Positions 1-64,000 of a stretch of 64,000 nucleotides of DNA are shown in pieces. Numbering within the stretch: position 1 is the first letter of the stretch; each line of letters starts with the position of its first letter. The translations under genes and the position numbers were made by a program. The notes beneath the pieces are model-generated. The model had not been told where the DNA came from. It did not search any database and saw nothing but the letters and a program-made list of their open reading frames with translations. Source of the stretch: Nitrosopumilus sp. Its GTDB lineage: Archaea > Thermoproteota > Nitrososphaeria > Nitrososphaerales > Nitrosopumilaceae. The stretch is from NCBI GenBank assembly GCA_963667665.2, contig OY763927.2, positions 960,001 through 1,024,000 on the forward strand, written 5' to 3'.

Positions 1-135
1 GAATTACCAATGAGTGCACCAGGTAACATAGAATTTGCAGAAAGTGAACCAGAGTATGGAATATGGATAATTCCAATACTAATCATTATAGGAATAATGA
101 TTTATTTTAAGAGAAAAAGATCTATAACAACTTAA
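1..135 (+). CDS. 3' end of a membrane-anchored surface protein (PEFG-CTERM-like tail), partial
   Basis: Frame 1 reads ELPMSAPGNIEFAESEPEYGIWIIPILIIIGIMIYFKRKRSITT*: PEYG motif, hydrophobic helix and basic tail; open at the window edge. Confidence 0.6.
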   Translation, partial: ELPMSAPGNIEFAESEPEYGIWIIPILIIIGIMIYFKRKRSITT

Positions 136-622
136 AATCTTTTAGAATTGATTCTATTTCGTCTTCATTTTCAAGTTTCGAATATTCATCTAAAAGGTTC
201 TGGTTAAGTTCATGGAAAGTATGTCCCCATTTGAATTTATTAAGTAATTCTAAACTTTGTTCTTTAAAACCCATAATGAATAATGACGCAGACAATGCTT
301 CTGCCGTAGTGAGTTTGTTTAGTTTTGAATAATTTACAGGATTTCCTGCAAGTAATGGTGGAAGTTTTCGTTTAATACCATTAAATTTTTTAGAAAATGC
401 TTGGTCTGCCAAATTCCAAGAGCAATCAATTCCAACAATAGAATTGATGGAATATCTATCTTTAGGTAATAAAGTCTTTTCAGAAAAAGGATCTAAAACC
501 AATCCTTTATTGCCAATTTTCTTGATATTTTGAGCAAGACCAAATTTTACCATCTTTGCAGCTGTGCACTTTTTTGGATCATCTTGATAAAACATCAAAA
601 CTTGTAACTTCATTTCACTCAA
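122..622 (-). CDS. tsr3: 16S rRNA aminocarboxypropyltransferase Tsr3 (DUF367)
   Basis: DDPKKCTA, DCSW, RKLPPLLAGNPVNYSK, LTTAEAL and FKWGHTF motifs. Confidence 0.9.
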   Translation of the reverse strand: MSEMKLQVLMFYQDDPKKCTAAKMVKFGLAQNIKKIGNKGLVLDPFSEKTLLPKDRYSINSIVGIDCSWNLADQAFSKKFNGIKRKLPPLLAGNPVNYSKLNKLTTAEALSASLFIMGFKEQSLELLNKFKWGHTFHELNQNLLDEYSKLENEDEIESILKDFKLL

Positions 623-647
623 TAATGAAATGAACCGTATTTTGAAT

Positions 648-3600
648 TTACTCTAAAGTTTTGTATGTGACTTTGTAATAGAATCGTGAAACTTGGTCAT
701 CTTTAATGACTTCAACATTCCAGTTTGTATCAGGCAAAAATGCAGTAGATGTTTCAGGTAGAATACTGAATTTTTCTAGGCGTACATCAGGACCACTATA
801 TCTCACTTTAAGGCTCATTCCATCAATTTCAACAACATCATAGATTTGTCCTTGTTTTCTTGTAGATTCTTTAACTAAACAATCAACATCAGGGCCAATA
901 ATACATACACCAGAGACAGTTGATATCTTCAGATTAACATCAGATTGATCATCTCTTGATGGTGTAATCAAAGAACCAGAAATCACTCTAGGGGCAATGG
1001 TTGCATCATCTATAGTTTTTTCCTCAGTAAAGATAGAAATTTCTTTTTCAGGTATTCTATTTTCTTTTTCAATCACAGTATCAAATTTTGGAGCTTTAGG
1101 TTTTTCAATCACTGTAAATTGAATTGATTTTGTTTCAAAGTCGGCATCAACTGTTACTTCGTATAATCCAATAGATGTTGCAGAATCAGGAATTAGGAAT
1201 TCATGATTAAATGAACCAGAAGGACTTGGACGAATAGTAGTTGTAGGTCCAAGATTTGTTCCACAAATAAATGAGCCACATGTAATCTCAGAATCTGTCT
1301 TTTGAATTACATTTACATCAAATTTTTCAAGATAGATTAACTTGTTTGGCTTTCCGTTAATTATTACTGTATCACCAGGATAATATTCTGATTTGTCAGT
1401 AGATACTAAAAGAGACACAGGATCATCAATACCGAAAACAAAATCATTAGTTACGCTAAATTCTGCTTCAGCTCGAGTATTAGTGTAAAGTGTTTTTACA
1501 GTATATGGCCCTTCACTAAAAATTGTGATTGGTAATTCAAAGAGACTTGAGAATTCACCACCTTGATTTGGATAAACAAAAGATTCATGAATTTGTTTGA
1601 ATGGGAAAGTACCATCTACTACTTTGATCTGTACTCTTTCTGGAACTACTAATCCTTCATCACCTTGTGCGCGTTTGATCACATTTCCAGTTACTTTCAA
1701 TGTGTCACCTGCTTTGTACAGTGATTTGTCAGTAGACACAAAGAGAGGAGTTGTAGATAAAGAGTCATTTTCAGGGTCTGCAGAGACTTTGAAGAAATGG
1801 TCTTGACTATAGGTGTCAGTAGCTATTCTAATTTTATAGATTCCAAAATTAGATTTTATAACATCTCGTCCATCATCAGTTTTGATATTTTGATATTTTT
1901 CAGCAATTGGGGTATTCCATGACCATGAAAAACGTTGATTGTCAATAGATGTACCAGAATTAATCACGGTTCCATCTGGTTTTGTAAGTGAGATTTCAAC
2001 TGCCCCAGCATTAGTAGGAGGTAAAATGCCAGTAAGATAGACAGTATCACCAAGACCATAAACTTCTTGGTCAAGTGAAATAACTGCACCCTCTTTCAAA
2101 TTAAGAGGATCAACAATTGTGAAAGTTTTTGTTGCAGTATTATCAAAATATTCCGATTTAACTACATAGTTTCCTTCAGGAAAGATACTCTGAGTTACAT
2201 CAATTCTAACTGAATAACTTCCAGAAATTTCAGGAATTGCTGTAAAGTCATAAGCAACAACTATACCTCCAGTGGATAATCTTTTACCTCCTTCAGGTAA
2301 CCCAATTATTTCTAGAGGAGTACCATCCTCATGTGAAATAGATATTTTAACAGATGAACCAGTTTGATAACTTGAATTGCTAAATGGGTCTTTGATAAAT
2401 CCACTAATGATCATTTCATCACCTAGTTCATAGATTTCTTTATCAGAATGAATTGTAAGTGGATCATCTGATACAACAAATTCGCTAGGATCAGAAACTA
2501 CATGAATTATTGTAGATGCAGAGCCAACATCTTTGATAACTTTTATCGAATAATCGCCTAATCGTGAATCACCAGCTGGAATAATGAATGAATATTGAAA
2601 TTTGCTATCCCCATCTAATCTTACAATATCCTGAATTTTAAAAGAAGAGCCACCACCGGATTGATCATTTACACCTAAAGCAAGATTTGTAGTCTGTAAT
2701 ATTTCCAAATCAAAATAACTTATCCAATGACTGTTTAATCTTCCAGTAATAGTTACAGTATCTCCTAATGCATAAGCTACTTTATCAGTCCAAAGGGAGA
2801 TTAGAACATCCTCTTTAATGTCCTCTACAACCTCAAAAGTAGAAGAAATAGATTTGCCTGAATACTCTGCATTAATTTCATAAGTTCCATATTCTGGAGA
2901 TATGGTTGTTATGAATACACTAGTTGTAAATTCACCGTTAGTTGGAAAGAGATTTCCATTAGAAATTATTTCACCTAAAGAATTTGTTACGGTAAACTTC
3001 ATTCCCTCAAAAGGAATAATGTCCTCAGCAAAACCGGAAATCGAAACTGTCTGTCCTGGAAGATATAGTGATTTATCAGTGATTAAACTAAGAGCACCAT
3101 CAATTTTTTCTTCCAGTTCAATTATTTCAAATCCAACTGAGAAACCTGTGTTTGTTGTTATTCCAGCATAATTTACAGATACATCATAAATTCCTTCATT
3201 GATTCCAAGAACTTGGTGTAAACTTAAGGTAGTTTCATAATTAAGATTCAGATCAGGGTATAAAGATATAGTTTTGTAAAAGTTGGGACCCGAGATATTT
3301 ACTATGATTTGTGCAGGTAGGAATTCAGGAGCTACAGGATTAACTTCTTCAGAAATACTTCCTTGAATTACTGCAACTTCACCAAATAGGTAAGAAGGTT
3401 TTTCTGATGAAACTGTTACAATGATCTCTTCGGATTCTTGTGTTTCGATTAGTTTTCCATTTGATGAACCTGCTGTAGAGGTAACAAATTTCCAATCATC
3501 AGAGCTGTTCATATCATAACCATCATAGATTCTCTGCCATGATGTAAAGTCATTTTGAATATCAACAAGAGCAGGAGTTTTATCAATAACAATTCCATTT

Positions 3601-3938
3601 TCATCTCGAAGTTCTACTGATTCATTTGAATCAGTAAACCAAACAGTTTGATATGAATAAGTCAAGAATCTGCCTGGTTCAAGTATTGTACCAGTAGGGA
3701 TAGTCATTGTTTTTTTGAGAACAGTTGTAGATGCAATTTCCCAATCGCCTATGTTAATATCAGAATCAGTAGGATTGTAAAGCTCTACCCATTCTGATAC
3801 GGATGATGCATCATTACCAGGTGGGTTGATATCCACTTCATTAATTACAACATTATCAGAACCAGTCTGAGCATATGCTGGAACTAGGATTCCTGCAAGT
3901 AGGAATATAGAAAATACTATAGACAGATTCCGATTCAT
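648..3938 (-). CDS. Large secreted surface protein: lamin-tail domain plus about 7 Ig-like (MG2-like) repeats
   Basis: Signal peptide; VVINEV..NP..EWVELYNP lamin-tail motif; seven repeats of (S/T)DKxxYxxGD/ExVxIxG. Confidence 0.8.
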   Translation of the reverse strand: MNRNLSIVFSIFLLAGILVPAYAQTGSDNVVINEVDINPPGNDASSVSEWVELYNPTDSDINIGDWEIASTTVLKKTMTIPTGTILEPGRFLTYSYQTVWFTDSNESVELRDENGIVIDKTPALVDIQNDFTSWQRIYDGYDMNSSDDWKFVTSTAGSSNGKLIETQESEEIIVTVSSEKPSYLFGEVAVIQGSISEEVNPVAPEFLPAQIIVNISGPNFYKTISLYPDLNLNYETTLSLHQVLGINEGIYDVSVNYAGITTNTGFSVGFEIIELEEKIDGALSLITDKSLYLPGQTVSISGFAEDIIPFEGMKFTVTNSLGEIISNGNLFPTNGEFTTSVFITTISPEYGTYEINAEYSGKSISSTFEVVEDIKEDVLISLWTDKVAYALGDTVTITGRLNSHWISYFDLEILQTTNLALGVNDQSGGGSSFKIQDIVRLDGDSKFQYSFIIPAGDSRLGDYSIKVIKDVGSASTIIHVVSDPSEFVVSDDPLTIHSDKEIYELGDEMIISGFIKDPFSNSSYQTGSSVKISISHEDGTPLEIIGLPEGGKRLSTGGIVVAYDFTAIPEISGSYSVRIDVTQSIFPEGNYVVKSEYFDNTATKTFTIVDPLNLKEGAVISLDQEVYGLGDTVYLTGILPPTNAGAVEISLTKPDGTVINSGTSIDNQRFSWSWNTPIAEKYQNIKTDDGRDVIKSNFGIYKIRIATDTYSQDHFFKVSADPENDSLSTTPLFVSTDKSLYKAGDTLKVTGNVIKRAQGDEGLVVPERVQIKVVDGTFPFKQIHESFVYPNQGGEFSSLFELPITIFSEGPYTVKTLYTNTRAEAEFSVTNDFVFGIDDPVSLLVSTDKSEYYPGDTVIINGKPNKLIYLEKFDVNVIQKTDSEITCGSFICGTNLGPTTTIRPSPSGSFNHEFLIPDSATSIGLYEVTVDADFETKSIQFTVIEKPKAPKFDTVIEKENRIPEKEISIFTEEKTIDDATIAPRVISGSLITPSRDDQSDVNLKISTVSGVCIIGPDVDCLVKESTRKQGQIYDVVEIDGMSLKVRYSGPDVRLEKFSILPETSTAFLPDTNWNVEVIKDDQVSRFYYKVTYKTLE

Positions 3939-4076
3939 TGCTGTTTCCTAATTTTGTTGACTAAAGGACTCATTTTAGAATGAAATTGAGGAAAAGTTGA
4001 GCTTGTTGTTAAAGGGATATATCTTAAAACCATCAAGAATTAACCGGATTTTTCAGTATTAAGGCATACGTAGGAA

Positions 4077-4331
4077 TTATTCCTGAGAATGGTCACAATT
4101 TGGACATTTTTTGTTTAATACTTTAGAACCACACTCCATACAGATTCCTTCCCCAACATCTCGTTCAATGGATTGTTTTCTCTTTCCCACGTACACTTTG
4201 ATTCCAAAATACATGATTGCTACAATAATCACGGCATAAACAAGTCCCATGAAAGGCATAAGACCAATCATAAAAAGTAAAAGTCCCACAATCAAAAGAA
4301 TATCTCGTCTTTCAAATTTCAATAAAATCAT
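4077..4331 (-). CDS. Small membrane protein with C-terminal zinc ribbon
   Basis: Two hydrophobic helices followed by CMECG...CPNC. Confidence 0.7.
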   Translation of the reverse strand: MILLKFERRDILLIVGLLLFMIGLMPFMGLVYAVIIVAIMYFGIKVYVGKRKQSIERDVGEGICMECGSKVLNKKCPNCDHSQE

Positions 4332-4355
4332 GACATCATAGAATTGATAAAAACG

Positions 4356-4427
4356 TGCCGGAGCTCAGAGCCAATTAGTTTACTTCATTTCAAAGTCATT
4401 TCTCTAACTCTTCTTCATTGCTCGGCA
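4356..4427 (-). ncRNA. Candidate box C/D guide sRNA
   Basis: Minus strand: terminal stem TGCCGAGC/GCTC(C)GGCA, C box ATGAAGA, 12-nt spacer, D' ATGA, C' ATGAAGT, 13-nt spacer, D box CTGA. Confidence 0.6.
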
Positions 4428-4467
4428 GTAATATTGAACAATAATTTGATAATAAGATGATGATTAG

Positions 4468-4544
4468 TGGTGGGACCGGCGAAATTTGAATTCGCGACCT
4501 CTGCGTCCCAAACGCAGAATCATACCAAGCTAGACCACGATCCC
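4468..4544 (-). tRNA. tRNA-Pro(TGG), CCA encoded
   Basis: Cloverleaf GGGATCG...CGGTCCC-A-CCA; anticodon arm CTGCG-TTTGGGA-CGCAG; T loop TTCAAAT. Confidence 0.95.
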
Positions 4545-4696
4545 AGTAAATCATAAAAATTACCCAATTTAATCTACTATGAAATTTAGTTATAATTTTG
4601 ATTTAGCACAAATGATTTACTGATTTGATTATTTGTTCCTGCTACTTTTCCATTGTATAATGAATCAGAAATTAGTTTGAAAAAACTCAATACTCT

Positions 4697-5641
4697 ATGA
4701 AATCTTCAGATAATCATTTTAAAGGCACACAAGGGATCACAAATGTGCAAATCGAGGATTACATCAAAGCAGGAAAAATTGCTGCAGAAGTAAGAGAAAT
4801 GGTCAGAGTAAAAGACTGGATTGGAAAAACAGTTTATGAAATTTGTGAAGAAGTTGAAGGAGAGATTAAAAAAAGAGGAGCAAAATGTGCATTTCCAGTA
4901 AATACTAGTATTAACGAAGTTGCAGCTCATTATACTGCAGAACCAAATGATCCAATTACAATCAAGGATACTGACTTGGTAAAAATTGATCTAGGTGCAC
5001 AAATTAATGGATACATTGCAGATACGGCAGTAACTGTTTGTTATGATGCGCAATTTGATGGCTTGGTTCAAGCAGCCGAAGAGGCATTAGGAAATGCAAT
5101 GGCCATGGCAAAGTCAGGGGTAAAGGTAAGTGACATTGGACGTACTATTGAAAAAACAATAAAACAATTAGGATTCAAACCAATTGCGAATCTTAGTGGG
5201 CATTCATTAGATCAATACACAATACATGCTGGAAAATCCATTCCAAACATTTGGTCAATAGGTGGATTTTCGCTTTCAGATAGTTCTGCTTATGCATGTG
5301 AACCATTTGTAACAACAAAAGATGCAGGAGGATTTGTAAGAAATGGAAAAATAAAAAACATTTTTGCCATAAATTCACGAAAGAAAACAAAAGATCCTGA
5401 AGCTAACAGATTACTTGATTTTATTTGGGAGAATTTCAACATGTTACCATTTGCATTAAGATGGATAACAAAAGAATGGGAAGAAAAGAAAGCAAGAGAA
5501 TTGTTAGAAATTTTGATAAAGAAAAAGGCAGTACAAGCTTATCCAATTCTTATCGAAGTAAATGAGCAAAGAGTTGCACAAGCTGAGCACACATTTATTC
5601 CAAATGAAAACGGAGTAACTGTAACAACTAGTGCTCTATAA
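4697..5641 (+). CDS. map: Methionine aminopeptidase type II (true start may be slightly downstream)
   Basis: AFPVN..AAHYT, KIDLG, DTAVT, NLSGHSL, IHAGKSIP, ACEPF and AQAEHT motifs. Confidence 0.95.
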   Translation: MKSSDNHFKGTQGITNVQIEDYIKAGKIAAEVREMVRVKDWIGKTVYEICEEVEGEIKKRGAKCAFPVNTSINEVAAHYTAEPNDPITIKDTDLVKIDLGAQINGYIADTAVTVCYDAQFDGLVQAAEEALGNAMAMAKSGVKVSDIGRTIEKTIKQLGFKPIANLSGHSLDQYTIHAGKSIPNIWSIGGFSLSDSSAYACEPFVTTKDAGGFVRNGKIKNIFAINSRKKTKDPEANRLLDFIWENFNMLPFALRWITKEWEEKKARELLEILIKKKAVQAYPILIEVNEQRVAQAEHTFIPNENGVTVTTSAL

Positions 5642-5703
5642 TACTACATTTCCAACATAACCAAGCCCAAATCAAAAAATAGTATCATAAATTTGTTAAT
5701 CTA

Positions 5704-5883
5704 TTACTCGATAGTTTCGCCAAATATTTTTTCAATACTAGTGATTCCATCACATGAGGTGCATTTTGAGGATTCAGTAAACAACATATCACCTTCAGCA
5801 AATTTTCTTTTTCTTAACATTCCACATTTTTTACATTTTTCAACAGTATATGCAATAATGATTTTTTCCTTAGAGAAGATCAT
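5704..5883 (-). CDS. 59-aa zinc-ribbon protein (not in ORF track)
   Basis: ATGA overlap with the DUF1512 stop; MIFSKEKIIIAYTVEKCKKCG...KCTSCDG...GETIE*. Confidence 0.75.
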   Translation of the reverse strand: MIFSKEKIIIAYTVEKCKKCGMLRKRKFAEGDMLFTESSKCTSCDGITSIEKIFGETIE

Positions 5884-7001
5884 TGAGGCACCCCAGCAGT
5901 ATTTCCCACACCAATTATCAATACAGATTGGCCTTCTTTGGTGTTTTCTTGAATCATTTCATAAACTTGGGAACGAACATCGTCAGCTTGATCAGCAATT
6001 TCTTTAGTCATCAAAGTTATTGCTTCCTTTACTGATTGTTTAACCACTATAGAAAAGACTGGAATGTTATTGTTTGTGGCAATTGCTTCAATTTGAAATC
6101 TATCAAAACCTATTCCACCAATAGCTGCACCAAAACCCTGTGAAATAGATGCAGAGTCTTCACCTTCCATTTTCAATGCAGCATCAATCATAATTATTGC
6201 ATCAAGTTTGTTACTAGAAATAATTGTCTCTAAGGCATCAGCAGGTCTACCCACAGTTGAGCTTGGTCCTTCTGCTTTTAAAAGAAACAATTTTCTATTC
6301 TCAAATTCAGTTTTTGCAAGAACAGTTTGAAATGCAACAGTTTCTTTTTGAATATCCAACATCATTTTTCCTACAACCATTGGACCAATTCCATCACCAA
6401 CAGGTTGTCCTGCTTTAAACGCAGGAATGGCTTCTTTCATCGCCTCTGCTTGCTCCATAATAAAAGGAAGAAGCATTTGAAGAGGTAGTATTAGGGGATA
6501 GTTGTTTTGTTTTTTTGCAGTCAAGTACATATGATTAACGATTTTGTAAATCATTTGTAATGAAGAAGCAATTTCTAGTAAAGTTTGGACTTTGGTTAAT
6601 TCCAAAGTACTAATTTCTGGAGAAAATAATTTTACTTGTTCTCTAGTGTAATCTTCTCTTGACCTAACAATATGTCTTACTTTGTCAATTATACCATTAG
6701 GATCCATATCAACTGGCATTATTGTAAAATAATCTAAAAATCGGTCAATTTTTTTTATTGGATCATCTTTAGGTTTTAGATTTTGTTTAATGTAATCAAT
6801 TAGTTCGGTTCTTGATTCATCTTTAAAACTATCAAGTTTTTTGATTCCTTTTTTAATTTCACCAGAAGTAATGTATAATTGAATTCGTTGGCCATAAAAT
6901 ACGAAAAGGATTATTGGGATTATCCAGATTATCATCATTAGGGGATTTGTGTCATCACCCATTCCAAACAGCTGATCAAAATCAAAATTTGTAAAATTCA
7001 C
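5880..7001 (-). CDS. DUF1512 family archaeal membrane protein
   Basis: N-terminal TM helix; PVGDGIGP, IMIDAALKMEGE and IGVGNT motifs. Confidence 0.85.
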   Translation of the reverse strand: MNFTNFDFDQLFGMGDDTNPLMMIIWIIPIILFVFYGQRIQLYITSGEIKKGIKKLDSFKDESRTELIDYIKQNLKPKDDPIKKIDRFLDYFTIMPVDMDPNGIIDKVRHIVRSREDYTREQVKLFSPEISTLELTKVQTLLEIASSLQMIYKIVNHMYLTAKKQNNYPLILPLQMLLPFIMEQAEAMKEAIPAFKAGQPVGDGIGPMVVGKMMLDIQKETVAFQTVLAKTEFENRKLFLLKAEGPSSTVGRPADALETIISSNKLDAIIMIDAALKMEGEDSASISQGFGAAIGGIGFDRFQIEAIATNNNIPVFSIVVKQSVKEAITLMTKEIADQADDVRSQVYEMIQENTKEGQSVLIIGVGNTAGVPQ

Positions 7002-7142
7002 TAGAACTAGCGTTTGTCAGATCTAAATTAAACCATTCGTCTACTCTTCTGAGTAAATTGTTCTCAAAAATTCTGAAAAAAGCATGAGTGAATGAAATAA
7101 TGGCGAGTGCTTTTATTATAGTTCAAATAAAAAAATCTGAAT

Positions 7143-7700
7143 ATGCCACAAACAAGACCTATCGTAAGCGTAGAAAATGTTGTAGCTTCGGCAGACGTAG
7201 GCCAGAAAATGGATTTGAATGAAATTACTAGAACATTTCCAGATGTAGAATATCACCCTGATCAATTTCCAGGTCTAGTTTTTAGATTAAAAACACCAAA
7301 AACTGCAACATTGATTTTCACCTCAGGCAAAATGGTCTGTACTGGCTCAAAATCAGAAGATATGGCAAGAAAGGCAGTAAAAACAGTTGTACAAAAACTT
7401 CGAAAAGGCGGAATTAAAGTAAAAAAAGATGCAACAGTCACAATTCAAAACATGGTTGCTTCAATCAATTTAGGTGGAAGAATCCATTTGGAACAAGCAG
7501 CTAGAACATTACCACGAAGCATGTATGAACCAGAACAATTTCCAGGACTTATTCATAGAATGTTAGACCCAAAGACAGTCATTTTGTTATTTTCTTCAGG
7601 AAAACTTGTCTGTACTGGAGCTAAAAAAGAGGAAGATGTGTACAGATCTGTAAATAATTTACATGCATTATTAGAAGAAAAAGAACTAATGATTTACTAA
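7143..7700 (+). CDS. tbp: TATA-box binding protein
   Basis: Two repeats of NVVAS/NMVAS...YxPxQFPGL...LxFxSGKxVCTG. Confidence 0.98.
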   Translation: MPQTRPIVSVENVVASADVGQKMDLNEITRTFPDVEYHPDQFPGLVFRLKTPKTATLIFTSGKMVCTGSKSEDMARKAVKTVVQKLRKGGIKVKKDATVTIQNMVASINLGGRIHLEQAARTLPRSMYEPEQFPGLIHRMLDPKTVILLFSSGKLVCTGAKKEEDVYRSVNNLHALLEEKELMIY

Positions 7701-7747
7701 TAGCCAGATTAGTCAAATTTAATTTTAATTCTCTAAAATTAATCAGA

Positions 7748-8083
7748 TTATTTAATAGGACTTCCTAAAGGAACATCTTCATTTACTGTTAACCAAAATG
7801 GTTTATCATCAACATCAGCTGCCAACAACATTGCATTTGATTCAACACCTGCCATCTTTTTTGGTTCCAGATTTGCAATTACAATAACAGTTTTTCCCAC
7901 AATATCTTCAGGTTGATAATATTGTGCACCACCAATAATTACATCTCGTTGATCATCATTTCCCAAATCAATTCTCCCCTTGATGATTCTTGATTTTCCT
8001 TCGATTGGTTCAGTTGCAATAATTTTTGCAACTCGAATGTCTAGTTTTGCAAAATCATCATAAGATATAGTCATAAGAATCAC
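7748..8083 (-). CDS. tRNA-binding OB-fold protein (Trbp111/CsaA/MetRS C-terminal-like)
   Basis: DDFAKLDIRV and NLEPKKMAGVESNAMLLAA motifs. Confidence 0.9.
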   Translation of the reverse strand: MILMTISYDDFAKLDIRVAKIIATEPIEGKSRIIKGRIDLGNDDQRDVIIGGAQYYQPEDIVGKTVIVIANLEPKKMAGVESNAMLLAADVDDKPFWLTVNEDVPLGSPIK

Positions 8084-8113
8084 TAATTTTTCCAGTTAAA
8101 ATGAATTTCGAAT

Positions 8114-8329
8114 TTATTGTAGTTCATTTTTGTTTAATCCACTAGTTTCAATTTCATATTTTAGGGCAGCAGGAAGCTCCATGTATTTTTTGTTAACGAG
8201 TACAATAATTTGATCTTCTGGAACATTGACTTTTTTTAACAATTTTCCTCGTTGATGAGCGTATACATTTTTCCAAAAGCTAGCACCATCAAATGTTTCT
8301 ATTTTTGGCATGTATTTCGAGGGTTTCAT
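8114..8329 (-). CDS. Small hypothetical protein
   Basis: 71-aa ORF co-oriented with the downstream tRNA-binding gene; start may be M6. Confidence 0.6.
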   Translation of the reverse strand: MKPSKYMPKIETFDGASFWKNVYAHQRGKLLKKVNVPEDQIIVLVNKKYMELPAALKYEIETSGLNKNELQ

Positions 8330-8348
8330 TTTCTTTCAAATTTAAAGT

Positions 8349-8427
8349 GACTGTGATGGAAGAGTGGCAAAAGCCATTGGAACTGGAGTTACTGTTCCGG
8401 ATTTTAGGCATGTTGCCCACCACAGTC
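8349..8427. ncRNA. Candidate structured RNA (multi-branch junction)
   Basis: GC-enriched intergenic stretch; outer stem GACTGTG/CACAGTC encloses hairpins GTGGC-AAAA-GCCAT, TGGAAC...GTTCCG and GGCA-TGT-TGCC. Confidence 0.4.
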
Positions 8428-8484
8428 TATTTGAAACCAAACAGGAATCTAATATATTTAATGCGGAACAAATGTGTGTTCAAT

Positions 8485-8901
8485 ATGGCAACAATTGAGG
8501 TTGAAATTGAAATCAATGCTACAATTGACAAAGTGTGGAATGTTGTCTCAGACATTGATAATGAACCAAAATTTTGGAAGGGAACAAAAGAAATCAAAAA
8601 CTTGTCTAAAGAGGGAAACATCGTAAATAGAGAGATTACAATAGCATTCAGAGATCAAAAATGCCTGCAAGAGGTGAAACTCGTACCTAAAGAGAAGATA
8701 GAGGCAAAATTCACAAAAGGTATCCTAAATGGCGAGAAAATCGTATCACTTATTCCAAAAGATGAAAAAACCATACTAAACACGGTTTGGGACATCAAGT
8801 TAACTGGAATGATGAGCATGTTTACAGGTGTAATTAAAAAACACATCAAAAGTGGTACTGAGCAAGCAATGCAAAGCATCAAAGAAGAAGTCGAGAGATA
8901 A
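8485..8901 (+). CDS. SRPBCC/START (polyketide cyclase-like) ligand-binding protein
   Basis: IEINATIDKVWNVVSDIDNEPKFW pattern; ATG 8485 preferred over the ORF-track start 8293. Confidence 0.85.
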   Translation: MATIEVEIEINATIDKVWNVVSDIDNEPKFWKGTKEIKNLSKEGNIVNREITIAFRDQKCLQEVKLVPKEKIEAKFTKGILNGEKIVSLIPKDEKTILNTVWDIKLTGMMSMFTGVIKKHIKSGTEQAMQSIKEEVER

Positions 8902-8905
8902 CCCC

Positions 8906-10114
8906 ATGGAGTTAATTATTGATGTTTTCAACTATTCACTAACTGCAATTCTAATAGGAGTTTGTGGAGCTTGGATATTTCTAATAAAATCAATGACTGA
9001 TTCATTTAGATTTACACCATATCTTGACAAATTTGAAAATACATCCAATTCATCCCCTAAGGTTTCAATAATTCTTCCAGCAAGAAATGAAGGGAAATTT
9101 ATTGGTAAATGTTTAGACTCGTTAATTAAACAAGATTATGAAAATTATGAAATTATAGTTATTGATGATTCATCGAAGGATACCACAGGTGAAATAATTT
9201 CAGAGTATGCAAAAAAATATTCTAAAATAATTCCAGTTTCTGCAAAACCCAAACCAGAAGGATGGATGGGTAAAAATTGGGCATGTATGGAAGGGTATAG
9301 AAAAGCTACAGGAGAACTTTTGTTATTCACTGATGCAGATACAATTCATTCTAAAAATGTACTATCACTTGCAGTGGCTCATTTAATTTCATTTAATTTA
9401 GATGCATTATCTGCAATTCCAAAAATGTTAACATTTGATTTTTGGACCAAGATTACACTTCCAATGATTTCTACATTTTTGCATACTAGATTTTCTGCAT
9501 TAAATGTAAACAATCCTTCAAAAAAGACAGGATATTTCTTTGGGAGTTTTTTCATCTTGGAAAAAAAGACATACGAAGAAGTAGGCATGCATGAAGGAGT
9601 AAAACAAGAAATTATTGAAGATGGTGCATTAGGGAAAAAAGTAAAAGAATCAGGATACAAAATGAAGATGGTTAGAGGAGACCATCTAATTGATGCTGTT
9701 TGGGCTAGAGACAAAATTACTTTGTGGAATGCACTGAAAAGATTGATGGTTCCATTATATCTTCAAAGTGGAAAAATTGCAATTGGTATTTTCTTTGCTG
9801 TATTATTTTTGTTGTTTATTCCATTTCCAGTATTTGCCGCATCTGTAATATTTCCAGTTGAAGAGACATCGGCTAAAATGCTGTGTATTTCTGCAGCAAT
9901 TGCTTCAATTCTAATTTACATAGGTGCAATAATCGAGGCAAAAGTTGGACTCAAACTAAGATTTGTTCATGCATTATTTGCACCTATAGGAGGCCTGGTG
10001 GTTGTTTTAGGATTTCTAAGCGGATTACTTCAGGCAAAGTGTGACTCAGCTATTACATGGAAAGAAAGAAGATATTCAATGAAAGATCATACTCAAAATT
10101 CAATTAGTGTATAG
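8906..10114 (+). CDS. GT2 family membrane glycosyltransferase
   Basis: VSIILPARNE, IDDSS.D, GWMGKNWAC, FTDAD and IIED motifs; C-terminal TM helices. Confidence 0.9.
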   Translation: MELIIDVFNYSLTAILIGVCGAWIFLIKSMTDSFRFTPYLDKFENTSNSSPKVSIILPARNEGKFIGKCLDSLIKQDYENYEIIVIDDSSKDTTGEIISEYAKKYSKIIPVSAKPKPEGWMGKNWACMEGYRKATGELLLFTDADTIHSKNVLSLAVAHLISFNLDALSAIPKMLTFDFWTKITLPMISTFLHTRFSALNVNNPSKKTGYFFGSFFILEKKTYEEVGMHEGVKQEIIEDGALGKKVKESGYKMKMVRGDHLIDAVWARDKITLWNALKRLMVPLYLQSGKIAIGIFFAVLFLLFIPFPVFAASVIFPVEETSAKMLCISAAIASILIYIGAIIEAKVGLKLRFVHALFAPIGGLVVVLGFLSGLLQAKCDSAITWKERRYSMKDHTQNSISV

Positions 10115-10151
10115 CAAGCCTTTTAGATAGAAAATTGAGAATAAAATTCTC

Positions 10152-11294
10152 ATGGACAAATCAAGTGTGTTTGTAGGTGGAACTATTGGAGCCTTAATTG
10201 TCATTGTGATATTTGCTGTACTATTTGTTTCACCACCAGAATCAATAAAATCTGAAATTGTAGTAAGTAATGGAAATTCAGCAAGTACAGTAGGAGAAAC
10301 AATTCAAATTTATTCACAGAATTTATCATTAATTGAGATTTTTGAAAAATCTGAATCAGGAGTAGTGAGAGTTAATGTACAAAGAGGGGAAGTAGATGAT
10401 GGAATAGGAGGGTTAGGTTCAGGTTTTGTTTTTGATAAAAAAGGACATGTAATTACAAATGCACATGTTGTTAATGATGCAAAAAAAGTTGTAGTTACAT
10501 TTCTTGACGGGAGATCATACAATGCAGAAATAATCGGAATAGATGAGTTTACTGATCTTGCAGTAATCAAAGTCAATGCAGATTTGACACTGTTACATCC
10601 ATTAGCACTTGGTGATTCATCTAATCTCAAAGTAGGAGAAGCAATAGCTGCTATTGGAAACCCATTTGGATTATCAGGTTCTATGACTTCAGGAATAGTA
10701 AGTCAATTAGGAAGATTACTCCCATCAGGTTCTGGATATTCCATTCCAGATGTAATTCAAACTGATGCAGCCATCAATCCTGGTAATTCAGGTGGGCCGC
10801 TACTTAACATGAGAGGAGAGATAGTTGGAATAAATACTGCAATTCAATCAACAACAGGTGAATTTACAGGAGTAGGATTTGCAATACCATCACAGACTAT
10901 TGCCAAAATTATACCAACTCTTACAGAGAAAGGAGAATACAAACATCCTTGGATTGGAATCTCAGGTAGGGATATTGATCCAGATCTAGCAAAAGTTTTG
11001 GGCCTAAAAGATGCAGTTGGGTTTTTGATAGTAACAGTTGTAGAAAATAGCCCAGCTTCTAAAGCAGGATTAATCGGATCTGATAAAATCATCGAAGAGG
11101 ATGGAGTCAATTATCCAATGGGAGGAGACATCATTTTATCGGTGGATAAAATTGAAGTTAGGAAAATTAGTGATATTTTGATACATCTTCAAAGAGTAAA
11201 AACAGTTGGAGACGAAATGGTTTTAGAGATTTTAAGAGATAATAGAACAACAAATGTTACAATTGTTCTTCAAGAGAGACCAAATGGTAATTAG
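10152..11294 (+). CDS. HtrA/DegP-like membrane-anchored serine protease with PDZ domain
   Basis: TNAHVV, DLAV and QTDAAINPGNSGGPL catalytic motifs; C-terminal PDZ. Confidence 0.95.
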   Translation: MDKSSVFVGGTIGALIVIVIFAVLFVSPPESIKSEIVVSNGNSASTVGETIQIYSQNLSLIEIFEKSESGVVRVNVQRGEVDDGIGGLGSGFVFDKKGHVITNAHVVNDAKKVVVTFLDGRSYNAEIIGIDEFTDLAVIKVNADLTLLHPLALGDSSNLKVGEAIAAIGNPFGLSGSMTSGIVSQLGRLLPSGSGYSIPDVIQTDAAINPGNSGGPLLNMRGEIVGINTAIQSTTGEFTGVGFAIPSQTIAKIIPTLTEKGEYKHPWIGISGRDIDPDLAKVLGLKDAVGFLIVTVVENSPASKAGLIGSDKIIEEDGVNYPMGGDIILSVDKIEVRKISDILIHLQRVKTVGDEMVLEILRDNRTTNVTIVLQERPNGN

Positions 11295-11336
11295 CACAAT
11301 ACAAGCATAAATACTTCTAGTCGAGAATTCTTTCTA

Positions 11337-12506
11337 TTGAACAATCTTGTGTTAAACTCTGAGAGTTTAAACAATGTTTTAGAGAATAAAGTGATATCTC
11401 GACAAAGCGTAATAGAGATTTATCAAAATGCAGTAAAAGATCCCAGTGAGCTTTTTTCTGCTGCACAAAATTTAAGAAAAAAATTCAAAAAAGATTCAGT
11501 TACATTTTCAAAAAAGGCATTTTTTAACATAGTAAATCTATGCAAAGATACTTGTTCTTATTGCACATACAAAGCAGACCCAGGAGAAGAAAAACTTTCT
11601 TTAATGTCAAAACAGCAAATATTAGAACTATTACAACTTGCAAAAAAATACAGATGTGTTGAAGCACTTTTTGTTACGGGTGAAAAACCAGAACAAAAAT
11701 ATCAAGAAGCACGAGATTGGCTTGAAAAAAATGGATTCAAATCAACTGTTGAATATCTTATTCATTCATCAGAACTAGCATTAGAATTAGGATTATTTCC
11801 ACACACAAACGCTGGTAATCTAAATTTTGAAGAGATGAAAGAGTTGAAGAAAACAAATGTGTCAATGGGAATAATGCTTGAAAATGTAAGTGAAAGATTA
11901 ACAGAAAAAGGAATGCCACATTATTTGGCGGCAAGTAAAAGACCAAAAGCAAGATTAGAAGTCTTGGAGAATTCTGGAAAATTAAGAATTCCAATGACAA
12001 CAGGAATTTTGGTTGGAATTGGAGAGACAATAGAGGAAGTTATTGATTCAATTTTAGCCATAAAACAATTACATCAAAAATATGGAAATATTCAAGAAGT
12101 GATTTTGCAAAATTTTCAACCAAAACCAGATACAATTATGAAGAACACACCATCAGCTGATGAAAACTATTTCAAAACAATTGTTGCATTATCAAGAATC
12201 ATCATGCCAGAAATGAACATACAGATTCCTCCAAACTTATCCCCAAAATCATATCAAAGTTTCTTATCAGTGGGAATAAATGATTGGGGAGGAATATCAC
12301 CACTAACCCCAGATTTTGTTAATCCAGAATTTTCTTGGCCAGAAATTAGTAAAGTAGATGAAAATTCAAAAGATGCAGGATTTGAATTAAAATGTAGGTT
12401 CCCAATATACCCAGAATTCTTTTCTTTTGTTAGTAAAGAGTTAAGAGATAAGATGTTAGTAATTGAAAATGGGGAAGGATTGGTAAAAGAGGAGTATTGG
12501 AGATGA
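11337..12506 (+). CDS. cofG: FO synthase subunit CofG (radical SAM)
   Basis: CKDTCSYC, PHTNAG, QIPPNL and GINDWGGISPLT motifs. Confidence 0.93.
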   Translation: MNNLVLNSESLNNVLENKVISRQSVIEIYQNAVKDPSELFSAAQNLRKKFKKDSVTFSKKAFFNIVNLCKDTCSYCTYKADPGEEKLSLMSKQQILELLQLAKKYRCVEALFVTGEKPEQKYQEARDWLEKNGFKSTVEYLIHSSELALELGLFPHTNAGNLNFEEMKELKKTNVSMGIMLENVSERLTEKGMPHYLAASKRPKARLEVLENSGKLRIPMTTGILVGIGETIEEVIDSILAIKQLHQKYGNIQEVILQNFQPKPDTIMKNTPSADENYFKTIVALSRIIMPEMNIQIPPNLSPKSYQSFLSVGINDWGGISPLTPDFVNPEFSWPEISKVDENSKDAGFELKCRFPIYPEFFSFVSKELRDKMLVIENGEGLVKEEYWR

Positions 12507-13759
12507 CAAACATAGAGTCACTTTTTAAAAATGCAGACCCGCTAGTATCTACAATTCTAAATAATGCATTATCTGATAAAGAAATTTCTGAAAAAGACGC
12601 TCTGACATTATACAAAACAACTGGGATAGACTTTCACCTAGTGGGACTAGTTGCTGATGAAATTAGAAGAAGAAGAGTTGGCGATGTTGTATCATATGTA
12701 GTTAATAGAAATATCAATTTTACAAATGTCTGTATCAAGCAATGTGGATTTTGTGCATTTAGTAGAGATTTTCGAGAGGAAGAAGGGTATTTCCTACCAA
12801 CTGAAGAGATTGTACGAAGAGCAAAAGAGGCACATGATCTAGGTGCAACTGAAGTATGCATTCAAGCAGGATTGCCACCAGACATGGAAGGAGACTTATA
12901 TGAAAGCATATGCAGAGAAATCAAAAAAGAAATACCAGATATTCACATTCATGGATTTTCTCCTGAAGAGATTCTATATGGAGCAACAAGATCAGAGATA
13001 ACAATTGAAGAATTTCTAAAGAGGATGAAAGAAGCTGGAGTAAATACACTTCCAGGAACATCTGCTGAAATTCTTGACCAAGATCTCAGAGATAAGATAT
13101 CCCCAGGTAGAATTAGTGTAAAAGATTGGGAGAAAGTTATCAAGACTGCTCACAAAATGGGAATCAACACAACATCAACTATGATGTTTGGGCATCTAGA
13201 AACACTTGAAGATAGAGTAAAACATATTGCAAAACTAAGAGAAATTCAAAAGGAGACAAAAGGATTTACAGAATTTGTTCCACTAAATTTTATTCCTGAC
13301 GAAGCACCAATGTACAAACATCAGTTACATGAAGGAATTAAGGATGGTGCAAGTGGAAATGATGTTCTGCTTACACATGCAATTGCAAGAATTATGTTGA
13401 ATAATTCTATTAATAATCTTCAGATGTCATGGGTAAAAGAGGGTCAAAAGATGTCTCAATTATTACTAATGTGGGGAGCAAATGATTTTGGTGGTACATT
13501 GATCAATGAAAGTATTTCAACATCTGCAGGTTCAGAACATGGTCAGTTATTAAGACCTAAAGAAATAAGGAGACTAGTAAAAGAAATTGGAAGAGTTCCA
13601 GCAGAAAGAGATACCACATACAATATTCTAAGAAAGTTTGATAATGAAAATGAAGTTGAAGATGAGCTTGATAAAATTACAGACACTTCTCAATTTGGAT
13701 CATATGTAGAATTAATTAAAATTAATAAATTTAATTATAAAAATCCAAGGAGAAAATGA
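12503..13759 (+). CDS. cofH: FO synthase subunit CofH (radical SAM)
   Basis: VVNRNINFTNVCIKQCGFCAF, PGTSAEIL and GANDFGGTLINESI motifs; ATGA overlap with cofG. Confidence 0.93.
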   Translation: MTNIESLFKNADPLVSTILNNALSDKEISEKDALTLYKTTGIDFHLVGLVADEIRRRRVGDVVSYVVNRNINFTNVCIKQCGFCAFSRDFREEEGYFLPTEEIVRRAKEAHDLGATEVCIQAGLPPDMEGDLYESICREIKKEIPDIHIHGFSPEEILYGATRSEITIEEFLKRMKEAGVNTLPGTSAEILDQDLRDKISPGRISVKDWEKVIKTAHKMGINTTSTMMFGHLETLEDRVKHIAKLREIQKETKGFTEFVPLNFIPDEAPMYKHQLHEGIKDGASGNDVLLTHAIARIMLNNSINNLQMSWVKEGQKMSQLLLMWGANDFGGTLINESISTSAGSEHGQLLRPKEIRRLVKEIGRVPAERDTTYNILRKFDNENEVEDELDKITDTSQFGSYVELIKINKFNYKNPRRK

Positions 13760-15118
13760 TTGTCTGCCTTAGATAAGGCATTGAATCATTCAAAGAACAT
13801 AGGAATTGATGAATGCGAGATAGTTGTTGTAAAAAAAAAGATCATTACAGTAAGAATTACTGATTCAGAAATTGCTGAAATTAAGCAAAACTTTGATGAA
13901 AATTATGGAATTAGATTAATTCATGAAAAAAAAATTATATCAATTCAAACAACTAACCAAGAAGAGATAGAAAAGGTAATTGATAGTACATTTGAGACAT
14001 CAACGAAACTTAAATCAAGAGATTTTTGGAAGGGGCTACCATCAGATACAACACACAAGCAACTAGAAGGAACATTTGATGGGAAATTGGAGAAGATTTC
14101 CGGCACAAATGTAATGGATATCGCACAAAATATGATAAATTCAGCAAATAATGACATGGTAAATACGATTACAGGATCACTAAACATTGTTTCAGAGAAT
14201 TTTGAGTTAGCAAATTCTAATGGGTTGCATCTAAATGACAAGGCAACATACATTTCAGGAATAATTAATGCGGAATCAGAATCAGGAGTTATACCAGTAT
14301 CAGGTATTGGATACGCAAGTTGTAGAACATTATCAAATTTTTCTGCAGAACAAGTTGGAGATGATGCAAAAGTTATGTGTATTGAATCAATAAACCCACA
14401 AAAAATTGATTCAGACAAGTATTCTATAATTTTCGAACCATATTCAGTAGGAGAACTATTGGCATTTGTTGTTGCAGCAAATTTTAGTTTTAAAACATTT
14501 TCAGAAAAGAAAAGTTGTTTTTCAAATAATTTTGAAGAAAAAATAGCAACTGAACAACTGAGTTTAGTTGATGATCCACACATACCAGAAGGAATTGGAA
14601 CAAAATATGTAGATGATGAAGGAGTAGAAACTCAAAAAAGAAGTTTAATAGAAAAAGGAATTTTCAAGAATACTTTTTCAAATCTATTTGATAGTTACAA
14701 AGAAAGAAAACAATCTTCAGGTAATGCATCAAGAGCAGGTTCACCTATGGGAAGAAGTTCCGAGCCTATACCAATTTCAGCACCACATAATCTCAAAATA
14801 AATCCAGGGAATATTTCTCAAGAAGATATGATCAAAGATACAAAACATGGATTGTTAGTTGGAAGATTATGGTACACATATGCAGTAAATCCAATTAAAG
14901 GAGATTTTTCATGTACAGCAAGAAGTGGTATAAGAATTATTGAAAAGGGTAAAATAAAGGGACCTGGAAGATCAGTAAGAATAATTCACAATCTTCCAAC
15001 TATGATAAAAAATATTTCAGAAATTGGAAACAATCAAAAAAATGTAATTCAATGGGCATCACTTCCATCCATTGTACCATCAATTAAGGCTAAAAATATT
15101 ATGGTAAATTCTATCTAA
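13760..15118 (+). CDS. TldD/PmbA family protein (PmbA/TldE-like)
   Basis: DDPH...DDEGV, SSGNA, NPIKGDFS and IEKGKI motifs; no HExxH. Confidence 0.88.
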   Translation: MSALDKALNHSKNIGIDECEIVVVKKKIITVRITDSEIAEIKQNFDENYGIRLIHEKKIISIQTTNQEEIEKVIDSTFETSTKLKSRDFWKGLPSDTTHKQLEGTFDGKLEKISGTNVMDIAQNMINSANNDMVNTITGSLNIVSENFELANSNGLHLNDKATYISGIINAESESGVIPVSGIGYASCRTLSNFSAEQVGDDAKVMCIESINPQKIDSDKYSIIFEPYSVGELLAFVVAANFSFKTFSEKKSCFSNNFEEKIATEQLSLVDDPHIPEGIGTKYVDDEGVETQKRSLIEKGIFKNTFSNLFDSYKERKQSSGNASRAGSPMGRSSEPIPISAPHNLKINPGNISQEDMIKDTKHGLLVGRLWYTYAVNPIKGDFSCTARSGIRIIEKGKIKGPGRSVRIIHNLPTMIKNISEIGNNQKNVIQWASLPSIVPSIKAKNIMVNSI

Positions 15119-15138
15119 ATGCCAAATTCAGGCACAAA

Positions 15139-16074
15139 TTACTTGAAAAACGTGACTACAAGATATGCAACATAACCTATAGCCAAACAAACACCCATGG
15201 CTCTATTGATAATTCCAGTTTTCAGAGCAATCAGTAATGAAATGCTAAAGATAATCATTATTGCATAATCAACATAAACATCAGCGCCAATCATTACACC
15301 TCCAAGTGCAGCACCAATTCCCATTATCATCAAGATGTTGTAGATATTACTTCCAATAATGGTTCCAATACCAATATCTGCATGACCCTTTCTAATTGCA
15401 ATTATTGATGTTATTAATTCGGGAAGAGAAGTTCCAATTGCAATTACAGTTAACCCAATAATTTTTTCTGATAATCCAAACTCGTGTGCTAAAATTACAG
15501 CATTATCAACTGTAAGAATTGCGCCAACATACAAAAGTGCAATACCTATTCCAATTAATCCTACAGATTTTAGATATATGTTAGTTTTTTCTTTTTCAGT
15601 GTTCTCTTTGTTTTCCTCTCTATGTTTCATTGCATCTTTGAATGTATAAAATGCAAATACCCCCAATCCGCCAAGTAATAATATTCCATCATAATTAGAA
15701 AGTTCACCATCAACTGAGAGTAAAACAAGTAAAAGAGAAACGCCCAACATGATTGGAATTTCTTTTCGCAAAATAGATTTTCTTACTGCTAAAGGAATAA
15801 GCATTGCAGACACACCAATCACCATTCCAATGTTTGCAATATTACTTCCAATAACATTTCCCAGAATAATTGCACTGTGTTCACCTGCTGCAGCAACACT
15901 AGCAGCAAGTTCTGGAGTTGAAGTACCATACGCTACAATAGTCATCCCTATTACAAGATTACTTATTCTGAATTTTTTTGCAATGTTTACACCGCCGTTT
16001 ACTAACCAATTTCCGCCAAAACATAACATTACTAATCCAACTACAGTTAAAATTGCACTTACTGCTACTTCCAC
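15139..16074 (-). CDS. Ca2+/Na+ antiporter (CaCA, YrbG-like)
   Basis: Two alpha repeats GTSTPEL...GSNIAN and GTSLPEL...GSNIYN. Confidence 0.93.
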   Translation of the reverse strand: MEVAVSAILTVVGLVMLCFGGNWLVNGGVNIAKKFRISNLVIGMTIVAYGTSTPELAASVAAAGEHSAIILGNVIGSNIANIGMVIGVSAMLIPLAVRKSILRKEIPIMLGVSLLLVLLSVDGELSNYDGILLLGGLGVFAFYTFKDAMKHREENKENTEKEKTNIYLKSVGLIGIGIALLYVGAILTVDNAVILAHEFGLSEKIIGLTVIAIGTSLPELITSIIAIRKGHADIGIGTIIGSNIYNILMIMGIGAALGGVMIGADVYVDYAIMIIFSISLLIALKTGIINRAMGVCLAIGYVAYLVVTFFK

Positions 16075-16227
16075 AAAGAACGTTCAGATTTTCGTGGTTT
16101 AAAGGAGATTATTCACTATAATTTCACAATTCTAACAATTGCAATAAACCTGAATTTATCAATCTAGATCTAGGTGTAAAAAAACCAGCTCGGTAGATCA
16201 ACAAAGCTAAAGTTAAAGATTAATAAA

Positions 16228-16246
16228 GTAATATACCGTACCATAC
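16228..16246. promoter_or_regulatory. Tandem GTA-N3-TAC operator pair between TATA-like box and wHTH start
   Basis: GTAATATAC (16228-16236) and GTACCATAC (16238-16246), 10 bp apart, ending 3 nt before the ATG. Confidence 0.6.
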
Positions 16247-16249
16247 AGT

Positions 16250-16597
16250 ATGATGCGAACAAGACTAACATATGTACCACTAGAAGTAGCTGACCAATTC
16301 GAAGATTTCATCATAGAAAGAGATGTGCAAATACTTGATGCAGTAAAAGCAAGAACACGAGATTACAGTACACTATCACTGTTGAAGCTGTTGTATCAGC
16401 TTAGAGGAAATCCTATGACATTCTCAAATTTGTATTCAAAGTCAAAGATTAGAATGAAGAAATCATTTTTGAATTATCTACATCTGTGTGTGAATTACAA
16501 CTTTATCAAAAAAGAGCCAGTAGGGCCAAATGTAATCTATACAATTACAGACAAAGGACGAACTATGTTGAATCTCTTTATCAACAAAGAGTTGTAA
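16250..16597 (+). CDS. Winged helix-turn-helix transcription regulator
   Basis: MTFSNLYSKS...SFLNYLHLCVNYNFI...YTITDKG wing motif. Confidence 0.8.
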   Translation: MMRTRLTYVPLEVADQFEDFIIERDVQILDAVKARTRDYSTLSLLKLLYQLRGNPMTFSNLYSKSKIRMKKSFLNYLHLCVNYNFIKKEPVGPNVIYTITDKGRTMLNLFINKEL

Positions 16598-16646
16598 AAG
16601 AACATAAAGATAATTTTAGAAAATATATTTTTTTATTTTTAGCGAC

Positions 16647-18341
16647 TTAATAGTAATGATGCATTTGTCTTTGTTCTAATCCTTCTTGCTCAAAGTGATT
16701 GTGAGACTTTCCACCATCATGATGAGCATGAACTACTCCATCAATATGACAATGGGTATTGTCAATCAAATTCTTCATGAACACATCATCTACATTCAGT
16801 ATCATGTTAGCAACTTCAACTGCAGTTTTGAAAACTTGTTGTTTAACAACTACTGTTTCAATAATGTCAGATGATGATACGTCAGATATCTTTCTAGTGT
16901 TAGAATTTATTCCATACCATCTTATCTTGCCATTCAATGTTGCAAATTTTGCTCGAAATTGTGTTAATGTATCTAACACATCCATTCCCACATTCTGTGC
17001 TAATGTTAATGGTATTTCATCTACAGCATCTGCAAATCTTTGTATTACAATTTGTTCCTTACCTTCAACAGTTACAGATTGCTTTCTAATTTTTTGTGCA
17101 ACTATTCCTTCAACAGAGCCAGCACCATATACAATGAATGGATGTTCAATGAAATTTCTTAATACATAAAATGCATTCAAAGCATTTCTGTGAAATTCAT
17201 CTAGAAATCGTTTTGAGTTGGCCCTCAATAACAAAGTTACAGATTTTGGATTGTTTCCACCTTCCACAAAAACCATTTTATCTCCACCTACAGTCTTCTC
17301 ATACACTCTTTTTGCAAAACCTAATTCATCGTTAGATATTTTCTCAATATTTTTACAGATCTCAGCACCAGTCGCCTTTTCTAGCCACCATAAATCATTG
17401 TACTTTACTCGCCGCATTGAGATAATACCATGTTTTGCAAGAGCTTCTTGAACAAACTCATTAACTCCTTTCCTAGATATTACGACATTAGCCCCCGAAT
17501 CTACAATATTTTTTACAAGTGCAAGTAAGTCTGTGTTTTCTTGGTTAAGGAATTGGTTCATCTGTTTGGGAGAGTCTATTTCTATCTCTGCCTCCGTTCT
17601 TGTTCTCATTGGTTCTAATGATTCATTAATTAACAGAATCTTGGCATTGTGAATAGTTCTAGGCATTGCAGAACTATCTATTGTTTTATCAATCACAGTA
17701 CCTTTGATCAATTGTATTTCTGTAGCATTTCCTATTTTTTCTTCAATTTTTATGTCATCAATATCTATCTGCCCTCTTTCCAAGTTGGCAATATCACATA
17801 CAGCCTCAATGATAATATCTACAATCTTTGTATTTTCTTCTTGTAAATCAAAAATTGCTTTTCCCTCTAAACATGTAGTTAGTAATTGTCGCATTATTTT
17901 TCTGTCTCTTCTGTTTGATTTTATCTTAATTTCATCCAATGTTTCTAAAGCACAATCTAAACTTTGATTATAACCGCGAGTAATTGTAGCAACAGGAATT
18001 CCAATTTTTAATAATTCTTCAGCATGTTTGAGTAAACTACCAATCAAAACAGCTGTAGATGTTGTACCATCTCCAACATGAGTATCAACGGTGTTAATAG
18101 ATTCTACAACTGATTTAGCTGCAGGATGATCAACATCAACTTTTCTCAAAAACGCACCACCGTGACTTGTAATTGTATCTTCTCCAAGTATGTCAATGTA
18201 TATTTTTTCCATACCGCGCGGACCAAGAGATGTTTTAACTATTTCCGTAACAAGTTTACCTGAAATTAAATTATACATTTGTGATTCTTGTAATCCAATA
18301 CGTGAAATATCTTGATCAAGTAAACCAGGGTATTTCATCAC
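16647..18341 (-). CDS. Divergent group II chaperonin (thermosome-like) with His-rich C-terminal tail
   Basis: SLGPRGMEK, GDGTTST, RRVK and IPLTLAQNVG motifs; tail HCHIDGVVHAHHDGGKSHNH...HHYY; GGAGG SD at 18348-18352. Confidence 0.88.
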   Translation of the reverse strand: MMKYPGLLDQDISRIGLQESQMYNLISGKLVTEIVKTSLGPRGMEKIYIDILGEDTITSHGGAFLRKVDVDHPAAKSVVESINTVDTHVGDGTTSTAVLIGSLLKHAEELLKIGIPVATITRGYNQSLDCALETLDEIKIKSNRRDRKIMRQLLTTCLEGKAIFDLQEENTKIVDIIIEAVCDIANLERGQIDIDDIKIEEKIGNATEIQLIKGTVIDKTIDSSAMPRTIHNAKILLINESLEPMRTRTEAEIEIDSPKQMNQFLNQENTDLLALVKNIVDSGANVVISRKGVNEFVQEALAKHGIISMRRVKYNDLWWLEKATGAEICKNIEKISNDELGFAKRVYEKTVGGDKMVFVEGGNNPKSVTLLLRANSKRFLDEFHRNALNAFYVLRNFIEHPFIVYGAGSVEGIVAQKIRKQSVTVEGKEQIVIQRFADAVDEIPLTLAQNVGMDVLDTLTQFRAKFATLNGKIRWYGINSNTRKISDVSSSDIIETVVVKQQVFKTAVEVANMILNVDDVFMKNLIDNTHCHIDGVVHAHHDGGKSHNHFEQEGLEQRQMHHYY

Positions 18342-18449
18342 TTTTAGCCTCCTTTTAGATATTAAAACATGCTTACTGACGAATTTAATTTACCAAAAAT
18401 AAAGAACACAAAATAAAACGAACAGTAAATTGTTTATTATTTGATTTTA

Positions 18450-20054
18450 CTACGTTACTTCCTTACTTGTAGCATCATCAGGTCCGGGTGTGTCAGGTCC
18501 TGGTGTATTAGAGCCAGGTCCACCTGCACTTGTCGCTGAAGTATCATTTTGGAAGTGTAACAAATCTTCTCCGGCAATTACATCTTCTTCAGGTGGTACA
18601 TAGTCGCGTACATCGTGTCTTGCTTTTCCTGGATACTTTCCTTGGGTTGCTTGTGCTACTATAAAGAACAAAGCAAATGCAATGATAGGAGGTATCATTG
18701 TATCCAATCCTGCCCATTCTTCTGGCATTGTAAAGAAGAATGCAAATCGAATTAGTGAACCAACAACAAGAGCTACAACGGCTGCGGGCATGTTTGCCTT
18801 TTTCCAGAACAAACCTAATGTGAGAGGAGCAAATGCTCCGGCAAAAACTATGTCAAATGCTAAGATGAGATAAATTCCAGGAGCTGGAACAAAGTAACCG
18901 ATAGCAGTTCCAACTATCATCATTGGAATAATTACAACACGAGTAACTTTGAGTAATTGACTATCACTCCAATTTGGTTTGCCCATCCATCGTCTTCGGA
19001 TAATTCTCTGCATCATATTTCTTGAAATTACACTGGAAATTGCCAATAGACCACCACTGGCAGTAGACATTGATGCTCCAACTACGCCCATTAGTATTGC
19101 TGCACCAATTGCAAATGGCAATACTTCTGTAGATAGTAAAGGTAAAGCCATGTTTGGATCAATATCTATTGGAAGATAGAAGAATGCTACAATTCCTAAC
19201 ATGCTAGTTGGAATTACTGTAAACATTGTAAGTGCGCCACCCATCAATGCACCTCTTTGTGCTGTTTTCGGGTTCTTAGCTGAAAATACTCGCTCCATAA
19301 AGTCAAGCGCAACGATATCTCCCAATCCTAGCGCAAGAATAGCACCCCAATTAATCAGCGCGCCATTAGCCATATCATACAATCCCGATAGATCCAAAAA
19401 CGCTGGTGGAGCGTTGTTGTAAATGACATCCCATGGAGTATCTGCAAAGCCACCATAGAAGAAAAGGAAACCAGCCCAAAATGCACCAATTGCAAGATAA
19501 ACTTGGAACAGATTTGTATAAGCCGATGCAAATAATCCTCCAGCAACTGTATAGATTACCACAACTATAGCTGAAATTGCAATACCATAGAAATAATTTA
19601 TACCAAACACAACTTCCAAAATAAATCCACTAGCTGCTAAATTGCCTGCAACAAGAATTAGAAAACTAACAATCATAAGAATGCCGGAAAGACCTTCTGC
19701 TCCATTTCCAAATCTTCTGAAATAGAAATCAGGTAATGTGATCATTGACATTTTGTTTAATGGTTTAGCATAGAATGCAGCTGTTACAAACAGACATAAT
19801 CCTAAACCAATTGGAATAACTGCTCCTGCCCAAAATCCAAATTCAAATACAAGAGCAACATTGCCTAACGATGAATTTCCATCAACTGCTTGAGCTGCAA
19901 GCATAGTTCCAACCATAAACAAAGGCAAACTTTTTCCTGCAATGATCAGTCGCTTACCACTATTTTTGACTAGTTTACCTGCAAATACCCCTACTGCAAG
20001 TGTAATGATAATAAATACGGCAACAGCGATGCCAAACCCATCCATCTCCACCAT
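18450..20054 (-). CDS. Sodium:solute symporter (SSS/SLC5, choline-transporter-like clade)
   Basis: About 13 TM helices; AGKSLP, FYAKPL..ITLPDF, YTVAGGL, ERVFSAK, ASMSTAS and LGLFWKKAN motifs. Confidence 0.88.
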   Translation of the reverse strand: MVEMDGFGIAVAVFIIITLAVGVFAGKLVKNSGKRLIIAGKSLPLFMVGTMLAAQAVDGNSSLGNVALVFEFGFWAGAVIPIGLGLCLFVTAAFYAKPLNKMSMITLPDFYFRRFGNGAEGLSGILMIVSFLILVAGNLAASGFILEVVFGINYFYGIAISAIVVVIYTVAGGLFASAYTNLFQVYLAIGAFWAGFLFFYGGFADTPWDVIYNNAPPAFLDLSGLYDMANGALINWGAILALGLGDIVALDFMERVFSAKNPKTAQRGALMGGALTMFTVIPTSMLGIVAFFYLPIDIDPNMALPLLSTEVLPFAIGAAILMGVVGASMSTASGGLLAISSVISRNMMQRIIRRRWMGKPNWSDSQLLKVTRVVIIPMMIVGTAIGYFVPAPGIYLILAFDIVFAGAFAPLTLGLFWKKANMPAAVVALVVGSLIRFAFFFTMPEEWAGLDTMIPPIIAFALFFIVAQATQGKYPGKARHDVRDYVPPEEDVIAGEDLLHFQNDTSATSAGGPGSNTPGPDTPGPDDATSKEVT

Positions 20055-20099
20055 GTGTTTATTGATTTGATCAAGCTATATTAGCTTTGAATTTTGCAA

Positions 20100-20140
20100 G
20101 TATAGTACGTTTTATGAGGAAAAAATTATTCGTATAATAC
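20100..20140. promoter_or_regulatory. Two GTA-N3-TAC sites upstream of the symporter
   Basis: GTATAGTAC 20100-20108 (centre 50 bp from the ATG) and GTATAATAC 20132-20140. Confidence 0.65.
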
Positions 20141-20317
20141 ATTTTATGAAATAATTTCTATAAATTTCATGATTTTAAAGAAAACTTTTACGATCATAGT
20201 ATGAAATTCATAATTTGTAATTTACAAAAATAATTTATTTTTAAGATAATTTTTCGATCAAACATTCATTACGATTTTAATTCAAAATTTTATTAATTCA
20301 ACAATCTTGCACATATC

Positions 20318-20488
20318 GTGGATAAACAATATGCCATTGCAGTAATTCTGATTATCTTAGGACTGGGGTTAAACCAATCTGGCTCAGCTAACCCATTCTA
20401 TAGTGGTCTTGGAATAGGAGTCATAGCAATGGGAACATTTTGGGTAGTAATTAGATTAATTAAAGAACTCAAGAAAAAACAATCTTAA
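20318..20488 (+). CDS. 56-aa two-helix membrane protein (not in ORF track)
   Basis: GTG start; MDKQYAIAVILIILGLGL...GLGIGVIAMGTFWVVIRLIKELKKKQS*. Confidence 0.6.
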   Translation: MDKQYAIAVILIILGLGLNQSGSANPFYSGLGIGVIAMGTFWVVIRLIKELKKKQS

Positions 20489-20536
20489 TTTTCAAAATTC
20501 ATAAAATAATATAAACACTAATTTAGAATATTTTGT

Positions 20537-21049
20537 GTGCCAGGAAAAGGATATTCTACATTTGGTATGAAACCTGTAATTACAACTAGATTACAAGAAG
20601 CAACAGACAAGAGTTATCCTGGAATGTTTCTTCCCAGTACATTAATTATCATAATGAATGAGATCAAGAGAGGATATTATTCAGTAGAATCACATAAAAT
20701 AAAATTAGATTTGTCTGGTAGATACAATACCATAACTATAAGATCAGATGTTAAAGAATGGTCAGTAGAAAATCATGAAAAACTTGGAAAAGATTATGAA
20801 GAAAGATACAATGTAAAATGCTTTACAAAATTTGTGAGTTATTTTATAGTTAACATGTTAGAATCAAAAAGTGATGCTCAAAACCATTCTATTAGTCTAA
20901 AGGAATTAGATTTCAGTTGGCTTCAAGATAAATATAAAAAACAAAAAAAGAGTCCTGAAGGAATTTCTAGTTTTGAACGATTTGCAGATAGTTACATTAA
21001 TGATTTACTGGTAAAGATTAAAGCGGCAAAAGAAATCTTAACATTATAA
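20537..21049 (+). CDS. Hypothetical protein with internal repeats, possibly tandem ribbon-helix-helix
   Basis: Three segments starting YSTFGMK / YNTITIR / NHSISLK, each followed by helices. Confidence 0.6.
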   Translation: MPGKGYSTFGMKPVITTRLQEATDKSYPGMFLPSTLIIIMNEIKRGYYSVESHKIKLDLSGRYNTITIRSDVKEWSVENHEKLGKDYEERYNVKCFTKFVSYFIVNMLESKSDAQNHSISLKELDFSWLQDKYKKQKKSPEGISSFERFADSYINDLLVKIKAAKEILTL

Positions 21050-21082
21050 ATTTTATTTATAACAATTTAAATTTATAAAAAA

Positions 21083-21334
21083 TTAAAGTGGTGTCATAGT
21101 ATCAATTAATCGTGCATTAACAACATGACAATCTTTTTCTTGTATTTCAAGGTCTACAGTATATTTCAAACCATCTAGCATGAAATTAACTTGAACATCC
21201 CAAGATACTCTAGGTCCTTTTTCAGGAACTTGGAATGTTTCATTCACTCTAAAGTCACTTACGTCACCATATAATGCATTGATTATTCTACGAGACTCTC
21301 TATCGATGTCTTCTGATGTGCTAACAGCCTGCAT
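21083..21334 (-). CDS. Small hypothetical protein (possibly PepSY-like fold)
   Basis: 83-aa ORF; helix followed by beta strands WDVQV..YTVDLEI..VVN. Confidence 0.65.
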   Translation of the reverse strand: MQAVSTSEDIDRESRRIINALYGDVSDFRVNETFQVPEKGPRVSWDVQVNFMLDGLKYTVDLEIQEKDCHVVNARLIDTMTPL

Positions 21335-21395
21335 AACTAAACTATCAAAGAATGAATATAAAAATATTCTAATTAATTTTTCCTAGTAACAGTCA

Positions 21396-22652
21396 TCATA
21401 ATTTTGTTAGTCTTTTTAAAAATGATTCTTTATTCATTTTGTCCAACTTTTCTTGAACTTTAAATCGATGAAAAATTGCAGTTTGATTTGTAGGTTCAAG
21501 TTCTAGTGCTTTGTTGTAACATTTTAGAGACTCTTCATATTTTTTTAATAATAAAAGTAATTTTCCTTTATAGCTTATTGCATAGACGTAATTAGGATTG
21601 ATTTTTAGTGCTTTTTCACAATATTCAAGCGCCTCATCATATTTTTTTGAGTGTTCTAGAAACCACACCATAGTGCATAACGCCAGTACATTTCTTGGTT
21701 CAATCTCCAAAGCACATTCAAAATAGAATCTTGCTTTACCAAATTTTTTCAACTGAAACAAAGATGTGCCTTTACTGTAAAGTGCCTTAACATTATCAGA
21801 GTCATATTCTAAAATTTTATCGAAACACTCTATGGCTTTTTTATATAGTCGTGTTCTATCCAAGACTATTCCTTTATTGAATTGAGCATCAGTACATTTA
21901 GGATCAATTTTTAGGGCGTCATCATAAAAAACAAAAATCTCTTTGTTTGAAAATCCTGCTAAATCAAGAGTCCATCCCTTAGCCACAAGAGCTTTAGTAT
22001 TTTTCTTATCTATCTCCAGAGCTTTTGTATAGAATTTTATTGCTTCTTCATGTTTTCCTTTCTTTGTACGCTTCTGTCCTTTTTCATATAGAATGTCTGA
22101 TTGTCTAGAATCTTCATCAATAGCTTTTTGTAAGAATAGCATGGACTCTGAACTTTTTGCTAATCTTCCCAGAATCAAACTTTTGGCGTAAAGAGCAGCC
22201 GAGTTTTTTGGATTATTCAATAAAACTTGATCAATTATTGTTATAGCCTCATCATTACGCTCTAATTTACTTAAACATAATCCCATAGATGTTAATGAAT
22301 CAGAATATTGTGAATCAATTTCAAGAGATTTTTTGAAAGAAGATATTGCTTCTTCGTATTTTTCTATTTTTTCAAGTGCAAGACCTTTGTTGTATAAAGC
22401 ATCAAGACTTTTGGGATCTATAGATAAAATTTTATCAAAACAAATTATAGCATTTTGAAAATCTTCCAATTTGTATAATGTCCTGCCTTTATGAAGTTGA
22501 GCTACAATGTTTTCAGGTTCAAGTGAAATAGCCTTGTTAAATTTTAAAACAGCTTTTTTAAATTGATTGTAATAAACTGCGGTTAATCCTTGATTTAAAA
22601 AATACCATGCATTTTTTGAATTTTGTAAAATCATATTGGTATTGTCACCCAA
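21396..22652 (-). CDS. Tetratricopeptide repeat protein
   Basis: About 11 34-aa repeats of KG...A...F/YDKAL.IDP. Confidence 0.9.
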   Translation of the reverse strand: MGDNTNMILQNSKNAWYFLNQGLTAVYYNQFKKAVLKFNKAISLEPENIVAQLHKGRTLYKLEDFQNAIICFDKILSIDPKSLDALYNKGLALEKIEKYEEAISSFKKSLEIDSQYSDSLTSMGLCLSKLERNDEAITIIDQVLLNNPKNSAALYAKSLILGRLAKSSESMLFLQKAIDEDSRQSDILYEKGQKRTKKGKHEEAIKFYTKALEIDKKNTKALVAKGWTLDLAGFSNKEIFVFYDDALKIDPKCTDAQFNKGIVLDRTRLYKKAIECFDKILEYDSDNVKALYSKGTSLFQLKKFGKARFYFECALEIEPRNVLALCTMVWFLEHSKKYDEALEYCEKALKINPNYVYAISYKGKLLLLLKKYEESLKCYNKALELEPTNQTAIFHRFKVQEKLDKMNKESFLKRLTKL

Positions 22653-22674
22653 ATGTTATGTTTATAGTTAAAAC

Positions 22675-22747
22675 GTACATTACACATAATTGATTTTTTT
22701 AGAAAATGATGATATTTAATAATTAAAATACAATATACGTACTTTAC
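22675..22747. promoter_or_regulatory. Two GTA-N3-TAC sites upstream of the ureohydrolase
   Basis: GTACATTAC 22675-22683 and GTACTTTAC 22739-22747 (centre 50 bp from the ATG); TTTAATTA box at 22756-22763. Confidence 0.65.
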
Positions 22748-22792
22748 TTGAAATCTTTAATTATCAAAGTTGCACATAGAATTTGATTTAAA

Positions 22793-23908
22793 ATGGGCAT
22801 GGAATTTTATGGTGATGATTTTCAAGGTGCAGATGTTGCGCCATTTGTAGGAATTAATACATTTTTACATCTTCCTTGGGTAAAGACACACAAAGAATTA
22901 CTTGAAGCAAAACCAGACGTTGCAATTATTGGAGAGCCATTTGACTTTGGTACTACTATCCGCCCCGGAGCAAGATATGGGCCAAGAGCAATTAGAGCTG
23001 CATCTACAATTCCATCACCACCTTTTGAACGATTCAACATTGAAACGGGTGCAGACCCATTTGGAACTTTTCGAACAGTAGATTATGGAGACGTCATAGT
23101 TTCACCAGGGGATGTTATAGAATCACACAAGAGGATGACTCTAAAAGTTAAGGAAGTGTTAGAGGCAGATGGTATTCCTGTAATGCTTGGAGGAGATCAC
23201 TCAATTACTTATGCAAACGTTAGAGCATTTCAGAAAAAATACAAAAACATAGGCATGATTCATTTTGACACACACGCTGATTGTGCACCACAAGGACTAA
23301 CGGGTTTCAAGTATGATCATGGAGCACATATTAGAAGAATAATGGAGATGGGTTGTCTTAAAGGAAAGAACTACTCGCTTGTAGGTCCAAGAGGATATTG
23401 GCCAGGACGTGATTTGTACAAATGGATGTCAGACCAAGATTTCCAATGGTTTACAATGCTTGATGTTGAAGAATTAGGAATTGATGTTATTGCAAAAGAA
23501 ATAGCTGATAGAGCAAATGATGGAACAGATGCAGTCTATCTTAGTTGGGATATTGATTCTTTTGATCCTGCTTATGCACCAGGTACGGGAGAACCAGAAC
23601 CAAACGGACTTACATCAAGAGAAGGCATTAGAATGATTCGTCTATTATCAAAATCATTTGATCCTGATAGATTTGCAATGGATTTGGTAGAAATTGCTCC
23701 AGCATATGATGTCAGTGATTCAAGTTCTTACAACGGAGGAATCACATCTGGATTAGGACAAAGATTAGTTATTGAACTATTGGCAGGATTATCATTAACA
23801 AAGAGAGGTTTGGAGGGAGGAGATCCTGTAAGACCAAAGGCATACATGGGTACTGGAAACACATACAGTTTTGGTAATCCAACATCTAAAATTCCAAAGA
23901 GAGATTAA
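22793..23908 (+). CDS. Ureohydrolase (agmatinase/arginase/guanidinase superfamily), substrate unknown
   Basis: RPGARYGP, GGDHS, DTHAD, SWDIDSFDP, PGTG and EIAP: all dimetal ligands present. Confidence 0.92.
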   Translation: MGMEFYGDDFQGADVAPFVGINTFLHLPWVKTHKELLEAKPDVAIIGEPFDFGTTIRPGARYGPRAIRAASTIPSPPFERFNIETGADPFGTFRTVDYGDVIVSPGDVIESHKRMTLKVKEVLEADGIPVMLGGDHSITYANVRAFQKKYKNIGMIHFDTHADCAPQGLTGFKYDHGAHIRRIMEMGCLKGKNYSLVGPRGYWPGRDLYKWMSDQDFQWFTMLDVEELGIDVIAKEIADRANDGTDAVYLSWDIDSFDPAYAPGTGEPEPNGLTSREGIRMIRLLSKSFDPDRFAMDLVEIAPAYDVSDSSSYNGGITSGLGQRLVIELLAGLSLTKRGLEGGDPVRPKAYMGTGNTYSFGNPTSKIPKRD

Positions 23909-24303
23909 TGAAAATTGAAGTAGTGGTACAGGGAGATCCGGATATCAAGCCATTTACCAAGATATTTTATTATGAAAAATCTGATGAAACAATTTTCTTT
24001 GAATCCACACAATTAATCAAAAATCACCTATCAAACAATATGCGATTAAACATAAACGAGACACTAGGATTGTTTGTAGCTTATGTCATAACTTCGTTAA
24101 ATGAACGTAAAACAATCAACGAAATACAAAAACACATACCAGATATGCTTTTACCACATCAAGTGATGATTGGGGTTCCTGAAAGTTTGAGAAAACTAAC
24201 TTTTACAATTACAACCAAAGATATTGATAAAGAACAAATATTCATTACAACACCCATTCAAATTGTTCAATATTCTCTTGATGGACAGAAACAAACAGCA
24301 TAG
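23908..24303 (+). CDS. Divergent urease gamma-subunit (UreA)-like protein
   Basis: RLNINET...KTINEI...LLPHQVMIGVPESL aligns by eye with UreA KLNHPEA...RSVPEL...[14 protein letters not shown]; TAATG overlap with the ureohydrolase. Confidence 0.7.
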   Translation: MKIEVVVQGDPDIKPFTKIFYYEKSDETIFFESTQLIKNHLSNNMRLNINETLGLFVAYVITSLNERKTINEIQKHIPDMLLPHQVMIGVPESLRKLTFTITTKDIDKEQIFITTPIQIVQYSLDGQKQTA

Positions 24304-24317
24304 GAGTAATGGAATAA

Positions 24318-25076
24318 TTGATTGAAACAATAATGGGAATGTTACAAGCCAACAACCCTTTTTTAATTATAATTGCTGGTTTGATGATTGGATTATTGCA
24401 TGCTTTTGAGCCTGATCATCTTAGTGCAGTTTCCACTCAACTATTAAAAAACAACAATAATTCAAAGAGTTCAAAAAAACGAGACTTGCAAAATCTTACC
24501 ATTATCTCTTCTTTAAGAGGAGCACTTTGGGGAATGGGACATACATCAAGTATTATTTTAATCGGACTATTGATTGCAGGTTTATCATTAAACATACCTG
24601 ATGATTTTTTTATTAGTGCAGAAGTGCTTGTTGGTTTAATGTTGATTACTTTAGCAATTTTTACATTTACAAACAAAAGTATCTTTAAACAAAAACATGT
24701 TCATCCTCACACACATTCAGACGGAATTTCTCACACACATTCTCATGAACATAATGAAAATCACAAACATGGTCACAAAGCATACCTAATTGGTTGTGTT
24801 CACGGTATTGCAGGTAGTGGTAGTCTTGTTGCATTATTTGCATCTACAATGAATGGTTTTGATATGATGATTTATTTTCTAATTTTATTTGGCATAGGCA
24901 GTATAATTGGTATGACTGTTGCTAGCGGCGTTATGGGATTACCATTTATTTTATTATCAAAAGTTAATTCTATTACTAAATATCTAAGATACACAATAGC
25001 TAGTATAACTTTCATAATTGGTCTTAATATTATAATTACAATTGGATTAGATAATAAATTATTTTCTTTAAACTAA
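24318..25076 (+). CDS. UreH/NicO-like nickel transporter or Ni-handling membrane protein
   Basis: GLLHAFEPDH, WGMGH, a His-rich loop and GCVHGIAGS motifs. Confidence 0.85.
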   Translation: MIETIMGMLQANNPFLIIIAGLMIGLLHAFEPDHLSAVSTQLLKNNNNSKSSKKRDLQNLTIISSLRGALWGMGHTSSIILIGLLIAGLSLNIPDDFFISAEVLVGLMLITLAIFTFTNKSIFKQKHVHPHTHSDGISHTHSHEHNENHKHGHKAYLIGCVHGIAGSGSLVALFASTMNGFDMMIYFLILFGIGSIIGMTVASGVMGLPFILLSKVNSITKYLRYTIASITFIIGLNIIITIGLDNKLFSLN

Positions 25077-25095
25077 ACATATAGTTTGAAAACTA

Positions 25096-26808
25096 TTAAA
25101 ACAAATTGTATAGTCTTGACATAGAAACTTTGTCGGCAGGATCTGTTGTTGCAATTTTCCCATCAACTTTAACTTCATATGTTTCAGGATTTACCTCAAT
25201 GTTTGGAGTAAGATCATTATACAACATGTCTTTCTTTCCAATAGAACGGCAATTTTTCACAGGAACCAATTTCTTTTTTGAATTGATTTCAGATTCAATA
25301 CCCTTGTCTAGTGCCAGTTGAGATGTGAATGTTACAGAAGTGGAATATTTTGTTTGGCCAAGGGCTCCAAACATAGGACGATACATGACAGGTTCAGTAG
25401 TAGGAATTGATGCATTAGGATCACCCATAAGGGAATATGCAATAAAACCGCCTTTTATGATCATTTTTGGTTTGACTCCAAAAAATGCAGGGGACCAAAT
25501 TACAATATCAGCTAATCGTCCAGGCTGCAATGAGCCCACATAATCTGAAACTCCATGAGTTATGGCAGGATTTATTGTAATTTTAGCAAGATAACGCTTC
25601 ACTCTGAAATTATCATTTTGAGCATTGTCTTCAGGTAATGCACCAGCCATCTTTTTCATTTTATCAGCAGTCTGCCAATTTCTGGTTGTAACTTCTCCTA
25701 CTCTTCCCATAGCTTGACTATCAGAAGACATCATACTCAACACACCAATATCATGTAGTACATCCTCTGCAGCAATAGTCTCACCCCTAATTCTAGACAT
25801 TGCAAAGGAAACATCTTCAGGTACTGATGAGTTTAGATGATGGCAAACCATCATCATGTCAAGATGTTCTGCTAGTGTGTTTACTGTAAATGGTCTTGTA
25901 GGATTTGTAGATGAAGGAAGTATATTTTCTTCACCTGCAATTTTCATAATATCTGGAGCATGTCCACCTCCAGCACCTTCAGTATGATAAGTATGAATTG
26001 TTCTTCCTGCAATTGCTTCAATTGTGTCATCAACAAATCCACATTCATTTAGAGTATCAGTATGGATTGCAACTTGGGTATCAGTTTTGTCTGCAACCCT
26101 CAAAGCAGAATCAATCGTAGCAGGAGTTGTACCCCAATCTTCATGTAGTTTTAGTCCACAAGCTCCTGCTTCAATTTGTTCAAGTAATGCAGATTCACGA
26201 GAGTCATTTCCTTTTGCAAGAAATCCAAAGTTTAGTGGTAATTCATCAACAGACTCAATCATTCTATGAATATTCCATTTACCAGGAGTGCATGTTGTTG
26301 CATTTGTTCCATCAGCTGGACCAGTTCCACCGCCAATCATCGTGGTGGTACCATTACATATTGCATGTATTGCTTGTTGAGGAGAAATAAAATGAATATG
26401 TGAATCAATTGTTCCAGGAGTACAAATGGTATGCTCGCCGGCAATTATCTCAGTGTTAGAAGATATTACCATATCAATATCATCCATGATGTCAGGATTA
26501 CCAGCATTTCCTATTCCAACAATTTTTCCATCTTTTACTCCAATGTCTGCTTTGATAATTCCCAAAATAGGATCCATTACAATTGCGTTAGTAATTACAA
26601 GATCAAGTGATTCTGCTCTAGATACGCCACTTGCTTGCCCCTGCCCATCTCTTATGCTCTTTCCTCCTCCAAATACAGCCTCATCACCATACGTAGTCAA
26701 GTCTTTTTCAATTTCAATAATCAAATCAGTATCTGCAAGACGGATTCGGTCACCCACAGTAGGACCAAACAAATCAACATGTGTTTTTCTTGGAATATCT
26801 AGAGTCAT
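25096..26808 (-). CDS. ureC: Urease alpha subunit
   Basis: [37 protein letters not shown] and SDSQAMGR motifs. Confidence 0.99.
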
Positions 26809-27182
26809 TGGGTCATTCCTTTGAATCCTTTTTCAGTAGCTTTTTTGAATGCCTCTTCTTGCTTTTCTTCTAGACTTCCATTCACCAGTCCACTAAATCC
26901 ATAAACAATTTTTTTTCCTCCAAATTCCGTTAGTTCAATTTCTTTTGTATCTCCGGGTTCAAATCTAACTGATGTGCCGGCAGGAATATTGAGATGGTAT
27001 CCGTAAGATTGTTTCCTTTGAAATTCAAGAGCTTTGTTTACTTCAAAAAAGTGTGTATGTGATCCTACCTGTATTGGTCTATCTCCAGTATTTCTAACAC
27101 TAACAGATGTAGTTGATTTTCCTACGTTAGCAATGATAGGTTCATTAGATGAGAAGTATTCGCCAGGAATCATAGTTATCAC
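26805..27182 (-). CDS. ureB: Urease beta subunit
   Basis: [18 protein letters not shown] and [12 protein letters not shown] motifs. Confidence 0.98.
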
Positions 27183-27481
27183 ACAATAGGGTCATGAATT
27201 GTTACAAGTTTAGTTCCATCTTCAAATGTTGCCTCCACTTGAATAGATGTAATTAATTCTACAACTCCAGGTAAAACATCATCTTTTGATAGAACATTTT
27301 TTCCAGAGCTCATAAGTTCCGGAACAGATCTTCCATCTCTTGCACCTTCTAAGATATGATCAGCAAGAATAGATACAGCTTCAGGATGATTAAGTTTCAA
27401 TCCACGATTTTTTCTTCTTCGAGCAAGTTCTGATGTAACAAAAACATTTAGTTTTTCTAATTCTCTAGGAGTAAGCATCAT
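27179..27481 (-). CDS. ureA: Urease gamma subunit
   Basis: [19 protein letters not shown] and [17 protein letters not shown] motifs; start taken at ATG 27481. Confidence 0.98.
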
Positions 27482-27566
27482 TGAATTGGATAGTGTATCA
27501 GAGTATTTAATCATTAAAACGGTAAAATCTAACAAAGTATAACTCTGTCAAAAAACAAAGTTACTT

Positions 27567-28052
27567 GTGTTAGAAGTTAATTCCCCTATAGGAAATATTT
27601 TTCATGATAAAGAATTTGATAATTTGAAAAATGAGAATTTTGAAAGACTCAAGATTTCCCGAATTGAATTAGAAAAAAGAATTTTGAGAAGAAAGACAGA
27701 TCGAGGAACAGATATTGGTTTGAATTTAGACCCAGGAGTGAAACTTTGCAATGGAGATATTATCAAAAATGGAGATACAAAAATTGTTGTGGAGCAATTA
27801 CCAGAAAAAATAATTACAGTTAAACTAAAAAATGAAAAGATGACAGATGTAATGGTGCTGTTAGGGCACATCATTGGAAACAGACACAGACCGATATCCA
27901 TTCAAGGAGATGAGATTTCATTTCCAATTCAAGCAGATTCAGAAAAGGAAATATTTACAAAATTATTTCAGAGCATTATCAACCATATCAACATTACAGT
28001 AGAAGAACAGATATTTTCCCCTCAATTAGGTGCAGATGTACATGAACATTGA
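27567..28052 (+). CDS. ureE: Urease accessory protein UreE
   Basis: RRKTDRGTDIG and GHIIGNRH motifs; C-terminal HEH. Confidence 0.92.
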   Translation: MLEVNSPIGNIFHDKEFDNLKNENFERLKISRIELEKRILRRKTDRGTDIGLNLDPGVKLCNGDIIKNGDTKIVVEQLPEKIITVKLKNEKMTDVMVLLGHIIGNRHRPISIQGDEISFPIQADSEKEIFTKLFQSIINHINITVEEQIFSPQLGADVHEH

Positions 28053-28743
28053 CGAGATAGAACAAGAGTTAGGGGTAATGCAGTTATCTGACTCATTTTT
28101 TCCTACAGGTATTTTTGCTACTTCAAATGGATTAGAATTTCTTTTCACAGAAAAAAAAATTCAAGATATGGCAGACTTGATAGAAATTATCAGAATTAAC
28201 ATTACTCAGCAGATAGGACCATCAGATTGTGTTGCACTTGCAAATGCATTTGATAGTGCAAACAAATGTGATTTTGAAAAAGTGATTGAAGTAGACAATA
28301 TTGCTTTTGCCACTAAATCAATTAAAGAAATACGCAATTCATCAGTAAGATCGGGGGTTCAATTAGTAAAATGTGTTTCAGAATTTATAACAGATGATGA
28401 AATTTTAAATCAATACAAAAACAACATAACAAAAAACAATGCACATGGGATATTTCCTGTGGCATTTGCAATTTGTTGTAATGCATTAAAAATTAAAAAA
28501 GAAAAAAGCATGACGATGTTATTGTATGGTTTTACTGTTGGGGTTGTAGGTGCAGCATTACGATTAGGATTAATTCAACATTTTGAAGGTCAAAAAATAA
28601 TTCACAATATAAAACCAATCATCAGTCAAACTATCAAAGAATATTCTAATGAATCACTTTTTGAAATGTGGCAATTTGCACCCCAAATAGATATTGTTCA
28701 AATGTCACATGAAAAAATGGATTCAAAAATGTTTATTACATAA
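28042..28743 (+). CDS. ureF: Urease accessory protein UreF
   Basis: [16 protein letters not shown] and C-terminal HE...MFIT motifs. Confidence 0.92.
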
Positions 28744-28760
28744 AAATTAGATTTTTCATC

Positions 28761-29417
28761 ATGACTCACATCGCAAGAATCGGTATTGGTGGACCAGTTG
28801 GTTCTGGTAAAAGCATGTTAATTGAACGCTTGGTGCCAATGTTGGCTGAAAAGGGATACAGTGTAAGTATAATCTCAAATGATGTGATTTCAAAAGAAGA
28901 TGCTGACAGAATGAGGGATAATTTAGCTACGAAAAAAGGACTACTTCCAGAAAATTTAGTGATTGGTCTTGCAACTGGCGGTTGTCCACATACTGCAATC
29001 AGAGAAGATCCTTCCATGAATCTTGCAGTAATAGAAGAAATAGAATCAGAGCATCCTGATCTTGACCTTATAATTATTGAAAGTGGAGGAGATAACATTA
29101 CAACTACATTCAGTCCCATTCTTGCAGATTATTCTATTTACATAGTTGATGTTGCAGGAGGAGACAAGTATCCAAGAAAAGGCGGATTAGGAATTGAGAG
29201 TTGTGATCTTTTAGTAATTAACAAGATAGATCTTGCCATGATGGTTGGAGCAGACCTTGATATCATGAAAAGAGATGCAGAAAAGATTAGAAAAGAAAAA
29301 CCATTTGAATTTATCAATTGTAAAACAGATGAAGGTATAATGAAGATAACTGAACACATTATTCATGATGTCTTGTTTGATTCTGCACCAAAATCAGAAC
29401 TTACACAAAAGGTGTGA
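28761..29417 (+). CDS. ureG: Urease accessory GTPase UreG
   Basis: [26 protein letters not shown] and NKID motifs. Confidence 0.97.
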
Positions 29418-29420
29418 TTA

Positions 29421-30347
29421 TTGAATAAACTAGAATACTACACACCAAATGACATACCAAAAGAAATTCAGACATATGATTCAGAAATAAAACAATTAGG
29501 AGTTGGAAAATCAGGAAAAGTAGGCATTCTTGATTTGGAACTTCAAAAAAACAGTAATGGTAAAACAGTTGTTACAAAACAATTTTCTCAAGTTCCGTTA
29601 CAATTTCAACGAGCATTATATCCTGAAAACTCACTTCCTGAAATGGCATATCTTTATGTTATTTCTCCATCAGGAGGAGTTCTACAAGGGGATAGATACA
29701 GAATGGATGTGTCATTAAAAAATAAGGCCATCGCTCATATGACAACTCAAGGTGCCACTAGCATCTACAGTATGGATTCAAATTTTGCATCACAAATTGT
29801 AAACATCACACTTGATGAGAATTGTTATTTAGAATACATCCCTGATCAAATAATACCAAACAAGAATTCCAGGTATTATCAAAAAGTTAATCTGAATATT
29901 CACGATAATGCAACTTTGGTATATTCAGAAATTTTAACTCCTGGAAGAGTAGCCATGGATGAATCTTTTGAATATGATATTTGTTACCTAAGAACACACT
30001 GTAAGAACCAAGACAAAAAAATAAGGTTTTTAGAAAATACAAAAATTGAGCCAAAAAAACAAAAATTAAAAAATTTTGGAATATTAGGCAAATACAACAC
30101 AGTTGGAACAGTTTACATCTTGACTAGAAAAGAAAATGTAATTGAACTAGAAAATTCAATAAATGAAAGAATCAAAAAGACAGATGCAATGTCTATTGGA
30201 ACATCCATTCTTCCAGATGAATCCGGAATAGTCATCAGAATTTTAGGAGATAAGACAGATAATATTTCTGATGTAATTTTCAAGATACTTGAAATTAGTA
30301 GAAAGAAAATTCTTGGTGCATCAATTAGTAAAATAAGAAAAAACTAG
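29421..30347 (+). CDS. ureD: Urease accessory protein UreD
   Basis: SPSGGVLQGD, TTQGAT, LEYIPD and PGRVA..E.F motifs. Confidence 0.93.
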   Translation: MNKLEYYTPNDIPKEIQTYDSEIKQLGVGKSGKVGILDLELQKNSNGKTVVTKQFSQVPLQFQRALYPENSLPEMAYLYVISPSGGVLQGDRYRMDVSLKNKAIAHMTTQGATSIYSMDSNFASQIVNITLDENCYLEYIPDQIIPNKNSRYYQKVNLNIHDNATLVYSEILTPGRVAMDESFEYDICYLRTHCKNQDKKIRFLENTKIEPKKQKLKNFGILGKYNTVGTVYILTRKENVIELENSINERIKKTDAMSIGTSILPDESGIVIRILGDKTDNISDVIFKILEISRKKILGASISKIRKN

Positions 30348-30378
30348 GCTTAATGCTATACATGGAATATGTAAGACA

Positions 30379-30594
30379 CTAGGGAAGAAGTGAAATATTC
30401 ATTTCTTCTTCTAATTCAGCGTTTTTATCAATCAACAGTTGATTTTGATCATCAATTTCAAACTGATTTTCTGATTCATCTGAAGAATCAAATCCAAAAT
30501 AAAAAATCAAATTAACTACAATAAACATTATTAGAATTAGAACTAATTTGGTTTTAGTTGATAGTGCTCTATTAGAGTCGGGTCTATTAGCCAT
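30379..30594 (-). CDS. Small single-TM hypothetical protein
   Basis: Hydrophobic helix followed by an acidic tail. Confidence 0.55.
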   Translation of the reverse strand: MANRPDSNRALSTKTKLVLILIMFIVVNLIFYFGFDSSDESENQFEIDDQNQLLIDKNAELEEEMNISLLP

Positions 30595-30679
30595 AATGTA
30601 AATTCAAATTACTCATTTTTATCTATGCCTAAAATGAAAATCTCGCCACAAGATTTAAAATTCAATTTGATATGGAAAA

Positions 30680-30919
30680 ATGAAATTGAATGAAAACAAA
30701 ATAGAATGGTATGATGAAATTTTTGATTTTTTAAAGGACGAACACCCTGATTGGGAAAAATTGCTAGTAGATGAACAAGTCAAAATAAAAACAAATCAAC
30801 ATACAATAGAATTTTCTGTAATAGAGCAAGTTTTACAAAAATTTAATCTTAGAATTACTAATATTTCATATACAGACTATTATGGTATAATTTTTAGAAT
30901 TGAGAAATTAGAAAAATAA
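30680..30919 (+). CDS. Hypothetical protein
   Basis: 79-aa ORF with TTTAAAA box about 25 nt upstream. Confidence 0.6.
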   Translation: MKLNENKIEWYDEIFDFLKDEHPDWEKLLVDEQVKIKTNQHTIEFSVIEQVLQKFNLRITNISYTDYYGIIFRIEKLEK

Positions 30920-30984
30920 TTTCACTATACTATATTTCATTTTGACCAATTAGATTTTAATAATCAATTTACCAACGAATTTCA

Positions 30985-31350
30985 ATGGATTATGAAAAAC
31001 TGTGCAAAAACATTCTTGAATTAGATCCAAAAATAAGGTTCACAGGAGTCGTAAATACCAAAGGTGTTCTAGTTAATAGTTTTGAACAGAAGGGAGTGGA
31101 GCAGTATTTGTCCCCTGACGAATTGAAAATGTCCATTCATTATTCAATGTGAGAATGGGAGAAATCTCAAAATCTATCCCATGAACTTGGTTTTGAGAAA
31201 TCTTCAGTTTTAGAATATGACAAAGTTTCCTTAATTAGCATACCAATTGACAGCAGTAACTTATTTGTGGCAAGTATTGAGCCTAATGAAGATTTTTTCA
31301 AAATGATTTCAAAAATAAAACCAATAATACAAAATTTTAATAAAGAATAG
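30985..31350 (+). pseudogene. Roadblock/profilin-like thaumarchaeal protein interrupted by in-frame TGA
   Basis: MDYEKLCKNILELDPKIRFTGVVNTKG...HYSM*EWEK...LEYDKVSLISIP...NKE*; TGA at 31150-31152 and the frame continues intact. Confidence 0.75.
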
Positions 31351-31479
31351 TCATAAGATTTCATTTTTGAAACTTGAAAAAGTTTGATTGGATAGTATGA
31401 TTACTAAAAACCATCTTACCAAAAGCGTACAAAATTCTTAGTTAGTATAGTAATTAGACATAACAAATCGACGTAAACT

Positions 31480-32205
31480 GTGCAAAAAGAATTTCCTGAA
31501 GCTGAGATCTTTGAGATTAAGAAAGTAGAATTAAAGAACCCAATAATTTTTGCAGGTTTTGTTGGAGCAGGCCTTGTAGGTCCTGTTGCAATTAATCACA
31601 TTATTGATAAATTAGAAATGGAGGAGATCGGAGTGATGAGATCAAAGTATCTTCCCCCATCAACAGTTTTCATGAGAGGTAGATTACGTCATCCTTTTAG
31701 ATTTTATGCAAATCAAAAAGGAACAATTTGTGCAATAATTTGTGAAATAACATTGAAGATGGAAGGACTTTACTGTCTGGTATCATCAATTTTAGATTGG
31801 GCAGCAGAAAAAGGATCAAAAGAAATTGTAATTCTAGATGGAGTTGCAAGTGATGAACATGATAACAAAGCATACTGTGCAGCTGAAGAAGATCTGATTA
31901 GAACAATGGCAGACAAAGATATCAGTATGATTCCTCAAGGATTCATTACAGGTATTCCTGGAGGTATACTAAACGAATGTCTAGTAAGAGAAATTCAAGG
32001 TCTAACACTATTAGCAAAAGCAAACAAAACATCACCGGATTCTGCTGCAGCAGCGACTCTGATTGAGGCATTAAATCGATTCTATGAAATGGACATAGAC
32101 ACAACAGAGCTTCAAGAAGACAAAGAAAGAATTAGTTCAGAATTCAGTGAATTATCTCAAAAGTATGTAGAACACAGAGAAGAGACATCTGGAATGTACA
32201 TGTGA
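31480..32205 (+). CDS. PAC2 family proteasome assembly chaperone
   Basis: GFVGAGLVG, PFRFY, ILDG, G.ITGIPG.IL and PD..AAA motifs. Confidence 0.88.
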   Translation: MQKEFPEAEIFEIKKVELKNPIIFAGFVGAGLVGPVAINHIIDKLEMEEIGVMRSKYLPPSTVFMRGRLRHPFRFYANQKGTICAIICEITLKMEGLYCLVSSILDWAAEKGSKEIVILDGVASDEHDNKAYCAAEEDLIRTMADKDISMIPQGFITGIPGGILNECLVREIQGLTLLAKANKTSPDSAAAATLIEALNRFYEMDIDTTELQEDKERISSEFSELSQKYVEHREETSGMYM

Positions 32206-32254
32206 TTAAAACTACAAGCAAATTCTTTTATTCACAGCATATACGCATCAAACT

Positions 32255-33277
32255 ATGGCTCTAACCTACAAAAAAGCAGGTGTAGACATTTCTAAAATTA
32301 AACAAAGCCAGGCAGCAATTGGCAAACTAATTACATCAACTCACAAGCTTCAGAAAAAAGCAAAGATTGCACATGGATTTGGACATTATGCAGGAATTGT
32401 AGAGATTCCAGGTGGTAAACTTTTGGCTACCCATACAGATGGCGTTGGAACCAAAGTAGTAATTGCAAATATGATGAAAAAATATGACACAATAGGAATT
32501 GATTGTATTGCAATGAATGTTAATGATATAATCTGTATTGGTGCAACACCAATCTCATTTGTAGATTATATTGCTGCAAACAAAAATGATGTGAAGTTAT
32601 TTAAAAAAATTGTCGAAGGATTGGTCAAAGGTGCAAAAAAAGCAGCAGTTCCAATTGTTGGAGGAGAAACTGCAATAATGCCAGATTTAATTTCAGGTAA
32701 AGAATTTTCATTTGATTTAGCTGGAATGGTTTTAGGATTAGTTTCAAAAAAAGAAATGGTTTTAGGAAATAAAATAAAAGTAGGGGACATTATCATCGGT
32801 GTAAAAAGTTCCGGAATTCATTCAAATGGTTATTCACTTGCAAGAAAAGCATTATTAACAAAATATTCTATAAAAGATAAAATTAAAGGAGTAGGAATGT
32901 TAGGAAATGCATTACTTACCCCTACAGAAATTTATGTAAAACCAGTTTTAGAAGCAAATCAAAAATGCAAAGTTAATGGTTTAGCACATATCACAGGAGG
33001 TTCATTTACAAAACTACTACGACTAAAAAATATTGGATATGAGATTGATTCCTTACCAAAAATTCCACCAATAATGGGCCTGATTGAAGAACAAGGAGTA
33101 AAACCAGAGGAAATGTACAAGACATTTAACATGGGTGTTGGTTTTTGTTTGATCTCACCACAAAGTGAAGTTAAAAAAATAAGAAAAATTTTCAAAAAAC
33201 ACAAAATAAGCACATATGAAATTGGTCACATTAGTAAAAAGAAAGGCGTCGTTGTAAACTCTAAAAAAATAGCATAA
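32255..33277 (+). CDS. purM: Phosphoribosylformylglycinamidine cyclo-ligase (AIR synthetase)
   Basis: YKKAGVD, TDGVGTK, GGETA, SSGIHSNGYS, AHITGG and TFNMGVG motifs. Confidence 0.97.
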   Translation: MALTYKKAGVDISKIKQSQAAIGKLITSTHKLQKKAKIAHGFGHYAGIVEIPGGKLLATHTDGVGTKVVIANMMKKYDTIGIDCIAMNVNDIICIGATPISFVDYIAANKNDVKLFKKIVEGLVKGAKKAAVPIVGGETAIMPDLISGKEFSFDLAGMVLGLVSKKEMVLGNKIKVGDIIIGVKSSGIHSNGYSLARKALLTKYSIKDKIKGVGMLGNALLTPTEIYVKPVLEANQKCKVNGLAHITGGSFTKLLRLKNIGYEIDSLPKIPPIMGLIEEQGVKPEEMYKTFNMGVGFCLISPQSEVKKIRKIFKKHKISTYEIGHISKKKGVVVNSKKIA

Positions 33278-33312
33278 ATAGCCTCAATCTTAATCAAAAT
33301 CGGTTAATTAGA

Positions 33313-34725
33313 TTGCAGAAAATTATGCCAATAATTGGAATCACGCTTGTTGCTGTAGTCATTATGATGTTTACATTACCCGAGATGATTGGGTTAGAGT
33401 TTACAGTTGCAATGGCGTTAACCATGTCTGTTTTGATGGGAATTTACGTGATTTTAGTTACAGAAGTAATTCACAGAACAGCACTTGCGATGATTGGCGC
33501 ACTCATCATTATTATTGTTCTAATTTACACGGGTCTAATTCCTGCACATGATAGTGTTGACTTTGTAATAGGATCCATTGACTTCAACACAATTGGATTA
33601 CTTTTGGGAATGATGATAATTGTTGGAATTCTTGGAGAGACAGGGATTTTTCAATATATAGGAATTAAGGCAGCAAAACTTGCCAAGGGAAATGTCTGGA
33701 AGCTTATGATATTGTTGTCAGTTATTACAGCAGTAGGTTCTGCATTTTTGGATAATGTTACTATGGTTCTTCTTATAGTCCCTGTAACTATTTCTGTTGC
33801 AAGAATTCTCAACATAAATCCAATATCTATCATTCTTGCAGAAATTTTTGCATCAAACATTGGTGGTGCCGCTACTCTAATTGGTGATCCTCCCAACATT
33901 ATAATTGCATCTGCTGCAAATCTTGATTTTATGAGTTTTGCATACCACATGACTCCAGAAGTTATTATCACATTTTTAGCATCTTTAGTTATTCTCAAAC
34001 TCTTGTTTAGAAAAGATCTTAAACAAAAGCCCGAGAATGTTGAGAAACTAATGCAAATTGATGAAAAAAAAGAAATCAAAGATCCTGCACTACTCAAAAA
34101 AAGTGCGATAGTTTTAATCGGAGTAGTTATTGCATTTATGTTCCATGGAGTTTTAGATGTTGAAGTTTCAATTATTGCATTGGCCGGAGCTGCAATTCTT
34201 TTGGTAATTACAAAAATTCATCCAGGAAAAGCATTTGTTCATGTAGAATGGACTACCTTGATGTTTTTCGCAGGATTGTTCATTATTGTATCAGGTGTTG
34301 AATTAACAGGAGCACTGGAACTCTTTGCTCATCAAATAGTTACTGCAACTGGAGGTAATTTTGAAGCAACAGCAGTCATGATTATATGGTCATCCGCATT
34401 TGCTTCAGCATTTGTGGACAATATCCCATATACTGCCACAATGATTCCAATTATTGAAAACATTTCACTAGACCCAAACATAGCAAATAGGTTAGATACT
34501 CTCGATTTCAATCCTTTGTGGTATGCATTAGCAATAGGTGCAGATTTTGGAGGAAATGGAACTTTAATTGGTGCAAGTGCAAATCTTGTAGCCATTGCAG
34601 TTATGGAAAGGCACGGTTATCGAATGGCATTCAAAGATTTCATCATAAAAGGAATGCCATTCATGATTGCAACAACAGCAATTGGTACAGGTGTGTATCT
34701 AGTAAGATTGATGTTAAATGTATAA
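33313..34725 (+). CDS. ArsB/NhaD (P-protein-like) ion transporter
   Basis: LLLGMMI, SAFLDNVT, SNIGGAATLIGDPPN, VDNIP and GGNGTLIGASAN motifs. Confidence 0.9.
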   Translation: MQKIMPIIGITLVAVVIMMFTLPEMIGLEFTVAMALTMSVLMGIYVILVTEVIHRTALAMIGALIIIIVLIYTGLIPAHDSVDFVIGSIDFNTIGLLLGMMIIVGILGETGIFQYIGIKAAKLAKGNVWKLMILLSVITAVGSAFLDNVTMVLLIVPVTISVARILNINPISIILAEIFASNIGGAATLIGDPPNIIIASAANLDFMSFAYHMTPEVIITFLASLVILKLLFRKDLKQKPENVEKLMQIDEKKEIKDPALLKKSAIVLIGVVIAFMFHGVLDVEVSIIALAGAAILLVITKIHPGKAFVHVEWTTLMFFAGLFIIVSGVELTGALELFAHQIVTATGGNFEATAVMIIWSSAFASAFVDNIPYTATMIPIIENISLDPNIANRLDTLDFNPLWYALAIGADFGGNGTLIGASANLVAIAVMERHGYRMAFKDFIIKGMPFMIATTAIGTGVYLVRLMLNV

Positions 34726-34767
34726 CAATATCTTTGGCTTTTTATTTGAGATGAATTGGTGTAAAGT

Positions 34768-35067
34768 ATGGTATTAGAAAAAGAATTCAAAGATAAAATA
34801 AGTTCGTTGATTGATGAATGTCTTATTCCTCATGGAATTCAGACACATGAATGTGATCAGGGACATTGGAAATTTAGATCTGAAGAAGATTTCAAGTATG
34901 GTCATAAAGCTGGCATAGTAATGGGAATAACTATGGGATATTATATTGCAAAATATGGTAAACTTCCTGCAAATGAAGATTTAACGGAAATGACAGAAAT
35001 GATTGAATTACGTAAAGATGAGATTAAAAAAAGTTTTGATGACATACACTTTTTCTATAAAGTATAG
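34768..35067 (+). CDS. Hypothetical protein, paralogue of 40556-40855
   Basis: Shares W(K)xxxExDFxYGxxxG and a C-terminal helix pattern with 40556-40855. Confidence 0.65.
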   Translation: MVLEKEFKDKISSLIDECLIPHGIQTHECDQGHWKFRSEEDFKYGHKAGIVMGITMGYYIAKYGKLPANEDLTEMTEMIELRKDEIKKSFDDIHFFYKV

Positions 35068-35183
35068 ATCATAACATCAACAATTTTGTGCTTAAAAAAA
35101 ATCAGCAATAATAATTTAGTTAGTTTACTTAAACTAAAAGTCATAAAGTCTTAAATTATATAAAAAAATGGAAATGACAAGAA

Positions 35184-35447
35184 ATGTCAGCAGAAATAAG
35201 CAATGATTCATTCAGAGCAAATATGATTGCGCAAATTAAAGAAATTCAGGAGACACTAAACGAATTAAAAACTATCAAAAGAAAGACTGTAAAGAGAAAA
35301 CCAGCTAAGAGAAGAACTAAAGCTAAAAGAAAGACTGTAAAGAGAAACCCAGCTAAGAGAAGAACTAAAGCTAAAAGAAAGACTGTAAAGAGAAACCCAA
35401 CTAAGAGAAGAACTAAAGCTAAAAGAAAGACCAGTAGACAAAGATAG
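35184..35447 (+). CDS. Lys/Arg-rich histone H1-like small protein
   Basis: N-terminal coiled coil followed by (KRKTVKR[K/N]P[A/T]KRRTKA)x3. Confidence 0.75.
   Translation: MSAEISNDSFRANMIAQIKEIQETLNELKTIKRKTVKRKPAKRRTKAKRKTVKRNPAKRRTKAKRKTVKRNPTKRRTKAKRKTSRQR
35277..35431 (+). repeat. 48-bp tandem repeat, about 3.2 copies (coding)
   Basis: Unit AAAAGAAAGACTGTAAAGAGAAA(A/C)CCA(G/A)CTAAGAGAAGAACTAAAGCT. Confidence 0.95.
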
Positions 35448-35503
35448 ATACCAGGTAAGCCAAATTATTTAACGAATTTATGTCCAAATCAGTATGATAA
35501 TTC

Positions 35504-37090
35504 ATGATTAACCTAGATTCTGTTTTTTCTAAAGCATGTAGTGAAATCACTCAGAACCTACTCACAATTAATGAGCCTAGCAAAAAGCAGGTGAAACAAG
35601 AAATTATAAAAATCTGTGCCAAATATTCACTTGAAAGAATTCCAAGAAATTATGAAATTTTATCAATGGCAAAGGAATCAGATTTCAATAAATTAAGAAA
35701 AGTATTATTGAAAAAGCCAGTTAAAACAGCATCAGGAGTAGCAGTAATTGCACTCATGCCAAAACCATATGCATGTCCACATGGAAGATGTACATATTGT
35801 CCAGGTGGAATTGAATTTAACACACCAAACAGTTACACAGGAAAAGAACCATCCACATTAAATGCAATAGGAAATCAATATGATCCTAAATTACAAATCT
35901 TGTCAAAGATTGACAAGTTGGTTACATTTGGACATGACACATCTAAAATGGAGATTGTAATTGTTGGAGGTACTTTTCTCTTTATGCCAAAAGACTATCA
36001 AGAAAATTTTATCAAATCATGTTATGATGCACTAAATGGAACAGATTCAAAAAATTTGCAAGAAGCTAAATCAAATAACGAACATGCAGAAATAAGAAAT
36101 GTAGGATTCACAATTGAAACAAAACCAGACTATTGTAAGAAAAAAGATATAGATTTAATGTTAAGTTATGGAATAACAAGAATAGAGATTGGTGTTCAAT
36201 CATTACAAGAAAGAGTATATCAAATAGTTAACAGAGGTCACAACTACAATGATGTGACAGAATCATTTCAAATTTCAAAAGATGCAGGTTACAAAATTGT
36301 TGCACATATGATGCCAGGTTTACCTACAATGACTCCAGAAGAAGACGTTGCTGATTTTAAAAAACTATTTTCTGATTCACAGTTACGACCAGACATGTTG
36401 AAAATTTATCCATCATTAGTAATTGAAAATACACCGCTCTATGAAGAATACAAACAAGGAAAATACATTCCATACTCTGATGAAGACATGATCAATGTAT
36501 TAACAGAAGCAAAAAAGAATGTTCCAAAATGGGTTAGAATTATGCGTGTACAAAGGGAAATTTCTCCAAATGAGATTATTGCTGGACCAAAATCAGGTAA
36601 CCTAAGACAAATTGTCCATCAAAACTTAGCCAAACAGGGACTTTCATGTAGATGTATCAGATGCAGAGAAGTGGGCCTCTCTAACAAAAAATCAGATGTA
36701 GGCGAGGTGAAACTAAACAGAATAGATTATGATTCCTCAGATGGAAAAGAGGTGTTTTTGTCTTATGAAGACAAAAATGAATCCATTTACGGATTTTTGA
36801 GATTAAGAAAACCAAGCATTAATGCTCACAGAGATGAGATTAAACAAGACACGTGTATTGTAAGAGAAATTCACGTCTATGGAAAATCACTGAAACTTGG
36901 AGAGAAAGAAGAGAATGAAGTTCAACATTCAGGACTAGGAAAAAATTTGATGAAAGAAGCAGAAAAAATTTCGAAAGAAGAATTTGATGCAAAGAAAATT
37001 TTAGTAATCAGTGCAGTTGGCACCAGAGAATATTATCAAAAGTTAGGGTATTCGTTATATGGGCCATACATGTCGAAAACATTGAACTAG
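35504..37090 (+). CDS. elp3: Elp3 tRNA U34 carboxymethyltransferase (radical SAM plus KAT domain)
   Basis: KPVKTASGV, CPHGRCTYCPGG, ETKPD, CRCIRCRE, REIHVYG and QHSGLG motifs. Confidence 0.96.
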   Translation: MINLDSVFSKACSEITQNLLTINEPSKKQVKQEIIKICAKYSLERIPRNYEILSMAKESDFNKLRKVLLKKPVKTASGVAVIALMPKPYACPHGRCTYCPGGIEFNTPNSYTGKEPSTLNAIGNQYDPKLQILSKIDKLVTFGHDTSKMEIVIVGGTFLFMPKDYQENFIKSCYDALNGTDSKNLQEAKSNNEHAEIRNVGFTIETKPDYCKKKDIDLMLSYGITRIEIGVQSLQERVYQIVNRGHNYNDVTESFQISKDAGYKIVAHMMPGLPTMTPEEDVADFKKLFSDSQLRPDMLKIYPSLVIENTPLYEEYKQGKYIPYSDEDMINVLTEAKKNVPKWVRIMRVQREISPNEIIAGPKSGNLRQIVHQNLAKQGLSCRCIRCREVGLSNKKSDVGEVKLNRIDYDSSDGKEVFLSYEDKNESIYGFLRLRKPSINAHRDEIKQDTCIVREIHVYGKSLKLGEKEENEVQHSGLGKNLMKEAEKISKEEFDAKKILVISAVGTREYYQKLGYSLYGPYMSKTLN

Positions 37091-37099
37091 TGAAAAGAA

Positions 37100-38689
37100 A
37101 TGTCAGATCAAAAAGTTATCGGGAAAGGAACTTGGATAGATAAATTAGCTTTTGAATTACTTGAACGTGAAAAATCTCTTGGAAGAAATTTAGATATTCT
37201 TAGAGTGGAAAGTGGTCTTGGTGCATCAGGAATCCCACACATTGGAAGTTTAGGTGATGCAGTAAGAGCATACGGAGTTAAATTAGCATTAGAAAATTTA
37301 GGACACAAATCAGAACTAATTGCTTATTCAGATGATCTTGATGGATTAAGAAAAATTCCAGAAGGGATGCAAGAGTTTGGGTTAGAAGGACATATTGCTA
37401 AACCAGTATCATTAATTCCTGATCCTTATGGATGTCATGACTCCTATGGAATGCACATGAGCAGTATTCTTTTAGATGGACTTGACAAAGTAGGAATAAA
37501 GTACGAGTTTAGAAGAGCTGTTGACACTTACAAACAAGGATTACTAAAAGATCAAATCCATACAATCTTGCAAAACAGTACAAAGATTGGAGAAAAAATT
37601 GCAGAACTTGTTGGACAAGAAAAATACCAAAAATATCTACCATATTTTCCAGTTTGTGCCAATTGTAGTCGTCTATACACAGCAGAATCTACAGAATACA
37701 TTGCAGATGAAAGAAAAGTAAAGTACAGATGTCATGACGTTGAAATTGGCTCAAAAATTATCAAAGGATGTGGTCATGATGGAGAAGCAGACATCACAAA
37801 AGACCTTGGGAAATTAGCCTGGAAAGTTGAATTTGCAGCAAGATGGTCAGCATTTGATATCAGATTTGAAGCATATGGAAAAGACATAATGGATTCTGTA
37901 AAAGTAAATGATTGGGTTGCAGATGAAATTTTAGGATTTGCACATCCTCATCATGTAAAATATGAAATGTTCTTAGACAAAGGAGGAAAAAAGATTTCAA
38001 AATCATTAGGCAATGTCATAACTGCACAAAAATGGTTAGAGTTTGGTAGTCCAAAATCAATTTTATTATTATTATACAAAAGAATTACAGGTGCACGAGA
38101 ACTAGGATTTGAAGATATTCCATCTTTGATGAATGAATACAATGAATTAGAAGACACTTACTTTGGAAGAATCAAAATAGATAATCAAGCCAAACTAACA
38201 AAATTAAAAGGCCTCTATGAATATGTAAATTTACTTAGTCCTCCAAAACAATCAAGCATACATGTTAACTATAGACTATTAATAGAATTAACAAAAATCT
38301 TCAAAGAAGATAGAGGAGAAAGAGTAATGAAAAAATTGCTAGACTATGGAGTAATAAAAAATCCTGAGCAAGAAATTAAAAAACTCATTGTTCTTGCAGG
38401 TAACTTTTCAGATGAGTTTGATCAACAAGAAAAAATACAAGTGGATTTAGATAATTCTGCAAAAACTGCATTAAAGATACTTGTAGATGAACTTGGTGCA
38501 GAAAAGGAACCAGAAGACATTCAAAATACAATTTATCAGATTGCAAAATCAAATGATGTACAACCAAAAGATTTCTTTAAAATATTATATCAAATAATAT
38601 TGGGAACATCAAGAGGACCAAAGATAGGACCATTCATCTCAGACATTGGAAGAAAACAAGTAGCAAAAACACTTTCAGAGTATACGTAA
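37100..38689 (+). CDS. lysS: Lysyl-tRNA synthetase class I
   Basis: SGIPHIG, KLAWKVEFAARW, KISKSLGN and GPKIG motifs. Confidence 0.96.
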   Translation: MSDQKVIGKGTWIDKLAFELLEREKSLGRNLDILRVESGLGASGIPHIGSLGDAVRAYGVKLALENLGHKSELIAYSDDLDGLRKIPEGMQEFGLEGHIAKPVSLIPDPYGCHDSYGMHMSSILLDGLDKVGIKYEFRRAVDTYKQGLLKDQIHTILQNSTKIGEKIAELVGQEKYQKYLPYFPVCANCSRLYTAESTEYIADERKVKYRCHDVEIGSKIIKGCGHDGEADITKDLGKLAWKVEFAARWSAFDIRFEAYGKDIMDSVKVNDWVADEILGFAHPHHVKYEMFLDKGGKKISKSLGNVITAQKWLEFGSPKSILLLLYKRITGARELGFEDIPSLMNEYNELEDTYFGRIKIDNQAKLTKLKGLYEYVNLLSPPKQSSIHVNYRLLIELTKIFKEDRGERVMKKLLDYGVIKNPEQEIKKLIVLAGNFSDEFDQQEKIQVDLDNSAKTALKILVDELGAEKEPEDIQNTIYQIAKSNDVQPKDFFKILYQIILGTSRGPKIGPFISDIGRKQVAKTLSEYT

Positions 38690-38691
38690 TC

Positions 38692-38892
38692 ATGGTTCAC
38701 GGAGAACATAATAGATCAAGAAATAATGGTGGATTTGCTCTGATAATTTTAGGAGCATTATTACTATTTCTTGCACCAAATATCTACCCAGAAATGCCAG
38801 GATTAGGCATGATTGCATTGTTTGGAGGAGTAATTATTGGTATTATTGGATTTTATCTCAAATTTTTTAGAGACCGAGTCAAGCATGAGTAA
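38692..38892 (+). CDS. Small two-TM membrane protein
   Basis: Two hydrophobic helices; directly follows lysS. Confidence 0.65.
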   Translation: MVHGEHNRSRNNGGFALIILGALLLFLAPNIYPEMPGLGMIALFGGVIIGIIGFYLKFFRDRVKHE

Positions 38893-38920
38893 TGAAAGAT
38901 TCATCTTTTGGAAATAATCA

Positions 38921-39712
38921 GTGAATAATATGGGACTTTTTAGCAAGAAAAATGTAGAAGAAACAATTTCTGATAAAAGTGAAGAATATGTACTAAAAGA
39001 AGAGTTAGAAACCGAAGTAGAAAATATTCAAAAAGAATTTAGAATAAAACAAGAAGAGCTTAATGAAATCACACAAAAAATTAAAACGGTAAAAGAAGAA
39101 TACAATTACATCGTTAGTAATTTAATGGTAGTTAAAAAAGAAATTAATCGAAAAAAAATGGAACTTGATGTAGTTCAAATAGAATATAGAAAAACTGCCG
39201 AGAAGATTAAAAATTCTGAACAGATTAAAGATTCAAAATCAATTGATCAATTTAATAAAACTGAAAAAAACTTTTCAAAAATAAAACAAGAATTGGAAGA
39301 AGTAAAAAAAGAGCATGAAGAAATCAATGAACAAATTTTACAAAAACAATCATTACTACATAGTATAAAAAACCAACAGATAGAATATGAAAAAGAATTA
39401 GATGAAGCAAGATCTAGACTGTATAATGCAAAAGAAGAATTAGAGAAAAAAGATCATTTTCAAGATACAAGTATTCTAACTAAAAAAGAAAAAGAATTCA
39501 TCCAAGGAGATAATTCAAATCAAAAAAGTTCTGCAAGAATTATTGAAGCAGCAAGTGCAGTGGTAGGATCATTAAAATCAAAACTTAACATAACACAAAA
39601 AGAACTAGAGTCACTTCAATTACTTTTAGAAAAAGAAAGAGAAGAGCATGAAAAAACGAAAAAAGAATTAAAAAAACTCAAGGCATCAACAAAGTCATTA
39701 AAAAAATCATAA
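38921..39712 (+). CDS. Long coiled-coil protein
   Basis: E/K-rich heptads; MGLFSKK amphipathic N-terminus. Confidence 0.75.
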   Translation: MNNMGLFSKKNVEETISDKSEEYVLKEELETEVENIQKEFRIKQEELNEITQKIKTVKEEYNYIVSNLMVVKKEINRKKMELDVVQIEYRKTAEKIKNSEQIKDSKSIDQFNKTEKNFSKIKQELEEVKKEHEEINEQILQKQSLLHSIKNQQIEYEKELDEARSRLYNAKEELEKKDHFQDTSILTKKEKEFIQGDNSNQKSSARIIEAASAVVGSLKSKLNITQKELESLQLLLEKEREEHEKTKKELKKLKASTKSLKKS

Positions 39713-40147
39713 ACTTTCAAAATATTTTTTCCATTTTGATTTTATTTCTTCCTCTGAAATTCCCATATCATATAATGGAGAAGTCACTTCAGATACATCT
39801 GAAACATCAACTAATACAATGGAATTGATTGGACTCTTGATTCCTTTTTTTCTATAATGAGTGAGAATCTCTTCGTATAGAGAATTATCTTTAATAATTC
39901 GAGCCTGCCCTTGGAATAGATAGCCTTTACGTAGAAGAGGATCAATTACATTAATTTCTACATGAGGATTATTTTGTAAATTCTTTATTGTGTCTGGTGA
40001 ACGAATATCTGCAAATGCCAATACATCTGATGTCCAGGCAATGATAGTTCCTTTGGGAGAAATGTTTGGTTTACCATCAGAGCTAACAGTTGCTACATAA
40101 CCTAGCTTTTGAAGATCCAAAAAGTCTTTAATTTCTTGAGTAATCAT
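39707..40147 (-). CDS. Pyridoxamine-5'-phosphate-oxidase-like split-barrel flavin (FMN/F420)-binding protein
   Basis: YVATVSSDGKPNISPKG and TIKNLQNNPHVEI motifs. Confidence 0.88.
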   Translation of the reverse strand: MITQEIKDFLDLQKLGYVATVSSDGKPNISPKGTIIAWTSDVLAFADIRSPDTIKNLQNNPHVEINVIDPLLRKGYLFQGQARIIKDNSLYEEILTHYRKKGIKSPINSIVLVDVSDVSEVTSPLYDMGISEEEIKSKWKKYFESL

Positions 40148-40192
40148 ATTAATTATTACTACAAATAACTACATTGTAATTAGTTTTCAAAA

Positions 40193-40291
40193 TTAGCGCA
40201 TAAACTCAGCCATTTCTATTGAAAAGAAGAAGAATCCAATTCCTCCTGTAATTAGTGCAATCCAAGCGACAATCTGTTTATTTTTAGACAT
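40193..40291 (-). CDS. 32-aa single-TM peptide (not in ORF track)
   Basis: MSKNKQIVAWIALITGGIGFFFFSIEMAEFMR*. Confidence 0.45.
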   Translation of the reverse strand: MSKNKQIVAWIALITGGIGFFFFSIEMAEFMR

Positions 40292-40376
40292 TACGAAGAG
40301 AATACTCGAAACTTACTATTGAATCTAATTGAATTCCCCAGACAATTATAATTAGACTTGCAATAAAGTAGCAATA

Positions 40377-40526
40377 TTGGTAAGCATCAAAGATATTGGA
40401 AAATTTTTCATGTTTATTGTTGGAGGATTAGTGGCTATAATCGTGGGTTCATTTATGATTCGAGGAACAATGCACATGTGGGACAAACCAGAAAATGGAA
40501 AAGAAGATGAAAAAGATAATGACTAA
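40377..40526 (+). CDS. 49-aa single-TM protein (not in ORF track)
   Basis: TTG start about 25-30 nt after TTATAAT; MVSIKDIGKFFMFIVGGLVAIIVGSFMIRG...KDND*. Confidence 0.55.
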   Translation: MVSIKDIGKFFMFIVGGLVAIIVGSFMIRGTMHMWDKPENGKEDEKDND

Positions 40527-40555
40527 AAAACAAGTGCTACCAAATAAAATTAGAA

Positions 40556-40855
40556 TTGCTTCAAGACTCTACAATTAGAAAATCACTTGACCAATACATC
40601 AAAAGAAGAATCCAAGAGATACCAACTGAAATTAAACAAACATTTCCATACATCAAACAAATTTGGAAGTGTGATAATGAAGTAGATTTTCTTTATGGAT
40701 ACTATGTTGGAAAAATTGAAGAGGGTTCTTTGCATTATTTACTCAAAGCAACTCGTGCATCAGCTGGTGGTTATGTAGATACTTTTGAAATAAGAGGAAT
40801 TATTGAAACACACAAAAAAGAATTACTAGATACAATAAAATCTTCAATCAATTAG
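40556..40855 (+). CDS. Conserved-looking hypothetical protein
   Basis: 99-aa ORF; WKCDNEVDFLYGYYVG; paralogous to 34768-35067. Confidence 0.7.
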   Translation: MLQDSTIRKSLDQYIKRRIQEIPTEIKQTFPYIKQIWKCDNEVDFLYGYYVGKIEEGSLHYLLKATRASAGGYVDTFEIRGIIETHKKELLDTIKSSIN

Positions 40856-40889
40856 TGAAGTAGAAATACTACATCAATTATGATAAAAC

Positions 40890-41063
40890 ATGGTAGGACC
40901 ACAAGATGGAGGTTTTGGATTTGATCAATCTAAAAAATATACAAATGTAGATAATCTTGAAGTGGTTTGTGTACAATGCCAAGCTGGCCAACACAAAAAG
41001 TGTTTGAAGAAAGCAAAAGAACAAGAAGTATGTGAATGTGAACAGTGTATGATTTACGGCTAG
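40890..41063 (+). CDS. 57-aa Cys-rich metal-binding protein (not in ORF track)
   Basis: MVGPQDGG...CVQCQAGQHKKC...CECEQCMIYG*. Confidence 0.65.
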   Translation: MVGPQDGGFGFDQSKKYTNVDNLEVVCVQCQAGQHKKCLKKAKEQEVCECEQCMIYG

Positions 41064-41107
41064 ATTGATCAGACAATTATTAATACCATTAAACAACACG
41101 ATCAGAT

Positions 41108-41230
41108 CTGTCAAGTCAATACGAATTCAAATGTGTATTTTGTGGTAAGGAATATGGTTCTGATGTAGTAGAACTAGCATTACATATTGGTAGAGTTCAT
41201 GACCAACCAAGAAATTTGTATATTGATTAA
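41108..41230 (+). CDS. 40-aa C2H2-type zinc-finger peptide, CTG start
   Basis: (L)SSQYEFKCVFCGKEYGSDVVELALHIGRVHDQ...*; in-frame stop at 41090-41092; TTATTAATA box about 25-30 nt upstream. Confidence 0.55.
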   Translation: MSSQYEFKCVFCGKEYGSDVVELALHIGRVHDQPRNLYID

Positions 41231-41233
41231 AAA

Positions 41234-41566
41234 TTAAATGCTAGATAACTTGTTTTCTTGTTCCTGAATCTCTTGTTGATATGAATCAGAAACATTTTTA
41301 GCAAATTTTTTGTGTGCTGAAATGATTATAGTTAGTGCCTCCTTGTAATTTGGATGTCCTTTCTTAATTACATCACATGATTCAAGCGAAGTAATATGAC
41401 CTGTAACAGTTGCAATTGCACCTTTATGATTGAATTTTATGATTCCACCAAAGGCCTCAATTAACATGTAAGCAGATTCTGCTTTGCACTTGTAAGTAAC
41501 ACGACCAGTTTCAGTGTTGAATAGTTGTGTAACTCCACCAGGTTTTCTTGTTACAATGACTGTCAT
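41234..41566 (-). CDS. Hypothetical protein
   Basis: 110-aa ORF with ATG and an upstream TATA-like box. Confidence 0.65.
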   Translation of the reverse strand: MTVIVTRKPGGVTQLFNTETGRVTYKCKAESAYMLIEAFGGIIKFNHKGAIATVTGHITSLESCDVIKKGHPNYKEALTIIISAHKKFAKNVSDSYQQEIQEQENKLSSI

Positions 41567-41615
41567 GAGGTATGAAAAAAATATCCAGTATTAATTATTT
41601 TAGAAAAAAGATTTT

Positions 41616-42134
41616 CTAGGCAGTTGCATCAGCTGCTGGTGCTGTAGCATTTGCTGCCAGAGTTTTGTCTATTTCATTTATGGCGATCTTGTCTCGTCCG
41701 ATCAGTTCAAACTTTTGGATCAGCGTTTCAAACTTTGTTTCTTCTTGAACTTGCTCATTGACAAACCATTCTAGAAATGCATACGTTGAATGATCCTTAT
41801 CTTTTTGTGAGATTTCAACCATCTTGTGAATTGCTGCAGTAACTGCTTGTTCGTTCTTTAGTGCAGTCTTAAGAATTGACTCGAGAGATTTAAAATTAGT
41901 TGCAGGTGATTTTGATGCAGAGATCGTTGCAGAGATTCCCAAATTATTTAGATAGTGAATAAATTTTAGCATGTGTGTTCTCTCTTCATCTGACTGTGCA
42001 TAAAAGAAACCAGCACCGCCTTCATATCCTGTAACTTCACACCAGGATGCCATTGCAAGATATGTATTTGATGCGTTTGCTTCAAGAGTGATTTGGTTGT
42101 TTAGTGCTTTTTGCATGTTTTTTGAAATTTTCAT
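41616..42134 (-). CDS. Ferritin
   Basis: LNNQITLE..Y..MASW, EERTH, NEQ.VT and LEWFVNEQVQEE ferroxidase motifs. Confidence 0.93.
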   Translation of the reverse strand: MKISKNMQKALNNQITLEANASNTYLAMASWCEVTGYEGGAGFFYAQSDEERTHMLKFIHYLNNLGISATISASKSPATNFKSLESILKTALKNEQAVTAAIHKMVEISQKDKDHSTYAFLEWFVNEQVQEETKFETLIQKFELIGRDKIAINEIDKTLAANATAPAADATA

Positions 42135-42189
42135 AATTTTCAAATAATCTTTGTTTGTATCTGTTAAAAACACTTGCTAAAAACTAGAA

Positions 42190-42894
42190 TCACAGAGTTT
42201 CAAGATGAATACCAACACAAGAGAAACTTGTCCTATCACGAATTTCAGAATCCGCAAGTCCAGAATACTGGTAAAAAAATACTGTATCTTGAAGATATGT
42301 TCCATAATTGATTATCCCACAATCAGTAAAAGCCCAAGTCTGAATTACAGCACCTGTCCCATCAAGAACATCTACATCTACATCAAATTCATTGAGTAAA
42401 TTGCCTCTATCCATCCAATCTGCAATAAAATCATAGAATTGTTTTTTATCTGCACTAGGTAGTGATTCTAAGAAAAATATTGGATTAACATCACGAAAAT
42501 CATACATTCTTGCTAGAGGATCATTTGAATCACCAGGATCAGATGTTGTTATTTCAAATTTTTCAAAAAAGTGCACGGGTAAAGGTGACATTATGTTAGA
42601 AATTGTAACTCTAAATGATTGAGCACGTTCTTCATCAGAATACATTGTTTGGGCGGCAGTTACTTCAGTAATTGGAATTGGTACATCAATCACACCATTG
42701 TTAATTAGATACTCTAATGATTCAACATAATCAGCATCACTAATTGAACCTTCAGACCACCACTTTGCATTATTTTTAATCCAGTCAGGTATTGTAGAGT
42801 CTGCAGCTGACGCTGTAATTGAGAAACCTAAGAATCCAATTATAGATATTGTAAAAATTATTGAAAATTTTTTTGGGAATTTTTTTATATCAAT
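42190..42894 (-). CDS. Secreted protein: signal peptide, IPDWIKNNAKWW domain and possible tail-tube-like domain; no canonical start (ATT?)
   Basis: Frame stays open upstream of the ORF-track GTG through IPDWIKNNAKWWSEGSISDADYVESLEYLINNG and a signal peptide ending ASA. Confidence 0.65.
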   Translation of the reverse strand: MDIKKFPKKFSIIFTISIIGFLGFSITASAADSTIPDWIKNNAKWWSEGSISDADYVESLEYLINNGVIDVPIPITEVTAAQTMYSDEERAQSFRVTISNIMSPLPVHFFEKFEITTSDPGDSNDPLARMYDFRDVNPIFFLESLPSADKKQFYDFIADWMDRGNLLNEFDVDVDVLDGTGAVIQTWAFTDCGIINYGTYLQDTVFFYQYSGLADSEIRDRTSFSCVGIHLETL

Positions 42895-43322
42895 TATGTA
42901 TTGTTCTGAGTACTTCCTTTTAATTGATCAACTAATTCTCTAAGATCTTTTAGTAATTTTTCTTGATTGTATTCTAAATCATCCATTCTATCAAGAATTA
43001 ATTTTTGGGCATGTGAGATATCCTTTTCTTCTTTTTCAAATCGATGTTTGTAAAAAGATGTTCACAATACAGATAAGAAAAGAGCCAAAACACCAATTCC
43101 AAAAAACATGTAAAAGATTGCTACAATTTTACCTGTATCAGTTACAGGTACTACATCTCCATATCCTACAGTTGTTACTGTAGCTACTGTCCACCAAACT
43201 GCATCAAGCATTGAATTAATTTGAGAATCTGGATGTTGTGATTCTACAGAAAAAATTACTAAAGAGCCAATTACAATAACTCCTGCTGCAGCGAAAAGAA
43301 GATAAAATAGTTTATTTACAAT
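42894..43322 (-). pseudogene. KcsA-like two-TM potassium channel with in-frame TGA and no canonical start
   Basis: DAVWWTVATVTTVGYGDVVPVT filter; TGA at 43062-43064 at the end of TM2; coiled-coil tail continues in frame. Confidence 0.8.
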
Positions 43323-44596
43323 TAAAAACTAAATCTAGTTATTAAAAAGACTAACGCGAATCCAGATAAAAATATGATTCCTGCGAAACTCAAAAGTTTC
43401 AGCAACATAGAAGGTTGGGATTCTTTTGCAAGATGTTTTCCTGTGACTAGTCTAAAATTAAAAATAGCAATTACAGGGGCAATCAGAAATGATAAAACTG
43501 TTGCAAAATCAACTAGTTCTTTTAGATTATTTTTAAATTGAAATACAATTACAAGTGCCCCAATAGAGATTACAAATAAGAAAATGACGTAAAGTTTATT
43601 GAATTTGGGGCTTGTATTTTGTTCTTTTTTTGTAAAAATCAATTCTACAGTTCTCTTCAATGATCTAGAATAACCATCCAAAACAGCAATGATTGTTCCA
43701 AACATTACAGTAAATGCAGATGCTGCAATTAGGATATAACTCCAATCACCAATGGTCTGTGTGTATAGTGTTACTATTTTGTGTGCAAAAAGAGAATTGT
43801 TATTTGGCAAGTCTTCACCAGATCCATAAAAAATAAAAGATCCAAGTGTGACAAACATCACTGCAAGAATTCCTGTTATGAAATATGTTAATCTAAATTC
43901 AAAAATAGTTTCTTTGAGTTTTGGGATGTATTTTGTTTGTTTCATTCGCTCTAATGTCCATAAACTATTCCAGCTTGAAAGATCAACTGCAGTAGGCATC
44001 CAACCCATTAAAGCAAGTAAGAAAAAAATTCCAGAAGCATTCCAAAGTTCTTTTGGTACAAATTCATCTACAGGTTCTATTGGACCATTATACAATGCAA
44101 ACAAGAAAGCCGAGACAGTAGATATTACCAAAACAATAACTATAATCTTAATCAGGCTATCAAGAATATTGTATTTTCCAACTGCTAAAATTAAAACACA
44201 TATTGCAAATAAAATGATCATGGTCCATTCTCCAAGAAAATCTATTCCAAAAAGATTTTCAAAAAATCCTGCAGCAACAAAGCCTACAGCACCTGTAACA
44301 AAAAACATTGAAGCAATAGTTAGGAGAAAATATAACCATAATGCTGGTCTTCCAAGTTTCTTATAGCCGTCAATAATACTAGTTTGAGTAGAATTTGCAT
44401 AACGAGAACCATATTCAAAGAAAGGATATTTTAGCAAAGTAACTATAATTACAAATCCTAAAATCAGTAAACCAAAATCAGCACCAGCCCTAGTAGATTG
44501 AACAAGATGAGAGACACCAATTGCAGTACTTGCAAATAATATTCCAGGACCAGCAGTCTTTGAAAAACGAGATAATTTCTCATTCATTGTATTCAA
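43322..44596 (-). CDS. NRAMP-like divalent metal cation transporter
   Basis: GPGILFASTAIGVSHLVQSTRAGA, LMGWMP and MFGT motifs; about 11 TM helices. Confidence 0.8.
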   Translation of the reverse strand: MNTMNEKLSRFSKTAGPGILFASTAIGVSHLVQSTRAGADFGLLILGFVIIVTLLKYPFFEYGSRYANSTQTSIIDGYKKLGRPALWLYFLLTIASMFFVTGAVGFVAAGFFENLFGIDFLGEWTMIILFAICVLILAVGKYNILDSLIKIIVIVLVISTVSAFLFALYNGPIEPVDEFVPKELWNASGIFFLLALMGWMPTAVDLSSWNSLWTLERMKQTKYIPKLKETIFEFRLTYFITGILAVMFVTLGSFIFYGSGEDLPNNNSLFAHKIVTLYTQTIGDWSYILIAASAFTVMFGTIIAVLDGYSRSLKRTVELIFTKKEQNTSPKFNKLYVIFLFVISIGALVIVFQFKNNLKELVDFATVLSFLIAPVIAIFNFRLVTGKHLAKESQPSMLLKLLSFAGIIFLSGFALVFLITRFSF

Positions 44597-44611
44597 AAAA
44601 CCTTCTAAAAT

Positions 44612-44983
44612 CTAAACAGTGTTGACAGTCCAAGAATCATCAACATAAACACCAATAACTTTTGCACCTAAATTCCAGGAAGAAATTTCCTCAACTCCTT
44701 TTTTAATGAATTCAATGTGTTCTTCATCAGAAACTGGGTTTGCTGCACAATTATAATGTCCAGAAAAAACAATTAGTTCTGATTTGTGAGCACGAACAGA
44801 TATTGTAGCTTTGGTTTTGAGTGATGCAGTTATAGAATCTCGTGTGACATTCTTATCTACACCTGGTTCTGTAATTGCATCTACATAGTCAACAGAATAA
44901 TTTTCTTTAATCCATTTTGCTAATGGAATTTGAATTCTACCATCTATACAGGAAATAGAAGTCGCAAATTTTCCTTCAGACAT
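44612..44983 (-). CDS. Minimal beta-class-like carbonic anhydrase
   Basis: CIDGR and H-x-x-C (GHYNC) zinc ligands. Confidence 0.75.
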   Translation of the reverse strand: MSEGKFATSISCIDGRIQIPLAKWIKENYSVDYVDAITEPGVDKNVTRDSITASLKTKATISVRAHKSELIVFSGHYNCAANPVSDEEHIEFIKKGVEEISSWNLGAKVIGVYVDDSWTVNTV

Positions 44984-45012
44984 GAATTCAGATAATTATT
45001 CTAGTTTAAAAA

Positions 45013-45567
45013 TTATTTTTTGTATAGAAAGCAGTTAGAAATATGATCATTTACCATTCCTGTTGCCTGCATTAATGCATAACAGATTGTAGGCCCGACA
45101 AAATTGAATCCTCGTTTTTTAAGATCTTTGCTTAATTTCTCTGAAATTCCAGTAGTTGTAGGCAAATCAGATAGTTTTTTGAATTTATTTTTGATTGATT
45201 TATTCTTTACAAAGCCCCATAGATACTTGTCAAATGAGCCAAATTCTTCTTGAACTTTGAGAAACAATTTTGCATTATTAATTGCCGAATTGATTTTCAG
45301 TTTGTTTCTAATGATAGATTCATCTTTGAGTAGTTTTTCAACACGTTTTTGAGTGTATTTTGAGACTTTTAGAGCATCAAAATTAGAAAATGCCTTCCTA
45401 TAGCCATCTCTTCGTTTGAGAATAGTAGTCCAAGATAGACCTGCCTGAGCCCCTTCTAGTATTAGAAATTCAAATAACTTTTGATCATTGTGTTGTGGTT
45501 TTCCCCATTCTTTATCATGATATGTTGTATTAGGTTCATCTTTTGCCCATTCACATCTCTTTTTCAT
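45013..45567 (-). CDS. tag: DNA-3-methyladenine glycosylase I
   Basis: RCEW, YHDKEWG, LEGAQAGLSW, IIRNKLKI and GMVNDH..C motifs. Confidence 0.96.
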   Translation of the reverse strand: MKKRCEWAKDEPNTTYHDKEWGKPQHNDQKLFEFLILEGAQAGLSWTTILKRRDGYRKAFSNFDALKVSKYTQKRVEKLLKDESIIRNKLKINSAINNAKLFLKVQEEFGSFDKYLWGFVKNKSIKNKFKKLSDLPTTTGISEKLSKDLKKRGFNFVGPTICYALMQATGMVNDHISNCFLYKK

Positions 45568-45618
45568 AATTAGTTAATAGTTAACACAGAATATTAGTTG
45601 TCAAATACCAGGAAAATT

Positions 45619-46044
45619 ATGAAATGAAACCAACAGCTATTACAAATTAACAGAAATTTTCTTATTTGCTTTATTATTTCAGCATCGCTATCAGCAGCAG
45701 TTGCTCAAATTTTATCAGATTATGAAAATTATCTAAACACAACTTTTACCATAATTTTTGGATACATCATTTACTTTGGAATTTTTTCATGTTTGTTTTA
45801 TTTGGATAACAAAGGACGTTACAAGACTATGAAATCAAGTTTAATCAAAAAAGAATTACTTACTTTGGTTTCATCATTTGGAGTAGGTGAAATAATTTAT
45901 CTTCTAGTAAGATGGCCAACACTGTATTATTTTCTTGAGATTGGAATAGAACCATTTGTGGCATCATTAATTTCAGAAATTATTTCAACTGCATGTTATA
46001 TGATAACAGTTACAGTATTTCTTAGAAAAACAAAGACGTTTTAG
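45619..46044 (+). pseudogene. Membrane protein with TGA at codon 3
   Basis: ATG AAA TGA AAC CAA...; the frame continues through two extra TM helices into the ORF-track 45793-46044. Confidence 0.6.
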
Positions 46045-46446
46045 TTATTTTGCAAGTTGATTAACTAAATCAGTAGATGTGATTAGTCCAACAATATCAC
46101 CATTGTCAGTTACTGCAAGTTTTCTGATTTTTTTGCTACTCATCCTTTCTGCTGCAGCTGAGATGGATTCGTCATGATTAATTGTAACCAATGGAGAAGA
46201 CATTATTTCTTTAGCGGGAGTATCAAATGAACGATTGTTTGCAGCAATTTTTGTTGCAAAATCTCTATCAGTAATGATACCAACAAGATGATCATTTTCT
46301 TTTACAAGAACTGCACCTATTCCTCCTTGTTCCATCATTTTTGCTATTTGAAATGCAGTAGTTGCAGGATTTACAGAGATTAAGGCCTTAATCATAATAT
46401 CCTCGACTATAATTGAGGAAAAGTTAGAATCGTCAGGGCTCATCAA
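46045..46446 (-). CDS. CBS-domain pair protein
   Basis: VEDIM, LVGIITDRD, IMSSPL and IRKLAV..GLITSTD motifs. Confidence 0.92.
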   Translation of the reverse strand: MMSPDDSNFSSIIVEDIMIKALISVNPATTAFQIAKMMEQGGIGAVLVKENDHLVGIITDRDFATKIAANNRSFDTPAKEIMSSPLVTINHDESISAAAERMSSKKIRKLAVTDNGDIVGLITSTDLVNQLAK

Positions 46447-46506
46447 TTTTGTTATTAATTGTGATATTTAAGACATTCATAGATAATGAATGGGAATATT
46501 TCAAAT

Positions 46507-46857
46507 ATGGGCCTAAAAGAAAAATTTTCAAAAAAAGACAAAGTAGGAAAAACAGAGAATGCCAAAAATGAATTACAGAAAGAATATGATGAAGGAAAAA
46601 AACAATTTCTAGGACAAGCAAAAAGAATGAAGAATCTTTGGAAGAGCAAAGAAATTGTTCAGTTAAAAACTGACGCCATTGCAGTATTGTACAAGAAAAG
46701 AGGTTATGAGGAAAAATTTTTTGAAGAATTTAATAAAATTACAAAAGAAGGATATCAAATGGTCTTAATGGAACCAGTAAAAGCAATTGATGCAGGACCA
46801 ATTGATATGCAAATTGGATCATACTATTACTTTCAGCACAAAAGTTGTATTAGATAA
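46507..46857 (+). CDS. Hypothetical protein
   Basis: ORF starting MGLKEKFSKK; ITKEGY and YYYFQ motifs. Confidence 0.65.
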   Translation: MGLKEKFSKKDKVGKTENAKNELQKEYDEGKKQFLGQAKRMKNLWKSKEIVQLKTDAIAVLYKKRGYEEKFFEEFNKITKEGYQMVLMEPVKAIDAGPIDMQIGSYYYFQHKSCIR

Positions 46858-48548
46858 CTATTCTAGTTTTTCAACCATTGGTAATTGCCAATCTTTCTCA
46901 TAGTATTCTGCAGTTGGAGAATAGAATCTAAACATCAGGAAAAATCCATCGCCTTCATTTGTATTTATCAAATGATTTTCATAACCTTCTGGGGCTTCTT
47001 GTCCAAAGTATACATCGTAAGAACCATCATCATTTTGTATTAGAGTATCAGCAACAAATGAACGAATTCCAGGTAATGGCTGTACATCATTTTTAATCAT
47101 GGAACGTGTTTCAGCATCGTAAACAACTATAGACCAAAAGTTTTCAGCAGGAATATTTTCTGGTATGTTTAAGTGATATGTGTTTGAACCTACAAGGAAA
47201 TTTTCATCACTGTCTCTATAATTTAGCAGATATTTTGAGCCCTTTCCTACAAGCTCAAGTACCATTGCATCAGCGGTGGTAATTGCTTGATAAACATAAG
47301 ATAGTCTTGGTTCAATCATTGTAGCTCCTCGTTCATCTTCAAAGCTAGGATTTTTAGTCATAAGTCCAAGCTCCCAATTTTTGTCAGGATAGTAAATGAA
47401 TGGTTCTTTGACAGGAGAATCATAAGCAATATTTCTAGACATTAAATTTGCCACAATAGCTGCCTCATCTAATAGTGCTTTAGTATGTTCATCAGGTTCA
47501 AATGGTTCTCCTGGAACTATACCAATTGAATGCATTAATCCAATTAGATTTTTGTCTTCATCTCTAACTACAGTTTCTTTTGAATATACTTCATGTAAGA
47601 ATTCCCAGAAACCTTCAGTGGTTGGATGTGAAAGCTTTAATGATTCTCCACTTACGTCAATGAATTTTGCTTTGGGAGGATTATCGATTTCTGACAAATT
47701 ATATACATTGAGACTTGTGATTAGTTCTTCTGCTGCTGCTTTATCAGGAGCATTTACAAAAGCACGACCAATTGCAAGAACTTGCATTGTATCAGATTGT
47801 TTAACAAAATAATTTTCAGTTCCTCCATCAAAATCTGAAGGAATTTCTCCATCATAGTTTGGAGGAAGTATCAAAAAGGATGCTTCATTTCCTTCATTAG
47901 GTCCTACTATTCCAAAATCAGTAATTGGTTGCTGGTAAACATTATCTACATGACCTTGAAGATTACCAGATGGAACATTAACAACGATTGGCCATTAGAA
48001 AGATCCTGAAATGTGAAAAAATACAATACAGAGGTGTTTCCTGTAAGAAGATCAATATCAGAATTCATAAAATCAGACCAATATAGAATGTCACCAGTAG
48101 TAGCACCTACTTTGTCTTGTTCATAAAATATTCCAGCACCACCAACTGCAGGAAGTGCAAGTTGGTAAACTTGAATGGCACGTTGGAAAAACAATTCATC
48201 TTTTAGAAGTTTTTGAGTTTCTGAAGTTAGATAATCAGATTGTAACTCTAGTGTACCAACTCTAGTTTCAAAAGTTTCTAATGATGACTCTTCTATCATA
48301 GATGCTTCTTTTTGTATATTTCCAAATCCTACATTTATTAATTTTTCAGCACTAATTGGTGTGACACATACTGCATCACCTAAAGTACGAATCATCAATA
48401 CTAACCCAGATTTACAAACTACATCTTCAGCTGCAATTCCATCAGCCATTTGTTGTCTAGGATAATCAATTGTTTCAGCAAATGATAATGCAGGAATTAT
48501 TCCAAGTGATAAAATTAATGGAATTAATGCAAAAATAATAATTTTCAT
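46858..48548 (-). pseudogene. Secreted DUF1254/DUF1214 protein split by a 1-nt frameshift near 47990
   Basis: Restoring one C (GGC CCA ATC) joins DLSNG to PIVVNVP...QPITDFG.VGP...FLILPPNYDG; C-terminal FWSIVVYD and FRFYSP motifs. Confidence 0.8.
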
Positions 48549-48575
48549 AAAATCTAATGATGTATGTAATATTTT

Positions 48576-48584
48576 AAAAAAAAA
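48576..48584 (-). terminator. Oligo-T terminator after tRNA-Arg
   Basis: T9 run on the minus strand 1 nt after the discriminator base. Confidence 0.6.
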
Positions 48585-48585
48585 G

Positions 48586-48660
48586 CGGGCTCGACCGGAT
48601 TTGAACCGGTGACCTAACGCTCCGCAAGCGTTCGCACTATCCAAGCTGTGCAACGAGTCC
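48586..48660 (-). tRNA. tRNA-Arg(GCG)
   Basis: GGACTCG...CGAGCCC-G; anticodon arm AACGC-TTGCGGA-GCGTT; T arm ACCGG-TTCAAAT-CCGGT. Confidence 0.95.
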
Positions 48661-48701
48661 GAAAAGTTTTGAAATTTACGCTTAATTTGGATTGCGATTA
48701 G

Positions 48702-49517
48702 TCAGATTGTTTGTGTAAAAATGTAAGAAGTGTCTTCGGATTCATGAAATGCCCAAACAGTCGGCAAAGATAGGGTTTGAATGGACTTTAGATTGTTTTT
48801 CTCAATTAATGAACCCCATCCTGCCTCGTTTTTTGGATCTGGTTGATATTTTTGAGAGTAAGTTCCTGCAAACACCCAACCAGTTTTTTTAAGATTAGAA
48901 ATTGAATTAATTTTGTCTAAAACACCAGATGTTAATTCAGTACCGCCCATTTGTGCAAGGCCACCAATAAAGAAAATTGGTTGTGTTAGATTCAATGAAG
49001 AATAATCAAAGGTTGTGGCATCAGAACAATACGGATGAAAATCAAGTATAGTCAAAAGTTTTTGCAGATCAACTAACATATTATCAATTTCAATACTGTA
49101 TGATTCCAATCCTAAAACTTTAGCACAAAATGCAATTCTACCATCCCCAGAACCAATATCAATAACTTCTTGATATCCAAATTCTTGCGCAAGTAAAACA
49201 CCAACATATGCAGACATTATCCATGTTGGAGAAAATGGAGCATTACTTGAACCATGTTGAATGCTGTTTAACCAGTATTTGTTAATGTCACCTTCATAAA
49301 CAATACAAGTAGTGTCACCAATAGTTTTCTCAAAAGAATTGTAATAGATAGGATTCTTTGTTGCAAATTGATGTAACAACTCTAAATCTTGTTGATGAAT
49401 TGGAAACAAGTCAGATTTTAAAACAGGAATTACTTCTTGAATTTGACTTTTACCATCATAGATTTTTGCAAATTCTTTTTTTAAATGAACCAGATTTTTA
49501 GCAAGGTCTTCAATCAT
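48702..49517 (-). CDS. Putative class I SAM-dependent methyltransferase
   Basis: VIDIGSGDGR motif I, SIEID and DAT. Confidence 0.7.
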   Translation of the reverse strand: MIEDLAKNLVHLKKEFAKIYDGKSQIQEVIPVLKSDLFPIHQQDLELLHQFATKNPIYYNSFEKTIGDTTCIVYEGDINKYWLNSIQHGSSNAPFSPTWIMSAYVGVLLAQEFGYQEVIDIGSGDGRIAFCAKVLGLESYSIEIDNMLVDLQKLLTILDFHPYCSDATTFDYSSLNLTQPIFFIGGLAQMGGTELTSGVLDKINSISNLKKTGWVFAGTYSQKYQPDPKNEAGWGSLIEKNNLKSIQTLSLPTVWAFHESEDTSYIFTQTI

Positions 49518-49950
49518 TAGACAATCCTTTGCCATATTGTTCAACAAATTCTTTTGTGCTCATTTTTTTACGTAGTTCTTCATAGAGTTTAGCGTCATTT
49601 TCAATGTCTTTTTTTGATTTTTGTTCAGATGTTCCAGATTGAAGATTCTTTGTAGTGTCTTGAATTGATTTGGAAAGTTGCTCTATTACCTGAGGGTGTA
49701 TAATTAAATTAAATTTCTTAGATATTACTTGCTCAATTTCTATAATTTTATCTAGTAATGTTTGGTGCTCATTAGCATCAATCTGCTGCTTTAGCATTGT
49801 AATCATCGAGGATACATTCATGATTTGATAGTAAGTTTCTATAATTTCATGTAAAGATAAATCGGATTTTGTTGCTGCAGTGTTGATCAAATGTACTAGT
49901 TTTTCAGATTCAGCATCAAACATACTTGTAACATCATCAACAGAGTCCAT
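49510..49950 (-). CDS. Hypothetical helical protein
   Basis: 146-aa ORF overlapping the methyltransferase start. Confidence 0.7.
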   Translation of the reverse strand: MDSVDDVTSMFDAESEKLVHLINTAATKSDLSLHEIIETYYQIMNVSSMITMLKQQIDANEHQTLLDKIIEIEQVISKKFNLIIHPQVIEQLSKSIQDTTKNLQSGTSEQKSKKDIENDAKLYEELRKKMSTKEFVEQYGKGLSND

Positions 49951-49997
49951 GTGGCAAAAATAATCTCAAATTTTTAAAAATGTTGGTATTTGAAAAA

Positions 49998-50702
49998 TTA
50001 TGCTTCTTTTTCTGCCGATTTGACAAAAACATAGTTCATAATCAAACCTGCGATAATTCCACCCAAAATTGGTGCTGCCCAATACAACCAATGGAATTCC
50101 CAAAATCCAGAAATTAATGCAGGACCAAATGTTCTTGCAGGATTTACAGATGCACCAGTTAATGGAACTGCAACTAGATGAATAAGGAAAACCATTCCAC
50201 CAATTGCAAGTCCTTGAATTCCAGGAGTTGCTTTTTTGTGAACTGCAACCATAAAGATTACAGTTACTAAGAAGAATGTCAAAACTGCCTCTAATGCAAA
50301 TCCAGAACCAATGCTATTATTGATTAAATCACTTGGACCACCTTGAGTTCCAAAGTTTACTTTGGCTCCAAGTTCTGGTAAAATTGCTTTAAGTGTAGCA
50401 GCTGCTGCTACTGCACCAATTAATTGTGAAATAATATAACCAATACCATCTGCAATTCCAATCTTTCTTGTAATCATCATTGGGATGGTAACTGCAGGAT
50501 TAATGTGAGCACCAGATACATGTCCAAATGCATAGACCATTAATGCAATAGCACCTCCGTGTCCAAGAGAAATAAACAATACAGATTGTGTAGTTAATTC
50601 TTCACCAAATGCAGAAACTGCTAAAATTACTGAGAGTGGACCAAAAAATACCAAGCCATAAGTTGCAATTGCTTCAGCAAGAAATGCTCTTGGATTAACC
50701 AT
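49998..50702 (-). CDS. Aquaporin (MIP family)
   Basis: SGAHINPAVT and GASVNPARTFGP motifs. Confidence 0.97.
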   Translation of the reverse strand: MVNPRAFLAEAIATYGLVFFGPLSVILAVSAFGEELTTQSVLFISLGHGGAIALMVYAFGHVSGAHINPAVTIPMMITRKIGIADGIGYIISQLIGAVAAAATLKAILPELGAKVNFGTQGGPSDLINNSIGSGFALEAVLTFFLVTVIFMVAVHKKATPGIQGLAIGGMVFLIHLVAVPLTGASVNPARTFGPALISGFWEFHWLYWAAPILGGIIAGLIMNYVFVKSAEKEA

Positions 50703-50806
50703 TAAGCTAAAGCCACGTCAGTTTCCATATAAAACATTCGAACCAACAATATGATCATCGTAGGTCAAAAACTAATTAATTATGGAGAAATTTATCTGAA
50801 AACATA

Positions 50807-51271
50807 ATGATTTCAGAAGGAGATCCTGTTCCAAAATTTGAGATAAGTGATGCAAACGGTAACAAAGTAAAATCTACTGATTTTAAAGGCAAAAAACATG
50901 CCATCTATTTTTACCCAAAAGATTTCACACCAGGATGTACTACAGAAGCTGATGAATTTTCAAAAGACTATAAAAAATTCCTAAAAGAAGAAATTGAAAT
51001 TATTGGTATTAGTCCTGATGATGTAGACTCTCACAAAAAATTTTGTGAAAAAATGGGAATTAAATATCCACTTTTAGCAGATGTAGATAAAAAAGTCTCA
51101 AAGATGTTTGGGGTTTGGGGTATGAAAAAATTCATGGGAAGAGAATACATGGGAGTCACTAGAAGTACATTTCTTGTAGATAAGAAAGGAAAAATTTTCA
51201 AAATTTATCCTAAGGTAAAGGCTGCAGGGCATTCAAAACAAGTCCTAGAGGATTCCCTAAATTCAAATTAA
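50807..51271 (+). CDS. bcp: Peroxiredoxin Bcp/PrxQ
   Basis: FYPKDFTPGCTTEA, GISPD and RSTFLVD motifs. Confidence 0.93.
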   Translation: MISEGDPVPKFEISDANGNKVKSTDFKGKKHAIYFYPKDFTPGCTTEADEFSKDYKKFLKEEIEIIGISPDDVDSHKKFCEKMGIKYPLLADVDKKVSKMFGVWGMKKFMGREYMGVTRSTFLVDKKGKIFKIYPKVKAAGHSKQVLEDSLNSN

Positions 51272-51297
51272 AAATAAGAAAAAGTTGGATTAAAAAA

Positions 51298-52167
51298 TTA
51301 GAAACCTTTTGGTAATGCACCTTTTTTAGATGGAGAATCACTTGCTGAAGATTCTGCTTGACGCTTTGCTCTTAGCTCTGCGGCTGCAGTCATTAATTCT
51401 TCATTCTCTCTTTGCTCATCAGCCATTCTATTCATGTAATCTGCTTCATACTCTTCCAATGATTGTTTTTTTGAGCTTCCTGCACTGCTGCTGGAGCTAG
51501 ATTGTTCTGGAGGAGGTGCTTGTGTTGTCTCAGCTGGTTTTGGTGGTTCTGGAGTTTGTGCTTTTATTTCAATGCCTTCAACACTCATTGTTACACCACT
51601 GAAACTTCCAAATGTTTTACCTGGTGGACTATATGCTAATCTTTGTCTTGTAGCAAAGTATTGGTTTGATGGTTGTGTATAACCTGTAACCTTTGCTTTT
51701 TGGTCGTTCCAGTTTGATGTTGGAACGGTTCCGACAGGAGAATGTAGTCTCACAAAGTATCTGTTTGCAGCTGGGACATAACCTGTAACCTTTGCTTTGT
51801 AATCATGAAAAGAAGTCATTGACGCATTATAGTATGCATCTTCTAATGCAGCTTGAAATGTTACTGGAGCTGGTGGTGTTTTCTCAGCTGGTTTTGGAGC
51901 TTCTGCTGGTTTAACCTCTGCTGGTTTTGCTTCAGCTGGTTTAACCTCTGCGGGTTTTGCTTCAGCTGGTTTTGCTTCAGCTGGTTTTGCTTCAGCTGGT
52001 TTTGCTTTAGCTGGTTTTGCTTTAGCTGGTTTAACCTCTGCGGGTTTTGCTTCAGCTGGTTTTGGGGCAGGTGCTTCAAGTTGTGCAGCTAGTTTAGATA
52101 ATTTTGCTTCTAAGTCTGCGATCTTGGTTTCTAGATCTTTTTTTGAACTTGCTTTTTTTGCTGCCAT
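51298..52167 (-). CDS. Low-complexity protein with PAEAK repeats and a duplicated KAKVTGY module
   Basis: N-terminal coiled coil, about 12 pentapeptide repeats, two KAKVTGYxxxxNxYF units. Confidence 0.8.
   Translation of the reverse strand: MAAKKASSKKDLETKIADLEAKLSKLAAQLEAPAPKPAEAKPAEVKPAKAKPAKAKPAEAKPAEAKPAEAKPAEVKPAEAKPAEVKPAEAPKPAEKTPPAPVTFQAALEDAYYNASMTSFHDYKAKVTGYVPAANRYFVRLHSPVGTVPTSNWNDQKAKVTGYTQPSNQYFATRQRLAYSPPGKTFGSFSGVTMSVEGIEIKAQTPEPPKPAETTQAPPPEQSSSSSSAGSSKKQSLEEYEADYMNRMADEQRENEELMTAAAELRAKRQAESSASDSPSKKGALPKGF
51884..52063 (-). repeat. 15-bp coding tandem repeat, about 12 copies
   Basis: Plus-strand unit GCTGGTTTTGCTTCA with variants GCTGGTTTAACCTCT; encodes KPAE(A/V). Confidence 0.9.
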
Positions 52168-52303
52168 TCCTTATTGTAAATAATTCACGGTTTATTTACA
52201 TTTTGATTAGTACTATATTTTGCTTAAAGTATTCCTGAAAAGGCACAAAAATGTATGAAATGTGCATCAGATCAAATATAGATTCTAAAAATTATCTGAA
52301 AAA

Positions 52304-52495
52304 TCAGTCAGGTTCCCAAAATTGCATGACATACATACAATTGTTACATCGCCATAATTTTACATGTATACCATTATCAGTATCAGCTACATATTTCCCA
52401 TCTTTCATCTTAGTGACTTTGGGAAGATAGTTCAATTCAGCATTTTCAAGCCATTCATTTTGCTGACAGTTAGGACACATGATTTTTGGTGGCAC
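52304..52495 (-). CDS. Zinc-ribbon protein
   Basis: CPNC...CNNC. Confidence 0.75.
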   Translation of the reverse strand: MPPKIMCPNCQQNEWLENAELNYLPKVTKMKDGKYVADTDNGIHVKLWRCNNCMYVMQFWEPD

Positions 52496-52635
52496 GCACG
52501 ATATAGAAAATGATCAAAGAATAACATTGCTATTAAAAAAAATTCTAAAATTATTTCTAAAATTATTCCTAAAATAATCCATTAAACTAGCACATGGGTG
52601 CAAGTTTAATATGCACAATTGGTATTATAATTACA

Positions 52636-53010
52636 ATGGACGACTTTGAGAAGGAATATCCTGATTTTGACTGGAAAAACATACCAGCATACAAACATCC
52701 AGAGGGCAGAAATTGCCCATGTCCAAAGCATGAATACATCAGAGAACAGATTAATTTTACAAAACAAGTAAATCAAAAAGGTAAAGAACCAACCAAAATT
52801 ACTCTAAAGTTTTGTCCAGATCATTACAAAGTATACTTGGAAGAGGTAATCCCCGCAATGCCATTAAAATATAAAATTCTAACAAAGATTGCTCTAAAAC
52901 TTGGGGCAATTCAAGTTGAACAATTAAAGTATATGGAATCAGAATTGTGTTTTTACTGCAAGTTCGGTTCTGGCGGTCATGACAGAAAGACTGAACTTCC
53001 ACCAGTATAG
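52636..53010 (+). CDS. Cys/His-rich hypothetical protein
   Basis: CPCPKH, CPDH and CFYC; ATG 52636 taken as start. Confidence 0.7.
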   Translation: MDDFEKEYPDFDWKNIPAYKHPEGRNCPCPKHEYIREQINFTKQVNQKGKEPTKITLKFCPDHYKVYLEEVIPAMPLKYKILTKIALKLGAIQVEQLKYMESELCFYCKFGSGGHDRKTELPPV

Positions 53011-53011
53011 T

Positions 53012-53242
53012 TTAATCAGGACTTAACAAAATTTTTGGTTTGTTTGGAGTATCATGATGACATCGCTTTCCACATAGTGGGCATTTTTTTCTATCAAGAA
53101 AAATACATTGACAAATATGAGAATCAAGATATGATTTTGCAGGTTGATTGGATTCGCCAGTTCCATTACAAAAAGGACATTGAGAACCAAGTAATTCGAT
53201 AGTCCCATTTCCCTTGCAAACTACACATTTTTTATCAGACAA
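53012..53242 (-). CDS. Cys-rich zinc-finger protein (DnaJ-type CxxCxGxG repeats)
   Basis: CVVCKGNG, CPFCNGTG, HICQC and CPLCGKRCHH. Confidence 0.75.
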   Translation of the reverse strand: MSDKKCVVCKGNGTIELLGSQCPFCNGTGESNQPAKSYLDSHICQCIFLDRKKCPLCGKRCHHDTPNKPKILLSPD

Positions 53243-53356
53243 TACTGTTTTTCCTACGAGTGAGAACTAAAATACATTTGTTAAAAGAGTAATAAGAAAA
53301 ACATAGGTTCATGAAAATCCAGTTAAGCTTATACTTGAACTATCATCAGGATCATT

Positions 53357-54799
53357 GTGCCAATAGAAGACACCCATGAATTTATTGAAGAACTTGAAAA
53401 AAATGGGGAATTAAAGAGAGTTAAAACTGAAGTTGACTCTGATTTAGAAATTGCAGAAATTCTGAGAAGAGAGATGTACTCTAATGGTTCTGCAATTCTT
53501 TTTGAAAATGTAAAGGGATACGACATGCCAGTGTTAGGAAATGCGTTTGGATCCATGAAAAGATTAGAGATAGCACTTGAGATGACAGACTTTACTGAAA
53601 TTGGTCAACGTATTGCAGATATGACAAAGATGGATATTCCATCAGGTTTACTAAACAAAATTAAAAAACTTCCAGAACTCTCAAAGATGGCAGCATCATT
53701 TCCTAAAGCAGAAACAAGTGGACCAGTAACTGAGATAACATCAAGTGATGCATCTTTTGATGATTTACCAATTTTAAAATCATGGCCTAATGATGCTGGC
53801 AAATTCATTACATTAGGATTAGTTGCCACAAAACATCCAGAAACAGGAACAAGGAATCTTGGAGTGTATAGAATGCAAATAATAGATAAAACTCATGCAT
53901 TAATGCACTGGCAGAAGCACAAGAGAGGTGCTCACCACGGAGATATTTCAAAAGAGAGAGGAGAAAAAATCCCAGTTGCAATAATTATTGGAGGAGAACC
54001 TGCAACAATATTTTCATCAATTGCACCAGTACCAGAAGGACTAGACAAGTACTTGTTTGCAGGAATAACAAGAAAAGAAGGAATCAAAACGGTAAAATGC
54101 AAAACAATTGATCTGGATGTTCCTGCAAATGCAGAGATTGTTTTAGAAGGATATGTTGATCCAGAAGACATTAGAGATGAAGGACCATTTGGAGATCATA
54201 CAGGATACTATACACCAGTTGAGCCATATCCAACATTCACATTAACAGGAATTATGAGAAGAAAAGATCCAATCTATGTTACAACAGTTGTTGGAAAACC
54301 AGTTCTTGAGGATGCATATATTGGAAAAGTTATCGAACGATCATTTTTACCATTAATTCAAATGCTCCAGCCAGAAGTAGTAGACTATAGCATACCATCA
54401 GCAGGATGGTTTCAAGGATTAGCAATTATTTCAATCAAAAAAAGATACCCAGGTCAAGCAAAAAAAGTGATGATGGGGTTGTGGGGAATGGGACAACTTT
54501 CTCTAACAAAGACGTTTGTTGTAGTAGATGACGACATCAATGTACATAACATAAATGATGTCATTTGGGCAATAACTACAAGAGCAGATGCAGCAAGAGA
54601 TACAATAATTATCAACAACACTCCAACTGACACTCTTGATCCTGCATCTCCACTTGTCAACCTAGGTTCTAAGATGGGAATTGATGCAACACAGAAAACC
54701 AAAGAGGAAGGATATGAAAGAGAAATTCAGCAACAAGTAAAAGTTGATGATGAAACAAAAAATCTAGTGGATTCCAAGTGGTCTGATTATGGACTATGA
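53357..54799 (+). CDS. UbiD-family menaquinone biosynthesis decarboxylase
   Basis: NLGVYRMQ, EIVLEG, EGPFGDHTGYY and LDPAS..GSKMGIDAT motifs; convergent with mqnC. Confidence 0.92.
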   Translation: MPIEDTHEFIEELEKNGELKRVKTEVDSDLEIAEILRREMYSNGSAILFENVKGYDMPVLGNAFGSMKRLEIALEMTDFTEIGQRIADMTKMDIPSGLLNKIKKLPELSKMAASFPKAETSGPVTEITSSDASFDDLPILKSWPNDAGKFITLGLVATKHPETGTRNLGVYRMQIIDKTHALMHWQKHKRGAHHGDISKERGEKIPVAIIIGGEPATIFSSIAPVPEGLDKYLFAGITRKEGIKTVKCKTIDLDVPANAEIVLEGYVDPEDIRDEGPFGDHTGYYTPVEPYPTFTLTGIMRRKDPIYVTTVVGKPVLEDAYIGKVIERSFLPLIQMLQPEVVDYSIPSAGWFQGLAIISIKKRYPGQAKKVMMGLWGMGQLSLTKTFVVVDDDINVHNINDVIWAITTRADAARDTIIINNTPTDTLDPASPLVNLGSKMGIDATQKTKEEGYEREIQQQVKVDDETKNLVDSKWSDYGL

Positions 54800-55912
54800 T
54801 ACAGAAATAGGATTATAGAAATTATCTCTCTCTACTACCTGATAACCAATCTGATGAATAGCATCAATGATTTTTTTATCTGTTAGTTCAGTTGAGCGTG
54901 CACCAGTGCATGAAACAACCTCTTCACCGATGAGTGTACCACCAAAGTCATCAGCACCATATTGCAAAGCGAGTTGAGCCATGTCAACTCCATTTGTCAA
55001 CCAAGAAGATTGAATGTGCGAAATTAAGCCATCAAAAACTAATCTAGAGATTGCAATCATCTTCAAAAGTTGGACACCACCAGTTCCATATTCAACTAAA
55101 CCTTCTTCATGCATCAAAGTATTGATTGGTTCAAAATTCCATGGAATGAAAGCCATAAAACCTTTAGTTTTTTCTTGAAGTTTTACAATTTTGAAAAAGT
55201 GATCTACAATATCTTTTTTGTTTTCTACATGACCATACATCATAGTTGCAGAAGCTGGTAGTCCAAGTGAATGTGCTTCATCCATTATTCTAATCCAATC
55301 TGCACTAGAAATTTTCTTAGGACTAATGACATCTTTAACTGAATCAACTAAGATTTCAGCACCTGCACCAGGTATTGATTGTAAACCAGCATCTTTTAGT
55401 CTTGATAAAATTTCTTTTGTTGATGATTTTTCAACTTTTGCAATCATATCAATTTCAGATGTAGATAATCCATGAACCCCAACTTGCGGAAATTTCTCTC
55501 TAATCATTTTGAATGCATCTTCATAGTATTCTATATTCAGATTTGGGTTGTGTCCGCCTTGAATCAAAACTTGACGAATCTTAAACAAATCACATGAAGT
55601 CTTTACTCTAGATTCAATTTGATCAAGGGTTAATGTGTAAGCATCTTCAGCACCAGGTGGTCGATAAAATGCACAAAACTTGCAATCAGTGATGCAGACA
55701 TTGGTATAATTCAAAATAATATTATTTACAAAAGATACTTTTTTACCAAATTGTTTTCTTACTAGATATCCAGAAACAAGTCCCATAAGATGAACATCTT
55801 CAGACTCTAAGAGTCTCAAACAATCTTCAGGCTCAGGTCTTTTACCATTAAGAGAATTTTCTAAAATATCTTTGATATCACTTTTTTGTATCTGTTCAGT
55901 AGTTTGGCTCAA
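54794..55912 (-). CDS. mqnC: Cyclic dehypoxanthinyl futalosine synthase (radical SAM)
   Basis: NYTNVCITDCKFCAFYR, QVLIQGG.NP, PGAGAEIL, AFIPW and GADDFG motifs. Confidence 0.85.
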   Translation of the reverse strand: MSQTTEQIQKSDIKDILENSLNGKRPEPEDCLRLLESEDVHLMGLVSGYLVRKQFGKKVSFVNNIILNYTNVCITDCKFCAFYRPPGAEDAYTLTLDQIESRVKTSCDLFKIRQVLIQGGHNPNLNIEYYEDAFKMIREKFPQVGVHGLSTSEIDMIAKVEKSSTKEILSRLKDAGLQSIPGAGAEILVDSVKDVISPKKISSADWIRIMDEAHSLGLPASATMMYGHVENKKDIVDHFFKIVKLQEKTKGFMAFIPWNFEPINTLMHEEGLVEYGTGGVQLLKMIAISRLVFDGLISHIQSSWLTNGVDMAQLALQYGADDFGGTLIGEEVVSCTGARSTELTDKKIIDAIHQIGYQVVERDNFYNPISVS

Positions 55913-56069
55913 TTATCAATCATCTTTTTTAATTTCTATTTAATCTTTGATAGAAAAAAGGAGTAAAAAAAGAATTTAACTAAACGAATGGTTTGTGCGC
56001 ATAGGTGTATGAACCTGAGTTTGATAGTTCACATTAATTTTAAGTAGGGCACAAAAAGTAGATCAACAC

Positions 56070-56852
56070 ATGGTATCAGGTAATCAAATTAGACTTAATC
56101 GAATTCTCAAAAAAGGAAGAATGCTTTGTATTCCAATGGATCATGGTATTTCAAATGGACCAATTGAGGGACTTGAAGACCCAGCTTCGATTATTTACAA
56201 ATGTGAGGGACATGGTCTTACAAGTGTAATTATCAATAAAGGAATTCTCAAAACATTACCCAAGCCAACTAGGGTTGGAATTTTAGTTCATTTTTCAAGT
56301 AGTACATCATTATCATTAGCACCCAATCGTAAGATGTTAACGGGTACAGTAAAAGAAGCTGTAGCAATGGGAGCAGATGGTGTTTCATTACACATCAACA
56401 TTGGGGGTAAGGAAGAACCAGAGATGTTAGAACAACTTGGGAAAACGGCAGAACAATGTCATAGATGGGGAATGCCATTATTGGCAATGATGTATCCAAG
56501 AGGTGAAAATATCAAAGACCCACATGATCCTGAAATTGTTGGACATGTTGCAAGAATGGGAGCAGAGTGTGGTGCAGACATTGTTAAAACATTATACACT
56601 GGCGATGTTGATTCCTTTGCAAAAATTGTAAAGAGCACACCAGTCCCAATTGTTGTTGCAGGTGGACCTAAAGCAAAAACAGATTTAGATATTCTTCAAA
56701 TGACTGAAGATATTATGACTGCAGGAGCTAAAGGTATCACATATGGTAGAAACATCTTTGCACACAAAACACCTGAAAAAATGGTACAAGCATTAGCTGA
56801 AATAATTTTCAGGAAAGGTACAGCAAAGGAAGCATTGAAGAAAATTGAGTAA
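56070..56852 (+). CDS. 2-amino-3,7-dideoxy-D-threo-hept-6-ulosonate synthase (class I aldolase, AroA')
   Basis: PMDHG, AMMYPRG, GADIVKT and AGGPK motifs; first gene of the shikimate operon. Confidence 0.9.
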
Positions 56853-57906
56853 AACAAGAGAATTAATAATTACACCTAAAGTGTCTCAGTCACAATTAAC
56901 CAAATTTCTTCCTCAATTAGAAGCTGAAGGAATCAAGATGGTATATCTTGACCCCAAAAAATTAGGCAAGAAAAAAACAAAACTGCAAACAATTTTCACT
57001 TCAAGTGCTGCAAAGTATGTAGTCCTTGAAAAAGAGGGAGCGTCCAAGCCAAAAGGTAAGAAAGTTGGAAGAAAATTCCAAGTATCATCAAACTCAGATA
57101 TAGAAGATGTTCTTTCGGCTGCAAAGAAGGGATTAGACTTTGTCATAGTAGAAGTAAAAGATTGGAAAATTATTCCTCTTGAAAACATTATTGCCAAACT
57201 GCACAAAATTCATACCAAAATTTTTGCAATTGCTAGAACTCCTAAAGAAGTAAGAAAAATGTTTTCAATTTTAGAAGTAGGAGTTGATGGAGTAATTTTC
57301 AGTACATCATCAATCAATGAAGTAAGAGAGGCGACAGTATACCTAGGGACAAGTAGTTTCGATATGGAACAAGCAAAGATCATTGAGATTAAAGAGGTTG
57401 GAGACGGTGAACGTGTTTGTGTAGATACAGCTTCAATGCTTCACAAAGGAGAAGGGATGTTAATTGGGAATAGGTCTAACTTTTTGTTTCTAGTTCACAA
57501 TGAATCAGTAGGATCATCATTTACATCCCCAAGACCATTTAGAGTAAATGCAGGTGCTGTACATTGTTATACTCTAGCACCAGATGGTACTACCAATTAT
57601 CTCTCAGAAATTGAAACAGGTTCTGAAGTATTAATTCTTAATTCCAAAGGAAAGGCAAGAAGAGCAACAGTTGGAAGAGCAAAAATTGAACGAAGACCAA
57701 TGTTAATGATAAAAGCATCTGCAGGAGGTGAAATAGGTGGAATTATTGCACAAGATGCAGAAACAATTCGTTTCATAAAACCAAATGGACAACTAGTATC
57801 AGTCACACATCTAAAGAAAGGAGATATTGTTATGGTACATGCAAAAGCAGCCACTGGAAGACATTTTGGAATGGAAGTTTCAGATGAATACATATTAGAA
57901 AAATAA
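56845..57906 (+). CDS. 3-dehydroquinate synthase II (AroB')
   Basis: DWKIIPLEN, RVCVDT, RPFRVNAGAVH, QDAETIR and GRHFG motifs. Confidence 0.95.
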   Translation: MSKTRELIITPKVSQSQLTKFLPQLEAEGIKMVYLDPKKLGKKKTKLQTIFTSSAAKYVVLEKEGASKPKGKKVGRKFQVSSNSDIEDVLSAAKKGLDFVIVEVKDWKIIPLENIIAKLHKIHTKIFAIARTPKEVRKMFSILEVGVDGVIFSTSSINEVREATVYLGTSSFDMEQAKIIEIKEVGDGERVCVDTASMLHKGEGMLIGNRSNFLFLVHNESVGSSFTSPRPFRVNAGAVHCYTLAPDGTTNYLSEIETGSEVLILNSKGKARRATVGRAKIERRPMLMIKASAGGEIGGIIAQDAETIRFIKPNGQLVSVTHLKKGDIVMVHAKAATGRHFGMEVSDEYILEK

Positions 57907-57907
57907 A

Positions 57908-58579
57908 ATGAAATACAAAACTTGTGTCTCTATTGCAGAAAAAACTCCATACAAAATCAAAAAGACATTAAAAATTGCATTAAAAAAATCAGATTATGTA
58001 GAAGTCAGGTTTGATTTTTTAAAAAGTGAACAAATTCCAGAAGCAATAGAGATAATCAAAAAAGATCTAAAAAAGATTGTATGTACACTAAGGCCAAAAA
58101 CAGAAGGTGGGAAATTTTCAGGAAATGAAAAAGAACGAGTTGATATTCTTAAATTAATTGCAGAATACAATCCATTTTTGTTAGATATAGAATTTAACAC
58201 ACTAAAGAGAAATTCATCACTTAGAAGATATCTAAAATCAACAAAGACAAACTTACTTGTATCATGGCATGACTTTAAGAAAACACCAAGTTCTACAGAA
58301 CTAAAAAAGAAAATGAAACAAATGAGTAAATTTTCATCTAATGTAAAAATTGTATGTACGGCAAAATCAACTGATGACTCTAATAGAATGCTGGAGTTAT
58401 ACAGCAAAAAAGGAAAGAATAATCTAATATCATTTGCAATGGGGGATTTTGGTAGAATTTCAAGAATTTTATGCCTGTATTTAGGTAGTCCATACACATA
58501 TGTCTCATTAGGAAAGGCAATTGCCCCGGGACAGTTTAGTGTTGATGAAGTAAAAAAAATTACAAATTTGAAAAAATAA
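57908..58579 (+). CDS. aroD: 3-dehydroquinate dehydratase type I
   Basis: EVRFD, TLRP..EGG, SWHDF, AMG..G..SR and APGQ motifs. Confidence 0.95.
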   Translation: MKYKTCVSIAEKTPYKIKKTLKIALKKSDYVEVRFDFLKSEQIPEAIEIIKKDLKKIVCTLRPKTEGGKFSGNEKERVDILKLIAEYNPFLLDIEFNTLKRNSSLRRYLKSTKTNLLVSWHDFKKTPSSTELKKKMKQMSKFSSNVKIVCTAKSTDDSNRMLELYSKKGKNNLISFAMGDFGRISRILCLYLGSPYTYVSLGKAIAPGQFSVDEVKKITNLKK

Positions 58580-58630
58580 CAAAATCAACAGTTGAGAGTT
58601 TAAATCAATCTTATTACTCAGAAAAATAAG

Positions 58631-59452
58631 ATGGGAAAATCATTTGCAGTGATTGGAGATCCGATTGATCATTCATTGTCTCCAAATATTCATAGTGCAG
58701 TATTTAGAGAATTGAATTTAGATTGTTCATACATTGCTTATAGAATTCCCAAAGGAGAGTTAGAAGTAGGAATTGCAGGATTAAAAAAAATTAAGGTTTA
58801 CGGATTCAACGTTACCATTCCTCACAAAGTAGATATGATGAAGTATCTCGATAAAATTGATGAGTCATGCAGTTTAATTGGTGCAGTAAACACTGTAACA
58901 AATGAAAATGGTATTCTTAAAGGATATAATACAGATATGGATGGTTTCTTGGAACCATTTAAGAAAAAGAAATTAAATATTAAAGATGCAAAAGTACTTC
59001 TTCTTGGTGCAGGAGGTGCTGCAAGAGCAATAGTCGCAGGGTTTGCAAAAGAAAAGGCAAATAGTATAACCATTGCAAACAGAACACTAGAAAATGCAGA
59101 AGAACTTTCAGAGTTTGCAAAAAAAATAGGATTAGTTTCTAATGCAATAAAAATTGAAGATGTAAATGATACAGCAAAAAAATATGATATTATTGTTAAT
59201 GCAACATCAATAGGTCTAAAGAATGAACCAAGTCCAATTTCCTTAGAGAGTATTAATGAAAAAACAATTATTTTTGATATTGTATACATGCCAATGAACA
59301 CAGATTTTATTAAAAAAGCAAAAGAAAATAATGCAATTGTCATTTTTGGATATGAAATGCTCCTAGGTCAAGCAGTGAGATCCTTTGAGATTTGGCATGA
59401 TATGGATGCACCTTATAACGCAATGAAAAAAGCATTGTTGGGGGGATTTTGA
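58631..59452 (+). CDS. aroE: Shikimate dehydrogenase
   Basis: HSLSP, NVTIPHK, GAVNT, NTD and GAGGAA motifs. Confidence 0.97.
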   Translation: MGKSFAVIGDPIDHSLSPNIHSAVFRELNLDCSYIAYRIPKGELEVGIAGLKKIKVYGFNVTIPHKVDMMKYLDKIDESCSLIGAVNTVTNENGILKGYNTDMDGFLEPFKKKKLNIKDAKVLLLGAGGAARAIVAGFAKEKANSITIANRTLENAEELSEFAKKIGLVSNAIKIEDVNDTAKKYDIIVNATSIGLKNEPSPISLESINEKTIIFDIVYMPMNTDFIKKAKENNAIVIFGYEMLLGQAVRSFEIWHDMDAPYNAMKKALLGGF

Positions 59453-60306
59453 TGGCAAAAGCAATGGCTACAGTGCATGGAGCAATTTCCTTGGTAAATG
59501 CAATTGCAATCCAAAAAGGTGCAACTTTAGGAATTGCATTAAAAGTAGAAGCAACTGTTGAGACTAGTTCTGGGAAGGGGATTATACTACAATCTAAAAA
59601 CAAAAGTCTCAGTTCTCGCTTAATCAACAAGACTGTGGAAAAAATTGTTTCAAAAAAAGATTTGGAGCAAAACAAAATTACAATCACACTTGATTCAGAA
59701 ATTCCAACAGGATTTGGACTCAAAAGTTCAAGTGCCATTTCATCAGTAGTAGCACTTGCATGTGCAAAAATATTCAAACCAAAATTTACTGATCAAGAAA
59801 TTTTACTTGCGGGAGTTGATGCATCAATTGAATCTAAGGTAAGCATCACAGGTGCCTTTGATGATGCATGTTCATGTTATTATGGAGGGTTTAATGTAAC
59901 GGATAATGCAAAAAGAAAACGAATTCATTTTGAAAAAGGTCCAACTAATTTAGTCGCAGTAATATTTATTCCAAAAAATAGAAAAAGAGGGAATTTGAAA
60001 AATCTAAAAGTTCTTTCAGCAGTATTTGAAAATGCATGGGAATTGGCAAGAAAAGCAAACTATTGGGAAGCAATGATAATTAATGGATTAGCAACTGCAT
60101 CAATTCTAAATTCAGATCCCGAATTAATTACAAATTTAATTAAAAAAGGAGCACTTGCAGCATCAGTTTCTGGAAATGGACCAGCTGTTGCAGCAATAAT
60201 AAAAAAAGAAAATGAAGCAAATATAAAAAAAGTATTTTCAACATTAGAAGGCAATGTGATTGTTTCAAAAATTAGTAACAAAAAGGCTGAAGTTCATGAA
60301 TTGTAA
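59452..60306 (+). CDS. aroK: Archaeal shikimate kinase (GHMP family)
   Basis: IPTGFGLKSSSA, TGAFDDA and SGNGP motifs. Confidence 0.95.
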   Translation: MAKAMATVHGAISLVNAIAIQKGATLGIALKVEATVETSSGKGIILQSKNKSLSSRLINKTVEKIVSKKDLEQNKITITLDSEIPTGFGLKSSSAISSVVALACAKIFKPKFTDQEILLAGVDASIESKVSITGAFDDACSCYYGGFNVTDNAKRKRIHFEKGPTNLVAVIFIPKNRKRGNLKNLKVLSAVFENAWELARKANYWEAMIINGLATASILNSDPELITNLIKKGALAASVSGNGPAVAAIIKKENEANIKKVFSTLEGNVIVSKISNKKAEVHEL

Positions 60307-61564
60307 AGTTGAAAAATCAAAAATTTCTGGACAAGTAGTTTGTCCTCCAAATAAGAGCTATACACATAGAGCAATTTTTCTTGCATCACTTGCAGGAAAT
60401 AACAGTAGAGTGGATAATGTATTGTTATCTGCAGACACCATTGCAACAATTGAGGCTTGCAAAAAATTTGGAGCAGAGATAGAAATCAAAAATTCATCAA
60501 TTGTTGTCAAAAATCCAATTAAACTAGGCATAAATGTGCCTGAAATCAATACTGAAAACTCTGGAACAACAATTAGAATTGCATCAGGTATTGCTAGCCT
60601 ATTTTCTGAACAGATTGTATTAACAGGAGATTCTAGTTTACAAAAAAGACCAATGCAGCCGCTATTAGATGCATTATCAAGTATAGGAGCACAGTGTATA
60701 TCAACAGATGGAAAACCACCAATCAAAATCAAAGGAAAGATTTTAGGAGGTGATGTAACAATTCCAGGAAATTATTCAAGTCAATTCATTTCGGCATTAT
60801 TAATTAGTGCACCACTAACAGAAAAAGGAATTAATCTAACTATTAAAGGAAATTTAGTTTCAAAACCATATCTTGATGCAACTATTGCTTCAATGAGAAA
60901 TTTTGGAGTATCTGTAAAAACATTAATTCCTTACAAACGATATAATGTACTTCCACAAATCTACAAAAGTGCTACATTTACAGTTCCAATTGATTTTTCA
61001 AGTCTAGCACTACTTCTTTCAGCTGCAGTACTTAATGGAGAAGAAATTACAGTCAAGGGAAATATTGGAAACTTGCCACAAGGGGATGAAATGTTTATTG
61101 ATATTTTAGAACAGATGGGAGTAAATGTCACTATAAGTGATGATGAAATTAAAATTAAATCTCCTAAAAAAATAAACGGAGGAAGATTTGATTTAAGTAA
61201 CTCACCAGATCTTCTGCCACCTCTTGCAATCTTGGCATTGAATACATCTAGTCCAATTGAAATAGTTAATGTAAAGCATGCAAGATTAAAAGAAACAGAC
61301 AGAATTGCAATTATAGCAAGAGAACTTGTAAAACTTGGAGTTAAAGTTCAAGAGAAAGAAGATGGAATGATTTTAAACTCATCTGAAAATCTAAGAGGAG
61401 CAGAATTAAATTCAGAAAACGATCATAGATTATTCATGGCATTTTGCATAGCTGGGATGTTCATAGGGAATTGTACTATAACTGATCCTGAATCAGTTAA
61501 AATTTCATATCCAAATTTCATAGAAGAGATGATTAGATTAGGTGCTAAAATTCAAACCCAGTGA
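60296..61564 (+). CDS. aroA: EPSP synthase
   Basis: KSYTHRA, NSGTTIR, RPMQPL, SSQFIS, RLKETDRI and DHR motifs. Confidence 0.97.
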   Translation: MNCKVEKSKISGQVVCPPNKSYTHRAIFLASLAGNNSRVDNVLLSADTIATIEACKKFGAEIEIKNSSIVVKNPIKLGINVPEINTENSGTTIRIASGIASLFSEQIVLTGDSSLQKRPMQPLLDALSSIGAQCISTDGKPPIKIKGKILGGDVTIPGNYSSQFISALLISAPLTEKGINLTIKGNLVSKPYLDATIASMRNFGVSVKTLIPYKRYNVLPQIYKSATFTVPIDFSSLALLLSAAVLNGEEITVKGNIGNLPQGDEMFIDILEQMGVNVTISDDEIKIKSPKKINGGRFDLSNSPDLLPPLAILALNTSSPIEIVNVKHARLKETDRIAIIARELVKLGVKVQEKEDGMILNSSENLRGAELNSENDHRLFMAFCIAGMFIGNCTITDPESVKISYPNFIEEMIRLGAKIQTQ

Positions 61565-61688
61565 AACAATTTTCAAAAAAACCAACTAAAAGAGACAAAA
61601 ATATGGCCATAAATCATACCTATTTTCTAAGAATTTGCTAAAAATTGGCTCTGAATCACAATTATAAACATGATTTAGCTTTGATAGT

Positions 61689-62786
61689 ATGTTGCCGGGA
61701 AGTTCTATTGGTCAGCGTCTTGTTTTAACAAGTTTTGGGGAAAGTCATGGAAAAGCTATTGGTGCTGTGTTAGATGGCTGCCCTGCGGGATTAGAAATTG
61801 ATGAAAAAGATATCCAAACTATGTTAAATCAAAGAAGACCAGGTCAAAATATTATTTCAACTCAAAGAAAAGAGGGAGATGTTGTTGAAATTATATCAGG
61901 AGTCTTTAGAGGATACACCACTGGGGCTCCAATTACAATGATGATTTGGAATAGTGACCAAAAATCAAAAGATTATGAAAGTTTGAAAACAAAACTAAGA
62001 CCAGGACATTCAGACTATCCTGCCATGGTGAAATACAATCATTATAATGATTACAGAGGGGGAGGTAGATTTTCTGGACGATTAACTGCAACTCACGTTA
62101 TGGGAGGAGCTATTGCAAGAAAATTACTCAAAGTAACATTAGGAATTGAAACAAACTCGTACACATCACAAATTGGAAAAGTAAAGATGGTGAGAGAATT
62201 CAATGAAAAAATGATCAAATCAATTTATAAAAATGATGTAAGATGTCCTGAAAACAAAACTGCAAAAATGATGAGGACAAGTATTTTGAATGCAAGAAAA
62301 AAAGGAGATTCACTTGGAGGAATAATTGAATCAATTACAACAAATGTTCCAGTAGGATTAGGTGAACCAATTTTTAGCTCCTTAGAATCAGATTTGAGTA
62401 AAGCAATTTTTTCAATTCCGTCTGTAAAAGGAGTTGAGTTTGGTTCAGGATTTAGAGGCTCAGAACTATATGGTTCTGAAAATAATGACTTGTATACAAT
62501 TAAGAAAGGAAAGATAATTACAAAGACAAATAATTCTGGAGGAATTCTTGGAGGAATTTCAAATGGAATGCCAATCACTATGAGAATTGCATTCAAGCCA
62601 GCGTCATCAATTGCACAAAAACAAAGCACAGTAGACATTAAGACTAAAAAAGAAACAATTCTTCAAGTTAAAGGAAGGCACGACCCTTGTGTAGTACCTA
62701 GAGCCCCACCAGTAGTAGACTCACTTGTAGCCTTGACCATAGCAGATCATGCACTCCTTGCAGGAACAATCAAGCCTGTTTTATAA
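61689..62786 (+). CDS. aroC: Chorismate synthase
   Basis: FGESHG, RPGHSD, GGILGGIS, FKPASSI and GRHDPC motifs. Confidence 0.98.
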   Translation: MLPGSSIGQRLVLTSFGESHGKAIGAVLDGCPAGLEIDEKDIQTMLNQRRPGQNIISTQRKEGDVVEIISGVFRGYTTGAPITMMIWNSDQKSKDYESLKTKLRPGHSDYPAMVKYNHYNDYRGGGRFSGRLTATHVMGGAIARKLLKVTLGIETNSYTSQIGKVKMVREFNEKMIKSIYKNDVRCPENKTAKMMRTSILNARKKGDSLGGIIESITTNVPVGLGEPIFSSLESDLSKAIFSIPSVKGVEFGSGFRGSELYGSENNDLYTIKKGKIITKTNNSGGILGGISNGMPITMRIAFKPASSIAQKQSTVDIKTKKETILQVKGRHDPCVVPRAPPVVDSLVALTIADHALLAGTIKPVL

Positions 62787-62790
62787 GAAA

Positions 62791-64000
62791 ATGTCAGATA
62801 TCAATGATCTTCGAAATAAGATGGACGAAGTTACACTGGAAATGATAAAGCTACTAAAGACTAGAACAGATATTGCAAAAGAGATTGGGAAAGTAAAAAA
62901 GAATCTAGGTAAAGGAATTACTGATGAATCACGAGAAGGCAATTTACGTGGAAAAGTAATCTCATTATCCAAGAGTATAGGACTTGATGAAACAATTGCA
63001 ACAAAATATTTGAATTTTCTCTTAAATGAATCAATAAAAGTTCAATCATCCAATAAACAAACACACCTATCTATTTTCTTAAAAGCAAAATCACTAGAAG
63101 AGCAAGGAAAGAAGATTATTCACATGGAGGTTGGGGAACCAGATTTTTTGCCACCGCCTATTGTAAAAAAGGCTTTAGAAGAAGTATTTGAAAAAGGATT
63201 TCTAAAATATGGCCAAGCAAAAGGGATGCCAATCTTTAGAGAAGCACTTGCAAAATATATCTCAGGCAAATTCAACACCAAGGTTACACAAGATAATATC
63301 ATAGTTAGTCCGGGTGCAAGATTTTCAATTTTCACGGCAATATCAACACTTCTTAATCCAGGTGATGAAATGATCGTTATAGAACCTGCGTGGCCTGCAT
63401 ACAAAGAATGTGCATTAAACTCTGGAATTAAAGTTAGAACCATCAACACAACCCTAGAAGATAACTGGGAACCATCTTTAGAGCAGATAGAAAATACGAT
63501 TAATTCAAACACAAAAATGATTGTACTAAACTATCCAAATAATCCAACAGGAAGGATTCTTCCTGAAAAATTACAAGACGGTATAGTAGACCTAGCTAGA
63601 AAAAATAGTCTCTATGTGTTAAGTGATGAGATCTATTCGCAATATGCAAAAAGTAGTTGGAAGAGTATTCTAAGTTACAATTATGAAAAAAGTATTGTTA
63701 CTCAATCATTTTCAAAATCTCATGCCATGACAGGATTCAGAATTGGATATGGTATAGCTGATACAAAAATTATTGAAAAAATGGCAAAATTAGAGGCATT
63801 GTGCCTAACAAATGTCTCTGAACCCATTCAATACATAGCTATGAAAGCATTAGAAGCAGACACTTCCAAGAATACTAATACAGTACAAAATAGACTAGAC
63901 GTATTGGTACAGAAAGCAAAAGAAATTGGTTTAGATTTTGTTGTGCCAGATGGTGCCATGTACCTTTTTGCACGAGTTAACCAAGAGGGATTTGACGGGG
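62791..64000 (+). CDS. Chorismate mutase (AroQ)-class I PLP aminotransferase fusion, partial (runs off the window)
   Basis: MSDINDLRNKMDEV...R...IGKVK...D..RE, then HMEVGEPDF, NYPNNPTG, SDEIY and SFSKSHAMTGFRIG. Confidence 0.9.
   Translation, partial: MSDINDLRNKMDEVTLEMIKLLKTRTDIAKEIGKVKKNLGKGITDESREGNLRGKVISLSKSIGLDETIATKYLNFLLNESIKVQSSNKQTHLSIFLKAKSLEEQGKKIIHMEVGEPDFLPPPIVKKALEEVFEKGFLKYGQAKGMPIFREALAKYISGKFNTKVTQDNIIVSPGARFSIFTAISTLLNPGDEMIVIEPAWPAYKECALNSGIKVRTINTTLEDNWEPSLEQIENTINSNTKMIVLNYPNNPTGRILPEKLQDGIVDLARKNSLYVLSDEIYSQYAKSSWKSILSYNYEKSIVTQSFSKSHAMTGFRIGYGIADTKIIEKMAKLEALCLTNVSEPIQYIAMKALEADTSKNTNTVQNRLDVLVQKAKEIGLDFVVPDGAMYLFARVNQEGFDG

Follow-up and report, generated by a model that had tools for sequence, protein, structure and literature searches.

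The window, that is, the whole 64-kb stretch of DNA analysed here, carries a gene cluster that includes a sodium:solute symporter gene and an operon beginning with an arginase-family ureohydrolase gene (Table 1). The symporter, for which 117 relatives are found in species genomes, probably represents the DUR3-type transporter for urea, its presumed substrate, in these archaea. No second symporter occurs among the scanned ORFs of at least 100 aa between 8.9 and 37 kb. Homologues of the small membrane ORF form a family (family 18) with 15 members at 60 aa or more, and its coding sequence is seen in all 26 listed spacers between the symporter gene and U170.

The TPR-repeat gene probably begins at ATG 22634 rather than at TTG 22652; alignments of its orthologues start at residues 4-7, and residue 7 is a methionine. 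The 83-aa protein is modelled (pLDDT 80.3) as one helix and four strands in a monellin/cystatin-like fold, and among known structures it most resembles monellin and designed curved sheets (E about 0.02). It is likely a member of the regulon described below and, on this model, an unlikely DNA binder.

The locus was compared with 79 related Nitrosopumilaceae loci around the symporter, each with up to 10 kb of DNA on either side; 38 of them have full 10-kb flanks. Symporters of the compared loci with boxes (see below) are 65-95% identical, and identity of the ureohydrolase across loci is 75-99%.

Table 1. Features of the symporter-ureohydrolase cluster and of the winged-helix gene in the window
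Feature	Position	Strand	Remarks
Two GTA-N3-TAC copies	16228..16246 (16228-16236, 16238-16246)		4-22 nt upstream of winged-helix gene; matrix scores 9.6, 3.8
Winged-helix protein, 115 aa	16250..16597	+	Candidate regulator of the initial annotation
Sodium:solute symporter, 534 aa	18450..20054	-	Pfam SSF, E 1.6e-27
Symporter TATA-like element	20076..20084	-	TAATATAG on minus strand; read from sequence
Proximal symporter box	20100..20108		Genewards AACGTACTATACTTG; centre 50 nt upstream of ATG 20054; matrix score 15.8
Distal symporter box	20132..20140		32 bp from proximal box; matrix score 14.3
Seventh GTA-N3-TAC copy, intergenic	20217..20225		Matrix score 8.7
Small membrane ORF, about 56 aa	20319..20489	+	GTG start; between symporter and U170; read from sequence
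U170, 170 aa	20537..21049	+	Unannotated; in 62/79 loci; candidate box-binding regulator
83-aa protein	21083..21334	-	Downstream of TPR gene; family 5, 62 loci
TPR-repeat protein	21396..22634	-	Pfam TPR_1, E 1.6e-64
Divergent TPR operon box	22675..22683		Minus strand GTAATGTACG then TTTTAACTATAAAC (includes TPR TATA); matrix score 13.9
Ureohydrolase operon box	22739..22747		ACGTACTTTAC-TTGAAAT-CTTTAATTA; centre 50 nt upstream of ATG 22793; matrix score 15.9
Ureohydrolase TATA-like element	22755..22764	+	Conserved CTTTAATTA, 7-8 nt past box
Three-gene operon	22793..25076	+	Ureohydrolase, urease-gamma-like protein, DsbD_2-type membrane protein
Arginase-family ureohydrolase	22793-23908	+	Pfam Arginase, E 1.4e-79; 66/79 loci
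Urease-gamma-like protein	23908-24303	+	Pfam Urease_gamma, E 2.3e-6; 53/79 loci
DsbD_2-type membrane protein	24318-25076	+	Pfam DsbD_2, E 4e-4; 61/79 loci

The GTA-N3-TAC box and its conservation

A pattern search of the window finds GTANNNTAC at 16228, 16238, 20100, 20132, 22675 and 22739, exactly the six places that the initial annotation gave for a GTA-N3-TAC palindrome, and the pair spacings given there (10, 32 and 64 bp) hold as well. In total, the window holds 15 copies of the pattern, compared with 6.63 +/- 2.81 in dinucleotide shuffles of the same DNA, whose maximum is 14; none of the 100 shuffles reaches 15. The shuffles correspond to about one copy per 9.7 kb. The chance rate of one per 3 kb estimated earlier was thus too high, and the enrichment is even stronger than had been claimed. 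A seventh copy, at 20217, was missed in that survey. None of the 25 other symporter-U170 spacers listed has a counterpart in this position, and the copy is probably a chance occurrence.

A scoring matrix was built from the orthologous boxes (100 distinct sites, which score 9.4-18.7 with a median of 14.3). The copies at 20100, 20132, 22675 and 22739 score 13.9-15.9 on it, and by this measure four of the six copies fit a conserved element, (C)GTA-YTW-TAC(G), that extends beyond the GTA and TAC triplets. Outside the cluster, no site within the 64-kb window reaches the score of a cluster box; the next best, at 10.7, lies in coding DNA.

Perfect boxes centred 35-70 nt upstream of the start are present in 57 of 72 orthologous symporter promoters and in 58 of 66 orthologous ureohydrolase promoters, compared with only 21 of 1212 other ORFs. 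Over 1.38 Mb, intergenic DNA has 1.52 boxes per kb and coding DNA 0.22. Many marine ammonia-oxidising archaea retain the box, in records of Nitrosopumilus, Nitrosarchaeum, Nitrosotenuis, Cenarchaeum and Nitrosopelagicus, with flanks that diverge, even to GC-rich sequence, and AT-rich islands with the box persist within GC-rich spacers (for example, in L027-L029, L049, L051 and L052). The motif is therefore conserved upstream of orthologues, and the earlier proposal that the symporter and ureohydrolase promoters share a genuine cis element is borne out. With high confidence, we regard the box as a real operator of this gene cluster.

Read toward their genes, the proximal sites of these two promoters are ACGTACTATACTTG and ACGTACTTTACTTG; each has its centre 50 nt before the ATG and a TATA-like box downstream, as originally described. 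In the symporter promoter, the proximal box is centred at exactly 50 nt in 28 orthologues, and the best TATA match begins 15 nt past the box in 32 of 57. Because the ATG follows about 22 nt beyond the TATA-like element, the symporter transcript is probably leaderless. A second, distal box (genewards consensus AAAT-GTA-YTA-TAC-G) accompanies the first in 52 of the 57 box-bearing symporter promoters. The two are spaced by 32 bp in 33 cases and by 33 bp in 13, that is, by 32-33 bp in 46 of 52. Among the pair spacings, only this one is conserved. Judged from promoter sequence, the symporter gene is the target of the paired boxes.

The ureohydrolase box is centred 49 or 50 nt upstream in 43 orthologous promoters, and in 37 of 59 promoters (window included) it stands 8 nt from the TATA-like element. 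The copy at 22675, originally taken as a second ureohydrolase site, is rejected as such: it adjoins the TATA of the TPR gene on the other strand. In most of 41 divergent TPR-ureohydrolase regions, AAATC-GTAYATTAC stands beside TTTTTATAGTTAAAT, and a box lies within 150 nt of 44 of 62 TPR genes. Two boxes are present in 25 of 40 of these regions at spacings that vary from 61 to 75 bp, and the 64-bp spacing between 22675 and 22739 is not constrained. The proposed set of three promoters therefore stands for the symporter and ureohydrolase boxes but is not supported for 22675 as a ureohydrolase site or for the winged-helix promoter (see below).

A universal-stress-protein gene next to the cluster also bears the box in some genomes. 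There is a box within 150 nt of 12 of 17 such genes, seven of which repeat the layout of the ureohydrolase promoter, with box, 7-nt gap and TATA. Urease had been considered separately controlled, and this agrees with the absence of the box from all 20 ureE upstream regions, which places the urease operons outside the putative regulon.

Candidate readers of the box

The initial annotation proposed the 115-aa winged-helix protein as the regulator that binds the box: it would repress its own gene by way of the two copies located between TATA and start codon, and would activate the symporter and ureohydrolase genes. Its type is that of winged-helix regulators, as it falls in Atlas clusters whose automatic name it shares with ArnR/ArnR1 (ArnR1-like winged helix, 0.98-0.99). 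However, its Pfam matches (DUF4364 and HTH_45) are all below cut-off, with none to the ArnR1 domain family, and its only link to the box is the two poor-scoring copies. The two copies lie 10 bp apart, shortly before the ATG. By chance, two copies in a 175-bp spacer would be unlikely: a Poisson estimate with a background rate of about 0.2 copies per kb puts the probability near 1e-3 for one spacer and near 0.05 for all spacers of the window. The two nevertheless score far below the four cluster boxes, and no better than copies inside coding sequence at 3683 (10.7) and 17400 (9.8). Their spacers contain bases that the 100 distinct orthologous sites show seldom or never, namely a first-position A (two of the 100) and a central C (none).

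Of the 79 symporter loci (up to 10 kb on either side), only 2 contain the winged-helix gene, as does 1 of the 38 with full flanks. The two loci, L045 and L069, are near-identical relatives. Their three substitutions in the 19-bp two-box stretch all fall in N3 spacers and leave GTA and TAC intact, but this carries no weight because the entire spacer is almost the same in them. The protein has at least 120 homologues. Those listed, some of them from records named Nitrosarchaeum, show 87-98% identity, a pattern that fits a core protein rather than the dedicated regulator of a patchy cluster. To judge from known structures, a 9-bp palindrome with half-sites 6 bp apart would also be short for a winged-helix dimer. 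The winged-helix protein is thus an improbable regulator, and regulon membership of the 16228 and 16238 sites is not supported by their sequences.

U170 is more likely than the winged-helix protein to be the regulator. It appears to be the sole cluster protein with a DNA-binding-type fold, as judged from models of U170 and the 83-aa protein and from family matches for all others except the small membrane ORF. U170 has three beta-alpha-alpha repeats, and repeats 1 and 2 are predicted to form a single-chain ribbon-helix-helix module. Its model (pLDDT 84.7) contains only two strands, at residues 6-11 and 64-69, each followed by two helices, and these strands must therefore pair with each other. 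Residues Y6, T8, G10, K12, Y63, T67, I68 and R69, in or beside the strands, vary little or not at all. Repeats 2 and 3 align as homologues in hhalign (E 2e-6, probability 89%); repeat 1 aligns significantly with neither of them (E 0.04-0.09, probability about 1%).

Whether taken whole or as three separate repeats, U170 matches no family in Pfam or NCBIfam, RHH_1 and NikR_C included, and a profile search of solved structures returns nothing useful. The closest solved structures to the model are chains E/F/G of an F-plasmid relaxosome (9f0y; E 8e-3, probability 1.0, target TM-score 0.53), followed by VirC2 (2rh3, E 0.6) and DndE. At E about 1e-2 and a query-normalised TM-score of about 0.4, the structural matches are weak. 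Ribbon-helix-helix families account for all of the nearest named Atlas clusters (0.83-0.85), which serve as leads only. In raw counts, U170 and a box at either promoter occur together in 60 loci, U170 alone in 2, a box alone in 7 (five of them with short flanks) and neither in 6. We put the chance that U170 binds the box at about even.

The box might instead be bound by a regulator encoded elsewhere, for example, a nitrogen-status factor, with U170 in a different role, for instance as a partner or as a nucleic-acid-binding accessory of the cluster. Regulators need not adjoin their targets, and U170 has no recognisable ligand-binding or sensor domain in its family matches or model. When corrected for the symporter tree, its association with the box reduces to 3-4 independent contrasts and is not significant (sign test, median p = 1). 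In L022, boxes are present although no U170 gene lies within 10 kb; in L073 and L079, U170 is present and the symporter promoter lacks the box. The boxes before stress-protein genes hint at a regulon wider than the cluster, whereas the best score outside the cluster in the window, 10.7, fits a local one. Moreover, the six loci devoid of U170 and boxes still keep at least one of the ureohydrolase, TPR and 83-aa genes, so that boxes and U170 go missing together. We consider a distant regulator rather unlikely. A very improbable reading makes the box an extended core-promoter element that is recognised by a TFB or TBP paralogue, of which these archaea have many, with no separate regulator. The box does stand directly before BRE/TATA, with a gap of 7-8 nt, in the ureohydrolase, TPR and stress-protein promoters. 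However, box and TATA are mostly 15 nt apart in the symporter promoter, against 8 nt in the ureohydrolase promoter, a second symporter box lies 32-33 bp further upstream, and the element is palindromic, with a flanking C/G side that points away from TATA in the ureohydrolase promoter and toward TATA in the TPR promoter.

Mode of action and related systems

For the F-plasmid relaxosome, PMC12117103 describes three TraY copies, each monomer with a whole ribbon-helix-helix dimer fold and about 10 bp covered per molecule, compared with a box of 9-11 bp here. Chains E/F/G of 9f0y putatively correspond to these copies. In TraY and VirC2, two beta-alpha-alpha units per chain form the whole dimer fold, as the U170 model predicts. 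In contrast to them, U170 has a third repeat, resides in an archaeal metabolic cluster rather than a conjugation system, and presumably acts in promoter control instead of relaxosome assembly. Their sequences show no detectable similarity, with 12-14% identity in structural alignments.

The classical ribbon-helix-helix regulators MetJ, Arc, CopG and NikR bind short symmetric operators as homodimers of one repeat. A compact symmetric operator unit, paired as in the symporter promoter, is common to these systems and to the cluster, as is a regulator gene that adjoins its targets, with U170 as the candidate here. MetJ, Arc, CopG and NikR are mostly repressors with sites overlapping the promoter, whereas the boxes here are upstream of TATA, a position typical of activators. 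Many ribbon-helix-helix proteins are repressors, and a reader of this type therefore fits badly with the position of the box. Ptr2-type upstream activating sites, by comparison, are palindromic, sometimes paired and located just upstream of BRE/TATA, like the boxes at all three promoters. Ptr2 of Methanocaldococcus, however, belongs to the Lrp family and has longer sites; among the gene families of the compared loci, none conserved in this cluster is of Lrp type, and activation is here a proposal.

Our explanation, which we hold to be evenly balanced between right and wrong, is that in Nitrosopumilaceae the box (C)GTA-YTW-TAC(G) serves as the operator for a small, local regulon and is read by U170, with activation favoured. 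Three units would be under its control, namely the symporter gene, the ureohydrolase/urease-gamma-like/membrane-protein operon and the divergent TPR/83-aa operon, and at each of them the box lies just upstream of the BRE/TATA region. U170 is encoded inside the cluster behind a promoter of its own that has no box; its predicted ribbon-helix-helix module would insert a two-stranded ribbon into the major groove at a single compact box. Activation seems slightly preferable to repression because every box is upstream of TATA and the box-to-TATA gap differs between promoters. The bound regulator would then recruit basal factors to activate these genes, and the signal to which the regulon responds would probably be nitrogen or substrate supply.

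Conservation of the GTA-N3-TAC box

All six copies of the GTA-N3-TAC palindrome (the box) listed in the initial annotation are present: 16228 and 16238 before a winged-helix gene, 20100 and 20132 before a symporter gene, and 22675 and 22739 near a ureohydrolase gene. Within the three pairs the copies are 10, 32 and 64 bp apart, as initially stated, and the two 14-mers with site centres 50 nt upstream of ATG codons are likewise correct. In total, the window holds 15 copies, compared to 6.63 +/- 2.81 in shuffled sequences, and none of 100 shuffles reached this number. A seventh intergenic copy, at 20217, had been overlooked; it is not conserved and was rejected as a regulon site. The observation is real. 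An operator before the symporter and ureohydrolase genes and separate control of urease both hold, whereas the third promoter and the proposed regulator, the 115-aa winged-helix protein, do not.

The G+C content of the window is about 33%, and the nearest relatives of its encoded proteins bear the names Nitrosopumilus or Nitrosarchaeum. The symporter was used as the anchor of a genome scan, since it is placed between the three promoters. Matches were found in 138 stretches, 117 of which encode a symporter relative, and the best 80 of these 117 were retained as 79 loci (L001-L079) with symporter identities of 65-95% and flanks of up to 10 kb on each side. Their gene content was scored by tblastn with the proteins of the window (see table), and all-against-all clustering places the 83-aa protein in 62 loci. 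These counts define a conserved unit consisting of the symporter, a small ORF, U170 (an unannotated 170-aa protein), the 83-aa protein, the TPR protein, the ureohydrolase, a urease-gamma-like protein and a membrane protein. An adjacent urease is optional.

Genes of the region, with window coordinates and recurrence by tblastn among 79 symporter loci
Gene or product	Position	Strand	Loci of 79	Remark
Na/Ca exchanger	15139-16074	-		
115-aa winged-helix protein	16250-16597	+	2	
Thermosome subunit	16647-18341	-		
Sodium:solute symporter	18450-20054	-		
Small membrane ORF, ~56 aa	20319-20489	+		
U170, 170 aa	20537-21049	+	62	unannotated
83-aa protein	21083-21334	-		
TPR protein	21396-22652	-	63	longest ORF
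Arginase-family ureohydrolase	22793-23908	+	66	
Urease-gamma-like protein	23908-24303	+	53	
DsbD_2-type membrane protein	24318-25076	+	61	
ureCBA	25096-27535	-	29 (ureC)	
ureEFGD	27567-30347	+		

The ureohydrolase operon (22793-25076) recurs in 53-66 of the 79 loci. Identity of the ureohydrolase itself across loci is 75-99%, against only 65-95% for the symporters of those loci; it is followed by a diverged urease-gamma-like gene and then by a gene for a DsbD_2-type membrane protein. DsbD_2 proteins of this type include UreH-like nickel permeases. The small hydrophobic ORF, of the MDKQYA...IRLIKELKKK type, is kept between the symporter and U170 in all 26 spacers examined, and has a TATA-like element of its own. 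In the window, two small genes (30379-30594 and 30680-30919) come past ureD, but in L001-L005 they directly follow the thermosome gene, a placement suggesting that the whole thermosome-to-ureD block (16647-30347) is inverted between the window and these five loci.

Of the 72 usable symporter starts, 57 have a perfect box whose centre is 35-70 nt upstream (exactly 50 nt in 28), and so do 58 of the 66 ureohydrolase starts (49 or 50 nt in 43). In this interval, a box precedes only 21 of the 1212 other ORFs that these loci contain. Counted over 1.38 Mb, boxes occur at 1.52 per kb in intergenic sequence and at 0.22 per kb in coding DNA. As expected for the operator of a local regulon, the site is kept at orthologous promoters while its flanks diverge freely in alignments among loci. 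In several sponge-type or Cenarchaeum-like records, box and TATA form AT-rich islands within GC-rich spacers. This pattern, which spans at least five genera, is a clear phylogenetic footprint.

Read toward the gene, the symporter consensus is AAAAC-GTA-YTW-TAC-TTG for the proximal box and AAAT-GTA-YTA-TAC-G for the distal box, and the ureohydrolase consensus is AC-GTA-(C/G)TT-TAC-TTRGAAT. From these three consensuses, the full element is close to CGTA-YTW-TACG, with one or the other flank retained.

Promoters that carry the box

In 52 of the 57 symporter promoters with a box, another copy lies 30-34 bp farther upstream (32 bp in 33 cases, 33 bp in 13). The 22675 copy had initially been assigned to the ureohydrolase promoter as its second site, which it is not: in the spacers between the divergent TPR and ureohydrolase genes, it adjoins a conserved TTTTTATAGTTAAAT, the TPR gene's TATA box on the opposite strand. 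Two boxes occur in 25 of 40 such spacers at distances of 61 to 75 bp, so the 64 bp seen in the window is incidental. The TPR protein probably starts at ATG 22634, which would centre its box 45 nt upstream. This ATG fits the orthologue alignments and the TATA position; TTG 22652, the start of the longest ORF, lies inside the gene's own promoter.

In 12 of 17 loci, a box lies within 150 nt of a universal-stress-protein gene that neighbours the cluster. In seven of these promoters the box, a 7-nt gap and the TATA are laid out as at the ureohydrolase promoter. Upstream of the stress-protein gene in L017 (6711-7136) and L048 (4401-4826), box and TATA are followed by what appear to be the first ureohydrolase codons, suggesting a duplicated promoter fragment.

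Urease was originally proposed to be separately controlled, a view supported by the finding that none of 20 ureE upstream regions carries a box. U170 is preceded by a conserved TATA of its own (AAAATAATATAARC), with no box in the upstream regions examined. A family of Lrp-type helix-turn-helix proteins with a cysteine-rich tail (family 39) was rejected as a carrier of the same element: GTA-N3-TAC occurs at three of its five genes, as part of a different palindrome, TTTACAA(A/T)TGTAAA, common to the adjacent membrane-protein gene. This longer palindrome lies between the Lrp-type gene and a divergent DsbD-like membrane-protein gene (L017 ~17380-17437, L048 ~14971-15028, L071 ~871-928, and also L073 and L079). 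It looks like a separate operator, possibly a metal-related one.

Each box is located upstream of its assigned TATA box, the position of an archaeal upstream activating site relative to BRE/TATA. With TATA boxes assigned by consensus match only, 53 of 59 ureohydrolase promoters have 6-9 nt between the end of the box and the start of the TATA, and 32 of 57 symporter promoters have 15 nt there. These gaps differ by about 7 bp, which is not a full helical turn, and a common same-face phasing of the two boxes relative to TATA was discarded. That the gap varies and that a second box is present speak against a fixed core-promoter element, and mildly in favor of activation as the role of the box. TATA-to-start-codon distances suggest that the transcripts are leaderless or have very short leaders.

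An RNA element does not explain the boxes, which are upstream of TATA; the only Rfam match is antisense and within ureC. This match, to the 5' ureB small RNA family (26365-26655, + strand), scores 51.1 bits versus a gathering score of 40, and may simply reflect conservation of the urease coding sequence.

Candidate regulators

The winged-helix protein was first proposed as the regulator of all three promoters, its own included. Its gene is found in only 2 of the 79 symporter loci. It is not in the fetched DNA of the other 77, nor in 37 of the 38 loci with full 10-kb flanks, and in 23 of these 38 no urease fills the flank; given the suggested inversion, the gene could sit just past ureD in L001-L005, beyond the fetched DNA. 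A symmetric position matrix was built from 100 distinct orthologous sites, leaving out the window. The four cluster boxes (20100, 20132, 22675 and 22739) score 13.9-15.9 and every other copy in the window at most 10.7, with the winged-helix sites at 9.6 and 3.8. The spacers of these two sites have a central C, seen in 0 of 100 orthologous sites, and a first-position A, seen in 2 of 100. Both are retained in L045 and L069, the sole loci with the gene, but these loci are almost identical to the window over the whole spacer and the retention is therefore uninformative. The spacer between the exchanger and winged-helix genes (16075-16249) is almost invariant there, with about nine differing columns in the 185 nt that precede the ATG; at the symporter promoter, these genomes differ much more. 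Sites that fit the consensus and persist in diverged orthologues, as expected of an autoregulated winged-helix repressor, were thus not found in a comparison that consists of two near-identical relatives. Nevertheless, a rough estimate from box density makes two copies 10 bp apart somewhat unlikely by chance, so reading of the box by the winged-helix protein is kept as a minor rival.

Within the conserved unit, U170 is the better candidate. U170 and a box at either promoter occur together in 60 loci, U170 alone in 2, a box alone in 7 and neither in 6. Five of the seven box-only loci have less than 1.6 kb of DNA on the usual side of U170. The six loci lacking both (L033-L036, L072 and L076) each retain at least one of the ureohydrolase, TPR and 83-aa genes. 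On the symporter tree, the association amounts to three to four independent contrasts, for which a sign test is not significant, and the co-occurrence is suggestive rather than conclusive. The remaining proteins of the cluster are a transporter, an enzyme, a TPR scaffold and membrane proteins. The TPR protein, a repeat scaffold, and the 83-aa protein, with a monellin/cystatin-like fold, were rejected as box binders, also because both genes persist in loci that lost their boxes.

U170 has no Pfam or NCBIfam match, whole or as three repeats, with Pfam tried to E 10. An alignment of 54 orthologues contains three beta-alpha-alpha-like repeats, of which the second and third are homologous (E 2e-6); the first is in register, although its alignment is not significant. 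The AlphaFold model (pLDDT 84.7, pTM 0.65) has one unit with a strand at 6-11 and helices at 13-26 and 32-44, and another with a strand at 64-69 and helices at 70-91 and 96-116, followed by a helical C-terminal repeat. The two strands are the only ones in the model and so pair together. The predicted architecture, two strand-helix-helix units with paired strands, is that of a ribbon-helix-helix fold.

Among solved structures, this model best matches three F-plasmid relaxosome chains of 104-120 residues, which are taken to be TraY (E 8e-3 to 0.15, probability 0.94-1.0, target TM-score 0.51-0.55), and next DndE and VirC2; no match reaches E <= 0.001. A profile search of solved structures with the U170 alignment gave one irrelevant match (E 0.46). 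The nearest named Atlas clusters, which serve as leads only, are all ribbon-helix-helix families (0.83-0.85). According to PMC12117103, each relaxosome TraY is a monomer with the whole ribbon-helix-helix dimer fold, and three such molecules together cover about 30 bp. By analogy with known structures, a single-chain module of the U170 type would cover about one helical turn, and would suit a box of 9-11 bp better than a winged-helix dimer. A NikR-type nickel regulator was considered because the cluster holds nickel-linked genes. It was rejected, since U170 has no NikR_C or other Pfam match and ends in a helical repeat that shares homology with repeat 2. U170 is thus a predicted, unproven binder of the box, and a better candidate regulator than the winged-helix protein.

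A proposed nitrogen-scavenging module

It is possible, at somewhat less than an even chance, that U170 founds an unannotated archaeal family of single-chain regulators with three ribbon-helix-helix-type repeats, that it reads (C)GTA-YTW-TAC(G), and that, depending on substrate or nitrogen supply, it turns on a conserved set of genes for nitrogen scavenging. This module would comprise a DUR3-type symporter, the highly conserved ureohydrolase with its urease-gamma-like partner and putative nickel permease, and the TPR/monellin-like pair. This TPR/83-aa pair, itself box-controlled, might supply the signal input of U170.

Urea use shapes the niches of marine ammonia-oxidizing archaea, and transcription of dur3 and ureC is treated as a key marker in PMC12686405. 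Full-text literature searches found no description of this motif, nor of any promoter element or regulator for these genes. The box ties the symporter to a very conserved arginase-family enzyme, raising the question of whether urea alone or also a guanidino compound is used. Guanidine degradation was set aside as a role, since PMC11410670 reports that no genes for it were found in ammonia-oxidizing archaea.

The box can be used directly in gel shifts and reporter assays and in the reading of metatranscriptomes, and its analysis yields a specific, testable candidate regulator. It also bounds the co-controlled genes: the symporter gene and the ureohydrolase and TPR operons fall inside, urease outside. 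If the proposed role of U170 is true, marine ammonia-oxidizing archaea would have in box and protein their first defined operator-regulator pair for organic-nitrogen use.

Follow-up and report, generated by a model that had tools for sequence, protein, structure and literature searches.

Does the locus described here allow an ammonia-oxidising archaeon to take up a guanidino compound and to obtain ammonia from it by way of urea? The window, that is, the whole 64,000-nucleotide stretch of DNA that was analysed, belongs to a genome that is 99.97% complete in 2 contigs and encodes an archaeal AmoA, and the organism is therefore an ammonia-oxidising archaeon (AOA). ORF listing together with Pfam and NCBIfam scans confirmed the block. 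Every gene that an earlier note had listed is present, the assignment of a wHTH regulator alone being doubtful, and four genes inside the block were absent from that list (orf56, orf170, orf83 and a TPR protein). The region combines two adjoining units, one an ordinary urease system (ureABC, ureEFGD), the other a ureohydrolase island that is separable from it; the features are as follows:

16250-16597, + strand: 115-aa ORF, earlier called a wHTH regulator; sub-threshold family matches
16647-18341, - strand: thermosome paralogue (PF00118, E=3.6e-134); His-rich C-terminal tail
18450-20054, - strand: SSS symporter (PF00474, E=1.6e-27)
20100-20110 and 20131-20140: shared element, two copies 5' of SSS (CGTA-N3-TAC)
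20318-20488, + strand: orf56, small hydrophobic ORF
20537-21049, + strand: orf170, no Pfam family; predicted tandem ribbon-helix-helix
21083-21334, - strand: orf83, small conserved protein
21396-22652, - strand: TPR protein (multiple TPR Pfam families)
22673-22683 and 22737-22747: shared element, two copies 5' of UH (ACGTA-N3-TAC)
22793-23908, + strand: ureohydrolase, UH (PF00491, E=1.4e-79)
23908-24303, + strand: UreA-like ORF (PF00547, E=2.3e-6)
24318-25076, + strand: His-rich membrane protein, putative NicO/UreH-type nickel permease (weak PF13386, E=4e-4)
25096-26808, - strand: ureC (NF009686, 980 bits)
26805-27182, - strand: ureB (Pfam/NCBIfam scans)
27179-27535, - strand: ureA (Pfam/NCBIfam scans)
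27567-30347, + strand: ureE/ureF/ureG/ureD, urease nickel-insertion accessory genes (UreE_N/UreE_C, UreF, cobW/UreG and UreD families)

The best reading, a little more likely than not, is that an imported guanidino compound is converted to urea and then to ammonia. Import of the substrate, its cationic nature, the use of urea in energy metabolism and nickel as the metal remain inferences of the earlier note; its guanidino-to-ammonia idea came through the comparisons of gene co-occurrence and of agmatinase grouping, and its wHTH gene proved not to be part of the unit. The island SSS symporter would take up the external guanidino compound, and UH, a binuclear-metal enzyme, would hydrolyse it to urea and an amine or acid. 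Urease would then convert urea to 2 NH3 and CO2, feeding ammonia oxidation and assimilation. Judging by the relatives of the enzyme, candidate substrates would be guanidino acids, compounds resembling agmatine or arginine, or something unstudied. The likely regulator would be orf170, acting on the ACGTA-N3-TAC sequences of the UH and SSS promoters, and the His-tailed thermosome paralogue, NicO-like permease and UreA-like protein may be helpers in UH folding, metal supply or assembly.

The island comprises UH, SSS, the His-tailed thermosome paralogue, orf56 (56 aa), orf170 (170 aa) and orf83 (83 aa), usually with the UreA-like protein and the NicO-like permease. Co-inheritance was counted over 33 island loci in three families, namely the window's own (f1), a soil-type family (f3) and f5. 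The co-occurrence on which the earlier idea depended was found, with orf83 beside UH at 33 loci, SSS at 32, and orf170 and the thermosome paralogue at 29 each (29-33 of 33 loci); most absences concern the two f5 loci or lie at the edge of a region or contig. The island is also intact at loci without ureC inside the 20 kb fetched, and in nine genomes (G400, G152, G129, G076, G082, G036, G117, G236, G012) ureC lies from about 95 kb to more than 1 Mb away. The TPR protein, divergent from UH, is a variable member (16/33 loci, all f1), and orf56, which closely precedes orf170 on the same strand, recurs at 40-88% identity in 22 other f1 loci and was not seen in f3 or f5 loci. The 115-aa ORF at 16250-16597 has sub-threshold matches to DUF4364 (E=0.0065) and Sso10a (E=0.0095) and occurs at 0/32 other loci; it was rejected as a conserved island regulator and is a lineage-specific neighbour.

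Across Nitrososphaeria, UH orthologues (at least 72% identical) occur in 118 of 401 genomes, 114 of them with ureC; these tallies take in two unpublished genomes (G282 and G364, both with UH and ureC), and positives drop by 2 without them. The four genomes with UH alone are all drafts of 60-370 contigs, 64 genomes have ureC alone and 219 have neither, counts that overstate the statistical support because related genomes are not independent samples. The island SSS was found in 0/64 urease-positive genomes without UH (positive controls 5/5), and orf170 in 1/64, as a fragment only. The island-type thermosome paralogue occurred in 0/33 of the UH-lacking urease-positive genomes tested, and a full-length match in 4/4 UH-carrying genomes. 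The island is nested within urease-positive genomes, and UH, SSS and the thermosome paralogue are more than loose neighbours of urease.

UH retains all six metal ligands, and its dN/dS is 0.017-0.059. The earlier note had considered that it might group with housekeeping agmatinases. This identification was rejected, since UH falls below both NCBIfam agmatinase cut-offs (157.2 vs 174.3; 205.8 vs 302) and the genome holds two further ureohydrolase paralogues whose best solved match is the archaeal agmatinase 3pzl; its own nearest solved chains, which also set it apart, are a guanidinobutyrase, two guanidinases and a guanidinopropionase. Compared with the agmatinase-like paralogues, these relatives suggest that UH is a catabolic-type enzyme, and its sequence places it in an uncharacterised subfamily shared with haloarchaea. 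Outside AOA, one full-length relative at 49% identity, with the next at 42%, was found among 12287 matching cluster representatives from a 1.84-billion-protein library. The literature yielded no measured substrate, transport or enzyme activity for the island proteins.

The island SSS is the probable importer of the UH substrate. Among solved structures it comes closest to the choline transporter CHT1 (E=1e-24) and then to vSGLT, its best NCBIfam equivalog match is PutP, and no solved DUR3 chain matches it at E<=1e-3. It is 25% identical to the DUR3 of AOA, and a true DUR3 (solved DUR3 match E=1e-194) flanks ureC in 8/8 UH-lacking relatives. Identification of the island SSS as DUR3 was rejected, with CHT1 nearest and no DUR3 chain matching. 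The absence of DUR3 and UT, remarked on earlier for the block, extends to the entire genome, in which the block's SSS is the only PF00474 gene and neither a PF03253 UT match nor an orthologue of the ureC-flanking DUR3-type transporter was found. Four other single-contig island genomes likewise have urease with neither a DUR3 orthologue nor a UT match. Among urease-positive genomes without the island, 14/64 lack DUR3 too, and its absence is therefore not specific to island carriers.

These transporter data bear on a unit for urea supply or homeostasis, in which SSS would be a second, non-DUR3 urea transporter, UH would act on an internal compound such as agmatine from arginine decarboxylation, and urea from inside and outside would be pooled. 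An SSS-agmatinase cluster of one soil AOA clade is already in print with an interpretation as urea handling, its SSS called a low-affinity urea transporter and the neighbouring SpeB described as 'regulating urea concentration' (PMC11131427, in the excerpted text). An internal route from arginine through agmatine to urea has also been proposed in AOA (excerpts of PMC6790972 and PMC6742649). Some urea entry route would be useful here, because the genome has urease and no DUR3 or UT, and co-regulation of UH and SSS also fits a common urea-supply goal. However, this alternative is unlikely given the distance of the island SSS from DUR3, its absence wherever urease occurs without UH, and the two agmatinase-type paralogues already present beside a UH that fails the agmatinase cut-offs. 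Furthermore, DUR3 is kept in 35/53 well-assembled island genomes; the island is therefore no substitute for urea uptake and urease there is independent of the island, which tells against the guanidino-to-ammonia reading as well, while the retained DUR3 argues for a different SSS substrate. The gene order of a Halalkalicoccus relative (SSS, regulator and UH on one strand), the usual layout of a transporter with a catabolic enzyme, also speaks for the guanidino-import reading over urea supply.

A conserved ACGTA-N3-TAC element is common to the promoters of UH and SSS. CGTA-N3-TAC occurs upstream of UH in 28/33 loci, most commonly 50-59 nt before the start codon, and upstream of SSS in 23/32, with at least two copies in 20. 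The window holds 4 matches against 0.16 expected, the background being 0.076 matches per 223 nt. The element was not found upstream of the urease genes (ureA 0/6, ureE 0/8, ureD 0/7), and urease is therefore not visibly in the same regulon. Its likely partner, orf170, gave an AF2 model (pLDDT 83.5) of two strand-helix-helix units with weak best fold matches to F-plasmid relaxosome chains (E=0.014), VirC2 and AvtR; it is predicted, from this model, to be a tandem ribbon-helix-helix DNA-binding protein and is the candidate island regulator. The model of orf83 (pLDDT 84) places one helix on a four-stranded sheet, with only weak cystatin/monellin-like fold matches (E>=0.014). One further CGTA-N3-TAC match lies at 16237, by the 115-aa ORF.

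A second alternative is internal salvage or detoxification, whereby UH would remove an endogenous guanidino by-product, SSS would import an unrelated solute such as a proline- or choline-like osmolyte, and their linkage would reflect shared regulation and no pathway. The choline-transporter and PutP affinities of the SSS fit this view, and for the human guanidino-acid hydrolase a part in detoxification has been put forward (PMC9772407, excerpt). It is nevertheless distinctly unlikely, as SSS and UH are strictly co-inherited in two archaeal phyla, the promoter element is common to just these two genes, and the island is restricted to urease-positive genomes, a restriction that would be unnecessary for an enzyme of detoxification alone.

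Among the putative helpers of UH, the thermosome paralogue (NCBIfam thermosome_alpha, 491 bits) shares 41-43% identity with the other two thermosome genes of the genome. Its tail, NTHCHIDG.VHAH..GGK.HNHFEQEGLEQRQMHHYY, is conserved across 28 full-length orthologues, with a variant in the soil-type f3. The UreA-like protein is a paralogue of urease gamma, extended at the N-terminus by about 20 aa; its alignment spans the whole UreA fold, and its dN/dS is 0.13-0.24. Its start overlaps the UH stop by 1 nt, and the gene lies directly downstream of UH in all 30 of the loci retrieved with it. It was not detected beside UH in 12/33 island loci, in six of which UH runs directly into the permease gene; the gene is dispensable and was lost in several lineages that retain the remaining island. 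The window's permease and 11 orthologues gave PF03824 (NicO) matches at E<=0.01 in 6/12 cases, 2 of them above the cut-off. This permease is not island-specific, as it adjoins ureD in UH-lacking genomes too (L068, L073).

The remaining alternative, in which UH would be a guanidinase that depends on nickel, as do cyanobacterial GdmH and the comammox enzyme, and the archaeon would use guanidine itself, is very unlikely: guanidinases account for two of the three best solved matches (7esr, E=5.9e-49; 9fek, E=1.3e-47) and the NicO-like permease and His-rich chaperonin tail are nickel-suggestive companions, but the guanidinase signature residues are not conserved in UH, which has Glu at the gating Trp (Trp305/313) and HGAHIRR against HT.PWFH, the transporter gene linked to the comammox enzyme encodes an APC permease and not an SSS, and a nitrifier genome screen reported no guanidine-degradation genes in AOA (both points from the excerpted text of PMC11410670).

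RNA libraries contain sequence of the two central genes, with SSS (18415-20044) and UH (22801-23936) covered at 99% identity or more by contigs of four metatranscriptome runs. This evidence consists of assembled contigs from one study, is silent on level and strand, and may include DNA carry-over. Contigs also cover orf83 (21024-21316) and the 115-aa ORF, and none among them covers the thermosome, TPR or permease genes.

The canonical AOA urea locus carries ureABC, ureEFGD, a DUR3-type SSS and UT, with an Hsp60 homologue in soil lineages. The urease half of the window corresponds to this urea-utilisation system, and the island is almost confined to genomes that have it; the window differs in the lack of DUR3 and UT and in an SSS from another branch of the family. 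UH-lacking f3 loci have, between ureC and ureE, a chaperonin-like gene that represents another paralogue; its 518-aa product shares 22-25% identity with the island thermosome, and no tail aligned. This gene probably corresponds to the Hsp60 homologue that was reported absent from Nitrosopumilales (PMC5797428).

A sister subfamily of UH, which holds its nearest relatives outside AOA, is found at haloarchaeal plasmid loci (Haloarcula marismortui pNG700, Halalkalicoccus jeotgali plasmid 1 and a Natronorubrum bangense plasmid), for which no characterisation was found in the literature. UH is 49% identical to the haloarchaeal cluster representative and 48% to the N. bangense member in the alignment, and the sister enzymes have the inserts, the Glu and the C-terminal extension in common with it. 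The haloarchaeal gene adjoins either an SSS 37% identical to that of the island or a complete urease cluster, an independent recurrence of UH with SSS or urease. These loci differ in having a PhoU/AbrB-type regulator in place of orf170 and in lacking the UreA-like gene, orf83 and orf56; close to the Haloarcula gene there is a chaperonin paralogue, but it shares only 26% identity with the island thermosome and its tail did not align. Helicobacter pylori, which relies on a nickel enzyme, has in HspA a GroES with a His-rich, nickel-binding C-terminal tail. HspA and the island thermosome are both chaperonin-system proteins with a His-rich C-terminal tail; however, HspA is a bacterial co-chaperonin, whereas the island thermosome is itself a complete subunit of a group II chaperonin and tracks UH rather than urease.

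SpeB agmatinase, of polyamine synthesis, belongs to the same superfamily as UH, and the island gene goes under the name 'agmatinase' or 'speB' in public records and in papers. UH shares the ureohydrolase fold and six metal ligands with GbuA and GpuA of Pseudomonas aeruginosa (PDB 3nio, 3nip) and with human guanidino-acid hydrolase, which are catabolic and release urea from a guanidino compound. GbuA is its best solved match (174 bits), and the HG..(F/I)RR segment past the DxHxD motif is similar in UH and the GbuA/GpuA group. At the position of the capping Arg72 of GbuA, UH has a 4-residue insert (PFER); unlike GbuA, GpuA and the human enzyme, it also has a Glu in place of the Thr of the PGTG.PEP motif, a 7-residue insert (SSYNGGI) and about 40 additional residues at the C-terminus. 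No riboswitch was detected when 15000-31500 was scanned with Rfam. The guanidinases GdmH of Synechocystis (PDB 7esr/7oi1) and of comammox Nitrospira inopinata (9fek) are also close solved relatives of UH. Such nickel-dependent enzymes raise a helper question similar to that of UH, and the comammox guanidinase provides the case of a nitrifier that turns a guanidino compound into urea and then ammonia (PMC11410670, in excerpt).

The block of genes that an earlier note read as an island turning a guanidino compound into urea and then ammonia is present in the window, as the ORF listing and family scans bear out, and the same genome encodes an archaeal AmoA. Close homologues of the UreA-like ORF bear public names that indicate Nitrosopumilus-like archaea. 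The features of the block, taken from the ORF listing and family scans, are as follows.

16250-16597 (+), 115-aa ORF, wHTH-like matches at sub-threshold level only
16647-18341 (-), thermosome paralogue with a His-rich C-terminal tail
18450-20054 (-), sodium:solute symporter (SSS)
20318-20488 (+), orf56, without family
20537-21049 (+), orf170, without family
21083-21334 (-), orf83, without family
21396-22652 (-), TPR protein
22793-23908 (+), ureohydrolase UH
23908-24303 (+), UreA-like ORF, its ATG overlapping the UH stop codon
24318-25076 (+), His-rich membrane protein (NicO-like permease)
25096-27535 (-), ureCBA
27567-30347 (+), ureEFGD

The island genes very probably form a co-inherited and co-regulated unit tied to urease. 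Conservation was assessed in 33 loci: that of the window and 32 others, each taken as at most 20 kb of sequence around a UH gene (four regions end at contig ends). The loci are drawn from the window's own family (f1), a soil-type family (f3) and a third family (f5). Across these loci orf83 is found in 33, the SSS in 32, and orf170 and the thermosome paralogue in 29 each, with misses falling mostly in two f5 loci or at region and contig edges. The NicO-like permease occurs in 26 loci (0/6 in f3), orf56 in 23 (f1 only) and the TPR protein in 16. Thus, the expected co-occurrence of SSS, ureohydrolase and chaperonin was found, these genes standing together in most loci and the island SSS being absent from all 64 genomes that have ureC only (positive controls 5/5). 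For the UreA-like gene the same expectation held only in part; it lies beside UH in 21 of the 33 loci and is missing from six genomes with the rest of the island, where UH runs straight into the permease gene (gaps of 3-224 nt), which indicates that it is dispensable. When 401 Nitrososphaeria genomes were searched with the UreA-like ORF, about 104 matches were strong, and UH was directly upstream in 30/30 loci retrieved in this way. The 'wHTH regulator' that the earlier note counted as an island gene had to be given up, being present in one of the 33 loci and matched only below threshold. The flanking genes, a PmbA/TldD-family metallopeptidase (13760-15118, +) and a Na/Ca exchanger (15139-16074, -) on the left and PAC2-family and AIR-synthase-related genes (31480-33277, +) on the right, do not recur with the island.

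UH orthologues, each at least 72% identical, were detected in 118 of the 401 genomes and ureC in 178; both were found in 114, UH only in four (drafts of 60-370 contigs), ureC only in 64 and neither in 219. These tallies include two unpublished genomes (G282 and G364, both UH+ ureC+), and the fetched loci come from other genomes. The island is nonetheless separable from urease: ureC falls inside the fetched region in 12/33 loci, and lies from about 95 kb to more than 1 Mb from an intact island in G400, G152, G129, G076, G082, G036, G117, G236 and G012. A ureC fragment adjoins the island in locus L009 (G357; 2688-2935), as do ureC, ureG and ureD fragments in locus L043 (G133; 17229-18797), with an intact ureC elsewhere in both genomes; these fragments suggest that island and urease once lay next to each other, before rearrangement and decay split them. 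Two urease types occur in f3 (loci L076-L082), with UreC either 77-79% or 66-69% identical to that of the window. The latter type has a chaperonin-like gene of its own, located between ureC and ureE, and UH in f3 mostly accompanies the former.

UH is a member of the arginase/ureohydrolase superfamily (PF00491, 267.9 bits; cut-off 22) and one of three arginase-family genes in its genome. The six ligands of the binuclear metal site, which we take to be the His of GGDHS, DxHxD and the DxD of the S.D.D..DP motif, are all there in UH (GGDHS, DTHAD, DIDSFDP), and H136, D159, H161, D163, D253 and D255 are invariant among 22 orthologues. Placement of the subfamily relied on an alignment of 12 sequences and on which solved structures matched best. 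The closest structures are a guanidinobutyrase (3nio, E=4.1e-50), the guanidinases 7esr and 9fek and a guanidinopropionase (3nip), with E. coli agmatinase far behind (E=1.3e-34). Assignment as a SpeB agmatinase was rejected, given that the NCBIfam scores are too low (TIGR01230, 157.2 against 174.3; NF002564, 205.8 against 302). The two other ureohydrolase paralogues of the genome are best matched by the archaeal agmatinase 3pzl, and grouping of UH with housekeeping agmatinases, which would have spoken against the proposed island, was therefore not found. Guanidinases of the GdmH type have PGTGWPEP, whose Trp is the gating residue (Trp305 in Synechocystis, Trp313 in N. inopinata), and an HT.PWFH segment, whereas UH has PGTGEPEP and HGAHIRR; lacking both signatures, UH was not assigned to that type. 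The guanidino-acid hydrolases GbuA, GpuA and PAH have Thr (PGTGTPE) at the position of this Glu, and where GbuA has R72, the Arg of the neighbouring subunit that caps the acid group, UH has a four-residue insert that includes an Arg. The ligand set is identical in Mn and Ni ureohydrolases, and the hints at nickel in UH, which come from the neighbouring NicO-like permease gene and the His-rich tail of the chaperonin, are circumstantial.

The island SSS (PF00474, 96.9 bits; cut-off 22.8) has as its best solved relatives the high-affinity choline transporter CHT1 (E=1e-24) and then vSGLT. Its identification as a DUR3 urea transporter was rejected, as solved DUR3 chains gave no match at E<=1e-3. 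In contrast, a 667-aa SSS directly downstream of ureC in 8/8 fetched f1 urease loci without UH has solved DUR3 urea symporters as a very strong match (E=9.7e-195) and is 22-30% identical to the island SSS. The absence of DUR3 and UT, noted earlier for the block, extends to the whole genome of the window, where searches returned neither a DUR3 orthologue nor a UT-family match and the island SSS is the sole PF00474 gene. Among 53 well-assembled UH genomes DUR3 was present in 35 and not in 18, and four single-contig genomes from these 18 gave no UT match; among the 64 urease-positive genomes without UH, DUR3 was present in 50 (29/32 in f1 alone). Urease without a recognised urea importer is thus commoner among island carriers and not exclusive to them. 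Lack of DUR3 was accordingly rejected as an island-specific trait, being commoner among f1 carriers and also seen in non-carriers. In several genomes (e.g., G129, G076, G152 and G316) the DUR3-type genes number two or three; within some pairs both members align to the query over the same range, with the same identity and bit score. A second DUR3 class, at about 55% identity, recurs near urease. A broken second copy of the island-SSS N-terminus (G159:C1:363819-364223; 41% identity, three stop codons) is located at a great distance from the intact island.

The island thermosome scores 448.5 bits against PF00118 and exceeds the NF041082 cut-off (491.1; cut-off 450), and falls under that of TIGR02339 (481.2; cut-off 671.1). 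A full-length match, at least 46% identical and aligned through the tail, was found in 4/4 genomes with UH and in 0/33 of the ureC-only genomes tested, where the best matches were housekeeping thermosomes at 39-45% identity. The tail is conserved among 28 full-length orthologues, reading NTHCHIDG.VHAH..GGK.HNHFEQEGLEQRQMHHYY in f1 and THTH.DGT.HSH.GG...HDHYFDKLGKQQRP.HHYY in f3. Urease loci without UH in f3 and family f2 encode a 518-aa PF00118 protein between ureC and ureE, which is only 22-25% identical to the island thermosome. An 'Hsp60 homolog' is described in urease loci of Nitrososphaerales and Nitrosocaldus, and as absent from Nitrosopumilales, in PMC5797428, and the 518-aa protein is probably this homolog. 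Equating the island thermosome with the published protein was therefore rejected, since the ureC-ureE gene of the UH-lacking soil-type loci is another paralogue.

The UreA-like ORF exceeds the Pfam cut-off (28.3 against 23.9) and falls far under the equivalog NF009712 (26.1 against 123), while the genuine ureA (145 bits) resides in the ureABC operon. On these scores it is a urease gamma paralogue and not the gamma subunit of the operon. The protein aligns across the entire urease gamma fold, with an N-terminal extension of about 20 residues. It evolves some six to eight times faster than UH (dN/dS of 0.13-0.24 against 0.017-0.059), yet under purifying selection, and these values together with open frames led to the rejection of a decaying pseudogene. 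The His-rich membrane protein of the window stays below the PF13386 cut-off (20.8 against 24.9), which 3 of 12 such proteins (that of the window and 11 orthologues) pass; PF03824 (NicO) is matched at E<=0.01 by six of the 12 and above cut-off by two. This permease family is not island-specific, since two genomes that lack UH have a member of it next to ureD.

No credible Pfam family was found for orf83, nor for orf170 and its 20 orthologues. The AlphaFold2 model of orf170 (pLDDT 83.5) comprises two strand-helix-helix units followed by two helices, and its Foldseek matches, all weak (best E=0.014, TM 0.50 on the target), are to F-plasmid relaxosome chains (E=0.014), VirC2 and AvtR, presumably all ribbon-helix-helix DNA binders. 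The gene occurs in 1/64 ureC-only genomes, as a fragment (controls 3/3). The orf83 model, one helix on a four-stranded sheet, gave only generic cystatin/monellin-like fold matches. In the upstream regions read, two copies of a pseudo-palindrome, ACGTA-N3-TAC(GT), precede both UH and the SSS, the proximal copy directly ahead of a TATA-like box. A count of CGTA-N3-TAC over both strands, taken up to 220 nt from the start codon, shows that the element precedes UH in 28/33 loci (two or more copies in 17) and the SSS in 23/32 (two or more in 20), against a background of 0.076 matches per 223 nt, and was absent before the urease genes (ureA 0/6, ureE 0/8, ureD 0/7). Its position is also recurrent, 25 of 55 UH sites and 21 of 53 SSS sites lying 50-59 nt before the start codon, and the element is kept from f1 to f3. 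For the 64-kb window the expected number of ACGTANNNTAC occurrences is 0.16 and four were observed, of which three lie within the UH and SSS promoters. orf170 may bind this element. Two further CGTA-N3-TAC copies, possibly due to chance, lie at 16237, 13 nt ahead of the start of the lineage-specific 115-aa ORF, and at 31679, inside the PAC2-family gene. Positions 15000-31500 gave no riboswitch in an Rfam scan; the only match, 5_ureB_sRNA (RF02514; 26365-26655, +, 51.1 bits, E=5.2e-11), is antisense to ureC and is most likely due to the conserved coding sequence of urease alpha and not to an sRNA gene.

Metatranscriptome contigs from four runs of one study (at least 99% identity) cover the SSS (18415-20044), UH (22801-23936), orf83, the wHTH-like ORF, ureG and parts of ureA/B; they are silent on level, strand and operon structure, and DNA carry-over is possible. 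The thermosome, TPR and permease genes lie outside these contigs, whose gaps prove nothing.

The best explanation of the island, on which the balance tips slightly, is that a guanidino compound would be imported and hydrolysed to urea, which urease would convert to ammonia. The main rival is a urea-supply unit acting on an internal substrate. For this rival, internal conversion of arginine via agmatine to urea in ammonia-oxidising archaea (AOA) is proposed in PMC6790972 and PMC6742649, and an SSS-agmatinase cluster of one soil AOA clade is read as urea regulation in PMC11131427. Against it stand the lack of a match between the island SSS and solved DUR3 and the distance of UH from agmatinases. 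Most AOA have two to three speB copies according to PMC10753782. Guanidine-degradation genes are reported missing from AOA in PMC11410670, and from its floodplain nitrifier MAGs in PMC12625717. Literature searches on AOA with guanidino, ureohydrolase or guanidinobutyrase terms, and on agmatinase with urease or urea, found the island, its transporter and its substrate nowhere characterised.

A bolder and rather unlikely version is that UH represents a new ureohydrolase subfamily, depends on Ni, and is physically tied to urease in both its maturation and its use. The UreA-like protein would then mimic the urease gamma surface so that the UreDFG nickel-insertion machinery loads UH or, alternatively, UH would dock on urease and hand urea over directly, and the His-tailed thermosome would be a dedicated nickel-carrying chaperonin. 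Such coupling would explain, besides urea consumption, the near-restriction of the island to urease-positive genomes, and would mean that abundant marine and soil ammonia oxidisers draw energy and nitrogen from an organic substrate not recognised until now.

AOA are among the most abundant microbes of ocean and soil, and only a few compounds (ammonia, urea and, for some AOA, cyanate) are known to serve them directly as substrates. The conserved island, with its own transporter, regulator element and helpers, is carried by 118 of the 401 sampled genomes, and urease-positive relatives with and without it exist for comparison. If import and hydrolysis of a guanidino compound are correct, a key group of nitrifiers would have a wider range of substrates, and 'SSS urea transporter' and 'speB copy number' in AOA genomes would need re-reading. 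The pathway would also point to an uncharacterised ureohydrolase subfamily common to AOA and haloarchaea.

The UH subfamily is uncharacterised and has members in haloarchaea as well. Among 1.84 billion cluster representatives searched there was one full-length UH relative outside AOA at 49% identity, a cluster of haloarchaeal 'agmatinase family proteins', the next full-length relatives being at most 42% identical. Locus L086 (Haloarcula marismortui pNG700; 1-2821) carries a formamidase gene and a plasmid-borne cpn60/TCP-1 paralogue about 6 kb from the sister ureohydrolase, another case of an amidohydrolase paired with a chaperonin paralogue. On this plasmid the neighbours of the UH relative are a PhoU-like regulator and an SSS with 37% identity to that of the island (E=1e-94). 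The UH relative and PhoU-like regulator adjoin a complete urease cluster on a Natronorubrum bangense plasmid, and the gene order on plasmid 1 of Halalkalicoccus jeotgali is SSS, regulator, UH. The AOA and haloarchaeal enzymes share the loop PSPP(F/Y)(E/Q)(R/H)FNIETG, a seven-residue insert, a C-terminal extension and the Glu of PGTGEPEP, where GbuA, GpuA and PAH have Thr and guanidinases the gating Trp; in the alignment these shared features are missing from other relatives and from the genome's own agmatinase-type paralogues.

Follow-up and report, generated by a model that had tools for sequence, protein, structure and literature searches.

A His-tailed thermosome paralogue encoded among the urea-utilisation genes of ammonia-oxidising archaea

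The window, that is, the whole stretch of DNA that we analysed, comprises 64,000 nt of Nitrosopumilus sp. (GCA_963667665.2, contig OY763927.2, positions 960,001–1,024,000). It encodes a thermosome paralogue with a His-rich C-terminal tail, here called THSH, together with a sodium:solute symporter, an arginase-family ureohydrolase (Agm), a divergent urease-gamma-like protein, a Ni/Co-permease-like membrane protein, two proteins specific to ammonia-oxidising archaea (AOA), and the urease genes ureABC and ureEFGD (Table 1). The THSH frame runs without interruption for 564 amino acids from the GTG at 18341; the N terminus MKYP common to its relatives puts the likely start at the ATG at 18338, giving 563 amino acids.

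Table 1. Features of the THSH gene and its surroundings, in window coordinates.
Feature	Position	Strand	Basis or remark
THSH, His-tailed thermosome paralogue	16647..18341	(-)	ORF, Pfam, model, Foldseek
THSH stop codon	16649-16647	(-)	
His-rich C-terminal tail, residues 527-564	16650..16763	(-)	three H-x-H pairs and terminal HHYY; predicted disordered
Asn389 codon, site of catalytic Mm-cpn D386	17175..17177	(-)	alignment
GDGTTS nucleotide (P-)loop, intact	18057..18074	(-)	sequence
His60 codon, site of catalytic Mm-cpn D60 (TNDG motif)	18162..18164	(-)	alignment
Spacer, symporter to THSH	18342..18449	(-)	read from sequence
GGAGG	18352-18348	(-)	sequence
TATA-like box TTTTAATAT in spacer	18367-18359	(-)	read by eye; candidate promoter
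T-rich tract in spacer	18418-18395	(-)	read by eye; candidate terminator
Sodium:solute symporter (SSF family), conserved THSH neighbour	18450..20054	(-)	
orf170, AOA-specific	20537..21049	(+)	travels with the module
orf83, small AOA-specific protein of the module	21083..21334	(-)	often directly after ureC
Agm, arginase-family ureohydrolase	22793..23908	(+)	genome distribution matches THSH (22/23)
Divergent urease-gamma-like protein	23908..24303	(+)	start overlaps Agm stop
Ni/Co-permease-like membrane protein	24318..25076	(+)	HAFEPDH (H-x4-D-H) and His-rich loop
ureA-ureB-ureC (urease gamma, beta, alpha)	25096..27535	(-)	
ureE-ureF-ureG-ureD accessory genes	27567..30347	(+)	

Cpn60_TCP1 (Pfam PF00118) matches THSH at residues 31–522 over profile positions 1–487 of 490, with 448.5 bits. 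The NCBIfam models thermosome_alpha (491.1, cut-off 450) and thermosome_beta (483.1, cut-off 400) are exceeded, and TIGR02339 thermosome_arch scores 481.2, below its cut-off of 671.1. The AF2 model has a pLDDT of 86.7 and a pTM of 0.83, with the tail below a pLDDT of 50, and Foldseek superposes it on the Mm-cpn and KS-1 thermosomes with TM scores of 0.84–0.93 at roughly 36–38% identity. A lid helix is present in the model at residues 257–281, and the lid region aligns without deletion. As predicted by the model, THSH is thus a full-length group II chaperonin paralogue with the thermosome fold, including the built-in lid. Two further Cpn60_TCP1 genes of the genome are canonical copies, retaining ITNDGA, GDGTTS, R-S-x-H-D-A and GGM-type tails; they score 634 and 622 bits in Pfam, against 449 for THSH, which is 41–43% identical to them. 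We also considered a decaying pseudogene, which is ruled out by the strong conservation and by the lack of stops in all of the orthologues listed.

Of the 38 residues in the THSH tail, DNTHCHIDGVVHAHHDGGKSHNHFEQEGLEQRQMHHYY, 9 are His and 1 is Cys; the background frequency of His in the genome is 2.2% (stop-to-stop frames of at least 60 aa). His 530, 532, 538, 540 and 547 are invariant in 157 of 157 clade sequences, His 549 is present in 156 of 157 and His 561 in 156 of 156, and the tail is maintained in two families whose overall identity is just 46–50%. In the marine form, a Cys stands in the first H-C-H, and one soil-type member carries a second His-rich insert, in the apical domain. In a tree built with the tail columns removed, the 22 His-tailed rows occupy one side of a single branch (SH-aLRT 100, stem 0.62), which makes the His-tailed paralogue a single clade, confined in the genomes analysed to two AOA families, marine-type and soil-type. 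Its conserved clade-specific apical residues include an NDLxW motif.

The first-pass annotation had described a chaperonin with both catalytic aspartates replaced, an intact GDGTTS loop and a His-rich C terminus instead of a GGM-type tail, and all three observations hold. HMMER alignment with Mm-cpn of M. maripaludis (5w79; residues counted by chain) pairs ITSHGG of THSH with VTNDGV and RNALNA with RAVDDA, so that Asp is retained at neither site (D60 to H60, D386 to N389); in addition, D45 of Mm-cpn is E45 in THSH. Across the clade, the H60/N389 pair occurs in 135 of 157 distinct sequences and D/D in 15 of 157, the N59 position is S, K or N, and D91, T93 and K161, the last of which we take to be the nucleotide-sensing Lys, are conserved in 157 of 157. 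Together with the five tail His found in every sequence, the frequency of the H/N pair reflects neither chance nor decay. Most soil-type members retain both Asp, so the clade is defined by its His tail and not by Asp loss, which the sequences mark as a derived state of the marine lineage. Set against the canonical thermosomes (Mm-cpn, Thermococcus KS-1 alpha and the genome’s own two), THSH shares the fold, the lid helix, the GDGT loop and K161, but differs in having H/N for D60/D386, S, K or N for N59 and a fixed His motif for the GGM or acidic tail; canonical thermosomes are universal, whereas THSH is accessory and patchy.

The marine H60/N389 form probably binds nucleotide and hydrolyses it poorly. 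In Mm-cpn, D386A leaves ATP binding in place and blocks hydrolysis, as described in the accessible part of the source (PMC5019054), and by this analogy the earlier description of THSH as ATPase-poor is a reasonable inference, for the marine lineage only. His60 could serve as an alternative general base, in which case ‘hydrolysis-deficient’ may be wrong. The marine clade also shows variation at the fifth P-loop residue and in the GGG loop, possibly a sign that nucleotide binding itself is in decay there.

The gene is repeatedly found next to urease genes. In 8 loci THSH follows directly 3′ of ureE-F-G-D and shares its strand, with a gap of 60 bases in a genome of the same genus (G013). In 2 soil-type loci it is divergent to ureA; where ureABC is distant, it adjoins the symporter or the Agm and gamma-like genes. 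In the window, the symporter lies 5′ of THSH on the same strand, with 108 bases to the GTG and a GGAGG Shine–Dalgarno sequence between them, in agreement with the first-pass annotation. The co-transcription of the two genes that it suggested finds no support as a conserved feature: among 8 relatives in which they are adjacent, 6 have them in tandem and 2 divergent, and in the window both the T-rich tract and the TATA-like box fall between them. In Logan contigs from four metatranscriptome runs of one study, the symporter, orf115, orf83, Agm and ureG are represented, as are parts of ureABC; the THSH body has no contig (depth 0 at bins 16835–17968) and none bridges 18341–18450, although contigs of this kind cannot show absence.

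Co-occurrence was assessed in 61 genomes of the family to which the window belongs and in 201 genomes of the order. THSH was counted by profile searches and locus inspection, a protein-level search having missed a divergent copy (G016). In the family sample, 33 of 61 genomes have urease, and THSH is present in 22 of these 33 and in 0 of the 28 urease-negative genomes; all 22 THSH carriers are thus urease-positive. An Agm orthologue occurs in 23 of the 61, including all 22 carriers, giving a tighter correlation of THSH with Agm (22/23) than with urease (22/33). In the order sample, THSH was detected in 30 of 201 genomes by profile, each with a strong urease-alpha match, and in 2 more by locus inspection, and all 32 have Agm. 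THSH was not found in 120 genomes from 18 other families of this sample, absences that are soft, at least two carriers (G172 and G197) having escaped the profile search. Every THSH-positive genome also has at least two canonical paralogues.

These counts carry two qualifications. Related genomes are not independent, so some of the co-occurrence may stem from physical linkage and common ancestry. Further, since 11 of the 33 urease-positive family genomes are without THSH, the protein is not universally required, and four genomes of one family (f4) have the entire module, with Agm and urease, at a locus without the chaperonin; the helper is dispensable in some lineages. The first-pass annotation had linked THSH to the urease or ureohydrolase as a Ni-loading or storage cage. 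The link stands as an association, seen in the restriction of THSH to urease-positive genomes, its match with Agm and its position beside ureD, ureA or the symporter.

For the nickel part of that proposal, the support is comparative. H-x4-D-H, which we take to be a Ni/Co transporter signature, is conserved in all 121 homologues of the permease-like protein, some of which are named RcnA Ni/Co permease by JGI. A search of the whole genome (6,642 frames, 959,572 aa) for H.H.[DN]G..H.H returned only 2 copies, one in the THSH tail and one in the permease loop, against an expectation of about 0.002 estimated from residue frequencies. One permease loop, HIHGDGTTHSH, is nearly identical to the soil-type tails THTHGDGTTHSH. 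Given this recurrence of the core His motif only in the neighbouring permease-like protein, nickel is the likely metal of the THSH tail. The UreE of the window ends in ...GADVHEH, without a His-rich tail, and since the UreEFGD set is complete, urease would by textbook standards need no extra Ni donor.

Among solved structures, Agm is most closely related to guanidinobutyrase (3nio, 4e-50) and to the Ni guanidinases 7esr/7oi1 and 9fek. A Trp of the characterised Ni guanidinases on which Palatinszky et al. 2024 lay emphasis (Trp313 in their numbering, chain residue 315 by count) is replaced by Glu in Agm, and we therefore do not call Agm a guanidinase. A housekeeping agmatinase was likewise rejected, as the genome has two more arginase-family genes at other places and the orthologue is present in only 23 of 61 family genomes. 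The arginase family is usually Mn-dependent, which, with the missing Trp, is a counterpoint to Agm as a Ni client.

Conserved, disordered His-rich termini like that of THSH are also known from His-tail Ni metallochaperones of the HspA, SlyD, HypB and UreE types. H. pylori HspA, a GroES with a His/Cys-rich C-terminal Ni-binding domain that acts with HspB (GroEL) on urease, resembles THSH in that it belongs to a chaperonin system, ends in a His-rich metal tail, comes from an organism dependent on urease and has a proposed role in supplying Ni to a Ni enzyme. It differs in being a co-chaperonin of group I, with about 118 aa, rather than a group II cage subunit; its tail sequence is unrelated, and ATPase activity is not at issue in it. 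E. coli SlyD, a folding helper whose His/Cys-rich tail supplies Ni to hydrogenase, shares with THSH the pairing of folding helper and disordered metal-binding tail, feeding a Ni enzyme as THSH may do, but has an unrelated FKBP prolyl isomerase fold and is a monomer without a cage. Mycobacterial GroEL1 is a chaperonin paralogue with its GGM tail exchanged for a His-rich one and with proposed metal-related roles; it belongs to group I, however, its tail is a short alternating-His run, and the accessible part of the review (PMC5904260) contains no link of GroEL1 to urease or a Ni permease.

That a chaperonin is linked to urease is already in print for soil AOA. According to the accessible part of Abby et al. 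2018 (PMC5797428), Nitrososphaerales and Ca. Nitrosocaldus have an ‘Hsp60 homolog (arCOG01257)’ in their urease loci, and the authors propose that it stabilises urease, citing urease stabilisation by chaperonin in H. pylori; the same helper role is proposed here for THSH. This part of the article mentions neither the tail nor the Asp loss, nor a link with the arginase family. The homolog is probably of the same clade as the soil-type THSH (family f15) that is divergent to ureABC; in a likely Nitrosocaldus-type locus (G068), the chaperonin is a different, tail-less protein with 25% identity. The occurrence of THSH in 22 of 61 genomes of the window’s family corrects the printed claim that Nitrosopumilales lack the urease-linked chaperonin. 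Zhong et al. 2020 (PMC7265257, available in part) place an extra thermosome of the hadal MAG MTA1 beside symporter and urease genes, very likely the same orthologue group as THSH, and the available part says nothing on its catalytic residues, tail or distribution. Our literature search found no paper on the THSH tail, its Asp loss or its link to the hydrolase.

Since it is found only with urease and related hydrolase genes, THSH is probably a Ni-handling helper for those enzymes. The reading that we favour, with moderate confidence, is that it is a dedicated Ni-binding group II chaperonin of an extended AOA urea-utilisation module and is hydrolysis-deficient in marine lineages. The module would consist of the symporter, Agm with the gamma-like protein, the Ni/Co-type permease, ureABC, ureEFGD and THSH. 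Beyond the sequence features, fold, clade, genome distribution, gene neighbourhood and shared motif shown above, we infer that THSH binds metal, which metal it is, which client is served, how the protein assembles and that its ATPase is defective, and a mechanism can be proposed as follows. THSH would form or join a thermosome ring in which, by analogy with other chaperonins, the C-terminal tails, with 7–9 His each, would line the cavity floor. There they would hold Ni2+ beside an apo-enzyme that the ring encloses or binds. With urease, the arginase-family hydrolase or both as client, folding or assembly would in this way be coupled to metal supply. The marine form would act as a holdase or Ni platform, or would be a subunit of low activity in a ring whose other subunits are active.

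A variant of this explanation, differing in assembly state, makes THSH a specialised subunit that co-assembles with the two canonical thermosome subunits, to which it would bring Ni-binding tails and an apical domain specific to the client; ATP hydrolysis and lid closure would come from the neighbouring subunits. It would account for the loss of the catalytic Asp pair while the lid, K161, D91 and T93 remain, and for the presence of at least two canonical paralogues in every carrier; eukaryotic CCT, which tolerates weak-ATPase subunits, offers a parallel. The N-terminal segment, however, is unlike the canonical one (MKYPGLLDQD... versus ...PVVLLKEGGTE...), and soil-type members, which by their sequences mostly look ATPase-competent, could act alone; we regard this variant as rather unlikely. 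THSH could also be a Ni store or buffer only, a 16–18-mer carrier of His tails comparable to Hpn or the HspA tail in Helicobacter and without a folding role. The dense, invariant tail, the extra His-rich insert in one member, the adjoining Ni/Co-type permease and the loss of hydrolysis residues in the marine lineage would all suit a store, but a pure store would not need the entire conserved 520-residue body, the lid helix, the NDLxW-type apical residues or the canonical ATP site that soil-type members retain, which counts against this explanation and leaves it improbable.

The tail may instead bind Zn, Co, Cu or Mn, or have a role other than metal delivery, such as switching ring assembly in response to metal. 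H-x-H and Asp ligands are not Ni-specific, the marine form has the Cys of its H-C-H, the arginase family is classically Mn-dependent and AOA have a high copper demand; the surroundings are nevertheless those of nickel, with urease and UreEFGD on the one hand and a permease with the putative Ni/Co signature and RcnA-named homologues on the other, and we consider a different metal or role quite improbable. Finally, extra chaperonin paralogues are often stress-related, and Zhong et al. 2020, in the available part (PMC7265257), read the additional hadal thermosome as a pressure adaptation. A general stress or high-pressure chaperonin without a link to urea would, however, hardly be confined to genomes with the Agm module, be absent from all 28 urease-negative family genomes, occur in both marine-type and soil-type families and lie within or beside ure operons; such a function appears very remote.

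Marine and soil AOA use urea as a major substrate, and urease requires Ni, which is scarce in seawater. If our preferred reading of a Ni-binding chaperonin holds, the combination of a Ni-type tail with urease, a Ni/Co-type permease and Agm suggests a new archaeal route of Ni-enzyme maturation, and the hydrolase and urease would form a two-enzyme module that may extend the range of organic nitrogen available to nitrification. By analogy, THSH offers a candidate answer to how Ni gets to arginase-family enzymes in organisms that have no HypA/HypB-type loaders, a point left open for the comammox guanidinase in the accessible part of the source (PMC11410670). The clade also provides a natural comparison for the need of an ATPase cycle: a group II chaperonin in which both hydrolysis residues are replaced, and sisters that retain them.

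A bolder version, which we hold only tentatively and think doubtful, treats the chaperonin cage as a metal insertase. From the shared H-x-H-x-D/N-G-x-x-H-x-H motif, Ni2+ would pass by ligand exchange from the cytoplasmic permease loop to the THSH tails and on to an apo-enzyme in the cavity, with Agm, which THSH tracks nearly one for one across genomes, as the client alongside or instead of urease, and the marine H60/N389 and D91 site would have been rebuilt for metal or nucleotide sensing instead of just decaying. If true, THSH would be a natural group II chaperonin that works without an ATPase cycle, the first of its kind, and the locus would point to a Ni-dependent arginase-family enzyme that supplies urea to urease in marine nitrifiers. 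As to the two AOA-specific proteins encoded nearby, orf170 and orf83 match only AOA hypothetical clusters in the ESM Atlas, with weak RHH and PepSY leads (<0.9).

The gene under study encodes THSH, a His-tailed thermosome paralogue and thus a group II chaperonin, probably converted to a nickel-handling helper. Because relatives start with MKYP, we placed its start at the ATG at 18338, which probably gives a protein of 563 amino acids. THSH is a full-length Cpn60_TCP1 member (448.5 bits, residues 31–522) and exceeds the cut-offs of the NCBI thermosome_alpha and thermosome_beta models (491 and 483 bits); its TIGR02339 thermosome score, 481, is far below that model's cut-off of 671. The AF2 model, from an 81-row alignment (mean pLDDT 86.7, pTM 0.83), is confident to about residue 522, matches solved thermosomes with TM 0.84–0.93 and falls below pLDDT 50 along the tail. 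The window genome (1.89 Mb, about 33% GC) has two further thermosome genes, both with ITNDGA, GDGTTS, R-S-x-H-D-A and GGM-type tails. RNA contigs from four runs leave the THSH gene body uncovered, a gap that proves nothing on its expression. In four runs of one study, RNA contigs do extend over a 115-aa ORF convergent with THSH; this ORF has no Pfam family and only a faint Sso10a-like match.

Positions of the genes and reading frames discussed (window coordinates unless another source is named)
Feature	Location	Strand	Description
115-aa ORF	16250–16597	+	
THSH open frame	16647–18341	−	564 codons, uninterrupted
Sodium:solute symporter	18450–20054	−	
orf170	20537–21049	+	170 aa
orf83	21083–21334	−	83 aa
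Agm	22793–23908	+	arginase-family hydrolase
Urease-gamma-like protein	23908–24303	+	131 aa; Urease_gamma 28.3 bits, barely over cut-off
His-loop membrane protein	24318–25076	+	H-x4-D-H and long His-rich loop
Other arginase-family genes	window genome, C1:471126 and C1:826738		elsewhere in the genome
122-aa frame	window genome, C1:1661775	+	outside the window
Soil-type THSH of G172	locus L073, 9810–11657	+	615 aa
Urease-locus chaperonin of G068	locus L079, 6626–8176	−	516 aa

The first-pass annotation had reported an intact GDGTTS loop, replacement of both catalytic aspartates and a His-rich tail, and had proposed a thermosome alignment and a phylogeny as checks. GDGTTS is indeed unbroken, and a HMMER alignment with the Methanococcus maripaludis chaperonin Mm-cpn pairs VTNDGV with ITSHGG and RAVDDA with RNALNA, so that, by count of chain residues, D60 becomes H60, D386 becomes N389 and D45 becomes E45; both catalytic Asp are replaced, not retained. 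The final 38 residues, DNTHCHIDGVVHAHHDGGKSHNHFEQEGLEQRQMHHYY, contain 9 His; His makes up 2.2% of residues across long open frames of the window genome.

Among 5.8 billion clustered proteins, at least 120 homologues are 75–95% identical, the named close ones being from Nitrosopumilus; all those listed that span the relevant sites share the substitutions and the tail. At the 50%-identity cluster level, the tail is confined to two full-length clusters plus a few fragments; all other representatives are at most 43% identical, and their match stops near residue 521. The phylogeny bore out the grouping: a 59-protein tree built without the tail columns separates the 22 His-tail rows from all others by a single branch (SH-aLRT 100, stem 0.62), and the star of this tree is to be read with some caution because the search was quick. 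The tail of P0256, an unrelated group II chaperonin representative (567 aa, 31% identical), is likewise His-rich yet differs from that of THSH, with 7 His among the final 40 residues; thermosomes may have acquired His tails on more than one occasion.

We tabulated 157 distinct clade sequences, among which the marine type is over-represented because 121 were taken from a ranking by similarity to the window THSH. All 157 have tail His 530, 532, 538, 540 and 547 as well as D91, T93 and K161; His 549 is present in 156 of 157 and His 561 in 156 of 156. The catalytic pair depends on lineage (H/N 135, D/D 15, S/D 2, D/S 2, N/N 1, N/D 1 and one fragment). The main marine-type group is uniformly H/N, and TKDG, R-x-x-L-D and GDGTTS are retained in most proteins from family f15, which we infer from the layout described by Abby et al. 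to be the soil family. This lineage dependence, set against the nearly invariant tail His, indicates that the tail defines the clade and that the Asp were lost later, within the marine branch, where H and N are fixed, not drifting; the fifth P-loop residue and the GGG loop vary in the marine clade. The annotated Asp loss holds for the window THSH and the marine branch, most f15 members keeping both Asp. The soil-type THSH of genome G172 has, besides the conserved His tail, an extra His/Asp-rich apical-domain insert of about 50 residues.

Searched with the clade profile, 22 of 61 genomes of the window's family carry THSH, all scoring at least 693 bits, and full-length copies match through the profile end (those of G057 and G025 are cut); the best canonical match reaches 593 bits and stops near position 522. 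Urease alpha is present in 33 of the 61, including all 22 carriers, and the profile found THSH in none of the 28 urease-negative genomes. An Agm orthologue (at least 79% identical) occurs in 23, the same 22 plus G018, where it lies on a 5.8-kb contig. The 30 carriers that the profile found among 201 genomes of the order belong to families f1 (12 of 41) and f15 (18 of 40), and the 120 genomes of 18 other families yielded none; all 30 have a strong urease-alpha match. Locus inspection added two carriers that the profile missed, G172 and G197 (whose contig stops after ureB), and Agm occurs in 37 of the 201, including 32 of 32 THSH carriers. Within the window's own genus (16 genomes of the order sample), THSH and Agm occur in the same four, urease alone in two more and none of the three in ten. 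All these distribution counts overstate functional coupling because related genomes are not independent and the genes are linked. First-pass genome searches overlooked at least three carriers; the unpublished genome G157 is counted in the negative tallies, and no positive claim depends on it.

Placing the window proteins by tblastn on 32 fetched loci revealed a recurrent module of symporter, orf170, orf83, a TPR protein, Agm, a divergent urease-gamma-like gene, the His-loop membrane protein and THSH. Eight loci have the same-strand order ureE-ureF-ureG-ureD followed by THSH; in G013, of the same genus (THSH copy 86% identical), 60 bases separate ureD and THSH. In two f15 loci, THSH is divergent from ureA-ureB-ureC and is flanked on the opposite side by Agm and a gamma-like gene. 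THSH still adjoins the symporter or the Agm/gamma-like genes in loci with a distant ureABC (G006, G030, G014, G052, G193, G123 and G138). Within the window, 8 kb separate THSH from ureC; THSH comes immediately after the symporter, and the co-transcription of these two proposed earlier is not a conserved feature. THSH is dispensable in some lineages: it is missing from 11 urease-positive genomes of the family, and in four f4 genomes the inspected locus carries the Agm-containing module and no chaperonin. Four inspected urease-positive genomes without THSH and Agm have a plain ureCBA/ureEFGD locus and a different symporter (25% identical).

The nickel context extends to the His-loop membrane protein, with HAFEPDH near its N terminus; H-x4-D-H, which we take to be the signature of Ni/Co transporters, is present in 121 of 121 listed homologues. 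The protein is below the Pfam DsbD_2 cut-off, and public names vary between RcnA, TauE/SafE and HflD, several homologues being named RcnA-type Ni/Co permease by JGI; it is likely a Ni/Co permease misnamed or unnamed in most records. Its loop, HVHPHTHSDGISHTHSHEHNENHKHGH, and the THSH tail hold the only two copies of H.H.[DN]G..H.H genome-wide (6,642 stop-to-stop frames of at least 60 aa, 959,572 residues), where residue frequencies lead us to expect about 0.002 copies. The loop motif is retained in 119 of 121 listed homologues, and in one genus the loop reads HIHGDGTTHSH, near-identical to THTHGDGTTHSH of soil-type THSH tails. The window's UreE ends GADVHEH, without a His-rich tail. The 122-aa frame contains HGHSHNDGTEPHSHDGSEPHEH, close to the shared motif with a spacer one residue longer, and may be another small metal-binding protein.

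Agm is 72–94% identical across three families, its neighbours being less conserved. Among solved structures it comes closest to guanidinobutyrase and Ni-dependent guanidinases (about 1e-48 to 4e-50), but it carries Glu at the key Trp position of guanidinases. A housekeeping agmatinase is ruled out because two other arginase-family genes exist elsewhere in the genome. The urease-gamma-like start overlaps the Agm stop, and the gene follows Agm in nearly all loci of both families; its product may be a hydrolase partner subunit or may serve the urease accessory machinery as a docking mimic.

The C termini of chaperonins are directed into the cavity, and in H. pylori HspA and E. coli SlyD a Ni-binding tail is joined to a folding helper. 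THSH would form or join a thermosome ring, its putative Ni-binding tails lining the cavity floor, and would serve the Ni enzyme or enzymes of the module. As client, urease is suggested by the place of THSH in the ureEFGD operon, and the hydrolase by the almost one-to-one match between the distributions of THSH and Agm. Nucleotide is probably bound but hardly hydrolysed by the marine H/N form, which would work as a holdase or Ni platform, or else join active subunits as one of low activity. Comparative evidence supports the earlier nickel, urease and ureohydrolase reading, with two corrections, for the lineage-specific Asp loss and for co-transcription with the symporter. Mm-cpn D386A retains ATP binding, loses hydrolysis and stays open (PMC5019054); metal roles have been proposed for mycobacterial GroEL paralogues with His-rich tails (PMC5904260).

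Parts of this arrangement are on record. Abby et al. 2018 (PMC5797428) described an Hsp60 homologue that is conserved in the urease loci of both Ca. Nitrosocaldus and Nitrososphaerales. Zhong et al. 2020 (PMC7265257) interpreted an extra thermosome of a hadal genome, located beside a symporter and urease genes, as a pressure adaptation, and a soil study (PMC11131427) noted that the symporter clusters with an ‘agmatinase’. In the running text of open-licence papers, we found no description of this His tail, of the replaced catalytic Asp pair, of the co-distribution with the arginase-family gene or of the motif shared with the permease, which is ‘not found’ as distinct from ‘not published’.

In G068, of family f9, a different chaperonin, 25% identical to THSH, lies between ureC and ureE; it has both catalytic Asp and GDGTTT, is tail-less and scores below all thermosome cut-offs, and would be a second, separate chaperonin recruitment into a urease operon. 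The module is accompanied in both families by orf170 and orf83, which are specific to ammonia-oxidising archaea and of unknown family; Atlas leads are weak (ribbon-helix-helix for orf170, PepSY for orf83), and orf83 is frequently directly after ureC.
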